A stretch of DNA of 64,000 nucleotides from Desulfosudaceae bacterium (GTDB lineage Bacteria > Desulfobacterota > Desulfobacteria > Desulfobacterales > Desulfosudaceae): assembly GCA_963674745.2 (NCBI GenBank), contig CAXXDV010000001.1:1952001-2016000 (forward strand), given 5' to 3'. The notes below the pieces were generated by a model. That model saw only the letters and a list, made by a program, of their open reading frames with translations. It had not been told where the DNA came from and did not search any database. Numbering within the stretch: the stretch's first letter is position 1; each line of letters starts with the position of its first letter. Shown here one piece after another: positions 1-64,000 of this stretch. The position numbers and the translations under genes were made by a program.

Positions 1-1
1 G

Positions 2-388
2 GTATTTATCAGCGTGGAAAACCGGGATAAACCCAAGATGCTTCAGGTGGCCCAGATATTTATCGATACCGGATTTGACATTGTCGCCACCAAGGGCACC
101 ACCGCTTTTTTAAAACAGCATCACATTCCCGCCAGAGAGATTCACAAGGTCTCCTCCGGCCGTCCCCATGTGGTTGACGCTATTATCAACCGGGAAATCC
201 AACTGATCGTCAATACCGGTACGGGTGACGAGCCGCGAAGGGACGGCTACCAGATTCGAAGAGCGGCCCTGAAATTCGCCATTCCCTATGCCACCACCAT
301 TGCCGGCGCCCTGGCCATGGCGCGCGGCGTGTCCGCTCTGGCCAAGGAGCCCATCTCCGTTAAACCCATCCAGGGATACCACGTTTAA
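2..388 (+). CDS. carB: Carbamoyl-phosphate synthase large subunit, C-terminal MGS-like domain (5' end lies outside the window)
   Basis: Frame reads VFISV.NRDK...ATKGTTAFL...HKVSSGRPHVVDAI...QLIVNT...RRDGYQIRRAAL...IPYATT, the typical CarB allosteric domain; open from the window edge. Confidence 0.9.
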   Translation, partial: VFISVENRDKPKMLQVAQIFIDTGFDIVATKGTTAFLKQHHIPAREIHKVSSGRPHVVDAIINREIQLIVNTGTGDEPRRDGYQIRRAALKFAIPYATTIAGALAMARGVSALAKEPISVKPIQGYHV

Positions 389-621
389 AACAATCTCGAC
401 GCTTTTTGTTTTTTCGGTCAATTGCTAAAGGGGCGGGTTTTTATTTGAAACCCGTCAATTTCCCGACACGAAAACAATTCCTGCGGTGCTGAAGATTTTT
501 TTGGGGTTGAAGTTTTTCCCGATTCAGTCAACTATATGTGTTTAAAAAGACTGTTATTACTTTCGGAGCGGGCGGGTATGTCACCCGGCATGCTTAATTT
601 TAAACACGGGATTCATGGTAG

Positions 622-2523
622 ATGGACAATCAGGGCCGGAATCAGCCAGGGCAAAAAAGAAAGTGGATATTCACCCTCAGGTTCAAGGTGATGTTGATCT
701 TTCTGCTACTGACCCTTGCGCCGGTGCTGATTATCGGTTATTTTTCCTTTCATTTTTCCGAAGAACTCATTGTCAGCATGGTGGTGCGCCAGCTTGAAAA
801 CGTGGCCAAGGACAAGACGGTGCTTCTGGAGGGCTGGCTGAAAGAACGCGTCGCCGATGTTTCCATGGTGGCCGAAACGTCTCTGGTCCGATCAATGGAT
901 GAGGACCGCATTCGATCGTATCTTGATCTGATTCGTGAAAAATATGGTGTATACAAAAGCCTGGCTGTTGTTTCTGCCTCCGGCCGGGTCGTGGCCGCAA
1001 GCCCGCGACAACAGGCGTATCCGCAAGGTGCTGTTGATGACTTATATCGGGTGCGGAAAAATCTTTTCATCTCGGATATCACCTATGCGGTTGAAGAAAA
1101 GGAGTCATCCTTTTTTATTGCAGTTCCTGTCATCGGAGCCGACGGTCAATTGGCGGGAACGGTTTACGGGAAGATAGGCACGGAAAAAATTATTTTATTC
1201 ATTCTTAATGTTTCTCTGGGCACTACCGGAGAATGTTATCTTGTGGACCGGGACGGTCGCTTTCTGGCCCATCGGGATCCGTACCGAATACTGACGGAAA
1301 ACATCTCCAAGTCCGACAGCTTTCGCAATATTTTTCAAAAAACAGATCGGAAAAGCACTTATCGCGATTATCGGGGCATCGAGGTGCTGGGCGCATCCCT
1401 TCAGGTCGGGGACACGGACTGGTATATCGTCGTGGAACAGGACCGGGCCGAGGCGATGGCCGCTGCGGATAAGCTCAGACACGTGATTTATCTGACCCTG
1501 CTGTTATTTATAATCAGCGCCCTGATGCTGACCTCGATGATCGCCTATCATATTGTTGCCCCCATTCGTAAGCTCAGCCGATACGCCGGACAGATTGCAG
1601 ATTCCCGGTTTGAAAGGCCCGTCAAAAAAATTGATCGCAGTGATGAGATCGGCATGCTGTTTGAGGCGCTGACGGACATGGCCGAAAGGCTTCAGGAACG
1701 GCATACCCGCTTGAAAGAGCAAGTCGGGCAACGGGAGGCGGCGCTCAAGGAAGCCGATCTGATCCTTCAAAAAACCCGGTTGATTGCCGAACGTTCTGAA
1801 AAATTCGCTGCCATGGGCCAGATGGGCGCTGCCGTCGCCCACGAAATCCGCACACCGCTCACCTCCATCAAATTGTTTCTTGAATCTGTTCAGTCGGAAA
1901 TCGATATCTCCCCGGAATATGAAGAAGATTTTAACATAGCCATGAATCAGATCGGCCGAATTGAGGCCACCATCAACCGTTTTCTGGACTTTGCCAAGCC
2001 CCAGGAATTGCAGTTTTCGGAGATTGAGTTAAACCCGTTTATTACCGATCTGCTGATCATGGTCCGGCCCCAGGTCAACCGCCAGGAATGTGTGTTGATG
2101 GTTGACCTGGCCGAAGATTTGCCCGTTATCAATGGTGATCGGCGGTTGCTGGCCGAGGCACTGATCAACCTGCTGGTCAATGCCCTGGATGCCATGCCGA
2201 AATGCGGGACCCTGACTGTAACTGCGGTGCGAGATATTTTTGCGGTGACCGGTCGGGACATTCCCTGTGTACGGATTGATATCGCAGATACCGGTTACGG
2301 TATCGTCGACGACCAGATGGAAAATATTTTTAAACCGTTTTTCACCACCAAGGCGACGGGGACCGGTCTGGGACTGTCCCTGGTGCTAAACACGATCCGC
2401 AGTCACGGGGGCGTGATCCAGGTGAAAAGCGCTATCAATAAGGGCACGGTGTTTTCTGTTTTTATGCCTGTTTCCACGGATGCGCCGCTGGATGAATTAA
2501 ATGGAAAAGATATTACTGATTGA
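622..2523 (+). CDS. Membrane sensor histidine kinase (TM, Cache-like periplasmic domain, TM, HAMP, HisKA, HATPase)
   Basis: Two hydrophobic segments, HAMP-like DEIG, H-box AHEIRTPL, N-box NLLVNALDA, DTGYG, FFTTKATGTGLGL. Confidence 0.92.
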   Translation: MDNQGRNQPGQKRKWIFTLRFKVMLIFLLLTLAPVLIIGYFSFHFSEELIVSMVVRQLENVAKDKTVLLEGWLKERVADVSMVAETSLVRSMDEDRIRSYLDLIREKYGVYKSLAVVSASGRVVAASPRQQAYPQGAVDDLYRVRKNLFISDITYAVEEKESSFFIAVPVIGADGQLAGTVYGKIGTEKIILFILNVSLGTTGECYLVDRDGRFLAHRDPYRILTENISKSDSFRNIFQKTDRKSTYRDYRGIEVLGASLQVGDTDWYIVVEQDRAEAMAAADKLRHVIYLTLLLFIISALMLTSMIAYHIVAPIRKLSRYAGQIADSRFERPVKKIDRSDEIGMLFEALTDMAERLQERHTRLKEQVGQREAALKEADLILQKTRLIAERSEKFAAMGQMGAAVAHEIRTPLTSIKLFLESVQSEIDISPEYEEDFNIAMNQIGRIEATINRFLDFAKPQELQFSEIELNPFITDLLIMVRPQVNRQECVLMVDLAEDLPVINGDRRLLAEALINLLVNALDAMPKCGTLTVTAVRDIFAVTGRDIPCVRIDIADTGYGIVDDQMENIFKPFFTTKATGTGLGLSLVLNTIRSHGGVIQVKSAINKGTVFSVFMPVSTDAPLDELNGKDITD

Positions 2524-3964
2524 TGATGATGAAGGCCTGCTTCATTTTTTGAGCCGGTTCTTTCTGCGTAAAGGGTTTGACGTTACCACTTTTGCAGATG
2601 CCCGCGAAGCCATCGATGCCCTGTCCAGTCAAGGTTTCGATCTGGTCATGCTGGATTACAAAATGCCCGATCTGAACGGTTTGGACGCTTTGGACCAGAT
2701 CAAAAAAATTGACGCAAAAACGCCGGTGATTCTCATGACCGCTTATGGCACTACTGATCTGACCATCGAAGCCATGAAACGCGGGGCTTATGATTATCTG
2801 GTCAAGCCTTTTGATCAGATGGATCTGACGCGCATTGTGGGTGAAGCACTGGCGGTCAATCGTCAGGTGAAGGATGTGGTCGGGTTTCCTGTGACCGAGC
2901 CGGCGCCGCGCTCTTTTTCCAAAACCAAAAGCGCCCTCCAGATCATCGGCAACAGCCGCAAAATGCAGGAAATTTATAAGATGATCGGTCAGATCGCGGA
3001 AAAGGATGTTTCCATTTTTATCACCGGTGAAAGCGGCACGGGCAAGGAACTTGTTGCAAGGGCCATTTATCATCATAGCCGTCGCAAAGATAAACCCTTT
3101 ATCGCGGTCAACTGCGGGGCGATTCCTGAAACCCTGTTTGAAAGTGAGCTTTTCGGGCACGAACGCGGTGCCTTTACCGGTGCCGACCGGACAGTTATGG
3201 GAAAAATTGAAAGGTGTGACCGGGGGACGTTGCTTCTGGATGAAATCACCGAAATGTCCCTGTCGCTTCAGGCCAAAATGCTGCGGGCTATTCAGGAAAA
3301 GGAAATCGAGCGCGTCGGCGGTAACCGGGTGATTCCCGTCGACGTCCGTATTCTGGCAGCCAGCAACAGGGATATCGAAAAAGAAGTGGAAGCCGGCCGT
3401 TTTCGTCAGGACCTCTACTGGCGGCTGAAGGTCATTTCGATCCACATGCCGCCCCTGCGGGAACGGAGCCAGGATATTCCCCTTCTGGTGAAATATTTTT
3501 TAGAACGTTTCTGTGCCGAATACAATATGGCCCGTTGTTATATCAAGGACAGCGCGCTCCAAAGACTTTCTGATTATTCCTGGCCGGGCAATGTGCGTGA
3601 ACTTGAAAACTGTGTGCGCCGGGCGGTGCTGTTGTCTGCCGGAAATGTCATTGCCGAAAAAGACCTGATGATTCCGGAGACTGAAGAGGAAAAACGGATT
3701 ATTGAACTCAGCCGGTCCGAGCTGCTGGGACGGCTTCGGGAAAAGCTGGAAGACATTATCCCGGACATTCTGCGGCTGTCCGACCAGAATGTTTATGCCA
3801 ATATCATTGGTCTGATGGAGGAAACCCTTATCGCTGAGGCCCTCCGTCAATGCGGTGATAACCAGGTGCAAGCCGCTAAAATGCTTGGCATCAGCAGGAA
3901 TACGCTGCGCGATCGTCTTAAAAAGCAGGTGGACCGGATCGACACCAATGACAACCCGGCTTGA
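2501..3964 (+). CDS. Sigma-54-dependent NtrC/AtoC-family response regulator (REC-AAA+-Fis HTH)
   Basis: LLIDDD and LDYKMP receiver, GESGTGKE Walker A, GAFTGA loop, WPGNVRELEN, NQVQAAKMLGISRNTL HTH; overlaps the kinase 3' end. Confidence 0.95.
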   Translation: MEKILLIDDDEGLLHFLSRFFLRKGFDVTTFADAREAIDALSSQGFDLVMLDYKMPDLNGLDALDQIKKIDAKTPVILMTAYGTTDLTIEAMKRGAYDYLVKPFDQMDLTRIVGEALAVNRQVKDVVGFPVTEPAPRSFSKTKSALQIIGNSRKMQEIYKMIGQIAEKDVSIFITGESGTGKELVARAIYHHSRRKDKPFIAVNCGAIPETLFESELFGHERGAFTGADRTVMGKIERCDRGTLLLDEITEMSLSLQAKMLRAIQEKEIERVGGNRVIPVDVRILAASNRDIEKEVEAGRFRQDLYWRLKVISIHMPPLRERSQDIPLLVKYFLERFCAEYNMARCYIKDSALQRLSDYSWPGNVRELENCVRRAVLLSAGNVIAEKDLMIPETEEEKRIIELSRSELLGRLREKLEDIIPDILRLSDQNVYANIIGLMEETLIAEALRQCGDNQVQAAKMLGISRNTLRDRLKKQVDRIDTNDNPA

Positions 3965-3984
3965 TGCCCTGGCCGATATACCCA

Positions 3985-4018
3985 AAAATGACCGGTTTCG
4001 CCCAGAGGCCGGTTTTTG
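3985..4018 (+). terminator. Probable intrinsic terminator after the response regulator
   Basis: ACCGGTTTC-gccca-GAGGCCGGT hairpin followed by TTTT. Confidence 0.55.
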
Positions 4019-4260
4019 ATTTACCGGGTTTTTTCAAAGCGCCTTCATGTTCAATTCCTGGATACCTGTTCAAGGTTTGTACAAGCACAAAAAAACCATT
4101 TAAATAAAATACTTGTAATTTTTTTGGTATCTGCTCAATTCCCCCTGATGCATTTTTTTGTGACGCCTCCCTGCTTATCGTACATACTCCGGCACCCTGA
4201 TCATGGGTAGAATCTGTTTAATTCTCAATATGTTAGATCTGATAAAAAAAATGACGGCTT

Positions 4261-4277
4261 TTGGCATAACCGTTGCA
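4261..4277 (+). promoter_or_regulatory. Sigma-54 (-24/-12) promoter for the ORF 4345-gdhA unit
   Basis: TTGGCATAACCGTTGCA = TGGCA-N6-TTGCA with exact GG-N10-GC spacing, directly downstream of a sigma-54 activator gene. Confidence 0.85.
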
Positions 4278-4344
4278 TTTTAAGCGTGTAACAGAGGGAT
4301 AAATTTTTTTGTTCAATTAATGCATTAAAAAGGGAGGACCTCCC

Positions 4345-4923
4345 ATGAAGAAAAATCAGGGGTATGAGTCAGCAGGATCTGTGGCAGTCGCACCACTTCG
4401 TCTCAGAACAATGAAAACGGATTTTGACAATGTTTTAGTGTCCGAAAGAATGGCCGAAATCATGTCCATGTGTGACCGCAACAATCCCGTTTACGAACAG
4501 GTTTCAAGTTTCTGCGTGGCGCTGTATGCGCTGGGGTTTTTTGATTGCCCGGATTTCATGTCGTTTCAGGATGTGTCCGCAGACGAAGCCGCAGAAATAT
4601 TACGAACGGATTTTTCTGAAATTGATTTGAATGAAATTCCTGAAAATTATCACATTACCCGATCAAAGGAACAGTATCTGCTGGTCATTGGTGACCCTCT
4701 CTTCCCAAGCCATTTTGCGGTAGTGGCAGACAAAAGCGCGGTACGGCCCTATTTTTCCAAGCTGCCTTTTTTCGGGGCCGGGTACGACAGTATGGATGAG
4801 CTGGAGAGGGAATTTGTCGGTATAGATGGCTTAACAGCGGAAGATTTTCATTTTTACCGTAAAAAATCGAGCGGTCGGATTCCGTCGTCATCCAGAGGTA
4901 AAATTTATATTGTTAAGGATTAA
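4345..4923 (+). CDS. Hypothetical protein (192 aa), first gene of the gdhA unit
   Basis: GGGAGG RBS, follows the sigma-54 promoter, 37 bp before gdhA; no family recognised. Confidence 0.75.
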   Translation: MKKNQGYESAGSVAVAPLRLRTMKTDFDNVLVSERMAEIMSMCDRNNPVYEQVSSFCVALYALGFFDCPDFMSFQDVSADEAAEILRTDFSEIDLNEIPENYHITRSKEQYLLVIGDPLFPSHFAVVADKSAVRPYFSKLPFFGAGYDSMDELEREFVGIDGLTAEDFHFYRKKSSGRIPSSSRGKIYIVKD

Positions 4924-4939
4924 TAATTCATAAATTTGA

Positions 4940-6316
<1,377 letters not shown>

Positions 6317-6352
6317 CCGGTAGATAACCTTTTTACGAAACCGTCGGTTTTG

Positions 6353-6388
6353 CCCAAAAGCCCGGAGAAAAATCTTCGGGCTTTTGGG
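6353..6388. terminator. Hairpin between convergent gdhA and the PEP-synthase-like gene, likely a bidirectional terminator
   Basis: CCCAAAAGCCCGGAGA-aaaa-TCTTCGGGCTTTTGGG inverted repeat. Confidence 0.7.
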
Positions 6389-6441
6389 TTACGGGGAGCC
6401 CTCTTCATACGTCTCAAGCTCAAGCGGAAAGGGCCTAAAGG

Positions 6442-9048
6442 TTATCCTTTTGTTGACCCACCGGCCAGGCAACACAACACTCTCTGGGAAGCCACATCCG
6501 AGTGGATGGTCATACCGGTCTCCCGGACGTCCGCCACTTTGACCACATGCGCCAGATGCCCGTCCACCGGGCTGAGGACTTCCAGCAGGTTGGGCTGGTC
6601 CATAAACCACTGCCGGTTGAAACGAACGTCCGTCTGTTCCGGGTAAATGGCCATATAAAAAATTTGTGTTTCAATAAGATCATGAAAAAAGTGTGTACCA
6701 AATGACAGGTCCGGAATCAGGCTGCCGTCCCGGTAGCTGATTTCGGCCATGGCCGCGATATGATTGATTTCCGAAAAATGCACCGGCACACCCATGGCCG
6801 GTGTCTGGGTTCCCCACCGGCCCGGCCCCATAAGCAGGGTCGGGGTTTTTGCCCGGTCTGCGATGACCCTGTTCAGTTTGCCGACCAGGCGGGCCACGCT
6901 GTATTTCTCAGAAATAGACAGGCGGGTGTAAGACTCCGAGTCGACAAATATAATCATCGAAATCGGCTGGGCGATATTGCCGCCCATAAACCGGCCGTCC
7001 ATGCGAATAAGGGTGTTTTCCTCAGTCACGTTTTCCGGAAAAGGTTGGCTCCCCCCCATGCCGATGGTCTGGAAGGGGCGGCACTGGAGCAGGTTGATCT
7101 GAATGTCACCGGGTTGGTTAAAGTTAACTGTAAATTCAATATCCACGGGATAACGATAGGCGTTTTCAAGGCGCTTGAGAAGGGCGCTCATGACATCGAT
7201 AAAGGGTGTCGTGGTCAGAAACGGATCAAATGTTAAAATCCGCTGGTCCTTTTCCGGCCGTCCCATGTCCCGGAGCGCCTGAAGGGCTTCCGTATCCCGG
7301 GTGGTCAGAAGATCCATGCGAACGGGAACATGCTTTTCCAGCAAGGATTCAAAAGACAAGCTTTCAATACGGTTTTCGTCCAGATTCAGCAGATCCACGA
7401 AATGCTGGGAAAATCTTCGCAGGTCCTTCATTTCTGCCAGGGGTTTTACCAGAGGGTCATCCACCGCGATGATACGCGGGTAATCATTTTCCACACGGTC
7501 TACGGCGCGGGTTCCCAGACCGTATACCAGGCGGATCATGCCCGCTTTGGCATCCATTTCTTTTTTCCACACGAAGGGATTTTGGGAAAGCCCCACACCG
7601 GCCATTTCGGGGAAAAAGTAGTCTTTGTGATAGGTCCCGGAAACCCGCTGCACCAACAGGGCCATCTGTTCGTCCTGCCGGTCCAGTCCCCGTTGGAGGC
7701 GGTAGGCCAATGCATCTTCGTTCATGGCGCTGGCAAAAATGTAGCGGACGGCTTCTTCGAATTTTTTGTAGCGTTTATCAGGGGGGCCTTGATTGACGCA
7801 GAAGCAGCTTTCATACTTTCCGGCGAATGAACTGCCGAAGGCGTCTTCCAGCAGGCTGGAAGATCTGACAATAATGGGAGACTGGCCGAAATATTCCAGC
7901 ATCAGCTGAAACTGTTCCGTAATTTCATCAGGGAATACGCCGCTCAGCATATGCTCCCGCAGTTCAGCACCCCGTGCAAAATACCCCTCCCGTGTTTTAT
8001 GGGCCATGAAAAGTTTCCACCAGCCGTTCTGCACGATATAGGAATAAAACACATCCGAACCGATATAAAAGGAGTCATGTTGTTCGAGCATATCGGCCCA
8101 GTCAAAAACGGTGTCATTGGCCAGAATTTTCCGCGCCAGCAGCATGCCCACGGATTTGCCGCCGATAAATCCGGAACCGATAAGGCGGACTTTAATGCGT
8201 AAAAGATCGGCCAGCGTAAGGTGCTCCCGGATCATGGGCAGGATCTTTTTGTTCCGGGTCAGCATCAGGCGGCTGAGCTGTTCCACCATGTCCCTTTTTT
8301 CCTCTGGCAGGGCGTTGGACTCCTCAAGATTTCCGGCCTGCATAAACAAGCGGTCCCAGTAATCCAGATGCCGGTGGTCCACGCTGGTTTTCTGGCTGGC
8401 AAGATGGGTGAAAAGTTCGGTTGCGTCCACGCTGTTAATTACTGGCTGAAGCGTATTCTTCTGCCTTACGTGGGGAAAAAACATGGTCGGGGAATACCGG
8501 TGTTGCACCTTCACCGGGTGGATACAGACCTGTCCTTTGTAGTTGTATACTTCAATGAGCACCTGGGTGATTTCCCTTATGCGAGCAATGGCCTTAAAAG
8601 AATGCCTGTCCCGGAGAATCGCGAAATAAGCAATGGTATTGAGTTCAAAAAGATACGGACAGGTAATGGAAAAAAAATCACCGATCATCAGGTCCGTGGC
8701 CCAGAAGTGCAGCAGGTCGGACAAAGAATCAAACACATAGCAGACGTCTTTTCCTCCCCGGGTGATGATGCCATGCACCTGTGTGGAAAAGGACTCGAAT
8801 CCTTTTTCCATGTTAAGACGGTATACGGTCAGGTTTTTTCGTTCCTCAAGCAGTGCCGAATGGCGGGCAAAGCGGAAATATACCACCCGTTCGTTATTGG
8901 CCAGGGCGTTGTTGACAAAAGCGGTTACCAGGCGTTGATAGTCATCAATGGCATCCACCTGCCAGACCACATTGTCTCCCCGTCGCAGGTGGTCGATAAT
9001 CGAATCCAGGCTTTTCCAGCCCGTGCTGATATCGGAATATAACGTCAT
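6442..9048 (-). CDS. PEP/pyruvate-binding (PEP synthase/PPDK N-terminal ATP-grasp) domain protein with an N-terminal degenerate KaiC/RecA-like domain
   Basis: IVRSSSLLED..SFAGKYES, VQRV, DIEF and LLQCRP ATP-grasp motifs; C-terminal GPGRWG and SFGTHFF; no PEP-binding TIM barrel seen; AGGAG RBS. Confidence 0.85.
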   Translation of the reverse strand: MTLYSDISTGWKSLDSIIDHLRRGDNVVWQVDAIDDYQRLVTAFVNNALANNERVVYFRFARHSALLEERKNLTVYRLNMEKGFESFSTQVHGIITRGGKDVCYVFDSLSDLLHFWATDLMIGDFFSITCPYLFELNTIAYFAILRDRHSFKAIARIREITQVLIEVYNYKGQVCIHPVKVQHRYSPTMFFPHVRQKNTLQPVINSVDATELFTHLASQKTSVDHRHLDYWDRLFMQAGNLEESNALPEEKRDMVEQLSRLMLTRNKKILPMIREHLTLADLLRIKVRLIGSGFIGGKSVGMLLARKILANDTVFDWADMLEQHDSFYIGSDVFYSYIVQNGWWKLFMAHKTREGYFARGAELREHMLSGVFPDEITEQFQLMLEYFGQSPIIVRSSSLLEDAFGSSFAGKYESCFCVNQGPPDKRYKKFEEAVRYIFASAMNEDALAYRLQRGLDRQDEQMALLVQRVSGTYHKDYFFPEMAGVGLSQNPFVWKKEMDAKAGMIRLVYGLGTRAVDRVENDYPRIIAVDDPLVKPLAEMKDLRRFSQHFVDLLNLDENRIESLSFESLLEKHVPVRMDLLTTRDTEALQALRDMGRPEKDQRILTFDPFLTTTPFIDVMSALLKRLENAYRYPVDIEFTVNFNQPGDIQINLLQCRPFQTIGMGGSQPFPENVTEENTLIRMDGRFMGGNIAQPISMIIFVDSESYTRLSISEKYSVARLVGKLNRVIADRAKTPTLLMGPGRWGTQTPAMGVPVHFSEINHIAAMAEISYRDGSLIPDLSFGTHFFHDLIETQIFYMAIYPEQTDVRFNRQWFMDQPNLLEVLSPVDGHLAHVVKVADVRETGMTIHSDVASQRVLCCLAGGSTKG

Positions 9049-9268
9049 GGGGCCTGCTCCTTTGCACCCTCAAATTGAGTTAATATCTTTGCTGATGCTG
9101 CAATAATCATAGCCCATCAGCGGGTTTAATTCAATTGTTAAGGCCAGCCCTCAGGACGTTATCGTCGCTTGGATAATATTTGTTGTTGGGAATCTTGCTG
9201 ATCAAACGATTTGTTTTTAAACCCTTGGATAAGATTTTTGTGCGACATGGCCAGCTGATAAGGATAAA

Positions 9269-9326
9269 AGGGCTCAAGAGGCTATTTTTCAGTCGGTCCC
9301 TTGAACCCTTGAACCCTCGAATCCCT
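9269..9326. repeat. Octamer-array element (copy 1)
   Basis: GGGCTCAAG ... CCCTTGAA-CCCTTGAA-CCCTCGAA-TCCCT, 8-nt periodic units. Confidence 0.7.
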
Positions 9327-9464
9327 AAAAAATTGCCGGCGGTTGACTGAACAGACGCTCATGTCGTAACATATGCCAGCAATGCTCTGGTAGAGGCGCG
9401 ACTTCAAGCGTTAATGCCTGATGGGCAGCCGGTTAAGTGTTAGGGGGGCAATAAAATAACCGCT

Positions 9465-10247
9465 TTGAAGAAGAAAAAGTTTGTCCGACGTTTTACTAAA
9501 AGGGTTTTTACTCGGTTCCATATGAGTTTGATCCTTATATGTACAGTCCTGTCGGGTGTTATATTTTCGAAGTTCCTACTTTTTTCAGGGCTCAGCCATA
9601 TCGTAATCCGTTATAGTATTGTGCTGTTGTTCGCCTACAGCTGTTTTTTTATTTTAATGAGATTATGGCTGCAATATCTGACAGCACCTTACAGGAAATC
9701 TAAACGGAATGACAGCCTGATAGATGCTGCTGATGTAATTAGTAACTTTCCGGATTTGCCCCTCAGCAGGGGTGCTTCCAGGGTTGTCGGCCATGGCGGC
9801 AAGTTCGGTGGCGGCGGGGTGTCCGACGCCTGGGGGGAAGCCGGTGGTGTTGCCGAAACATTATCAACCGTGGGAGAAACAACCACCGGGGCAATCGGCG
9901 AGGGGGTGACGGGGGTTGGCGAGGTGGTTGCCGGGCTGGCGGATGAAGGGGGGATTGTTTTAATACCACTCATTGTTTTACTCGTTGTGCTCTTGGGTGG
10001 AGGCGTTTACCTCATTTATGAAGCACCCGTTATTTTCTCGGAGGCGGCATTCGAGATTGTCTTGGCAGCAACGCTTATCAAGAGAGCAAAGGCAATTGAC
10101 AGCCCTGACTGGATCGGGAGCGTTTTTCGTGCTACATGGCCCGCCTTCGTGTTGACGGCGGCCATCACAATCCTTGCCGGATGGGCGATGATGCACTACT
10201 TCCCAGGAGCGGCTAAAATTACAGACGTCGTCCGCAGCCTTATTTAA
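9465..10247 (+). CDS. Hypothetical integral membrane protein with Gly-rich cytoplasmic loop
   Basis: About 5 hydrophobic segments, GHGGKFGGGG motif; TTG start is uncertain (alternative ATG at 9522). Confidence 0.75.
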   Translation: MKKKKFVRRFTKRVFTRFHMSLILICTVLSGVIFSKFLLFSGLSHIVIRYSIVLLFAYSCFFILMRLWLQYLTAPYRKSKRNDSLIDAADVISNFPDLPLSRGASRVVGHGGKFGGGGVSDAWGEAGGVAETLSTVGETTTGAIGEGVTGVGEVVAGLADEGGIVLIPLIVLLVVLLGGGVYLIYEAPVIFSEAAFEIVLAATLIKRAKAIDSPDWIGSVFRATWPAFVLTAAITILAGWAMMHYFPGAAKITDVVRSLI

Positions 10248-10318
10248 AACCACCTGCCACCGGGATTTTAATGTGTTGGAAGAAATCGAAGTTGAACAAA
10301 TAAGGCAGAAAAAAAAGA

Positions 10319-10380
10319 AAGGGTTCAAGGGGCCGTTTACGTCACTTGACCCCTTGAACCCTTGAATCCTAGAACCCTTC
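10319..10380. repeat. Octamer-array palindromic element (copy 2)
   Basis: AAGGGTTCAAGGGG ... CCCCTTGAACCCTTGAATCCTAGAACCCTT. Confidence 0.75.
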
Positions 10381-10387
10381 AGTTCCG

Positions 10388-12043
10388 CTAGGAATTGATA
10401 ATCTTTCTGGCAAATTCGTCGTTGGCGTCGGCCACGTGAGAAATGCCGGTTTCGCGGGCGGTTTCCCGGTTGGCGGCAAACAGGTCGTCGCGGGTGATCT
10501 GGTTCAGTGCGAACTTTCTGGCGCCGGCCATAAGCTGCTGCAGTCCGCAGGAAAGCTTGTCGGCCAAGGTGCAGAAGGCGATGGCGCCGTAAGGAATATT
10601 GGCCATTTCTTTTTTACCGATTTTCTTTTCCACGTCAAAGTAGGACGCGAAAATTTCTTCGGGTTTGCTGCCGAGGTTGGAAACCGTTTTGGGCAGCGCG
10701 TCCCAGTTGCCCCAGATTTTTTCTTTGCGTTCCGGATGCAGAGCCCCTTCGATGTTGGCGCCGAGGTAACCCGGAATCATGATGGCCCGACCCATGCAGA
10801 TCAGCTTGGTGTAAGGTGCGCCCAGGGCGATGGCCTTGAAAATATGGTCTTCTAAGGCAAAGCCGCCGGCAAAAGAAAGGTCAACCACGTCCGCGCCCTT
10901 GGCGGCCAGCATGGCGGCATATTCGTGGGCCTTGGCATGCAGATTGATCGAGGGCACCCCCCAGCTTTGCATCATATTCCAGGGGCTCATGCCGGTACCG
11001 CCGCCGGAACCGTCTATGGTCAGCAGGTCAAGTTCGGCATCGGTAGCGAATTTGATGGCCATGGCCAGTTCGGTCATGCCGTAGGAACCGGTTTTCAGGG
11101 AGATTCGTTTGAATCCCAGGCTGCGCAGATACTCAACGCTGCTCATGAAATCTTCCCGTACCTGATCGACGCTATCCATGTTGGTGCCTCCCAGGCGGCT
11201 GTGCCGTGCGAAAGATTTGATGGCGCCCTCTTTAAACGCTTTCTGGACTTCTTTTTTGGTCGGATCCGGGTCAACCACGTATCCCCGTTGTTTCAAAAAT
11301 TGAGCGTAATCCAGGCTGGTGACCTGAATTTCGCCGCCGATATCTTTAGCACCCTGGCCCCATTTGAGCTCGATGATGCATTGGTTGCCGTATTTTTCGG
11401 CCACGAATTCGGCTACACCGTTGCGGGTGTCTTCTACGTTCAGCTGAACGATGATGGCGCCGTAGCCTTTGTCGGCATAGCGCAGATAGCCGTTTATGCG
11501 GCGTTCCAGTTCCGGCGCGCTTTTGATTTTGCCTTTTTTTGCTTTGCCCGCGCTGATCTGGGATTTGCGGTCAACGCCCACCACGTTTTCGCCGATGACC
11601 ACCGGAATACCACACAGGGCGCCGCCGATGGCAAATGAATCCCAATATCTTTCAGCAATAAAGGTGGAGCCCAGCGCGCCGGTCATTAACGGCATGCGGA
11701 CCTTTGTTTTCATCTTTTTACCGAATTGAGATTCAATGCTGACATTGGGGAAAATACAGTCGTCCGGATCGTTGCTCAATCCTTTGGGAAGACCATGGGC
11801 GCCGTAAGCGTATCCCTGGATGCGAAGGGCGTTATAGGAAACACCCACATGCGTGGTATTGTTGGCGCCGGCGGTGACCATGCCGAAGTCCCTGGGATAG
11901 AGTAATTTCCGGCCGACCATGCTGGACAGCCATGTTTCGCATTTGCCCTGACAATCCGCCCGGCAGAGGGTGCATAAGCTGGATTCCGCCGGATTACCGC
12001 GATTGGTCGTTCCCAGGGCGTCGTTGTTTTTTGAAAATCTCAT
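10388..12043 (-). CDS. FMN-binding glutamate synthase family protein (stand-alone GltB FMN domain) with N-terminal Cys cluster
   Basis: ELKWGQGAKDIGG, SLKTG, TIDGSGGGTG, FAGG, KAIALGA, MGRA motifs; N-terminal CTLCRADCQGKC; GGAGG RBS. Confidence 0.88.
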   Translation of the reverse strand: MRFSKNNDALGTTNRGNPAESSLCTLCRADCQGKCETWLSSMVGRKLLYPRDFGMVTAGANNTTHVGVSYNALRIQGYAYGAHGLPKGLSNDPDDCIFPNVSIESQFGKKMKTKVRMPLMTGALGSTFIAERYWDSFAIGGALCGIPVVIGENVVGVDRKSQISAGKAKKGKIKSAPELERRINGYLRYADKGYGAIIVQLNVEDTRNGVAEFVAEKYGNQCIIELKWGQGAKDIGGEIQVTSLDYAQFLKQRGYVVDPDPTKKEVQKAFKEGAIKSFARHSRLGGTNMDSVDQVREDFMSSVEYLRSLGFKRISLKTGSYGMTELAMAIKFATDAELDLLTIDGSGGGTGMSPWNMMQSWGVPSINLHAKAHEYAAMLAAKGADVVDLSFAGGFALEDHIFKAIALGAPYTKLICMGRAIMIPGYLGANIEGALHPERKEKIWGNWDALPKTVSNLGSKPEEIFASYFDVEKKIGKKEMANIPYGAIAFCTLADKLSCGLQQLMAGARKFALNQITRDDLFAANRETARETGISHVADANDEFARKIINS

Positions 12044-12093
12044 TCTGGTTCCTCCATTTTTCAGTTAATAGGATCTGGTCTTTCTAGCTCCCC

Positions 12094-12147
12094 AAAAAAA
12101 AACGCCTGATTTCCGGCTGGCCTTCACCAGCCCCGGAAACAGACGTC
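12094..12147 (-). terminator. Intrinsic terminator in the leader of the glutamate-synthase-family gene
   Basis: Minus strand GACGTCTG-TTTCCGG-ggctggtgaaggccag-CCGGAAA-T-CAGGCGTT ending in a 9-U tract, about 50 nt before the start codon. Confidence 0.85.
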
Positions 12148-12181
12148 GTTGTCATTTTAATAAGGTCGCACGCCGTTGTGC
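12142..12181 (-). promoter_or_regulatory. ANTAR-binding dual-hairpin RNA motif
   Basis: Minus strand GCAC-AACGGC-GTGC, 14-nt linker, GAC-AACGAC-GTC: two 6-nt loops with A1/G4 and C-G closing pairs; the second hairpin overlaps the terminator 5' arm. Confidence 0.88.
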
Positions 12182-12440
12182 ATTCTTATTAAGTTATATT
12201 TAACAAACGGAAGCTATTTAAGCTGTACTGAAGTTTTTTGTCAAGAAAAAAGTTAGTTGGAATAATTGTTAATTCTGTCTGTATCTTGTAATGTGTTTGT
12301 AAGCAGATCTGAACAGTTAACATGGATATTCGGTGTTTTTTCGAGGAAACGGCTTTTGCAGGCTTCATAAAACTATTGGCTGGTTAACCCGGTCGCAGTA
12401 AATTTCGAAAAATGTCCGGGTTAAAAAACGGTGGTGAACA

Positions 12441-13745
12441 ATGAGTATTAAAAAGACAGCAGTGACCACAGGTATCGATGGCTTTGATCGGCTTCTGGGC
12501 GGCGGTGTTTTTATCGGAGATAATGTCGTCTGGTATGATGACGAGGGTATCCTGGCCGCGGTTTTTAATTTGAATTTGATCAAAGCTTCGACGGCAGATA
12601 AAAAATATATCATTTATGTCAGTTTTGACCGCAGCCTTAAAAATCTCTTGGAACGTCTGGGAACGCTGGCTGATTCACCTTATCTGATCATTTTGGATTG
12701 TTTTACCCATGGTCTGGGAGAATCCTCCGAGATTTTTCAGGATTTTTACAAGCAGGGAACAAAGGGCTGGAAGTGCCGGGTTGTTTGCGTCGAAGAACCG
12801 CAGAATATGGATGGTGTGGCCGAGGCGTTTTATGGCATTCACCGGACACTTTCCGGTGATGTGCGGTTTGTTTTTGAAAGCTTGACCGGTATGCAATCCT
12901 TGTGGGGCGGGGAAGACCGGATTTTAAAGTTTTATTCCAGCGCTTGTCCCCGATTGTATGAATTGAATACGATCGCATACTGGGTGGTGGAAAAGCGGGC
13001 ACATTCCGAACGATTGAAGGCGAATTTTAACAAAATTACACAGGTCGCTGTCGATTTGTCGATCAAGCGGGGAAAAACGTTTTTGTCGGTTGAAAAGGCC
13101 GAGCATCGTGATACCGGAATATTGAACAATCCTGTCGCTTATTGGAACAAGGGACTGGCGGTTAATCTGGATGACGGTCGTGCCGGATCGGGGCCGATTG
13201 ACCCGGGCCGGCGGATAAAAGACCTGCGGACCCAGCGTGGTATATCGCAGAATGATTTGGCCCGGCGGGTCGGCGTGACCCCAAGCAATATCTCGCAGAT
13301 TGAAAACAGCCTGATTTTTCCCTCCATCCCCATGCTGATCCGGCTGGCAGAGGTTTTTTCAGTGAGTATCAGCTACTTTTTTGACCAGGGCGGTTCCGAA
13401 AAGCCGGCCGTGGTGTTCCCCCAAGGGGAGTCCGTCGATGTCATATTGCCGGGTGGTGATGCGCGGCATGTCACCGCCCGGCAACTGCTGCCCAGTGGCG
13501 TTGACGCTCCGATTATGCCTTACCTGATTGAGGTGGCTCCGGGAAAGACACTGCCCGGCCATTTCTTTATTCATAAAAAAGAAGAAGCCGGATTTTTGCT
13601 TTCGGGCAAGCTGACCGTAACAATCGGCAATGAAAAGCTGAAAGTCAATGCGGGTGATTTTGTATTGCTGACGTCTGAATACCCTTCACAATGGAAAAAC
13701 AACGGTCGGGAGACGGCCCGTCTGCTGTGGATAATTCAGAAATAA
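12441..13745 (+). CDS. Transcriptional regulator: degenerate KaiC/RecA-like domain + XRE HTH + cupin
   Basis: TTGIDGFDRLLGGG KaiC/RadA-like start without Walker A; IKDLRTQRGISQNDLARRVGVTPSNISQIEN HTH; HKKEEAGFLLSGKL..GD cupin. Confidence 0.85.
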   Translation: MSIKKTAVTTGIDGFDRLLGGGVFIGDNVVWYDDEGILAAVFNLNLIKASTADKKYIIYVSFDRSLKNLLERLGTLADSPYLIILDCFTHGLGESSEIFQDFYKQGTKGWKCRVVCVEEPQNMDGVAEAFYGIHRTLSGDVRFVFESLTGMQSLWGGEDRILKFYSSACPRLYELNTIAYWVVEKRAHSERLKANFNKITQVAVDLSIKRGKTFLSVEKAEHRDTGILNNPVAYWNKGLAVNLDDGRAGSGPIDPGRRIKDLRTQRGISQNDLARRVGVTPSNISQIENSLIFPSIPMLIRLAEVFSVSISYFFDQGGSEKPAVVFPQGESVDVILPGGDARHVTARQLLPSGVDAPIMPYLIEVAPGKTLPGHFFIHKKEEAGFLLSGKLTVTIGNEKLKVNAGDFVLLTSEYPSQWKNNGRETARLLWIIQK

Positions 13746-13774
13746 TCCTGCCGAACACTTCTTTAAAGGTGCCC

Positions 13775-14491
13775 TTAATAAAGGTCTTCTGAAATCAGCA
13801 CGGCTTCGGCTACTTCGCGTAAGGGCTTACGATTATCCATGCTGCGTTTCCGGATCCAGCGGTAGGCCTCGTCAATTTCCATGCCCCGCTTGCGGACCAG
13901 CACTTCCTTGGCCCGTTCTATCAGTTTGCGGGTTTCAAGCTCTTCCCTGATAATTTTGGCGTCCAGGGCCAATTGGGTATTGTGGATGGCGATCGCGGCC
14001 TGATGGGCGACAGCGGTGATCAGGTTGACCTCGGTTTCCGAAAAGTCATGGTGCTCGGCCGTGAAACAGTTCAGTACGCCGATGACTTCATTGTTTTTAA
14101 TCCGCATGGGGATGCCGACCAGGGAGACCAGCCCCAGCTTTTCCGCCATGCTTTTTTCTTTGAAGCGGTTATCCTGCTTAACATCGGAGATAATAACCGG
14201 TGTTTTGTTTGTCGCCACATACCCGACCACGCCTTCGTTCATATCAAGGGTGCGGTCCTTGACGTATTCCGGGTCAATGGCCTGGGTGGCTTTCAAGCGG
14301 ATCTTTTTCCCGCTCTCCTCCTCTTCAATCATCCACAGTGAACAGATCTCGACACCGGTCACCTTGGCTGTGACCATGACGATGAGCTTGAGAATGTCCT
14401 CCAGGTACTTTTCCGAAGCGACAGCCCGGCTGATATCGGCCAGCGCCTTGAAGTATTTATCAATGTCCGGAGGGTTGGTGGTGTGTGGCAT
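13775..14491 (-). CDS. GAF + ANTAR domain RNA-binding antiterminator
   Basis: GAF (EGVVGYVA...SLVGIPM...IGVLN...F.ETEVNLITAVAHQAAIAI) then ANTAR LETRKLIERAKEVL...EAYRWIRKRSMDNRKPLREVAEAV. Confidence 0.92.
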   Translation of the reverse strand: MPHTTNPPDIDKYFKALADISRAVASEKYLEDILKLIVMVTAKVTGVEICSLWMIEEEESGKKIRLKATQAIDPEYVKDRTLDMNEGVVGYVATNKTPVIISDVKQDNRFKEKSMAEKLGLVSLVGIPMRIKNNEVIGVLNCFTAEHHDFSETEVNLITAVAHQAAIAIHNTQLALDAKIIREELETRKLIERAKEVLVRKRGMEIDEAYRWIRKRSMDNRKPLREVAEAVLISEDLY

Positions 14492-14679
14492 AAGTCTTTA
14501 TATCCTCGTTTTTAAGATTACCAAAATTTATTATAATCGACCTGATATGTCAACTGTCGACGCTACCGGCAATTGAATAGCCGCTTGTTTATTTGATGCT
14601 TATAGTGCTATAAAGAACCACGATGGGGGTATGTTTGAACGGATAAAACGGGGGCCCGGATTTCATAAAACGGATCAGG

Positions 14680-15621
14680 ATGATTTCAGCCATAAAACAG
14701 AATCCGGTGGTCGTCCCCGGGGCATTGAAGCCCGGTGACACCATTGGTATTGTCGCGCCGGCCAGTACTTTTGACCCGGAGCGTTTCGAACAGGGTATTG
14801 CGGTGTTGGAATCCCTGGGGTTTAAAACCGCTATACCCGAGGGCCTGTTTGAGAAAGAACGATATCTGGCCGGATCTGACGCCCATCGGGCCGATATGCT
14901 GAACCGGATGTTTGCGGATAAAGCCGTAAAAGCCATTATGTGTGCCAGGGGTGGATTCGGTTCCTTGAGAATACTCTCCCGGCTTGATTTTTCAGCCATC
15001 GGAGAGAACCCTAAAATTTTTGCCGGGTTCAGCGACATTACGGTTCTTTTATCCGTTATTTTTGAAAAAACAGGGCTGGTCACATATCATGCCCCGGTGA
15101 TTACCGCACTGGCGGATGCCGGCAGGAATACAGCGAAGGGCCTGGTTGCAGCCGTTATGTCGTCAAAAGCCCTTACGGTGAAGGCGGAAGCCGGTGTTGC
15201 CCTTGTGCCGGGACAGGCCAGAGGCGTTGTCCGCGGCGGCAACCTGGCTTCCCTGTGCCAGATGATGGGAACACCCTACCAGCCTGATTTTTCGGACAGC
15301 TTGCTGTTGCTGGAAGATATTAATGAAGCCCCCTACCGGATCGACCGCATGCTGTCCCAGATGCGGCTGGCCGGATGCCTGGACGGCGTTGCCGGCGTGA
15401 TGCTGGGACGCTTTGACCGGTGTGGGGAAACGCGAACGATAAACCGGATCGTTGAAAACAGCTTTCCTTCCGGGGTACCCATCCTGGGCGGGTTGCCGGT
15501 GGGACATAATGGTGATAACCTGACCCTGCCCCTGGGGTTGACCGCGACCCTGGACGCAGATAACGGTCTGCTGCAGTATCATATACCGCCGGTCTTGTCC
15601 GGCAACGGAAGCCATTTATGA
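14680..15621 (+). CDS. ldcA: LD-carboxypeptidase (peptidase S66, muramoyltetrapeptide carboxypeptidase-like)
   Basis: LKPGDTIGIVAPAS, ARGGFG, GFSDIT (catalytic Ser), GGNL, LLEDINE, PVGH. Confidence 0.9.
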   Translation: MISAIKQNPVVVPGALKPGDTIGIVAPASTFDPERFEQGIAVLESLGFKTAIPEGLFEKERYLAGSDAHRADMLNRMFADKAVKAIMCARGGFGSLRILSRLDFSAIGENPKIFAGFSDITVLLSVIFEKTGLVTYHAPVITALADAGRNTAKGLVAAVMSSKALTVKAEAGVALVPGQARGVVRGGNLASLCQMMGTPYQPDFSDSLLLLEDINEAPYRIDRMLSQMRLAGCLDGVAGVMLGRFDRCGETRTINRIVENSFPSGVPILGGLPVGHNGDNLTLPLGLTATLDADNGLLQYHIPPVLSGNGSHL

Positions 15622-16712
15622 AAGCGGTCCATCGCCTGATGCAGGAGGCCGTTTCCCGGGGCATTTTCCCGGGAGGGGTGCTGCATGTGCGGGTGCGGGG
15701 CCGGGACCTTTTTTGTGAGCCTTACGGTCAGGCGGATGTGTTGGCCGGTCAAGCCATGACCCGGGACACGGTTTTTGACCTGGCATCGCTGACCAAACCC
15801 CTGGCGACGGCGCCGGCTGTGTTGAAACTGGTCCAGGACGGTCTGGTACGCCTTGATGGTCCCATCGGAGACATCCTGCCGGAATTTCAGCACACCGATA
15901 AGTACGATATTACGCCGGCACAACTGCTGTCGCATACGTCCGGTTTGCCCGCCCATCGGGAATACTTTTCACCCCTGGCCGACCTTCCACGAAAGAAACG
16001 ACGCCAGGCCCTATTACGGTTGCTGGCCGGCCAAAGGCTGGAAAACGAACCCGGTAAAAACCAGGTCTACAGTGATCTCGGCTATATGATTCTAAGGTAT
16101 GTGGTCGAGGCCGTATCGCATAAACGACTGGATGCGTTTGTGAGCGATGCCCTGTACACACCGCTGGGTGTTGAAGGGCTTTTTTTTATCGATCTGGAAA
16201 ACGAAACAGGGTCGTTTACTGGCGTTAGACGGATACCGTTTGCCGCCACCGAGGATTGTCAACGCCGCCGGCGGCTGATCAAGGGTATGGTTCATGACGA
16301 CAATGCATACGAAGCCGGCGGGATTGACGGCCAGGCCGGCCTTTTTGGGACAACCACGGCGGTGGCCCGGTTTCTGGATGTCCTGCTGAACATTTATCGT
16401 GGTGAAACAGTTACGGATGTGCTGTCCCGCAAAACCGTCGAATTGATGCTGGTACCCCGTCCGGACACGGCCCGGACTTACGGGTTTGATACACCGGATA
16501 TGGAGGACTCAAGCGCCGGCAGCATGTTTTCGGCCGGATCCGTGGGGCACCTCGGGTTTACCGGCGTTTCCATGTGGCTGGATGTAAGCCGGGATATTAT
16601 GGTTCTTTTGTTCACCAACCGGATTCACCCCGACCGGAATAATGCAAAGATCAAAAAATTTCGGCCGTTGCTTCATGACGCCGTTATGGGCGAACTCGTC
16701 GGAAGAAGCTAA
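15618..16712 (+). CDS. Serine hydrolase, beta-lactamase/AmpC-like family
   Basis: FDLASLTK (SxxK), LLSHTSGLP, YSDLGY, VHDDNA, GHLGFTG; ATGA overlap with ldcA. Confidence 0.88.
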   Translation: MKAVHRLMQEAVSRGIFPGGVLHVRVRGRDLFCEPYGQADVLAGQAMTRDTVFDLASLTKPLATAPAVLKLVQDGLVRLDGPIGDILPEFQHTDKYDITPAQLLSHTSGLPAHREYFSPLADLPRKKRRQALLRLLAGQRLENEPGKNQVYSDLGYMILRYVVEAVSHKRLDAFVSDALYTPLGVEGLFFIDLENETGSFTGVRRIPFAATEDCQRRRRLIKGMVHDDNAYEAGGIDGQAGLFGTTTAVARFLDVLLNIYRGETVTDVLSRKTVELMLVPRPDTARTYGFDTPDMEDSSAGSMFSAGSVGHLGFTGVSMWLDVSRDIMVLLFTNRIHPDRNNAKIKKFRPLLHDAVMGELVGRS

Positions 16713-16904
16713 AAAACCGTTGTAATCAGGCCGTTTTTTTAAAATAATCGATGATTTTTCTTGTATGGCGGCTTTTTTATTGATACAAGTATGACCTGTT
16801 CGGGCTTTTTTTAACAACTTGTTTTTTTGTAATAATTTTTGATCGGGGGTAGTGACCGCTAAAACAAGCCGGCGGATTTTTATGCCCGGTCATATCTGCT
16901 ATAG

Positions 16905-17957
<1,053 letters not shown>

Positions 17958-17963
17958 TAAATT

Positions 17964-18803
17964 ATGTTTTCAAGAAGATTTTTAACTGTCGCTGCTGTAA
18001 TCGCTATATTATTCGTTATGCTGGTCTTCCTTGTATATACCAGCCGGCGAAGCACCTACCCTGTCCGTAGCGGCGCAACCGGTATCCTGATTGTGGCACC
18101 GATTCAGGACCTGTTTGTCAGCTCGGCCCGTTTTGTCAAGCAGGTCTGGTTCAATTATTTTTTTCTGATTTCAACAGCCGAAGAAAACAGGGCGTTGCAA
18201 GCCACGTTGCAACGGCTGACGGCGGAAAACAATCGTTGCAAAGAAATCGAACTGGCCAATCAGCGTCTTCGTGATCTGCTTAATTTTCAAAAAGAGTTTG
18301 ATATTCAAGTTTTCGCGGCGGAAGTTATCGCGCGTGATCCCTCCGGGTGGTTTAAGACGATCATTATTGATAAGGGGTCGACCGATGGCGTGCAGAAACG
18401 GATGCCGGTAGTCATCGCGGCCGGTGTCGTCGGTCAGGTCATTGACGTGTCGCTTTATTATTCCAAAGTGCTGCTGGTGATTGATAAAAACAGTGCGGTC
18501 GACGGATTGTGCCAGCGGACAAGAGCGCGCGGGGTTGTCAAAGGGGCTGATGATAATGATCAGTGTGATTTTATTTACGTGCTTCGAACCAGTGATGTGT
18601 CGGTCGGCGATACGATAATCTCTTCGGGCCTGGACGGAATTTATCCCAAAGGACTGCCGCTGGGACACGTTTCGGGGGTGGTCAAGAAAAATTACGGCAT
18701 GTTCCAAACGGTTGAAGTGGATCCTTTTGTCGATTTTGACAAACTGGAAGAGGTGCTGGTGGTATTGAATCAATCCAGGCATGATTTTACGGAGATTCAA
18801 TGA
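17964..18803 (+). CDS. mreC: Rod shape-determining protein MreC
   Basis: N-terminal TM, coiled coil, IDKGS.DGV, SSGLDGIYPKG; synteny. Confidence 0.93.
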   Translation: MFSRRFLTVAAVIAILFVMLVFLVYTSRRSTYPVRSGATGILIVAPIQDLFVSSARFVKQVWFNYFFLISTAEENRALQATLQRLTAENNRCKEIELANQRLRDLLNFQKEFDIQVFAAEVIARDPSGWFKTIIIDKGSTDGVQKRMPVVIAAGVVGQVIDVSLYYSKVLLVIDKNSAVDGLCQRTRARGVVKGADDNDQCDFIYVLRTSDVSVGDTIISSGLDGIYPKGLPLGHVSGVVKKNYGMFQTVEVDPFVDFDKLEEVLVVLNQSRHDFTEIQ

Positions 18804-19300
18804 TCTATTTTTTTTACCTGCTCACCGGCCTGGCACTGATCCTGTTCCAAACGCTGGTGGCCGGTTTTTTCCTGCCGGCCGGTCTGATATATGACTTATT
18901 GATTCCGCTGGTGATTTACCTGTCGCTTTTTCATAATAACGGAAAGTCACTGCTGATTATCATGTTTTTTGGAATTATCATGGATGATATTACCGGCGGC
19001 GCCATGGGCATTTATATGCTCACCTATTTCTGGATCTTTATAGGTATGCAACTGGCGGTCCATTTTTTTCAGAAAGACAGTCCCGTCTTGATGGTTGCTT
19101 CAGTTCTCCTGGGTGTTTGTCTGGAATACGGCTTTATTTTAACCGTCACCTGTTTGTCCGGAAAGGATTTGTCAATAGCGGCTGACATGGCGGGCAGAAT
19201 GCTGGGCCGTTTGGTAATAGCAGGGATTACCGGCCCTTTACTGCTGAGTACCTTAAAGTTTCTGTTTGAAGATAAAACGGCTGATCGGAATATTACATGA
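18800..19300 (+). CDS. mreD: Rod shape-determining protein MreD
   Basis: Small polytopic membrane protein between mreC and mrdA. Confidence 0.8.
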   Translation: MIYFFYLLTGLALILFQTLVAGFFLPAGLIYDLLIPLVIYLSLFHNNGKSLLIIMFFGIIMDDITGGAMGIYMLTYFWIFIGMQLAVHFFQKDSPVLMVASVLLGVCLEYGFILTVTCLSGKDLSIAADMAGRMLGRLVIAGITGPLLLSTLKFLFEDKTADRNIT

Positions 19301-19358
19301 TATTCCCGGGCAGGCAAGCATTCCAGATACATTATATCAACAGACGGGATGAGCCCCT

Positions 19359-21191
19359 TTGAAAAATTTTTACCGGACGGTAGATCTTGACGCATATAGA
19401 AGACGGTTGCTGTTGCTTCTGCTGATGATGACAGTCGTATTCGCCGTTCTGCTGGCCAGGCTGATTTTCCTGCAGGTTATTGAAGGCCCTGATTATCTGC
19501 GATTGTCGGCCAACAACTGTATCCGCCTTCAGGATATCGATCCGTTGCGGGGGCTGATTTTTGACCGCAACGGGAAATGCCTGGTCGAAAATCGGCCGTC
19601 CTTTGACCTGACCATTATTCCCAGCGATGCCGGAAATGTTGATGAAACATTACAGTCGCTGGCGGATGTCGTCGGGTTGCCCTTTGAGGCGCTCAAAAAA
19701 AATTATCATAAATACAGATGGGGCGGGGTTTATCGTCCGGTTTTGCTTTTTGGTGATGTGGATAGAGACGTGGTGGCGTCGGTGATGGCCAATCAGTTCG
19801 ACCTGCCGGGTGTGGAGGTAACCTTAAAGCCCCGCCGGCATTATCGCTATGATCAGTTTGCCGCTCACACCATCGGATATCTTGGTGAAATAAGTAAGAA
19901 CGAACTCAAGTGCGAACAATTCGCCGGATATGATGTCGGGTGCTTTGTCGGTAAATGCGGTATGGAACGGGTGTTTGAGCCTTACCTGAGGGGGCGCAAG
20001 GGCGGTCGCCAGGTGGAGGTAAACGCCAATGGACAGGTCATGAGGGTGTTGCGGACGGTTCCGGCCGAGCCCGGCAACAACATTTATCTGACGATTGATT
20101 TTGACCTGCAGCAGAAAACCGAATCGCTGCTGGAAGGGCTGGCCGGTGCGGCCGTGGCCCTTGACCCTTATACCGGGGACGTACTGGCGCTTGCCAGCAG
20201 CCCTTCTTTCGGCCAGAACAACTTTATAAAAGGGTTGACCAGCCGGCAGTGGCAACAGCTAATGACGGATCCCCACAAACCCCTCGTTAACAAGGCCATT
20301 CAGGCGGAGTACCCACCGGGTTCGATATACAAGATCATCACGGCCATGGCCGGTCTGCAGGATAAACTGATCCGGCCGGATGAAACAATATACTGCCCCG
20401 GTTATTATAAGTACGGTGATCGGACTTCCCGTTGCTGGAAAGAAAGCGGGCATGGCCGATTGTGTATGACAGAAGCCCTGGCGCAATCCTGTGATGTCTA
20501 TTTTTATGATTTGGGTGTTAAAGTCGGGGTGGAGCGTCTGGCCTGGTATGCAAAAGCCTGCGGATTGGGCCATACCACCGGCATTGACCTGATCGCTGAA
20601 GCGGACGGACTGGTGCCGTCGGAAAAATGGAAGCTGCGCCGGCTGGGAGAGCCCTGGTATGGAGGAGAAACGCTTTCCGTCGCCATCGGGCAGGGGTATA
20701 ACCTGGTAACGCCGATCCAGATGGCGGTACTGACCGCCTCGGTCGCCAACGGCGGAATGGTAAAGAAACCGCAGATCCTTCAGAAAATTCAGACCGTCGA
20801 AGGGGACATTGTCAAAGCGGGAAAACCGTTCAATAAAGCGGCCCTGCCGGTTGACCCGGACGTACTGACGATAATCCAGGAGGGCCTTTGGAAGGTGGTC
20901 AATGATAAAAACGGGACCGCTTTTTATCGGGTTTACAGCCCGGCTTATGACATCAGCGGGAAAACCGGCACGGCCCAGGTCGTGGCCAGTCCTGAAGAAA
21001 GGGAAGGGCAGCAAAGGGGCGTGGTCGATGCCATTAAACCCCATGCCTGGTTTGTGGCCTATGCCCCTTCTGATAAACCCCGTATCGCCGTGGCGGTCAT
21101 TATCGAACGCAGCGGGCATGGGTCACACGTGGCCGGGCCGATCGTAAAAGAGATGATTACGGCATATCTTTCAAATAACCCGTCATTATAA
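19359..21191 (+). CDS. mrdA: Penicillin-binding protein 2
   Basis: RGLIFDRNG, PPGSIYK (SxxK), SCD (SxN position), KTGTAQ. Confidence 0.95.
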   Translation: MKNFYRTVDLDAYRRRLLLLLLMMTVVFAVLLARLIFLQVIEGPDYLRLSANNCIRLQDIDPLRGLIFDRNGKCLVENRPSFDLTIIPSDAGNVDETLQSLADVVGLPFEALKKNYHKYRWGGVYRPVLLFGDVDRDVVASVMANQFDLPGVEVTLKPRRHYRYDQFAAHTIGYLGEISKNELKCEQFAGYDVGCFVGKCGMERVFEPYLRGRKGGRQVEVNANGQVMRVLRTVPAEPGNNIYLTIDFDLQQKTESLLEGLAGAAVALDPYTGDVLALASSPSFGQNNFIKGLTSRQWQQLMTDPHKPLVNKAIQAEYPPGSIYKIITAMAGLQDKLIRPDETIYCPGYYKYGDRTSRCWKESGHGRLCMTEALAQSCDVYFYDLGVKVGVERLAWYAKACGLGHTTGIDLIAEADGLVPSEKWKLRRLGEPWYGGETLSVAIGQGYNLVTPIQMAVLTASVANGGMVKKPQILQKIQTVEGDIVKAGKPFNKAALPVDPDVLTIIQEGLWKVVNDKNGTAFYRVYSPAYDISGKTGTAQVVASPEEREGQQRGVVDAIKPHAWFVAYAPSDKPRIAVAVIIERSGHGSHVAGPIVKEMITAYLSNNPSL

Positions 21192-21233
21192 TCCGGAGAA
21201 ACCGGATATCCTAAGAGCGTTATCGGAGGGAAA

Positions 21234-22343
21234 ATGTTCGAGGCTGAAGAAGGAAAAAGGCAGGTTGACTGGGGAATATTACTGCCTGTTTTTTTGTTGG
21301 GGATGATCGGTATCGTCACCATTTACAGTGCGGCGGCGTCTGAAACACCGGAGCTCCAGCAAAAATTATGCATCAAGCAGGCAATCTGGTTTTCCGGCGG
21401 GCTGATGATCATCATATTTTCATTGTTTTTTAACTACAAACGGCTTTTCTCCTGGGCTGACGGTATTTATGTGGCCAGTCTTCTTTTATTAATCGCAGTC
21501 CTTTTTCTCGGTCGGGAGGCCGGCGGCGCACGCCGGTGGTTGCCGGTAGGTCCGGTGACGGTTCAGCCGTCAGAGCTGGCCAAAATAACGCTGGTGATTA
21601 TTCTGGCGAAATATTATTCACAAAAATCCATCATGGATGGTTTGACATTAAGGTCTTTGATGGTGCCGATGGCACTGACGGCGGTCCCTTTTGTCCTGAT
21701 CGGTTTTCAGCCGGACTTGGGGACAGGCATGTTGCTGGTATTGATTGCCGTCCTGATAACGGGATTTGTCAAGGTGAAGCGGCGGACGGTTCTGGGGTTC
21801 GGGGCGGCGATGCTGGTGATGGGGCCGCTGTTGTGGATGTTTTTTTTAAAACCCTACCAGAAACAGCGGGTGCTCACCCTCCTGAACCCGGATCGGGATC
21901 CACTCGGGGCGGGATATCATATCATTCAGTCTAAAATTGCCATCGGCTCCGGGATGATTTTCGGCAAAGGGCACATGAAAGGGACGCAGAACGCGCTGGC
22001 TTTTCTGCCGGAGCAACATACGGACTTCATCTTTTCCGTGCTGTCGGAAGAATGGGGCCTGGTCGGTGCCGGGGTAATCCTGCTACTTTACTTTTTTATT
22101 ATTGTCTGGGGAATCAGTATCGCATATAAATGTAAAGATCTTTTTGGTATTATTCTGGCTGTCGGTGTTACAGGTGTTATTTTCTGGCAGGTTGCCATAA
22201 ACATCGGAATGGTTATGGGGCTGCTGCCTGTGGTAGGCGTCCCTCTTCCATTGATCAGTTACGGCGGGTCTTCGGTTGTAACATTTATGATGTGCATTGC
22301 CATTTTAATGAATGTCAGCATGAAGCAGACCTGGATAGAGTAA
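21234..22343 (+). CDS. rodA: Rod shape-determining protein RodA (SEDS family)
   Basis: GARRW, QPSELAK, QPDLGT, LPEQHTDFIF, GVPLPLISYGGSS. Confidence 0.95.
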   Translation: MFEAEEGKRQVDWGILLPVFLLGMIGIVTIYSAAASETPELQQKLCIKQAIWFSGGLMIIIFSLFFNYKRLFSWADGIYVASLLLLIAVLFLGREAGGARRWLPVGPVTVQPSELAKITLVIILAKYYSQKSIMDGLTLRSLMVPMALTAVPFVLIGFQPDLGTGMLLVLIAVLITGFVKVKRRTVLGFGAAMLVMGPLLWMFFLKPYQKQRVLTLLNPDRDPLGAGYHIIQSKIAIGSGMIFGKGHMKGTQNALAFLPEQHTDFIFSVLSEEWGLVGAGVILLLYFFIIVWGISIAYKCKDLFGIILAVGVTGVIFWQVAINIGMVMGLLPVVGVPLPLISYGGSSVVTFMMCIAILMNVSMKQTWIE

Positions 22344-22399
22344 ACGATTAATTAAAAAAGGTGTAATTTATGAGAAAAAGCAGCAAAAAGGGGGATGAC

Positions 22400-22837
22400 A
22401 TGGGCAAGCCAAAAGAAAAAAGCACGGACCCGATCAGTACGTTTCTGGGAGTGGAAACTGCCATTGAAGGAGCTGTTTCTTTTACCGGAACCATTCGCCT
22501 GGATGGCAAAGTGACCGGTAAAATTGAAAGCCAGTCCGGAACGGTCATCATCGGCGAAAAGGCGGTAATTGAGGCGGATATTTCCGCAGGGGTAGTCATT
22601 GTCATGGGACGGGTAAAGGGGATGATTGACGCTTCCAGTCGAATTGAAGTATTCCCTCCGGCACAAATCGACGGCGATATCCAGGCCCCGGTAATCTCCA
22701 TGGACGCAGGTGTGAAATTTAACGGCAAGTGCTCCATGAAATCCGTTAACGGATTGATAGATAAGGGGATTGTCGTTTCCGAAGACAGTAAAAAGGACGA
22801 GAAGGGAAAATTGAAAAATTTTCCAAAAAACCTTTGA
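22400..22837 (+). CDS. Bactofilin (polymer-forming cytoskeletal protein)
   Basis: Beta-helix repeats: IEGAVSFTGTIRLDGKVTGKI...VIIGEKAVIEADI...GVKFNGKCSM; start 22400 or 22370. Confidence 0.88.
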   Translation: MGKPKEKSTDPISTFLGVETAIEGAVSFTGTIRLDGKVTGKIESQSGTVIIGEKAVIEADISAGVVIVMGRVKGMIDASSRIEVFPPAQIDGDIQAPVISMDAGVKFNGKCSMKSVNGLIDKGIVVSEDSKKDEKGKLKNFPKNL

Positions 22838-22861
22838 CATTAGTTAATGCTGTGGTATAAG
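22834..22861 (+). promoter_or_regulatory. Probable sigma-70 promoter of the atp operon
   Basis: TTGACA-16 nt-TATAAG with TG extended -10. Confidence 0.55.
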
Positions 22862-22941
22862 AGCTTTTTGATTTACTTATTGATGCATTTTAACTTTTTT
22901 ATGTTTGAGTTACCCTTGTTGTAGTCGCAGGAGGCTTATTT

Positions 22942-23469
22942 ATGGGAAGTTATCGAAAATGGCTGATGTCCGGAATCGCAGCTGGGTCCGGAGTGGTCCT
23001 GTTTACGGAGGCTGTTCAGGCATCCGGCGGCGGTGCCATCTCTGTTTTCCCTGATAAGACGTGTATCTGGCAGATTGTTAATTTTCTTGTCCTGATCTGG
23101 GCGCTTAATCTGATTCTTTACCGACCGATTCGTAAAATTCTGACCCGACGTCAGGATCATATGGCCGGTCTGGATAAAAATATCGAACAGTTCAAAAGAG
23201 ACACGGAAGACAAAGAAAGCACTTTTGCCGATGGGATTAAAGAAGCCAGGGCCGATGGAATGAAGGCCAAAAATGCGCTTCTTGAAGAAGGTGCCGCCGA
23301 GGAAAAGAAAATTATCGAGCGTATCAGTCAGAAGGCACAGCAGACGATTGCCGACAATAAAGCTAAAGTTGCCGAAGACGTGAAAAAAGCCGCCGCGGAG
23401 CTGCAGCAGGAAGTGGAGGCTTTTGCCGTTGAGATTGGCCGGAAAATATTGGGGAGGGAGCTTTCATGA
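22942..23469 (+). CDS. atpF: ATP synthase F0 subunit b' (first b-type subunit)
   Basis: QIVNFLVLIWALNLILYRPI TM segment plus coiled coil; first gene of the atp cluster. Confidence 0.85.
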   Translation: MGSYRKWLMSGIAAGSGVVLFTEAVQASGGGAISVFPDKTCIWQIVNFLVLIWALNLILYRPIRKILTRRQDHMAGLDKNIEQFKRDTEDKESTFADGIKEARADGMKAKNALLEEGAAEEKKIIERISQKAQQTIADNKAKVAEDVKKAAAELQQEVEAFAVEIGRKILGRELS

Positions 23470-24068
23470 AGTTGAAGTTAACATCTGACGCATCCGGTCT
23501 TTCTGGAAAAAGAACGCTTTTAATCGCGGGTACGCTCTGTCTGGTTCTTCTGTCTACCGGCCTGTGCTTTGCCTCCGGTGGAAATGATGAGATCACGTGG
23601 AAGACAACAGACTGGTACAAGGTGATGAATTTCGCTGTTCTGGCGATTGGTCTGTTTATTCTCGTTCGTAAACCGATAGCGAATGCCCTGGACGGACGAA
23701 TTGAAAGTATCAAGGAAGATCTTCGGGCGCTGGAAGCGGAAAAAGTCGAAGCTGAAAAGCAGCTGGAAGAATACAATAAGCGCATTGCCACCCTGGATAA
23801 AGAGGTGGAAAATATTGTCAGCGAATACCGCCGGCAGGGGGAAGCGGCAAAGTCAAAAATTCTGGTCAGCGCTAAAGAAGCCGCCGAAAAAATTGAGGAG
23901 CAGGCCAAAAGAAATATCGAAAATGAATTTGAGGTGGCCCGTCAGAAGCTGCGGATGGATATTTTTGCACAGGCTGTGACCCGGGCGGAAGCACTGGTTA
24001 AAGGGGAAATAACATCAGAAGATCAGGACAGGCTGGTTGAAGAATATTTGAATAAGGTGGTGTCATAG
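23466..24068 (+). CDS. atpF: ATP synthase F0 subunit b
   Basis: VMNFAVLAIGLFILVRKPI, coiled coil, DQDRLVEEYL end. Confidence 0.88.
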   Translation: MKLKLTSDASGLSGKRTLLIAGTLCLVLLSTGLCFASGGNDEITWKTTDWYKVMNFAVLAIGLFILVRKPIANALDGRIESIKEDLRALEAEKVEAEKQLEEYNKRIATLDKEVENIVSEYRRQGEAAKSKILVSAKEAAEKIEEQAKRNIENEFEVARQKLRMDIFAQAVTRAEALVKGEITSEDQDRLVEEYLNKVVS

Positions 24069-24619
24069 TGAAGAATTATGCTATTTCAAGGCGTTATGCA
24101 AAAGCACTGATGCTGATCGGCAAAGATGACGGTCAGGCCGAGCTATATAAAGACGAGCTCAACGCCTTTGTTGCGGTGCTTGATGACGAGCAGACATTTG
24201 AAGATTCAATGAACAATCCCTTGTATGCCGCTGAAGATCGCAAGCGAGTGCTGCTGGCTGTTGTTGACAAAATGGGAATGTCCGACATTGTCAAATCGTT
24301 ACTTGTTTTACTTTTCGAAAAACGCCGTTTTGATCAGATTCGGGGTATAACAGAATATTATCAGAAACTTGTTGATGAACATAAAGGAATCGTGCGGGCG
24401 GATGTGGTCTCGGCCACGGCGCTGTCCGATGATGCGGTGGAAAAGATCCGCGCGTCTCTTTCCAAAATGACAGGCAAGGAAGTCATCCTTGATATTAAAC
24501 AGGATGCAGCGCTGATCGGCGGTGTGGTGACAAAAGTAGGCGACATGGTATTGGACGGAAGTATTAAAACCCAATTAGAGAATATGAAAGAATCTTTAAA
24601 AAAAGGTGAGAGAGTCTAA
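24068..24619 (+). CDS. atpH: ATP synthase F1 subunit delta
   Basis: [30 protein letters not shown]. Confidence 0.95.
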
Positions 24620-26133
24620 TGGAAATAAGAGCGGAAGAGATCAGTCAAGTTATCAAAGAGCAGATTAAGGGGTTCGACAAGAAAGTCGAGTTGAGTGAGA
24701 CGGGCGTTGTGCTGTCTGTCGGCGATGGTATTGCCAGGGTTTACGGCTTGATGAATGTCATGGTTCTGGAACTGGTCGAATTTCCGGGCGGTATCCTGGG
24801 CCTGGCCATGAACCTGGAAGAAGACAGCGTCGGTGTTGCGGTCATGGGTGATGATAGATACATCAAAGAAGGTGATATCGTCAAACGTACCGGTCGTATT
24901 GCTGAAATTCCCGTCGGCGAAGGCGTTCTGGGTCGTGTTATCGACACCACCGGCGCTCCGCTGGATGGTAAGGGGCCGATTGAATCGTCCGAATCCCGTC
25001 GTATTGAGATGGTCGCCCCCGGGGTTATCGCCAGAAAGAGTGTTCACGAGCCGATGTTGACGGGTTTAAAGGCGATTGATGCCATGACACCGGTCGGCCG
25101 GGGGCAGCGTGAGCTGATCATCGGTGACCGTCAGATCGGCAAGACCGCGGTTGCCGTTGACTCTATTATCAGCCAGAAGAATACCGATGTTTACTGCATC
25201 TATGTCGCCTGCGGCCAGAAAAAATCAACGGTTGCCCAGGTGGCGGCGATTCTGGAAAAACATGGTGCCATGGAATATACGACCATCGTGGCGGCCAACG
25301 CCAGTGACCCCGCTTCATTGCAGTTTCTGGCACCTTATGCCGGTTGCGCCATCGGCGAATACTTCCGTGACAAGGGGCAGCACGCACTGATCATTTACGA
25401 TGACCTTTCCAAGCAGGCGGCTGCCTATCGCCAGGTATCCCTCCTGATGAGACGCCCGCCAGGACGTGAAGCTTATCCCGGTGATATTTTTTATAACCAT
25501 TCACGCCTGCTGGAACGTGCGGCCAAGCTGAATGATGAATTGGGCGCCGGTTCGCTGACCGCTCTGCCGATTATTGAAACCCAGGCCGGTGATGTTTCCG
25601 CTTACATTCCGACCAACGTTATTTCAATTACAGACGGTCAGATTTACCTCGAACCGGATCTGTTCTTTGCCGGTGTTCGTCCGGCCATCAACGTCGGTCT
25701 TTCCGTTTCCCGGGTCGGTGGTGCGGCTCAAGCCAAGGCAATGAAGCAGGTCGCCGGTAACTTGCGGCTTGACCTGGCGCAGTTTCGCGAACTGGAATCT
25801 TTTGCCGCTTTCGGCAGTGACGTTGACGAATCCACACGCAAACAGCTTGTCCGTGGTGAACGGCTGGTTGAAATCCTTAAGCAGCCGCAGTATCAGCCGC
25901 TGCCTCTTGAAAAGCAGGTTGTGATTATTTACGCCGGAACCAAAGGCCATCTTGACAAGTATGATACAGGTGTCCTGGCCAGTTATGAGGAAGGTCTGTA
26001 TAACTTTATTGAAACCAAATTTCCGGAACTTTTTACCGGTATTGCTGAGAAAAAAGAGCTTACGGAAGAGTTGGAATCCATGCTGAAAAAAGCCATTGCG
26101 GCCTTTGATGCGGAATTCAAAGACACAATCTAA
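24619..26133 (+). CDS. atpA: ATP synthase F1 subunit alpha
   Basis: [34 protein letters not shown]. Confidence 0.98.
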
Positions 26134-26201
26134 CAGCAAAGCCTTGAGCCTTTAGAAAAAGCGCTTCAAAAGGTCATGGCGGTGTATAAAGGTTACAGAG
26201 T

Positions 26202-27101
26202 ATGCCGAGCTTAAAGGAAGTACAGTCAAAAATTATCGGGGTCCAGAAAACCAAGAAAATTACCCGGGCCATGAATATGGTCGCCAGCTCCAAAATGCGG
26301 GGCGCCCAGATGGCCATGGAGGCCTTTCGCCCTTATGCGGATAAGTTTGCCGAAGTTCTGGGAAGTCTTGCCGAAAAAGCCGGTGGTGAAGATGTCAGCC
26401 CGCTTCTTGTGCCTCGTGAAGATGTTAAAAAAGTCAATCTAATCCTCTGCACTTCTGACAGGGGGTTGTGCGGCGGCTTTAATAACAAGCTGATTGAAAA
26501 AGCCAAGAATTTCGTAGCCGAAAAATCAGGTGCGGATGTTGAAATATCCTTTACGAATTTTGGCAAAAAAGGGCTGAAATGGGCCCAGAAGCAGAAGCGG
26601 CCGATATGGTCGGAATATCTTGACGTTGTGGGCTCAAGAATCCCCTTTGATATTGCCATGCAGGCCGGTCGCAAGCTGATTGACAGCTTTTTAAAAGCCG
26701 AGTGCGATGAGGTTTATATCATTTATTCCGAGTTCGGCGGCATGTCCCGCCAGATACCGATTCTGCAGAAACTGTTGCCTATACCGCCAGTGGAGACCGA
26801 TGCAACAGAGGCGGTTTCCACCGAGGAATTCCTTTATCAGGCCGAGCATATTTGTGAACCCTCAGCGGATGAACTGATGGGAGAAATGCTCCCTCGGAAT
26901 GTTTATATACAGATTTTTAAAGCGTTGCTGGAGACGTCGACCAGCGAACATGCGGCCCGTATGGCGGCCATGGACAACGCCACCAAGGCATGCAACGATA
27001 TGATAGATGCGCTGACGCTGACTTATAACAAAGCACGTCAGGCGGCGATTACGGCTGAGTTGATGGATATTGTCGGCGGTGCCGAGGCGCTGAGAGGATA
27101 A
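26202..27101 (+). CDS. atpG: ATP synthase F1 subunit gamma
   Basis: KITRAMNMVA, SDRGLCGGFN, YNKARQAAITAEL. Confidence 0.97.
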   Translation: MPSLKEVQSKIIGVQKTKKITRAMNMVASSKMRGAQMAMEAFRPYADKFAEVLGSLAEKAGGEDVSPLLVPREDVKKVNLILCTSDRGLCGGFNNKLIEKAKNFVAEKSGADVEISFTNFGKKGLKWAQKQKRPIWSEYLDVVGSRIPFDIAMQAGRKLIDSFLKAECDEVYIIYSEFGGMSRQIPILQKLLPIPPVETDATEAVSTEEFLYQAEHICEPSADELMGEMLPRNVYIQIFKALLETSTSEHAARMAAMDNATKACNDMIDALTLTYNKARQAAITAELMDIVGGAEALRG

Positions 27102-27151
27102 ATTTAATCGGATTCAAGATATTAGATAACTGAGTTTCTGGGAGGTTATAA

Positions 27152-28570
<1,419 letters not shown>

Positions 28571-28600
28571 TGCTTTAATAGCCGAGGGGTAAATTCATAA

Positions 28601-29008
28601 ATGGCACAGAATATAAAACTATCGGTCGTAACGCCTGAAAAGGAAGTTGTCAATGATGACGCGCAGATTGTCATGGCCCCAGGATCTATCGGTGAATTTG
28701 GTGTGCTTTCAGGACATACGCCTTTTTTAACTTCTTTGAAGGTGGGTACGGTACGATATACGGATGGTCAGGGTAATGAACGGCTTATTTTTGTAAGCGG
28801 CGGATTTGCAGAAGTCCTGCCGGAAAAGGTTACCGTCCTGGCCGAGTCTGCTGAACGCAAGGAAGATATAGACGCAAAGCGTGCTGAAGAAGCCAAGGGC
28901 AGGGCTGAGAAAAGGATTGCCGAGGCCGGAGATGATCTGGATATGGCCAGAGCCCAGGCCGCACTGGCAAGAGCGATGCAGCGTTTGCGTATGGTATCGT
29001 CAACATAG
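28601..29008 (+). CDS. atpC: ATP synthase F1 subunit epsilon
   Basis: VVTPE, GEFGVLSGHTP, VSGGFAEV. Confidence 0.96.
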   Translation: MAQNIKLSVVTPEKEVVNDDAQIVMAPGSIGEFGVLSGHTPFLTSLKVGTVRYTDGQGNERLIFVSGGFAEVLPEKVTVLAESAERKEDIDAKRAEEAKGRAEKRIAEAGDDLDMARAQAALARAMQRLRMVSST

Positions 29009-29052
29009 AACAGCCGGATGGTTGTTGTTTTTAACCGTCAGCTAAGATAATC

Positions 29053-29090
29053 AAGGGCATGCCTTTTAAAAAAGGGATGCCCTTTTTATT
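29053..29090 (+). terminator. Intrinsic terminator of the atp operon
   Basis: AAGGGCATGCCTTTT-aa-AAAAGGGATGCCCTT followed by TTTATT. Confidence 0.75.
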
Positions 29091-29322
29091 GCTTTGATGC
29101 CGCGTAAAAGATTGAGTGTCTGAGATACGGCTGCCATCCTGCCTGGAAGTCTGTTGCATCGTGAGCGCCTGCGGTTCTTTTTTATTGAAACAGGTAGGCT
29201 GTGTTTTCGGGGGGCGCCTTAAACTTGAATCTTTTACAAAGCCATTTTACAATTCAATTTTAAGAAAAATTATCAGTTTATAAATGAAACTGTGCGGATT
29301 AATCTGGTGGGGGTTCGAATAT

Positions 29323-30078
29323 ATGAACAGTGAAAGCAACACCGCAGTTGTCGTTCTGGCGGCAGGCATGGGAACCCGGATGAAGTCGGAAAAAGCCAAA
29401 GTGCTTCACGAAATTGCCGGAAAGAGTATGATCAGTTATGTCCTGGATGCTGCTCTGGGGGTAACCGCATGTGAAAACATCGTGGTTGTCGTCGGTTGCC
29501 AGGCGGAAGCGGTCAGGGCCGAGGTGCTTAAAAAAGCGGATGTTTTATTTGCCCATCAGCAGCAGCAACTGGGGACCGGACACGCTGTCTTATGCGCTAT
29601 GGACTGTATGCCCGAGAACATCCAGGACGTTGTCATTCTATGTGGTGATGTGCCTTTTATTTCTCAAAAAACAATCAAGGCGCTGATCAGAAAAAGAAGA
29701 GAAGATAACTTAACGGTTTCCCTTCTGACCGTTAAGCTTGATTCACCGACGGGATATGGGCGGATTATTTTCGATGATCATGACAAGGTGGCCAGGATTG
29801 TGGAAGAAAGTGACGCCAGTAATTATGAGAAACAAATTAATATTGTTAATGCGGGTACATATTGTGTTGAAAAAACATTTCTGGCCTGGTCTCTGACGCA
29901 GATCAGGTCCGATAATATGCAAAAAGAATTGTATCTAACCGATATTGTCGGGATCGCGGGTAAGAATGAAACACCTGCCGGCGCATTGATTCTTGAGGAT
30001 GCGCATGAGGTGATAGGTGTCAACAGTCTGCAGGATCTTGAACAGGCAGAAAGCTCATTGAAAGAGACCCGGGGCTAA
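29323..30078 (+). CDS. glmU: GlmU-like UDP-GlcNAc pyrophosphorylase, N-terminal domain only (no acetyltransferase domain)
   Basis: LAAGMGTRMKS..AKVLH, QLGTGHAV, GDVP, TGYGRI, ELYLTD, GVNS; stops at about 251 aa; start 29323 or 29284. Confidence 0.85.
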   Translation: MNSESNTAVVVLAAGMGTRMKSEKAKVLHEIAGKSMISYVLDAALGVTACENIVVVVGCQAEAVRAEVLKKADVLFAHQQQQLGTGHAVLCAMDCMPENIQDVVILCGDVPFISQKTIKALIRKRREDNLTVSLLTVKLDSPTGYGRIIFDDHDKVARIVEESDASNYEKQINIVNAGTYCVEKTFLAWSLTQIRSDNMQKELYLTDIVGIAGKNETPAGALILEDAHEVIGVNSLQDLEQAESSLKETRG

Positions 30079-30138
30079 TTTTCTTGACATGAAGTATGTT
30101 TTTCGATAATAATATCATATAATTTATGAGGTGTTTTT

Positions 30139-30390
30139 TTGGAAAATACAGGGAATGAACAACTTTTTTCAAAATTTGATGAAATTGAGGAGAAAGTAGA
30201 AACGTTAATCCAGAAGATTCAATCACTTGAAACGCAAAACGCACAACTTAAAGAACAGGTTTCAGAACTCGAGAAGGGAGTTAATAAAAAAGCAGAGGAA
30301 GAAGAAAAGTATCTTGAGGAAAAAGCTTTAATTAGGTCCAAGATTGACGGGTTAATCCAGAAGATAAATGCATTTGCAGCGCAGGAGTAA
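30139..30390 (+). CDS. zapB: Cell division protein ZapB-like coiled coil
   Basis: Short all-coiled-coil protein directly upstream of zapA; GAGG RBS, TTG start. Confidence 0.7.
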   Translation: MENTGNEQLFSKFDEIEEKVETLIQKIQSLETQNAQLKEQVSELEKGVNKKAEEEEKYLEEKALIRSKIDGLIQKINAFAAQE

Positions 30391-30423
30391 CTTATAATAT
30401 CAGACAGTAAAAAGGGTTGATGA

Positions 30424-30711
30424 TTGGGTGAGGATATCGTTATTACGCTTTTGGGGAAAAAGCTGAAATTTAAAGCGGATGAGAACGTCTCGGACGCAAA
30501 ACAGGTGGCTGATGTGTTGACTCGCGAAGTCAACAAGGTGATTGAGAAAGAAAAACAGTCGATTGGAATGGATAATTTTACCAAGCTGACTCAGGCCGCT
30601 CTGAATTTAGCAAATGATTTTGTCGAGTTGCAACAAAGTTATGCAGAACTGGAAGAACAAATTTCTGACAGATCAGAAGCTTTGTTGCAAGCAATAAATG
30701 CCCGAATATAA
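30424..30711 (+). CDS. zapA: Cell division protein ZapA
   Basis: ITLLGKKLKF...AALNLANDF pattern; zapA-6S-rny synteny. Confidence 0.8.
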   Translation: MGEDIVITLLGKKLKFKADENVSDAKQVADVLTREVNKVIEKEKQSIGMDNFTKLTQAALNLANDFVELQQSYAELEEQISDRSEALLQAINARI

Positions 30712-30780
30712 AATCAGCCATAAGCTGTTGAAAATGTAATTTATTCCTCTGGGATTGATAAATAATTAGAGCTTCAAGTT

Positions 30781-30960
30781 TGCCCCCTGCCGTGCAAGTG
30801 ATTGACATGATGCTCTTTGTCCCAAATACAGCAGGAAGGGAGCCGTCACTGATCTTGGTGAGCATGTTCTGCCAAGACAGAAAAGCCTAAAAAGATCATA
30901 TGGCACCCACGTTGTAAAAAAAAGGTCAAGGACCTACCAACACGGCACTGAGGCGGGGGG
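30781..30960 (+). ncRNA. ssrS: 6S RNA
   Basis: About 180 nt between zapA and rny; terminal pairing CCCCTGCCGTG / CACGGCAC..GGGG, GGGAGCC and GGCACCCAC motifs; ends approximate. Confidence 0.8.
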
Positions 30961-31124
30961 CTTTTTTTGTTTTCCTTTTCTGGATGTCCATTTCTTTCTT
31001 CCTTATCAAAAAATTCCAGGTTTAAAAGTTTAATTGTGAACAGCACGCTTGTGCTATGCTTATAAGATTTTTATGTTTTATATGGTGATACTTAACTTCA
31101 TTATATTAGCCCAGGGAGCTTAAA

Positions 31125-45708: not shown

Positions 45709-46001
45709 GATTTGTTTTCCATATAACGCCCATCAGGCGTGGTGACAGTGTAATGCACTCAAAAAAATCAAAGAAACTGACTAAAACCCGTTGCTCTCCA
45801 GCTTGTATGCTATTTCGCTTGATAACCATAACATATTATGGTTTTTGATTAAAAATGAACTATTTATTGTAACCTGCCTCAGATGAGGCTGGCCAGTCAA
45901 TCATTTGGGCAAGTTTTTATCAAATCAATTATCATCTGCTATCCGTATGAAGGTTGTCCCGGGTAATAAGGCCTTATCATGCGTGTAGCGGGAGAACGTG
46001 C

Positions 46002-47024
46002 TTAGTTGCTCGAAGTTGTCTTTTCATTTAGCCTTTGGTTTGTAAACTGTAAGTCTGTAGATTTCGAAACAAAAGCTATTTTGTACTTGAAGTAGTCGAG
46101 CATATTCTTTGCGGCGGTCTTTTTATCGAATTCCGGCCCCCCCATTGCAATTGAGCAATCTTCAAGTACAATAATTGTTACGGGCACACGTTTTGTGTCA
46201 ATTCCAGCAAGGGCATTGATGCCTGTATTACGTTGTAGCATGCATTCATTCAATGCACCGCCGATATAGAGAAGTACATTTATTTTTTCTTTCCACATAA
46301 CATAACGAAATTCCATATGCGAACAGAGAACGTATTCATTTGAGAGTGGTGTAAGGTGTCGGGATATGTCACGGTCTGATCTCGGGTATACTTCGTAGAT
46401 AGGTGCTTTGCTCACGCTTCTGATTTTTTGTGCCTGCCGCCAAACACGATTGTTCGGCAAAGGCCATTTTAAGAAGGGGGCGGGGTTTTGCGGGGCGATC
46501 TCAAACTGCCTTGCAAAGTCTTTTACTTCCTCCTTCAACCGATGGTACTGTGAGTACTTATCCACAACGGGATGATTCGGCGCATGGATGATGGTTACAC
46601 CATGTTTGCGACATTCATTAAGAAGACGCTTCTGGTTGCGAAGTATAGGGTTTCCTGGCTCACTTGATTCATTCGGGCCAGCCCAAGTATCAACAAGAAC
46701 GAGCGCCGTCTCGTCAGCGTACACGTCAAGTATCGCATTACCCTCTTCTGCGACGGCATTCTTTCTTCCTTGCTCGTCTGTTTCTAACCTGAAACTGGGC
46801 AGGTACCGTACAGGAATACGCAATACTTGCTTTTGCCGTTCGGGGACTGCTTCTTGAGACACCAGCTCGGGTTTGTGCTGGTGAACCGATTTTTTCACAG
46901 CATAAAGAGGAAGTAGAAAGGTAAAGGCTCTATACCAGAGTGCTCCGAGGAGGATGCCGCAAAATAAAGTTATTACTATGGCCGGTAAAGCGTATTCCCT
47001 TTTAACTTGGTTCCGTTTTTTCAT
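46002..47024 (-). CDS. Membrane-anchored cysteine hydrolase (isochorismatase-like fold)
   Basis: N-terminal TM; TALVLVDTW, VTIIHAP, LLYIGGALNECML, IVLEDCS; GGGGAG RBS. Confidence 0.65.
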   Translation of the reverse strand: MKKRNQVKREYALPAIVITLFCGILLGALWYRAFTFLLPLYAVKKSVHQHKPELVSQEAVPERQKQVLRIPVRYLPSFRLETDEQGRKNAVAEEGNAILDVYADETALVLVDTWAGPNESSEPGNPILRNQKRLLNECRKHGVTIIHAPNHPVVDKYSQYHRLKEEVKDFARQFEIAPQNPAPFLKWPLPNNRVWRQAQKIRSVSKAPIYEVYPRSDRDISRHLTPLSNEYVLCSHMEFRYVMWKEKINVLLYIGGALNECMLQRNTGINALAGIDTKRVPVTIIVLEDCSIAMGGPEFDKKTAAKNMLDYFKYKIAFVSKSTDLQFTNQRLNEKTTSSN

Positions 47025-47437
47025 TTTTTATCTCCCCTATGGGCTGAATGTCAGTTATGATGCCTTATTCTGTTTGCGCTGTCATCCTCAACCAAAAGGG
47101 CGCAAATAAATGCTTTCGAGAGAATCGTCGAATTCTCAAGTAAAACCCGTACGCTCTCATGATCCGGTCAATATTATGAAACCTATTGTATGTATTGCAT
47201 GCTGTTCCGAAAAAAATTACTTTAAATTGGGCTCTAATGAAATTACCTCATCTAAACAGGGCCTCTCCGTTCAATAATGCGCACAAGTCATTTCCGTCAA
47301 CATCTACTTTGATAAAGTTGGCGTTGGTTTCTATGTAGCTCTTTGCGTTCAGCGGTTTCATACAGCTTTGTTCAAACAGGTGGTTGTTCACGATACCGTA
47401 TATGAAAAACGATGCAGCACCACGGTTGAATTGTGTC

Positions 47438-49132
47438 TTATTTGTCCAATCCCAGGGTGCCGCCGGGGTTCATGATGTTGTGGGGATCAAAGTGGTTTTT
47501 GAGGGTTCGCAGAACCGCCATTTGTTCCTTGCCCAGGTGCTTTTCCATCCACGGTCCCATCATTTTGCCCACGCCATGATGGTGACTGAGTGACCCCCCG
47601 TGTTTTTCGATTTCATCAATAACACCACGCTGGAACGCCAGAAATTGATCGGTCGGCATGGTGCGCCGGATAAAAATAAAATAGAGGTTGGTGCCCTGCT
47701 GGTAAAAATGAGAAGCATGGGTCATGCAGATGGTGTGAGGCTGACTTTTAATATAGGCTCGCACGCCCTTGTGAAGGTTGTGGAGGTTGTCCCAGGTTAC
47801 CGACGATTCCAGGGTATCGATTATAACCCCGAAATCATTAAGGTCTTCCCGCATGAACGGGTCGCTGAACCGGCCGTGCATCCACTTGTTGGTGGGGTAG
47901 CTGGTCAGGTTCATGCCTTTGTGTTTGCGGCATATTCTTTTGCAGTTTCTTTTCACTAATTCTGCAAATTGTTCTTCTCCGTCGGCCTGACCGATTAACA
48001 GGCACCTTTTTCCGGGCATCTGTTTTTTGAAAACCATCAGTCGATCCAGGAGAGATCCCGATATGCCGAACATGTTTAAGGCCACGTCTGTCTCTTCCGG
48101 ATCGGAAATACGCAGAATCGAAGGCATGCCGAATTCGCCCTGGCAGATATCGCGGGCGGCATTTACTGCGGCTTCCCAATCCGGCATCATGTAGGCAAAT
48201 GGTTGCCGGTTTTCAGGAAAATAGCGAAATATTTTCATAGTAACTGCAACAAGAATGCCATAGCATCCCTCACTGCCTTTCATAATGTCATTAACCTTGG
48301 GGCCGGTAGCCGTGGCCGGATAGGGCAGGGTAGCGAAAGTGCCGGTCGGGGTGATATATTCCTGGCTGATAACAAGATCATAGGCATCACCGTAATATGA
48401 AGAATTCTGTCCCGCGCCCAGGGTGACCACCCAGCCGCCCACCGACGAGTATTCAAAGGACTGGGGAAAATGCCCGCCGGTATAACGATAAGAAGCACCA
48501 AACTGTTCCGGTGCACTGTTTAAGGCCTTTTCATAATCCGGGCCCATGAGCCCCGGTTCGACCGTGATGGTCTGGCGGGTTTCGTTAAAATCGAGGATGC
48601 GGTTCATGTGCGTCCCCATGGCCAGGGTGACCCCGCCCCGCCGACAGGACAGACCGAGGGTAACGGAACTGCCGCCGCCATATATGTTGACGGGAATTTT
48701 TCGTTCATGGCACAGGGCCACGATTTTTTTCACATCTTCCTTGTCCCGCGGATGGGCCACCACGTCGGCCAGGTCTTCGATAACCTGCTCCCGCAATTTT
48801 AAAATATCTTCCATGGCTTTGCCCGAGGAGAATTTAAGGCGGCTGTATGTATCCGTGAAAATGTTTTCTTCACCGACAATATTCACCAGGGAGGCCAGGT
48901 CTTCGGCTGAAATGGCCGGTGGGATTTCCCGGCTGACCCGTTCATCACCGGTGCTGGCTTTCCGCTTAAAGTCTTCGTCGGTCAACCCCAGTGTTTCTTT
49001 GACGGCCCGGTAAAATCCCTGGCTGGGATGTTTAACGCGTTCGGGTGCGCCCCATTTAAAAATTGATCTGAATGTATCCTGCTCGGGCGGGGTGTCTGTC
49101 CAGTCCGGTGTAAAAGATGAATCTTTTGACAT
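47438..49132 (-). CDS. FAD-linked oxidoreductase, alkylglycerone-phosphate (alkyl-DHAP) synthase-like
   Basis: YGGGSSV, GHFPQSFEYSSVGGW, GSEG.YG, HASHFY..GTNLYF, SHHHGVG, DP.NIMNPG. Confidence 0.88.
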   Translation of the reverse strand: MSKDSSFTPDWTDTPPEQDTFRSIFKWGAPERVKHPSQGFYRAVKETLGLTDEDFKRKASTGDERVSREIPPAISAEDLASLVNIVGEENIFTDTYSRLKFSSGKAMEDILKLREQVIEDLADVVAHPRDKEDVKKIVALCHERKIPVNIYGGGSSVTLGLSCRRGGVTLAMGTHMNRILDFNETRQTITVEPGLMGPDYEKALNSAPEQFGASYRYTGGHFPQSFEYSSVGGWVVTLGAGQNSSYYGDAYDLVISQEYITPTGTFATLPYPATATGPKVNDIMKGSEGCYGILVAVTMKIFRYFPENRQPFAYMMPDWEAAVNAARDICQGEFGMPSILRISDPEETDVALNMFGISGSLLDRLMVFKKQMPGKRCLLIGQADGEEQFAELVKRNCKRICRKHKGMNLTSYPTNKWMHGRFSDPFMREDLNDFGVIIDTLESSVTWDNLHNLHKGVRAYIKSQPHTICMTHASHFYQQGTNLYFIFIRRTMPTDQFLAFQRGVIDEIEKHGGSLSHHHGVGKMMGPWMEKHLGKEQMAVLRTLKNHFDPHNIMNPGGTLGLDK

Positions 49133-49168
49133 GGTGTTTTCCTTTTTTTGCTGATGACTTGATTGCTG

Positions 49169-50716
49169 TTATTCAGGGTATCCGGTAATGTCTCTGATAT
49201 CTTTGTAAAGGGGGGCCAGCGCGCCATACATGCGCTGGTAAACCCGGTGATATAAACGGTCATAAATTTTTACCGCTTCAGGATCCGGCTCGAAACGGGT
49301 CTGGTGGGTCACCATGCCGTCAATGGCTTCCTGGAACGAGGGGTACAGGCCCAGGCCGACGGCAGTAACTATGGCCGCGCCCAGGCCGGATGTCTCGTGG
49401 GTTTTTCCCCGGACCATGGGCAGGTTGAAAATATCGGCCACGATTTTACAGATTTCATCGCTTTGCGAGGCCCCGCCGGATACAGCCGCGGCCCTGACAG
49501 GTGTTTTGCCGGCCTTTTGCATCCTCTCCAGGCCGTCCCGCAGGGCAAAGCCCAATCCTTCGATGACCGAGCGATAGATATGCCCCTTGGTATGGACATC
49601 ACCGAATCCGATCATGGCCCCTTTGGCGGAAGGGTGGTTAAATCCCGGGCTCCAGTAGGGTTGCACCACCAGGCCCATGGAGCCGGGATGCGTGTTCACC
49701 AGGTGACGGTTTAAAACCACTTCGGCGGGTATGCCCTGCTTTGCGGCTTCCTGGACTTCTTCGTAAGCGAATTCGTTTTTGAACCAGGATATCATCCAGA
49801 ACCCCCGGAAAATTTCTACCTCCGGGTTGTAATAACCGGGTATCGGGGCGGGATAGGGCGGCATAAAGCGAATGGCTTCAAAATATCTGTCGGTCGTGGT
49901 CTGGACCGTGGCGGTCGTGCCGAAACTCAGGCTGACCATGGTCTGATCGATGACCCCCGCGCCGATGGTCTCACACCCCTTGTCCGAACCGCAGGCGATA
50001 ACCGGGATGCCTTCAGCCAGTCCGGTGGCCGCGGCCGCCGCAGAGGTGATGTTGCCGATATTTTCGCCGGGTTGAACGATGTCCGGAAGTTTTTCGGCTT
50101 CCACGGGGAAGATCAGAGACGGCAGCTCAAGCTTTTTGGCCCAGCGGATTTTTTTGTAATTAAAAGGGATATGGCCGATCTGTGAGGCCACGGAATCGGC
50201 AAAAACGCCGGTCAGCCTGAAGTTTAAAAAACCGGAAATCTGGAGGTATTTGTGGGTGGCTTCCCATATTTCCGGCTGGTTCTGGCGTATCCAGTTGCAT
50301 TTTCCCTCGGCCTGCAGCAGGTTTATGGACTCTTCCATATCGATCAGTTTCAGCACAAGCTTGATGATTTTAGGCGGGACAAAAGGCGGCTTTGCTTTGC
50401 GCTGATCCAGCCAGATGATGGTCGGTCTCAGCGGCGTGCCGCTTTTATCCACGCTGACCATGCTGGCCCGTTGAGAGGTCACCCCTAAACCGGCGACGGC
50501 TGCGAAGTGATCCGGGGCATCGGCTTTCAGTTGTTGACAGGCCTGGCACAGACTGTTCCAGAAGATTTCCGGATCCTGTTCCGCCCAGCCGGGCTTGACA
50601 CTGAAATAGGGGGCATATTCGATTTGTGCCCGGGCCAGCAGGTCCCCGTTCAGAGAGAAAAGAAGCGCCCGCAGGCTCTGGGTACCGCAGTCGATAGATA
50701 AAAGTGTTTTATTCAT
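49169..50716 (-). CDS. FGGY-family carbohydrate/glycerol kinase
   Basis: SIDCGTQSLRA, GWAEQDP, WLDQR, LSFGTT, VSGGASQS, LGAAI. Confidence 0.92.
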   Translation of the reverse strand: MNKTLLSIDCGTQSLRALLFSLNGDLLARAQIEYAPYFSVKPGWAEQDPEIFWNSLCQACQQLKADAPDHFAAVAGLGVTSQRASMVSVDKSGTPLRPTIIWLDQRKAKPPFVPPKIIKLVLKLIDMEESINLLQAEGKCNWIRQNQPEIWEATHKYLQISGFLNFRLTGVFADSVASQIGHIPFNYKKIRWAKKLELPSLIFPVEAEKLPDIVQPGENIGNITSAAAAATGLAEGIPVIACGSDKGCETIGAGVIDQTMVSLSFGTTATVQTTTDRYFEAIRFMPPYPAPIPGYYNPEVEIFRGFWMISWFKNEFAYEEVQEAAKQGIPAEVVLNRHLVNTHPGSMGLVVQPYWSPGFNHPSAKGAMIGFGDVHTKGHIYRSVIEGLGFALRDGLERMQKAGKTPVRAAAVSGGASQSDEICKIVADIFNLPMVRGKTHETSGLGAAIVTAVGLGLYPSFQEAIDGMVTHQTRFEPDPEAVKIYDRLYHRVYQRMYGALAPLYKDIRDITGYPE

Positions 50717-50753
50717 TTTCTAGTTCCAGTTTCTATAAATAGTTTTTCCGAAG

Positions 50754-50858
50754 GCCCCTTGAAATAGAGGTTTCAAGGGGTCAAGGATTCCAGGGTTCGA
50801 GGGGCTATGGACACCTGAAAGCCAAAAGCCCCCTCGGCCCCTTGCCCCCTTGAATCCT
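50754..50858. repeat. Octamer-array palindromic element (copy 4), inside the glpD-kinase operon
   Basis: GGTTTCAAGGGGTCAAGGATTCCAGGGTTCGAGGGGC ... GCCCCCTCGGCCCCTTGCCCCCTTGAATCCT. Confidence 0.75.
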
Positions 50859-52414
50859 TAAGAAGTCGGTGGTCCATAATATTTCTGCCAGGTCTCAAGG
50901 TAATTTTTTTTCTCTTTTTCCCAGCGTACGTCATCCCATCCCAGCAGTGGTCGGCAGAGTTCGCCGACCCTGTCAAGAGCGGCGCTGCCGCCTTCCGGTG
51001 CCAGCAGTCCCAGCCGGACACGGCGGAGCAACAGGTCGGTCAGGTGACGTACCTGCTCGTGTTGCACGGCATGGACGATTTCCGCCCACAGAATATTGGT
51101 GTTGGCAACCGTGTCGGAATTTTCTTCCAGACAGAATTTGAATATGGATTGAGCCTGTTGCCCGTACCGGCCAAACAGACGCTGCAAAACGGCCGAAGAA
51201 ATATTGTCCACGGGCCCCTGTTTCGGCCCGGGGGTGATAAAAATCGGTTTCTTGTCGGGCGGCAGCGTGCAGTGCGGCAGATAGTCGGCGGCTGCTTTTA
51301 TGGCGTCCCGGGCCAGCAGGCGGAACGTTGTCAGTTTGCCGCCGGTGACGGTGACCAGGCCGTTGTTTTTCCAGACCACGTGCTCCCGGGATTCCTGGGA
51401 GGCGGCTTTATGACCCCGGCTCAGAACAGGGCGCACACCGGCGATAGAGGCAATCGCGTCAGACCGGGTCAGTGGCAAATCCGGCATGATGAAATTCATG
51501 CCCGCCATAAGATAATCCGCCTCGGCTGCCGATATGGCCGGGTTTAAATCCAGGTCCCGGTCATGGTCAATGTCGGTGGTGCCCAGAATGGCAACCCCTT
51601 CCCAGGGGAACATGAACACCGGTCGTTTGTCGGCCGGATGCATAAAGCTGACCACATGATTCACCGGAAATTTTTTCCTGGGGAAAATCAGGTGACTGCC
51701 GCGCAAAGGCCGCAGGTGAAGACCGCTCCGGGGCGAGGGGTGCAGCCGTTCCGCCCAGGCGCCGGTGGCGTTGATGACGGCTTTTGTTTGCAGTTCCACG
51801 GTCTGTTTTGTGTCGGCGTCTTCCACCGCGACTCCGGCAACGTTCCCCAGCTTGTTCCGGATAATATCGACCACCCGGGCATAGTTGACGGCACAGCCGC
51901 CGGCTGCCACCGCTTCATTGATCAGCCGCAATACCAGGCGGGCATCGTCCACCTGGGCGTCTTTAAAATAAAATCCGCCGGTCAGGTTGTTTTGCCGCAA
52001 ATAAGGGATCTGTTCAGAGATTTGTCGGGCATTATAACCGACATGCTGTTTTTCAAGGGCCATCAGGCTGTAAACGGTCAGACCTATCCCCATGATCGTT
52101 TTAGAGGGGCCGAAATCCGTGAATACCGGCATGAGAAAACCCAGCGGGTCCACCAGTCCCGGGGCTTCATTCAGCAGCCGCTGCCGTTCCTTTACAGAAG
52201 CCCTGGTCAGCAGCGGTTTGCCGTCTTTTAAATAACGCAGCCCGCCGTGTACCATTTTTGATGAGCGGCTCGATGTCCCCCAGGCAAAATCATGGGCCTC
52301 TAAAAGGAGAACGCGCATGTTCATGCGCACGGCTTCGCTGAAAATACCGGCTCCGGTAACCCCGCCGCCGATAACGACCAGGTCCCACTCTTTGTTTATA
52401 TCGGTAAGATTCAT
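50858..52414 (-). CDS. glpD: FAD-dependent glycerol-3-phosphate dehydrogenase/oxidase
   Basis: IGGGVTGAG, DFAWGTSSRSSKMVHGGLRYL, DDARL, GVRP, TGGKLTTFR; start taken at the ATG overlapping the regulator stop. Confidence 0.9.
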   Translation of the reverse strand: MNLTDINKEWDLVVIGGGVTGAGIFSEAVRMNMRVLLLEAHDFAWGTSSRSSKMVHGGLRYLKDGKPLLTRASVKERQRLLNEAPGLVDPLGFLMPVFTDFGPSKTIMGIGLTVYSLMALEKQHVGYNARQISEQIPYLRQNNLTGGFYFKDAQVDDARLVLRLINEAVAAGGCAVNYARVVDIIRNKLGNVAGVAVEDADTKQTVELQTKAVINATGAWAERLHPSPRSGLHLRPLRGSHLIFPRKKFPVNHVVSFMHPADKRPVFMFPWEGVAILGTTDIDHDRDLDLNPAISAAEADYLMAGMNFIMPDLPLTRSDAIASIAGVRPVLSRGHKAASQESREHVVWKNNGLVTVTGGKLTTFRLLARDAIKAAADYLPHCTLPPDKKPIFITPGPKQGPVDNISSAVLQRLFGRYGQQAQSIFKFCLEENSDTVANTNILWAEIVHAVQHEQVRHLTDLLLRRVRLGLLAPEGGSAALDRVGELCRPLLGWDDVRWEKEKKNYLETWQKYYGPPTS

Positions 52415-53121
52415 GACTGATGCTTTCCCCGGTTTGGTTGAAATTGTTCCCATATCCGCAGACTTTCTTCCATTGCTTCGCGGACAATAGGCTCGATGTC
52501 CGATTGATTGTGGATGGCCTGAACCAGCCTGGCATAATACCCTGAAGAAGCGGTTCGCCCTTCTTCAAGCATAAAGTAACTTCCCCCCAGTGCTTTGAAT
52601 ACCGGGGCAAAATCGTTGAGGATCAGGGGATAAATCAAGTTACCGCTTCGCTTTGCCATCATGGATTGCAACCGCCAGTCAAAAGCGGCGTAATCCATGG
52701 CGGACGAGGCGAGTGTTGCCGCCCCCTGAAGATGGGTGAGAAAATGTTCTGCGTGGTTTGGAACCGCCGTTTTGGCGCAGGCCGGTAGAAAAGTCGCCCG
52801 GGCCTGGAGCAGATGGGATACAAAAGTGGGTGGTAAATATTCGGTGAAATTAACCAGGGTCTTTAAAATTCCCAGGCCGCCTTCAATCCAGTAATCATTT
52901 ATAATGGTTGGTTTGCCGTGCTGAATGGTGATCCAGCGGTCTGCGGCCAGGCGCTGCAGGAGCTCCCGAATGGTCGGGCGGGTGACGTTCATTTGTTCGG
53001 CCAGTGCCCGTTCTCCGGGAAGGAAAGACCCCGGCGCATAAGTGCCGTTCAGAATGGAAGTAACCAGCTGATGCTCGGCATATTGGGTGGGACGCAGAAG
53101 CGTTTTTTCAGAATCGAGCAT
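52411..53121 (-). CDS. fadR: GntR-family regulator, FadR-like
   Basis: LPGERALAEQMNVTRPTIRELLQRLAADRWITIQHGKPT...GGLGIL closely resembles the E. coli FadR N-terminus; GGAGGA RBS before ATG at 53121. Confidence 0.82.
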   Translation of the reverse strand: MLDSEKTLLRPTQYAEHQLVTSILNGTYAPGSFLPGERALAEQMNVTRPTIRELLQRLAADRWITIQHGKPTIINDYWIEGGLGILKTLVNFTEYLPPTFVSHLLQARATFLPACAKTAVPNHAEHFLTHLQGAATLASSAMDYAAFDWRLQSMMAKRSGNLIYPLILNDFAPVFKALGGSYFMLEEGRTASSGYYARLVQAIHNQSDIEPIVREAMEESLRIWEQFQPNRGKHQS

Positions 53122-53124
53122 AAA

Positions 53125-53172
53125 TCCTCCTAACTGGTAAGAGGTCATACCAGTTAGGAGGAGGGTTGTCAA
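53125..53172 (-). promoter_or_regulatory. Promoter with overlapping FadR-type operator and 15-bp inverted repeat
   Basis: TTGACA (53172-53167) 17 nt from TG-N-TATGAC; AAGAGGTCATACCAGTT resembles the FadR box AACTGGTCnGACCAGTT; TCCTCCTAACTGGTA-8-TACCAGTTAGGAGGA. Confidence 0.7.
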
Positions 53173-53313
53173 GAAAAAAATCAGGTGCAGTGTTTTTGAC
53201 TGGCTTTCTGAAAAAATACGTCTAAAATTCATTTGTGTGCCCGCATTAAGGTCGGGTCTGTGGCTGGTTTACAGCCGGATTTTGATAACTCCATTTTTGA
53301 AGGATTATGTAAT

Positions 53314-53916
53314 ATGAAAACATTTAAAACCCCTGGTTTCCTTTTAGTCTTATTGGTGATGGTTTTCAGTCTTTCCGCCATTGCCATGGCCGATGATGTG
53401 ACCGATTCCATCAATGAAGGACTTCAATATTATAAGGACGGTCAGTTTACCGATGCGGTTTCCAGCCTGAATTACGCCGAGCAGCTGATTCAGCAGAAAA
53501 AAAGCAGCGGCCTGGAAACGTTTCTGCCCGATCCCCTTTCCGGCTGGGAAGCGGAAGCCGCTTCTTCCCAGGCTATGGGCGCGGCCTTGATGGGTGGCGG
53601 TATTACCGCAGAGCGGGATTACCACAAATCAGGCAGCGCCATCCACATCCAGATTGTGGCTGATTCCCCGGTGCTTTCAAGTGTTATGATGATGATTTCC
53701 AATCCCATGTTTGCTACCGCCGATGGCGGCAAGATGGTGAAAATCGCCGGGCAGAAAGGTATTCTAAAGCATGACGCCGCTCAAAAATCGGGTGACCTTC
53801 AAATCGTTGTAGCCAACCGGTTTCTGGTCAGCGTCGAAGGCAATGGCGTCAGCGAGCAGGAACTCAAGGATTATGCCGGTGCTATTGATTATAACAAGAT
53901 GGCCAAACTGCCGTAG
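53314..53916 (+). CDS. Hypothetical exported protein
   Basis: Signal peptide ending AIAMA-DD; no family recognised. Confidence 0.75.
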   Translation: MKTFKTPGFLLVLLVMVFSLSAIAMADDVTDSINEGLQYYKDGQFTDAVSSLNYAEQLIQQKKSSGLETFLPDPLSGWEAEAASSQAMGAALMGGGITAERDYHKSGSAIHIQIVADSPVLSSVMMMISNPMFATADGGKMVKIAGQKGILKHDAAQKSGDLQIVVANRFLVSVEGNGVSEQELKDYAGAIDYNKMAKLP

Positions 53917-53925
53917 CAGGAAATT

Positions 53926-54372
53926 ATGAAAAAAGGACTTTTTTATATCATGCTGGTGATGGTGACGATCATTGCGGGATGTGCCGGACGGGAGCCGACG
54001 CTGGGTATTGACAGTGGCCGGCTCACACCCTGCCCGGACTCGCCCAACTGTGTCAACAGCCAGGCTCCGACCGGGGATAAGCATTTTATTCCGTCCATTG
54101 AATATACGTGCACCCGGCAGGAAGCCCGCCAACGGTTGCTAAAAATCATTCAGAGCACCAGCCGGACGCGAATTATAACATCGGCCGAAGACTATATCCG
54201 GGTGGCATTCACCAGCCGGATATTCCGGTTTGTGGATGACGTTGAATTTTATTTTCCCCAAGAGCCGCTCATTCATGTCCGCTCGGCATCCCGGGTGGGT
54301 TATTCGGACCTGGGCGCCAACCGGAAACGTGTTGAACGCATTCGGGAACACTTTTCAGGGGTGAGTGATTGA
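53926..54372 (+). CDS. DUF1499-family lipoprotein
   Basis: Lipobox IAGC; PCPDSPNCVNSQ, FVDDVEF, VRSASRVGYSDLGANRKR. Confidence 0.88.
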   Translation: MKKGLFYIMLVMVTIIAGCAGREPTLGIDSGRLTPCPDSPNCVNSQAPTGDKHFIPSIEYTCTRQEARQRLLKIIQSTSRTRIITSAEDYIRVAFTSRIFRFVDDVEFYFPQEPLIHVRSASRVGYSDLGANRKRVERIREHFSGVSD

Positions 54373-54401
54373 CGTCTGCAGGGGCAAGGAAACATATTCA
54401 A

Positions 54402-54430
54402 GTAGGGGCGGCCACGGGGGCCGCTCCTAC
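54402..54430. repeat. GTAG-type REP-like palindrome
   Basis: GTAGGGGCGGCC-acggg-GGCCGCTCCTAC. Confidence 0.65.
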
Positions 54431-54772
54431 TTACCCATCATGTCTGACAGGCACTGATACGCCAGTTGCAGCGAATAATCCAAGACCTGGTTCAGCATCC
54501 ATTTGACATACAGGTTGACGGTTTTTTTTTGTTGAGCGGATGGCCGGCTGGTGGCCGGGGTCCAGTTTGTAAGCCATGTCCAAGGTCGCCTGGTCGGGGT
54601 CGGGCTCCTTAAGATCGGCCCCGGCGAAGAAGGCCTTTCCCGCCCCGCTCAGGGTACTCACCTGCACCGCATGGCCTTTTCTGATATCCGCGAAGATGTC
54701 CGTCAGCCCGGTATAAAATTGTTTTCTTATATGCTTCGGGCATGATGGCGGATTTCGTTGGCTCAGATTCAA
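54431..54772 (-). pseudogene. Enoyl-CoA hydratase/crotonase gene remnant
   Basis: LSGAGKAFFAGADLKE matches the crotonase oxyanion motif (GxGxAFCAGxDL); ORF is too short and its flanks are degraded. Confidence 0.6.
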
Positions 54773-54890
54773 TTCCGCGACGCGTTGTTAACCGGGAAAA
54801 ATATTGACACATAGACGCTTTGTTGATATATACAACTGTATAAAAAACAACCCGTATATCTTGTTATCATTTTTTTACAGGAGCCGATCA

Positions 54891-56048
54891 ATGAGCGATA
54901 ACCAAGCCGTAGAAGAAAAATTCAAGAAAGCCGCCGGTATCATTTCAAGCGCCGGTATGATCCCTTTTGCCATCACGGACACGCTGCTGGAAATCGTCAA
55001 ATTTTATCTCGATGAAGATGACGCTGATTTTGTCAACGCCGCTTTTGACGGCGCCAAATCAATGTCCATGGATCAGCTGGGACAAAAAACCGGTCTTCCC
55101 GAAGAAACCATTAAAGCCAGAGCGGATGCGCTGGCCAAAAAAGGCATGGTTTTCAACCAGCCCAACAGCAAGGGGGTTATGGTTTACCGGCTTCTGCCCT
55201 TGATACTGGTGGGGGCCTTTGAGTATACGTTCATGACGAAACTCCCCGAAGGCAAGGAGCGGGAGCCGCTGGAAAGGCTCGCCAAACTCTATCATACCCT
55301 TCTGATTGAACTGCGCGATAACATGCAGCGCAACTATGACAATCTGCTGCCCATATTTGAACAGCAGCCGCCGGTGGATCGGACCGTTCCGGTTTTTTCA
55401 ACAGAAGAAGGCGGTACCATCCCCATCAATAAAAGCGTCCAGGCCGAGGATACGGTCCTGCCGGCTCAGACGGTTGAAGAGATCATCGCCAAATATGATG
55501 ATATCGCCGTGGGTCACTGCTTTTGCAGGAATTACAATACGGTCCTGGGACATCAGTGCGAGATCAACGCGCCCAACGAAGTCTGCTTTACTTTCGGCAA
55601 GTCCGCCCGCCATACGGTGGCCCAGGGGTTTGCCAGGATGGTATCAAAGGATGAGGCCCTGGTCATTATGAAGCAGGCTGAAGAAGCCGGCCTGGTGCAC
55701 AAGGCCTTCCACAACGGTTTTAATATCAACAAAGATGAAAACAGCATCTGCAACTGCTGCAAGGACTGCTGTGATACCTTTACGCTCTGGCGCAACGGCG
55801 CCACCCCCATGGTGAATTCGACCAACTACCTTTCCATCATTGACGCCGCGGCATGTACCGGTTGCGGCATCTGCGTGGAACGGTGCCCGGTCGATGCCAT
55901 ATCGTTGAACAGTGATGATGTTGCCGAGCGGGTCGAAGAATACTGCATCGGCTGCGGCATCTGTGCCCGCTTCTGCCCGGTTGAAGCCATTTCCCTTAAA
56001 GAGGGCATGCGACGCGTCTATGTACCGCCGCCACGACTGCGGACTTAA
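54891..56048 (+). CDS. 4Fe-4S dicluster domain protein with N-terminal HTH-like and Cys-rich central domain
   Basis: CFCR..C..C, ICNCCKDCC, two CxxCxxCxxxCP ferredoxin motifs; AGGAG RBS before ATG 54891. Confidence 0.85.
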   Translation: MSDNQAVEEKFKKAAGIISSAGMIPFAITDTLLEIVKFYLDEDDADFVNAAFDGAKSMSMDQLGQKTGLPEETIKARADALAKKGMVFNQPNSKGVMVYRLLPLILVGAFEYTFMTKLPEGKEREPLERLAKLYHTLLIELRDNMQRNYDNLLPIFEQQPPVDRTVPVFSTEEGGTIPINKSVQAEDTVLPAQTVEEIIAKYDDIAVGHCFCRNYNTVLGHQCEINAPNEVCFTFGKSARHTVAQGFARMVSKDEALVIMKQAEEAGLVHKAFHNGFNINKDENSICNCCKDCCDTFTLWRNGATPMVNSTNYLSIIDAAACTGCGICVERCPVDAISLNSDDVAERVEEYCIGCGICARFCPVEAISLKEGMRRVYVPPPRLRT

Positions 56049-56073
56049 TTATTAAGTAGCCGGCTATTTTTCT

Positions 56074-59000
56074 GTGAACGAAACGAAAGATTCATATCAT
56101 TCTTCAGCTTTTTTTGATCGGCGCGACCACGATCTGCTCCATATGGTCAAGGAGATGCTGGCCAAAGACAAGGTCAGGCTGGAGGCACAACAGCGGTTTT
56201 TTCACGATCTCCATCCTCGCGGCATCAAGGAAATGGCCGAATCTAAAGGCCTGCGGATCGCCTACGCGGTAATCCATCTTCTGGAATCGCTTGAAAAAGG
56301 CCAGATGGAACGTCGTCTGGCCGCCTTGAGGGCTCTGCGCGACGAGGTGATGTGCAGCGACACCCAGGAAATGCGGCACAATACCGCCCGTATCCTGATC
56401 GAGATTATGAAGGAGATGGTCCGCGCCCGGGGCAGTTATCTCCGCCAGCTCGAACTGGCGCATGATTTCCGCATTGCGGCTTCAGGCAAGCCACGGGTGG
56501 TTCGAAGTTTTCTGCGGCATTACCATCTTCTTGAAATGCCGGAAGAATGGAACCAGGTTGCTTTTGATGACCACGTGCATGATGCCAACACCAAGGGCCG
56601 CAAATCACCCACCCATCTCATTATGGATGCCTGGATCAAGGGGATCCGGCGGTTGCGGGTGATATATTACAATTATATCCGCCCGGAAACGGCCCGGGAG
56701 CTGCTGGAAGCGGCCGAAATTATGGGGATTACGGTTCGGATTGGAATTGAATTCCCGGCATGCTTTTACCATCAGTTTGTCAATGTCATCTGGGTCCCTC
56801 GAGGTTTTGCGTCCCCGCGTGACTTTTTAAGGTTTCTGGCCAAGCCCGAGGTGCAGGGCCTCATGGAGGATGGGCGTGAAGTGTCCGCCTATGAACAGGC
56901 CTATGTTTTCGCCATCCTCGACGAGTTCAATCAGCGTCATCTGGCGGTCATGAACGAGGCGCTGGGGGTGGATTTACCGTCCTTAAACCTTGGCGAGTTC
57001 AGAACGTTTGTGGGAAGCGGTCAGGCATCTTTGCTCCATCTGGCCAAGTTTATTCATTCCCGACTTTATCCGCTCATGCGGGTCAAAGTGGAAGCCTTAC
57101 GTGAAACACACGATCTGGAAAACGATCCGGACCGGCAGAAAGAGATCCGGCGGACGATCACGACCATGAACCGCCTGGATTCGGAAAACCTTTATGAGCA
57201 ATATTTAAGTCCGGATAAGAACCCTTCGATTCCGGATGCCAACACCGTCCGTCCGTCCGGTATGCCGGCGCTTATGACCCTCTCGCCTCCGGAGTTGATT
57301 CAACGTCTGGTCAGTCTCCGTTCCGGATGCCGGATTACACTCAACCTGAGCCACTTGAAGGTCGAAGACGTCCTGGAAATTCTGTATGACTGCGGCGGCC
57401 GGATTACCCGGCTGGAAATTTTCAACCTCAAGGACTATGTAGCCGGCAAGGTGGATCAGATACCGCTGATCGACGATCTGCAGAACAGCCTCAATCGGGG
57501 GAACGTCATCCGGCTCAAACGCCTGATTATGGATATAATCGATAACCTTGAGGCGCGTGGAGACGGTAAACGGGTTCGCAGGTTCAGGCAGATCCTGGCT
57601 GATTTTGAAACGCTGAAGAACCTGTACGCGGTGACGGCTTTAAAATCAAGACTTGGAACGGATTCCACCGGTCATTCCCCCCGTCTTCACGGCATGGGGC
57701 TGGCGGTGGTTGATACGCTCCCCCTCAGAGCCCAGCGGGTGGTCCGGCAGCATTTGCAGAGCGGCCGCCTGGTCATTCCCTTTTATATGGATACCGATCT
57801 GGTGCTGACCTGTACGGAAAGGCGTTCACGATCCGGTCGGCCGTCCATGCTGATCCGTTTTTTAAGACGACTGCCGGGACTCGAATATTTTGGTTTTAAG
57901 AAGCAAACGGACTGGGCGGCACGTGAAGATTCCACCCGAATGGTTGATCCGGGAAATATCGTAACTCTGGGCGGCCAGGAACGGTGGGTCGGAAACGGCT
58001 TCTGGCTGGAACCGGAAGCGCCGGGCAAGGATCAAATTCACTATTCCTGGCGCTATGTTCGGACGGGGCTGAAAAACAGCCTCAAGGTGTTCATCGGATT
58101 TGTCCCTGCTTTTCTCACCTTTTTTTATACCCATCACTGGTGGCTGCTGGTTTACGGCGGCGCCTTTATCTGGTTCGGCATCACCGGCCTGCGCAACATC
58201 GTCCAATCGGTTATGGGCGGCGGCGGGTTGCGCCGTTCGCCTCTTCTGCACTGGAACAATTACGTCAGCTGGGATCGACTGACGGATTCGCTTATGTACA
58301 CCGGGTTTTCGGTGCCGCTGCTGGATTTTCTGGTCAAGACCCTGCTGCTCGACAGGGGCTTTGATATCAACACGACGACCAGCCCGGTGTTGCTTTATAC
58401 CATTATGGCGCTGGTCAACGGGGTTTACCTGACCAGCCACAACCTTTTCCGGGGATTGCCGAAAGAGGCGGCTTACGCCAACTTTTTCCGCAGCGTGGCC
58501 TCCATTCCGGTGGCTTTCGGGCTGAATGCCGTTGTCGGGCTGTTCTTGACTTTCGGGGGCGTGGAGAACAGCCGGGTGATCCTGCAGAGCTGGGCGGCCA
58601 TCATTTCCAAAACCGCTTCGGATTGCGTGGCCGGTGTCATCGAAGGCGTCGTTGACCGGGCCCGCAATATCGACAACCGTCTTGATGATTACTATCGCAA
58701 GCTGGACCAGTTTTTCAGCGTTTATGCCCGGCTGGAGATGTTGTTCCCTGAAACGGACGTTTATGATCTGCTTGATTTACCGGTGGAATGGTTTGCCGCC
58801 GCCACTGAAAAAGAGAAGGACAATATTAAAATTCTTATCATCAACGCCCTGGACATGCTCTATTTCTGGATGTATCAACCCCGTGCCAGGACCGCTTTCA
58901 GGCAGGTCCTGTGTGATATGCCGACCGAAGAACGCCGCATTTTCATAAAGGCCCAGCAGGTCCTGATCATGCAGAAAGAAATCAGCCTGATGTTTATTGA

Positions 59001-59142
59001 GGGCATTGCCGGCCGCAACTTTTCAAGGCCGTTGTCCTTTTTTCTGGAACGAACCGATGAGTATCTGGCGGCTATTGAGCGCATTGCCAGAGACCTCAAG
59101 TGTAACCCGGTTGACTCGCAACCGGACGGTGCCTGCGGGTAA
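56074..59142 (+). CDS. Large hypothetical protein with PHP-like metallohydrolase motifs and C-terminal membrane domain
   Basis: DDHVHD...G..SP..L...A...GI, GIEF, GTDSTG; several TM helices in the last third. Confidence 0.75.
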   Translation: MNETKDSYHSSAFFDRRDHDLLHMVKEMLAKDKVRLEAQQRFFHDLHPRGIKEMAESKGLRIAYAVIHLLESLEKGQMERRLAALRALRDEVMCSDTQEMRHNTARILIEIMKEMVRARGSYLRQLELAHDFRIAASGKPRVVRSFLRHYHLLEMPEEWNQVAFDDHVHDANTKGRKSPTHLIMDAWIKGIRRLRVIYYNYIRPETARELLEAAEIMGITVRIGIEFPACFYHQFVNVIWVPRGFASPRDFLRFLAKPEVQGLMEDGREVSAYEQAYVFAILDEFNQRHLAVMNEALGVDLPSLNLGEFRTFVGSGQASLLHLAKFIHSRLYPLMRVKVEALRETHDLENDPDRQKEIRRTITTMNRLDSENLYEQYLSPDKNPSIPDANTVRPSGMPALMTLSPPELIQRLVSLRSGCRITLNLSHLKVEDVLEILYDCGGRITRLEIFNLKDYVAGKVDQIPLIDDLQNSLNRGNVIRLKRLIMDIIDNLEARGDGKRVRRFRQILADFETLKNLYAVTALKSRLGTDSTGHSPRLHGMGLAVVDTLPLRAQRVVRQHLQSGRLVIPFYMDTDLVLTCTERRSRSGRPSMLIRFLRRLPGLEYFGFKKQTDWAAREDSTRMVDPGNIVTLGGQERWVGNGFWLEPEAPGKDQIHYSWRYVRTGLKNSLKVFIGFVPAFLTFFYTHHWWLLVYGGAFIWFGITGLRNIVQSVMGGGGLRRSPLLHWNNYVSWDRLTDSLMYTGFSVPLLDFLVKTLLLDRGFDINTTTSPVLLYTIMALVNGVYLTSHNLFRGLPKEAAYANFFRSVASIPVAFGLNAVVGLFLTFGGVENSRVILQSWAAIISKTASDCVAGVIEGVVDRARNIDNRLDDYYRKLDQFFSVYARLEMLFPETDVYDLLDLPVEWFAAATEKEKDNIKILIINALDMLYFWMYQPRARTAFRQVLCDMPTEERRIFIKAQQVLIMQKEISLMFIEGIAGRNFSRPLSFFLERTDEYLAAIERIARDLKCNPVDSQPDGACG

Positions 59143-59206
59143 CAGGCGGTTCTTGTCGCGGTAGCCGTTGCGGCTCGCTAAATAAAGCGTATCGCGCTGT
59201 TTAACG

Positions 59207-60409
59207 GTGCCGGCTCTTTTAACCATTGTGTTGTCCAAAAAAATGATTTATTACAGCCCCGCCAAGATGATCGGACGTTCTCGCATAATTGCCGCCGGTG
59301 TCATGTTCTTCCTGGTTGTTCTGGCTGGTTTAACAGACGTTTATGGCGCGGATTCGCCCGGCCTGAAAGGTTTGTCCCGGGGCATCGCAGCCGAGCGCTG
59401 GCCGGAGGCGGAATCTGTTTTCCATTCCGATCCCCGTTGGCTGGGCGGTGACGGCGCCAGCTCGATGGATCTTGGCGATGGCCGGGTGCTGTGGCTTTTC
59501 GGGGACAGCTTTGTCGATGTGTCGGGCACCGGTTCCCGGCACACCGCCACGCTGGTGAGAAATACCATCGCGGTGCAGACCGGTTATAACCCCTGCCTGG
59601 CATCGATGGATTTTGCCTGGAAAATGAAAGCCGACCGGCCGGTGGCGTTTTTTGCGAAAAGTGGAGATCCTGATACCTGGTACTGGCCGGCTTCGGGTAT
59701 CCTGATGGGTAAAAAGCTGCTGATTTTTCTGATGACGGTCCGAGCGGCTGACAACGCCCTGGGTTTTGAAACTTGCGGCTGGAAGGCCGCCTGGATAGAT
59801 AATCCGCAGGAACCGCCGGACGCCTGGAATCCGGTCTGGCTGATCAGCCCTCAATGTCGGAATCTGGTCGTAGGCGTCGGCAATCCGGTTCTGGAAAACG
59901 GTTTTTTGCATGTGTTTGCCGCCGACGGTCGCGACCTATCCATTTATCTGGCCCGCTGGCCCGCGGCCGCGGCTTTTTCCGGAACCCTGACCGCGCCTCA
60001 ATGGTGGACCGGGGAGACCGGGGCTCAATCCGGATGGGAAGCCATGACGGGGGCGAACGACGGGTTGCGGCCGGTTATGAAAGGCGGACAGATGGAGTTC
60101 TCGGTGACCCGCCGTTCTGAATCGGGCCGATATCGGCGGGTGCAGACCAAAAGCTTTTTAGACCCCTGCCTGGCGGTATCGACCGCTTCCGCCCTGACCG
60201 GGCCATGGACGGATGCCGGCTGCTTTTTTACCCCGCCGGAACAGGGCGATCCGGAACTGCTGATCTATGCCGGCAAGTCCCACCCCGCGCTTACCGGGGT
60301 GGATCTGGTGTTTTCCTACGTGGTCAATACCACCGCCCCGGAACGGCTTTTAACCGACATGAGCCTTTATTTCCCGATCATGCTGAAGGGAAAAATGCTA
60401 CCGGAATGA
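59207..60409 (+). CDS. Exported DUF4185/DUF5005-like beta-propeller protein
   Basis: Hydrophobic N-terminal signal, WLGGDGASS, LWLFGDSF, LVRN, WYWP, GPW, YAGKSHP; exact start uncertain. Confidence 0.65.
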   Translation: MPALLTIVLSKKMIYYSPAKMIGRSRIIAAGVMFFLVVLAGLTDVYGADSPGLKGLSRGIAAERWPEAESVFHSDPRWLGGDGASSMDLGDGRVLWLFGDSFVDVSGTGSRHTATLVRNTIAVQTGYNPCLASMDFAWKMKADRPVAFFAKSGDPDTWYWPASGILMGKKLLIFLMTVRAADNALGFETCGWKAAWIDNPQEPPDAWNPVWLISPQCRNLVVGVGNPVLENGFLHVFAADGRDLSIYLARWPAAAAFSGTLTAPQWWTGETGAQSGWEAMTGANDGLRPVMKGGQMEFSVTRRSESGRYRRVQTKSFLDPCLAVSTASALTGPWTDAGCFFTPPEQGDPELLIYAGKSHPALTGVDLVFSYVVNTTAPERLLTDMSLYFPIMLKGKMLPE

Positions 60410-60502
60410 AACAATATTTTGATGTTTAATCAAAAATTATTTATTAATTACAGATACCGCAAAAAAATATTATAAAGATACAAGCCGAAGAAAGGAAAAC
60501 CA

Positions 60503-61006
60503 ATGAAAGTAAAACTGGACACAAGCATGGGCGAGATCGAGTTGGAGCTTTTTGAAGACCAGGCTCCTAAAACAACAGCCAACTTCATTGAATATGTAAA
60601 GTCGGGCCACTACGACGGCACCATTTTTCACCGTGTCATCGATGGTTTCATGATTCAGGGCGGCGGAATGACCGCCGATATGGAGGAAAAACCGACCAGA
60701 GAGCCGATAGAAAATGAAGCTGAAAACGGGTTGAAAAACGACGCTTACACGGTGGCCATGGCCCGTACTTCGCATCCGGACAGCGCCACGGCCCAGTTTT
60801 TCATCAACGTCAAGAAAAACGATTTTCTGAATTTCAAATCCAAAAGCCCGGATGGATGGGGTTACGCGGTTTTCGGCAAGGTCGCCTCGGGCCATGGCGT
60901 GGTCAACAAAATCAAGGGCGTGGCCACCAGCAGAAAAGGCTATCATGAGGATGTACCCCAGAATCACATCGTGATCAACAAGGCGGAAATCGTTACCCCG
61001 GATTAA
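60503..61006 (+). CDS. ppiB: Cyclophilin-type peptidyl-prolyl cis-trans isomerase
   Basis: FHRVIDGFMIQGGG, AMART..PDSATAQFFIN, GYAVFGKV. Confidence 0.93.
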   Translation: MKVKLDTSMGEIELELFEDQAPKTTANFIEYVKSGHYDGTIFHRVIDGFMIQGGGMTADMEEKPTREPIENEAENGLKNDAYTVAMARTSHPDSATAQFFINVKKNDFLNFKSKSPDGWGYAVFGKVASGHGVVNKIKGVATSRKGYHEDVPQNHIVINKAEIVTPD

Positions 61007-61012
61007 TCGCAG

Positions 61013-61915
61013 ATGATGGTGCAATCCGAGCTGATGCCGCTTACCGAGCGGCTGTTTGTCGTTAACACGCCCACCCGGGGGCGGTTTCCCATGGCCTTTT
61101 CCTTTCTGGTCCTGGGCACGGAGATTCGTGCCCTGATTGACACCGGCTGCGGTTCCGTGGCCTGCCTGGATATTCTGAAAACTTATGATGTGGACGTGGT
61201 CATCAATTCCCACTGCCACCCCGATCATGTGGCCGGCAATCATCTGTTCGCCGGTAAAGAATTGTGGGTTCCCGAACAACGTCAGGCGGAAACAGGGGCC
61301 ATCAGCCGTCTTTCCCTACGGTTAATGGGCCCGAATGCTGATGCCCGGGGCGCCTGGGAACACTTTGTTCAAAACGGGTTGGGGATGCGGGCGTACACCC
61401 CCACCAGGACCTTCGGCGACGGTGAAGTTCTGGCTTTCGGCGGCCTGTCTCTTCAGGCGGTTCATACCCCCGGTCACCTGGACGATCACTACTGTTTTCT
61501 GGAACCGGAAGAAAACATCCTGCTTACCTTTGATATTGACCTGACCGGCTTCGGACCTTTTTACGGTAACCCGGAAGCGGATATCCCGTTGTTTAAAAAG
61601 TCACTGGACAGGGTGATGGAGATCAATCCCCGGGTTGTGATAAGCTCTCACCGCCTGCCGGTCACCGAAAATCTAACCGGAGAATTGTTGGCTTTTAAAG
61701 AAAAGTTCGACAGAAACGAAAAACGCATTGCCGCCGTACTGGACGTCCCCCGGGACCTGGATGAAATTTGCGAATTAAAACCTGTCTTCGGAAAGTACAT
61801 TCCCGGTCTGGAGGCGCTCTATCGTTTCTTTGAACGGTGCATGGTGGAGAAAAACCTGGAAGACATGATCCGGCAGGGCGGGATCAAGTTTCAGGATGGT
61901 AAATATTCTCTTTAA
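61013..61915 (+). CDS. MBL-fold metallo-hydrolase
   Basis: LIDTG, SHCHPDHVAG (HxHxDH), HTPGH, SSH. Confidence 0.9.
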   Translation: MMVQSELMPLTERLFVVNTPTRGRFPMAFSFLVLGTEIRALIDTGCGSVACLDILKTYDVDVVINSHCHPDHVAGNHLFAGKELWVPEQRQAETGAISRLSLRLMGPNADARGAWEHFVQNGLGMRAYTPTRTFGDGEVLAFGGLSLQAVHTPGHLDDHYCFLEPEENILLTFDIDLTGFGPFYGNPEADIPLFKKSLDRVMEINPRVVISSHRLPVTENLTGELLAFKEKFDRNEKRIAAVLDVPRDLDEICELKPVFGKYIPGLEALYRFFERCMVEKNLEDMIRQGGIKFQDGKYSL

Positions 61916-61932
61916 GGTTCCCAGGAGAAACC

Positions 61933-62484
61933 ATGAAAGAAGACCGGATCAGATGGAATAAGAAATACACCGACAGAGATTTGCCCATTGAGCCATCAGA
62001 CATTGTCCGTCGCTTCCATCATCTGGCAGAACCGGGCAGAGCCCTTGATATTGCCGCCGGGAACGGGCGGAACGCGATGTTTCTGGCCGAACAGGGCTTT
62101 GACGTGGTGGCCGCGGACATTTCCGAGCAGGGGTTGCGACGGATCGTCGGGGTTCACGAAAAACTTCATCCCCTGTGTGTTGATCTGGATATCTTCGAGA
62201 TCCCGGAGAAACGATTTCATTTGATTATAAACAATCTTTTTTTAAACCGCCGGCTGTATCCCTGGATCATTCGGGGCCTGGTCAAAGGTGGCATCCTGAT
62301 TTTTGAGACCTACATCGATTTTCCGGACAACGGTTCTCATCGACATTCCCCGGATTATCGCCTGGATGAGAACGAACTGCTGCGCGTTTTCGCGTCCCTT
62401 CATATCCTGTATTACGAAGAGACGGGAAGACGGATGGATGAAGGTGAGGCAAGGCTTGCCTCGCTTGTCGCGCAAAAAAAATAG
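61933..62484 (+). CDS. Class I SAM-dependent methyltransferase (TehB-like)
   Basis: ALDIAAGNGRNAMFLA..GFDV.A.DIS, GGILIFET. Confidence 0.88.
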   Translation: MKEDRIRWNKKYTDRDLPIEPSDIVRRFHHLAEPGRALDIAAGNGRNAMFLAEQGFDVVAADISEQGLRRIVGVHEKLHPLCVDLDIFEIPEKRFHLIINNLFLNRRLYPWIIRGLVKGGILIFETYIDFPDNGSHRHSPDYRLDENELLRVFASLHILYYEETGRRMDEGEARLASLVAQKK

Positions 62485-62500
62485 CGATCAGGAGATTACA

Positions 62501-62917
62501 TTGGAATTCAATAAAGACATGATTAAACAGGTGAACCAGAACCCGCTTTATCAGGCCATGGGGATAAGCATTGAAACAGCGGAAGGGGGGGTGGTTACCT
62601 CAAGCCTGAAACCGGAGCCGTCCATGTGCTGGCCTTTCCCGGGCCAGCCCCACGGGGGCGTGTTGTTCACCCTGATGGACACCACCATGGCCTGGGCCGC
62701 CATTTCAGGACAGGAAGAGGCCGGTTCCTGCACAACCATTCATCTGGATATTCAATATACCCGGCCTGCCCGGGGCGCGTCCTTTTCCTGTCGGGCGGAA
62801 GTCGTCTCCCAGACCACACGGATCAGCTTCCTGAGTGCTTCAATATATGATACCGACGGCCAGTTGCTGGCCACGGGACAGGGAACGTATCGGCTGATGA
62901 ACGCTTCAATCGTTTGA
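62501..62917 (+). CDS. PaaI-family hotdog thioesterase
   Basis: HGGVLFTLMDT motif, IQYTRPA; AGGAG RBS before the TTG at 62501. Confidence 0.88.
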   Translation: MEFNKDMIKQVNQNPLYQAMGISIETAEGGVVTSSLKPEPSMCWPFPGQPHGGVLFTLMDTTMAWAAISGQEEAGSCTTIHLDIQYTRPARGASFSCRAEVVSQTTRISFLSASIYDTDGQLLATGQGTYRLMNASIV

Positions 62918-62925
62918 GACGGATA

Positions 62926-63867
62926 ATGGAAACCAGAAGATCATTTCTTAAAAAGAGCATGATGGGTTGCCTGGCAGTTTCGCTGCCGGGGCTGACTGCA
63001 TGTGCCGCGCCCGGTACAAGGCCGGGTATTAAAAATAGGATACCCGGAAAAGCCCTTGTCCTCTGGTACAGCCAGACAGGCCATACCGGTCGTATCGGGA
63101 AGGTTATCGGGTATGAATGGCGGAAAGCGGGTCTGACCGTGGATTTGTGCGATTACCGCGATATCGCGCCTTCAAAGCCGGCAGGATATGATCTGGTCGC
63201 CCTGGGCTCGCCTGTTTACTATATGGACGTGCCGGATAATCTTCGGGAATGGATTCGTGGGGTGCCGGCTATGGAGGGCATACCGGTTGCGGCTTTTGTG
63301 ACCTATGGCGGTCATGGAGACGGTCAGCACAATACGGCCTGCGGTATTCTGGAAGAAATGGCCCGCAAAGGAGCGGTCCCGGTGGGGATGGACACTTTCG
63401 GTAATATGTCGACTTTTGCGCCCACCTGGTCCATGGGTAATGAAAAACGGATTTTAGAATATAAAGACCGGCCCAATGAGCAAACCTATGCCCGGGCGCA
63501 ACAGTTTGCCATTGACCTTCTGGAAAAAGTCCGGGCAGGTCGGATTTTAGAGATTGACCGGGAATTCGGGATGGACACGCTGGGCAGGCTTATACCACAG
63601 GTCTGGTTTACCAAGTTGTTGATCACCAATCATCATATTGATACAGGGGAGTGTATTGAATGCGGCCTGTGTCAGGAAAAATGTCCGGTGGCGGCTATCG
63701 ATCTGCAAAACAACACGATTGATCATCATGCCTGCCTGGCCTGTATGGGGTGTATCAACAACTGTCCGGTCGGAGCTGTCAGGATGACATTTATGGGCAG
63801 AGATGTATACGGTTTTCAGACGTTCTTAAAGCAGCATCAGATAAAGATCATGGAACCTGAACTTTAA
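62926..63867 (+). CDS. EFR1-type flavodoxin-ferredoxin fusion with twin-arginine signal
   Basis: TRRSFLK Tat motif and LTAC lipobox-like site; YSQTGHT flavodoxin loop, GSPVY, TYGG; two CxxCxxCxxxCP motifs. Confidence 0.85.
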   Translation: METRRSFLKKSMMGCLAVSLPGLTACAAPGTRPGIKNRIPGKALVLWYSQTGHTGRIGKVIGYEWRKAGLTVDLCDYRDIAPSKPAGYDLVALGSPVYYMDVPDNLREWIRGVPAMEGIPVAAFVTYGGHGDGQHNTACGILEEMARKGAVPVGMDTFGNMSTFAPTWSMGNEKRILEYKDRPNEQTYARAQQFAIDLLEKVRAGRILEIDREFGMDTLGRLIPQVWFTKLLITNHHIDTGECIECGLCQEKCPVAAIDLQNNTIDHHACLACMGCINNCPVGAVRMTFMGRDVYGFQTFLKQHQIKIMEPEL

Positions 63868-63921
63868 GGGTGCCTGACACTTCGCCCCTCGGATCCCTCA
63901 TGCGCAAACTACGACGTCTAT

Positions 63922-64000
63922 CCTCCGCAGCAACAAGCTACTGCGGAGGGCTTCAGCGCCTTCCGCTACATAAAACTTAAAACCTTAACACTTAAAACCC
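63922..64000. repeat. Hairpin followed by short AAAAC(C)TT-type tandem repeats running off the window end
   Basis: CCTCCGCAG-caacaagcta-CTGCGGAGG, then cataaaacttaaaaccttaacacttaaaaccc. Confidence 0.5.

What the first reader, a model, noticed from the sequence alone, without database searches (positions are those of the whole stretch)
8460..13150. Same degenerate KaiC/RecA-like domain at the N-terminus of two unrelated neighbouring proteins
The first ~200 aa of the dikinase-like protein and ~235 aa of the XRE-cupin protein align by eye: STG..SLD / TTG..GFD; GDNVVW / GDNVVW; YVFDSL / FVFESL; CPYLFELNTIAY...HS / CPRLYELNTIAY...HS; ITQV / ITQV; KVQHR / KAEHR. The TG..xD start and the Walker-B-like DSL match KaiC/RadA ATPases, but the Walker A GxxGxGKT is missing in both, so it is probably a non-catalytic ligand-binding or oligomerisation module. 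One sensor module wired to both an enzyme output and a DNA-binding output suggests a dedicated signalling system.
Basis: partly seen in the sequence, partly recalled or inferred. Interest (0 to 1): 0.85.

Follow-up and report, generated by a model that had tools for sequence, protein, structure and literature searches.

The report
Inactive KaiC-like module on two regulators
Two neighbouring proteins, an ATP-using enzyme and a DNA-binding regulator, carry the same KaiC-like domain that has lost its ATP-binding loop; the same module is attached to several kinds of bacterial signalling protein and often lies beside glutamate-metabolism genes.

Summary
The first ~200 aa of the 868-aa PPDK_N protein (6442-9048, -) and the first ~240 aa of the 434-aa XRE-HTH/cupin protein (12441-13745, +) are homologous: BLASTP E=9e-16, and a profile of one type finds the other at E 1e-21 to 1e-29. 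Both model as KaiC-type RecA folds (VIA Z 20.4; Foldseek E 1e-11). No Walker A occurs in 0 of 150 family representatives.

This is an inactivated KaiC-like ('iKaiC') module, a kind already described in archaea and as MEDS. This family has no Pfam model of its own. It holds at least 1,446 clusters at 50% identity and is fused to HTH-cupin, PPDK_N, GAF-sigma54, Ser/Thr-kinase and histidine-kinase outputs.

The 'dedicated two-protein system' reading is only weakly supported. None of the 80 XRE-type loci holds a second iKaiC gene, no separate XRE-type match appears in the 17 PPDK-type loci, and many genomes matched with one type only. The link to glutamate genes does hold:
- XRE type beside an ANTAR-controlled glutamate-synthase-like gene in 36 of 80 loci.
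- PPDK type beside gdh in 9 of 17 loci.

A head-to-tail homo-oligomer is predicted (ipSAE 0.70, best control 0.26). Verdict: a new variant of a known kind, of moderate interest.

The parts
8449..9048 (-). iKaiC (Walker-A-less KaiC-like) domain, residues 1-200 of the 868-aa protein P0001
   Evidence: BLASTP to P0002 E=9e-16. AF2 model pLDDT 88.4. VIA-align: residues 1-218 against KaiC 9ofh_A, Z 20.4, rmsd 3.1 A over 208 residues; FlaH Z 18.0.
7033..8166 (-). PPDK_N ATP-grasp (AMP/ATP-binding) domain of P0001, residues 295-672
   Evidence: Pfam PF01326 E=2.1e-52. Foldseek: rifampin phosphotransferase 5hv3 E=1.7e-14. VIA: 5hv1_A Z 17.0 over residues 289-665.
6445..7032 (-). C-terminal domain of P0001 (residues 673-868), family unknown, with the motifs GPGRWG and GTH(786)FF (H786 invariant in A2; G743, R744, G746 at least 90%)
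   Evidence: Invariant and near-invariant columns in 40-sequence alignment A2 and 14-sequence A3. No PDB sequence match. Atlas gives only 'hypothetical' or 'putative PEP synthase' clusters.
12441..13160 (+). iKaiC domain, residues 1-240 of the 434-aa protein P0002
   Evidence: AF2 pLDDT 87.4, pTM 0.86. Foldseek: KaiC 7s65_B E=1e-11, TMq 0.67; SSO2452, FlaH, PH0186, PH0284. NCBIfam KaiC_arch_4 E=1.7e-4 on residues 8-72.
13215..13379 (+). XRE-type HTH_3 DNA-binding domain of P0002 (residues 259-313)
   Evidence: Pfam PF01381 E=7.2e-15.
13524..13733 (+). Cupin_2 domain of P0002 (residues 362-431); HTH plus cupin together resemble PuuR
   Evidence: Pfam PF07883 E=2.1e-13. NCBIfam PRK09943 PuuR E=7.1e-21 on residues 253-429, 74.6 bits against a cut-off of 211.
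10388..12043 (-). Glutamate-synthase-domain-like protein (551 aa), divergent from P0002; the commonest neighbour of XRE-type iKaiC genes
   Evidence: Pfam PF01645 E=3.1e-14. Present in 36 of 80 related loci at 47-88% identity; 34 loci by clustering.
12094..12182 (-). 5' leader of the GltS-like gene: two hexaloop hairpins (A1, G4) and an overlapping intrinsic terminator, i.e. an ANTAR target
   Evidence: Read. Fold -39 kcal/mol, z -4.19. Same motif in 29 of 34 related leaders against 2% of shuffles.
13775..14491 (-). GAF-ANTAR RNA-binding antiterminator
   Evidence: Pfam GAF 8.9e-21, ANTAR 7.2e-20. In 23 of 80 XRE-type loci.
4961..6316 (+). Glutamate dehydrogenase, convergent with P0001 (125-nt gap)
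   Evidence: Pfam ELFV_dehydrog 2.3e-88. A GDH homologue lies in 9 of 17 PPDK-type loci, 8 of them within about 1.1 kb.

Best explanation
Both proteins begin with a member of one ancient family of inactivated KaiC-like (RecA-fold) domains. The Walker A loop is replaced (GDNVVWxxD...). The residues that align with KaiC's 'EE' after strand 2 are DR or AR. The Walker-B strand is kept, together with a family signature: TGxxxLD, GDNVVW, YxxF, (Y/F)VFD(S/C)L, NFFxxxCPxL(Y/F)(E/D)LxTxAY(F/W), HS, TTQ, KxxxR.

The domain cannot hydrolyse ATP in the KaiC manner. It acts as a transferable N-terminal regulatory module placed in front of different outputs. My preferred mechanism (inferred) is this. The module assembles head-to-tail like KaiC/RecA rings, with the former nucleotide site of one subunit facing the conserved CPxLxEL and K/R face of the next. 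In that way it sets or gates the oligomeric state of the output domains, possibly in response to a ligand or partner bound at that interface.

In this window one copy sits on a PuuR-like HTH-cupin regulator. That regulator is transcribed divergently from a glutamate-synthase-like gene, which is also under GAF-ANTAR antitermination. The other copy sits on an ATP-grasp (PPDK_N) phosphotransferase of unknown substrate, next to gdh.

Shown: homology, fold, loss of motifs, variety of fusions, gene neighbourhoods, the ANTAR leader. Inferred: oligomerisation as the mode of action, the regulatory targets, and any signal.
For: Homology.

KaiC relationship:
- Profile A1 against PDB sequences: KaiC 8zn7 E 1.5e-7, PH0284 2.6e-4, SSO2452 3.4e-3. 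KaiC 'GtGKT' aligns to non-glycine residues and KaiC 'FEES' aligns to 'FdrS'.
- Pfam KaiC PF06745 matches 11 of 21 domain sequences at E<=0.1 (best 4.4e-9). PAXNEB/Elp4 matches 8 of 21.

Fold.

No G....GK[ST] in 0 of 150 representatives. Signature residues are 87-100% conserved across representatives that share at most 50% identity.

Family size: 1,446 clusters at E<=1e-3 and 257 at E<=1e-30.

Fusions among the first 100 representatives: 27 HTH/cupin, 27 PPDK_N, 3 GAF+Sigma54_activat(+HTH_8), 1 Pkinase, 1 Formyl_trans_C, 1 KaiC-only, 40 without a family (mostly fragments). In addition, PAS-GAF-HisKA-HATPase_c occurs in P0349.

Domain tree: the sigma54 and kinase fusions nest inside the XRE-type clade, and the histidine kinases are sister to the PPDK-type clade (FastTree, midpoint root, supports not examined).

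Oligomer: three copies of P0002 residues 1-240 gave ipSAE 0.70 against a best control of 0.26. The runs agree in at least 85% of contacts and the partner pLDDT is at least 86. In the tool's calibration this mark was reached by 20 of 30 proteins solved as pairs and by 1 of 23 solved as single chains. The tool warns that those counts hold only roughly here (own alignment, three copies) and that a pass may reflect memory of solved KaiC rings. The interface joins residues 33-37, 63-68, 147-153 and 184-188 (former ATP site) to 162-175 and 218-230 of the neighbour, and includes the conserved P170, H188 and K219.

Context.
Against: - No experiment bears on any member.
- The oligomer is a prediction for a fold whose hexamers are in the training data.
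- Several of the most conserved residues (D27, N28, W31, C169, Q201) are not in the listed interface. They could line a ligand pocket instead.
- The window's own two domains score below Pfam's KaiC threshold (P0002: 12.9 bits against 26.6).
- Forty-four of 80 XRE-type loci have no GltS-like neighbour and 8 of 17 PPDK-type loci have no gdh within 10 kb, so the nitrogen link is a tendency, not a rule.
- The regulatory targets of P0002 are inferred from adjacency only. No operator-like repeat was found.
Confidence: 0.7

Rival explanations
1. The degenerate nucleotide site has become a pocket for a small anionic metabolite (2-oxoglutarate, glutamate/glutamine, ADP/ATP without hydrolysis, a second messenger). 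The module would then be primarily a ligand sensor. This could coexist with oligomerisation.
For: Near-invariant polar residues are unlikely to be purely structural: D25/N26 97-99%, Q199 99%, K217 97%, R221 98%, H186 92%, C167/P168 98-99% (HMM numbering). K219 and neighbours face the former ATP site of the next subunit in the model; from recall, trans-acting Lys/Arg fingers sit there in KaiC/RecA rings. MEDS, a related inactivated KaiC-like domain, is listed as a sensor domain in PMC5847659 (passages). The genomic contexts are nitrogen and glutamate genes.
Against: The XRE-cupin, sigma54 and histidine-kinase fusions examined already carry a dedicated sensor domain (cupin, GAF, PAS); the PPDK and Ser/Thr-kinase fusions show none. 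No ligand can be inferred with these tools. No P-loop remains to hold a phosphate.
Confidence: 0.3
2. The two window proteins form a dedicated pair: their iKaiC domains co-assemble into mixed rings, so that enzyme and repressor respond together.
For: They lie 3.4 kb apart here. In one distant genome of the phylum (G161) the same set recurs within 16 kb: PPDK type, XRE type, GltS-like, GDH-like and two GAF-ANTAR genes, at 36-53% identity.
Against: None of 80 XRE-type loci holds a second iKaiC gene. No separate XRE-type match appears in 17 PPDK-type loci. In the order sample 58 of 77 matching genomes matched with XRE-size or shorter frames only, and 8 of the 19 PPDK-type genomes gave no XRE-type match. 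In G067 the two are 484 kb apart. The two domain types form separate deep clades at about 27% identity. The hetero-pair was not modelled.
Confidence: 0.1
3. In the enzyme, the iKaiC domain is the phospho-acceptor or an autoinhibitory target of its own ATP-grasp/His machinery, echoing KaiC phosphorylation. It would not be an assembly module.
For: The PPDK_N domain resembles the rifampin phosphotransferase ATP-grasp domain. An invariant His786 sits at the start of a helix in the C-terminal domain, as the phosphohistidine does in swivel domains (recalled). The full-length model has pTM 0.85, meaning confident packing of the domains.
Against: It cannot explain the same module on HTH, sigma54, Ser/Thr-kinase and histidine-kinase outputs. 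No PEP-utilizers swivel domain is detected by Pfam and there is no PDB match for the C-terminus. Paralogues of the enzyme core without iKaiC exist in L015, L075 and L083.
Confidence: 0.08
4. The similarity is chance or compositional, or the domain is still a working ATPase with an unorthodox P-loop.
For: A single-sequence search of P0001 residues 1-222 against PDB sequences found nothing (best E 0.92). The Walker-B Asp/Glu is kept.
Against: for homology and fold. Zero of 150 representatives have Walker A, and the KaiC 'EE' position is DR or AR.
Confidence: 0.02

Closest known systems
KaiC (CII half) and single-domain archaeal KaiC-like proteins (PH0284, PH0186, SSO2452)
   Same: Same RecA-type fold: Z 20.4 to KaiC, 17.6-17.9 to PH0284 and SSO2452; Foldseek E 1e-11 to 4e-10. 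Same N-terminal (S/T)GxxxLD motif and Walker-B strand. A predicted head-to-tail interface.
   Different: No Walker A. KaiC's 'EE' is replaced. Only 12-18% identity. Always seen here as the N-terminal module of a larger protein, apart from one 241-aa representative.
iKaiC: inactivated KaiC-like domains of archaeal signalling proteins, including MEDS (PF14417) and DUF835 (PF05763)
   Same: The concept is identical: a KaiC-like domain with a degraded ATPase site fused to signal-transduction domains. PMC5847659 (passages read) lists iKaiC-REC, MEDS(iKaiC) and DUF835(iKaiC). It credits Makarova, Galperin and Koonin 2017, which I could not read.
   Different: This family is bacterial (records labelled Thermodesulfobacteriota; PPDK type also in records labelled Clostridiaceae and Verrucomicrobia). 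It has its own signature. It scores below the MEDS threshold: 14.3 bits against 29.8, and 3 of 21 at E<=0.1. Its partners (XRE-cupin, PPDK_N) were not mentioned in the passages I read.
FlaH/ArlH and the Elongator Elp4/5/6 (PAXNEB) ring
   Same: Small RecA/KaiC-like proteins. From recall, the Elongator subunits are non-hydrolysing and form rings. FlaH Z 18.0 and Elp456 Z 16.8. Pfam PAXNEB matches 8 of 21 domains, best E 7.3e-7.
   Different: Unrelated functions (archaellum motor, tRNA modification). FlaH still binds ATP (title of entry 4yds). No fused output domains.
PuuR-type HTH-cupin repressors
   Same: The C-terminal half of P0002 has the HTH_3 + Cupin_2 layout and matches PRK09943 at E 7.1e-21.
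   Different: 74.6 bits against a cut-off of 211, so not an equivalog. PuuR is about 185 aa (model length) and, from recall, has no KaiC-like N-terminus.
Rifampin phosphotransferase / PEP synthase family (PPDK_N ATP-grasp enzymes)
   Same: ATP-grasp domain: Pfam E 2.1e-52; 5hv1 Z 17.0.
   Different: No PEP-utilizers swivel or TIM-barrel domains detected by Pfam. All NCBIfam equivalog scores are far below cut-off. A different C-terminal domain and an N-terminal iKaiC module.

Membership tests
KaiC/RadA-type RecA-superfamily ATPases (Pfam PF06745) | RecA-like alpha/beta fold | tested here: met
   P0002 domain: Foldseek KaiC E 1e-11, TMq 0.67. P0001 residues 1-218: VIA Z 20.4, rmsd 3.1 A over 208 residues.
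KaiC/RadA-type RecA-superfamily ATPases (Pfam PF06745) | Score at or above Pfam's gathering threshold (26.6 bits) | tested here: not met
   Window P0002 domain scores 12.9 bits; PF06745 was not among the families reported at E<=0.1 for P0001. Relatives: 11 of 21 match at E<=0.1, and 6 of 100 representatives reach the threshold.
KaiC/RadA-type RecA-superfamily ATPases (Pfam PF06745) | Walker A GxxxxGK[ST] | tested here: not met
   Zero of 150 representatives. Both window proteins read GDNVVW followed by non-glycine residues.
KaiC/RadA-type RecA-superfamily ATPases (Pfam PF06745) | Walker B acidic residue at the end of a hydrophobic strand | tested here: met
   YVFDSL / FVFESL; D 87% plus E 9% across 147 representatives.
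KaiC/RadA-type RecA-superfamily ATPases (Pfam PF06745) | Catalytic glutamate(s) after strand 2 (their role is recalled; the position is taken from the alignment) | tested here: not met
   KaiC 'FEES'/'YEES' aligns to 'FDRS' (XRE type) and 'FARH' (PPDK type).
KaiC/RadA-type RecA-superfamily ATPases (Pfam PF06745) | Ring or filament assembly through the nucleotide-site interface | tested here: inconclusive
   Predicted head-to-tail trimer, ipSAE 0.70 against best control 0.26. This is a model only and may reflect memory of KaiC rings.
iKaiC (inactivated KaiC-like signalling domains, as used in PMC5847659) | KaiC-like domain with a degraded ATPase site | tested here: met
iKaiC (inactivated KaiC-like signalling domains, as used in PMC5847659) | Fusion to signal-transduction or output domains | tested here: met
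   HTH_3/cupin, GAF-Sigma54-HTH_8, Pkinase, PAS-GAF-HisKA-HATPase_c, PPDK_N.
MEDS (PF14417) | Pfam score at or above 29.8 bits | tested here: not met
   P0001 scores 14.3 bits, E 0.037. Three of 21 domains match at E<=0.1, best 4.5e-4.
PEP synthase / pyruvate phosphate dikinase | PPDK_N plus PEP-utilizers swivel domain plus PEP-utilizers_C barrel | tested here: not met
   Only PPDK_N was found at E<=0.1. NCBIfam PEP synthase models score 30-66 bits against cut-offs of 598-1063.
PuuR (NCBIfam NF007408) | Equivalog score at or above 211 bits | tested here: not met
   74.6 bits on residues 253-429. The architecture is alike, but it is not the same protein.
ANTAR target RNA (Ramesh et al. 2012, PMC3369931) | Two short hairpins with hexaloops (A at position 1, G at position 4), the second competing with an intrinsic terminator | tested here: met
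   Window 12094-12182 (-): GCAC-AACGGC-GUGC, 13 nt, GAC-AACGAC-GUC. In the MFE fold the terminator's 5' arm uses ACGUCUG of hairpin 2. Found in 29 of 34 related leaders against 2% of shuffles. The definition comes from passages of PMC3369931. No Rfam match.

The most novel reading that the evidence does not exclude
Thermodesulfobacteriota (and some other bacteria) may run a bacterial counterpart of the archaeal 'KaiC hub'. In this reading a nucleotide-free KaiC-like ring module reads a nitrogen or glutamate status signal at its subunit interface, through a metabolite or a shared partner protein. It imposes that signal on interchangeable outputs: a PuuR-like repressor, NifA-like sigma54 activators, Ser/Thr and His kinases, and an ATP-grasp phosphotransferase that acts on or alongside glutamate dehydrogenase. 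Where two members meet in one cell they could form mixed rings.
Probability: 0.12. Interest if true: 0.8.

Novelty: new variant of a known kind. Interest (0 to 1): 0.55.

Why it matters
The family is large: at least 1,446 clusters at 50% identity, and more than 2,000 and more than 3,000 clusters at 90% identity for the two main fusion types. It has no Pfam model of its own. In the PPDK-type proteins, the source names shown do not mention the KaiC-like domain; they call them 'PEP/pyruvate-binding' or 'hypothetical'.

Recognising the module does three things:
- It explains the unannotated N-termini of these proteins.
- It extends the idea of inactivated KaiC domains as signalling modules from archaea to bacteria.
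- It points to testable regulators of glutamate metabolism (gdh and a glutamate-synthase-like gene) in sulfate-reducing bacteria, whose nitrogen control is poorly charted.

It also gives a compact model for asking what a RecA/KaiC ring does once it has lost its nucleotide.

Tried and rejected
- A single-sequence phmmer search of P0001 residues 1-222 against PDB sequences found nothing useful (best E 0.92, an unrelated protein). The profile was needed.
- The C-terminal domain of P0001 (673-868) stays unassigned. Profile A3 against PDB gave only a 26-residue chance-level match to phosphoketolase (E 0.26). The Atlas gave unnamed or 'putative PEP synthase' clusters at 0.92-0.93. The whole-model VIA search was filled by the N-terminal domain and barely tested this part.
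- The Rfam scan of 3500-15000 at E<=1 gave no match.
- The sigma70 and terminator consensus scans were at shuffle level (13 against 11.8; 18 against 15.1). A terminator-like site at 4517-4533 first looked like a gdh leader. I dropped it because it lies inside ORF 4345-4923, which has its own ribosome-binding site.
- An operator search in the two divergent intergenic regions found one inverted repeat (12157-12192), which overlaps ANTAR hairpin 1. No candidate operator was found.
- Only GltS-like and GAF-ANTAR genes recur around the XRE-type genes. The other clusters (integrase, AMP-binding enzyme, Fe-S oxidoreductase, SPFH, AcrB) occur in at most 10 of 80 loci.
- GltS551 against PDB sequences: no match at E<=0.01.
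- Literature: searches found nothing on this bacterial family. One search was spoiled by 'antar' matching 'Antarctic'. Makarova et al. 2017 is not held.
- Earlier findings of this scan: nothing by place, sequence or words.
- The hetero-pair P0001/P0002 was not modelled. The single complex job went to the homo-oligomer.

Full report
**What is there.**

The region holds these genes:
- gdh (4961-6316, +).
- An 868-aa protein, P0001 (6442-9048, -).
- A 260-aa membrane protein with no family (9465-10247, +).
- A 551-aa glutamate-synthase-domain-like protein (10388-12043, -; PF01645 E 3.1e-14).
- A 434-aa protein, P0002 (12441-13745, +).
- A GAF-ANTAR regulator (13775-14491, -).

P0001 carries PPDK_N on residues 295-672 (E 2.1e-52). 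P0002 carries HTH_3 (259-313) and Cupin_2 (362-431). Neither N-terminus reaches any Pfam threshold. The only traces are MEDS (E 0.037) in P0001 and DUF7090 (E 0.034) in P0002. In NCBIfam, P0002 residues 8-72 touch KaiC_arch_4 (E 1.7e-4), KaiC and RadA.

All quoted motif pairs are in the translations. Three results give the significance:
- BLASTP aligns P0001 79-184 with P0002 122-223 at E 9e-16, 35% identity.
- The N-terminal third is too diverged for the pairwise search but is homologous at profile level. An HMM from 10 PPDK-type domains alone recovers 11 of 11 XRE-type domains at E 3.6e-21 to 3.3e-29, with separate N- and C-terminal pieces. The best of 1,100 shuffles scored E 0.41.
- tblastn of P0001 matched a stretch within the XRE-type gene's N-terminal part in 79 of 80 related loci, as the best hit in 76 of them.

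The 21-sequence alignment A1 shows about 27% identity between the two types and a ~37-aa insertion in the XRE type. It has 16 invariant positions: G11, D16, D27, N28, W31, F62, W155, F164, C169, P170, L172, T177, Y180, H188, Q201 and K219, in P0002 numbering. In the window's genome only these two genes carry the domain.

**It is a KaiC-type RecA fold without an ATP site.**

Sequence evidence:
- The A1 profile finds KaiC among solved structures (E 1.5e-7), then PH0284 and SSO2452. KaiC's 'GtGKT' stands opposite non-glycine residues, and KaiC's 'FEES' stands opposite 'FdrS'.

Structure evidence:
- AlphaFold2 models are confident: P0002 1-240 has pLDDT 87.4 and pTM 0.86; full-length P0001 has pLDDT 88.4 and pTM 0.85.
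- For the P0002 domain, Foldseek puts KaiC, SSO2452, FlaH, PH0186 and PH0284 on top (E 1e-11 to 4e-10, TMq 0.60-0.68).
- For P0001 residues 1-218, VIA-align gives KaiC Z 20.4 (rmsd 3.1 A, 208 residues), FlaH 18.0 and SSO2452 17.9, followed by helicases, RecA/Rad51 and Elongator Elp456.

Motif evidence:
- None of 150 family representatives (at most 50% identical to one another) contains G....GK[ST].
- The signature residues are 87-100% conserved among them.
- Pfam KaiC matches 11 of 21 domains at E<=0.1. PAXNEB (Elp4), which from recall is a RecA-like protein without ATPase activity, matches 8 of 21. MEDS and DUF7090 match 3 each.

**It is a mobile input module.**

A profile search of 1.84 billion cluster representatives finds 1,446 members at E<=1e-3 and 257 at E<=1e-30. 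Pfam on the first 100 of the 150 listed gives:

| Output found | Count |
|---|---|
| HTH_3 and/or cupin | 27 |
| PPDK_N | 27 |
| GAF + Sigma54_activat (two complete, with HTH_8) | 3 |
| Protein kinase (the best hit of all, truncated) | 1 |
| Formyl_trans_C | 1 |
| KaiC only (241 aa) | 1 |
| No family (mostly fragments) | 40 |

Among the other 50, which I did not scan in full, P0349 is PAS-GAF-HisKA-HATPase_c and P0350 is PAS-GAF. An HTH-only form of about 360 aa also exists.

In a FastTree of the domain alone, the sigma54 and kinase fusions nest within the XRE-type clade, and the histidine kinases are sister to the PPDK-type clade (midpoint root, supports not inspected). This fits repeated swapping of outputs behind a retained module.

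Word-indexed searches give 2,166 XRE-size and 3,074 PPDK-size clusters at 90% identity. Where named, most are labelled Desulfobacterales or Thermodesulfobacteriota. PPDK-type members also appear in records labelled Clostridiaceae and Verrucomicrobia.

**Are the two proteins a pair? Mostly not.**

- In a sample of 151 genomes of the order, 77 have a match. Nineteen carry an ~870-aa frame. Of those 19, 11 also have an XRE-size frame and 8 gave none. The other 58 matched with XRE-size or shorter frames only.
- Apart from the window's genome, the two types lie on different contigs or, in G067, 484 kb apart.
- None of 80 XRE-type loci holds a second iKaiC gene. No separate XRE-type match appears in 17 PPDK-type loci.
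- The exception is G161, from another family of the phylum. There the PPDK type, the XRE type, a GltS-like gene, an ELFV dehydrogenase and two GAF-ANTAR genes lie within 16 kb, at 36-53% identity to the window's proteins.
- In the phylum sample, 114 of 301 genomes have the domain.

**Each type has its own conserved neighbour, and both point to glutamate.**

XRE type:
- A GltS-like gene (47-88% identical) lies in 36 of 80 loci, and a GAF-ANTAR gene in 23 of 80. Sixty of the 80 loci have more than 2.5 kb on both sides.
- No other neighbour recurs in more than 10 loci.
- The link persists at 30-33% identity (L162, L164).

PPDK type:
- A GDH homologue lies in 9 of 17 loci, and in 8 of these within about 1.1 kb.
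- Two of four further loci also have one, within 2 kb.
- In the window it is convergent, 125 nt away.

**An ANTAR leader.**

Ninety-eight nucleotides upstream of the GltS-like start lie two hexaloop hairpins, GCAC-AACGGC-GUGC and GAC-AACGAC-GUC. They are followed by a strong terminator whose 5' arm re-uses the 3' half of hairpin 2 (-39 kcal/mol, z -4.19).

The same design occurs in 29 of 34 leaders of related GltS-like genes, against 2% of shuffles, and nowhere else in the window. It fits the ANTAR substrate defined by Ramesh et al. 2012. That paper also reports ANTAR sites upstream of glutamate synthase genes and a general tie to nitrogen metabolism (PMC3369931, passages). This supports calling the neighbourhood nitrogen-related.

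**How the module may work.**

The XRE-cupin, sigma54 and histidine-kinase fusions examined already contain a standard sensor domain (cupin, GAF or PAS) between the iKaiC module and the output. I therefore favour an assembly or scaffolding role over 'the' ligand sensor.

Three copies of P0002 1-240 are predicted to bind head-to-tail:
- ipSAE 0.70 against a best control of 0.26.
- The runs agree in at least 85% of contacts, and the partner pLDDT is at least 86.
- In the tool's calibration the mark was reached by 20 of 30 solved pairs and by 1 of 23 single chains. The tool states that these counts hold only roughly here, and that likeness to solved KaiC rings may drive the pass.

The interface joins the former nucleotide site (33-37, 63-68, 147-153, 184-188) to 162-175 and 218-230 of the neighbour, including the conserved P170, H188 and K219. 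Other invariant residues (D27, N28, W31, C169, Q201) are not listed in it, which leaves room for a ligand pocket.

Nothing here shows the signal, the DNA target, or the enzyme's substrate.

**The enzyme half.**

The ATP-grasp domain resembles rifampin phosphotransferase, HpeI and PEP synthase. No swivel or barrel domain of PEP-utilising enzymes is detected, and all NCBIfam equivalog scores are far below cut-off.

The C-terminal ~195 residues form a confident but unassigned domain with the motifs GPGRWG and GTH(786)FF, H786 being invariant in both alignments. That His786 is a phospho-carrier is my inference by analogy.

Paralogues of the enzyme core without the iKaiC module occur in L015, L075 and L083. 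In L083 the paralogue lies next to gdh.

**Comparison with what is known.**

Inactivated KaiC-like domains in signalling proteins ('iKaiC', including MEDS and DUF835) are described for archaea in PMC5847659 (passages). That paper cites Makarova et al. 2017 (not held) and Anantharaman and Aravind 2005 for MEDS (seen only in its reference list).

JGI's automatic names already call the XRE type 'KaiC/GvpD/RAD55 family RecA-like ATPase'. The PPDK type is named only 'PEP/pyruvate-binding' or 'hypothetical'.

My text searches found no paper on this bacterial family.

I therefore rate it a new variant of a known kind. The fold and the loss of the ATP site are firmly established. The mode of action is inferred. 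The 'dedicated pair' idea is weak.

Noticed in passing
window 12094-12182 (-): ANTAR-type dual hexaloop plus overlapping terminator in the leader of the glutamate-synthase-like gene. The same design occurs in 29 of 34 related leaders, against 2% of shuffles. There is no Rfam match, so these sites would be missed by standard annotation.
   Followed up: yes
window 4345-4923 (+): A 192-aa ORF with a good ribosome-binding site directly upstream of gdh, with no Pfam family. It may be co-transcribed with gdh. Not studied further.
   Followed up: no
window 9465-10247 (+): A 260-aa predicted membrane protein with a glycine-rich middle, no Pfam or NCBIfam family, lying between the two iKaiC genes. No homologue was found in any of the 107 related loci searched by tblastn.
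   Followed up: partly
L083:13616-15271 (-), L075:6900-8567 (-), L015:15441-17042 (+): Paralogues of the PPDK_N enzyme core (matching P0001 residues ~236-826 at 25-27% identity) that lack the iKaiC module and lie within about 8 kb of an XRE-type iKaiC gene. In L083 the paralogue lies next to gdh, with GltS-like and GAF-ANTAR genes in the same locus.
   Followed up: partly
L170 (G151:C16) 5158-7773 (-) and 15528-18116 (+); protein P0306: Two PPDK-type iKaiC paralogues lie 8 kb apart in one genome. One 1,484-aa representative has PPDK_N, then iKaiC, then PPDK_N in tandem (a gene fusion or a mis-call).
   Followed up: no
window 622-3964 (+): A dCache-HAMP histidine kinase and a REC-sigma54-HTH_8 activator lie just upstream of the gdh region. 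Whether they control it is unknown.
   Followed up: no
window 10388-12043 (-), residues ~22-36: The GltS-like protein starts with a Cys-rich stretch (CxxCxxxCxxxC), which might bind an Fe-S cluster. It matches only 114 of 369 positions of PF01645 and has no solved relative at E<=0.01, yet it is 77-88% identical in most of the related loci (47-61% in the rest). Its real reaction is unknown.
   Followed up: partly
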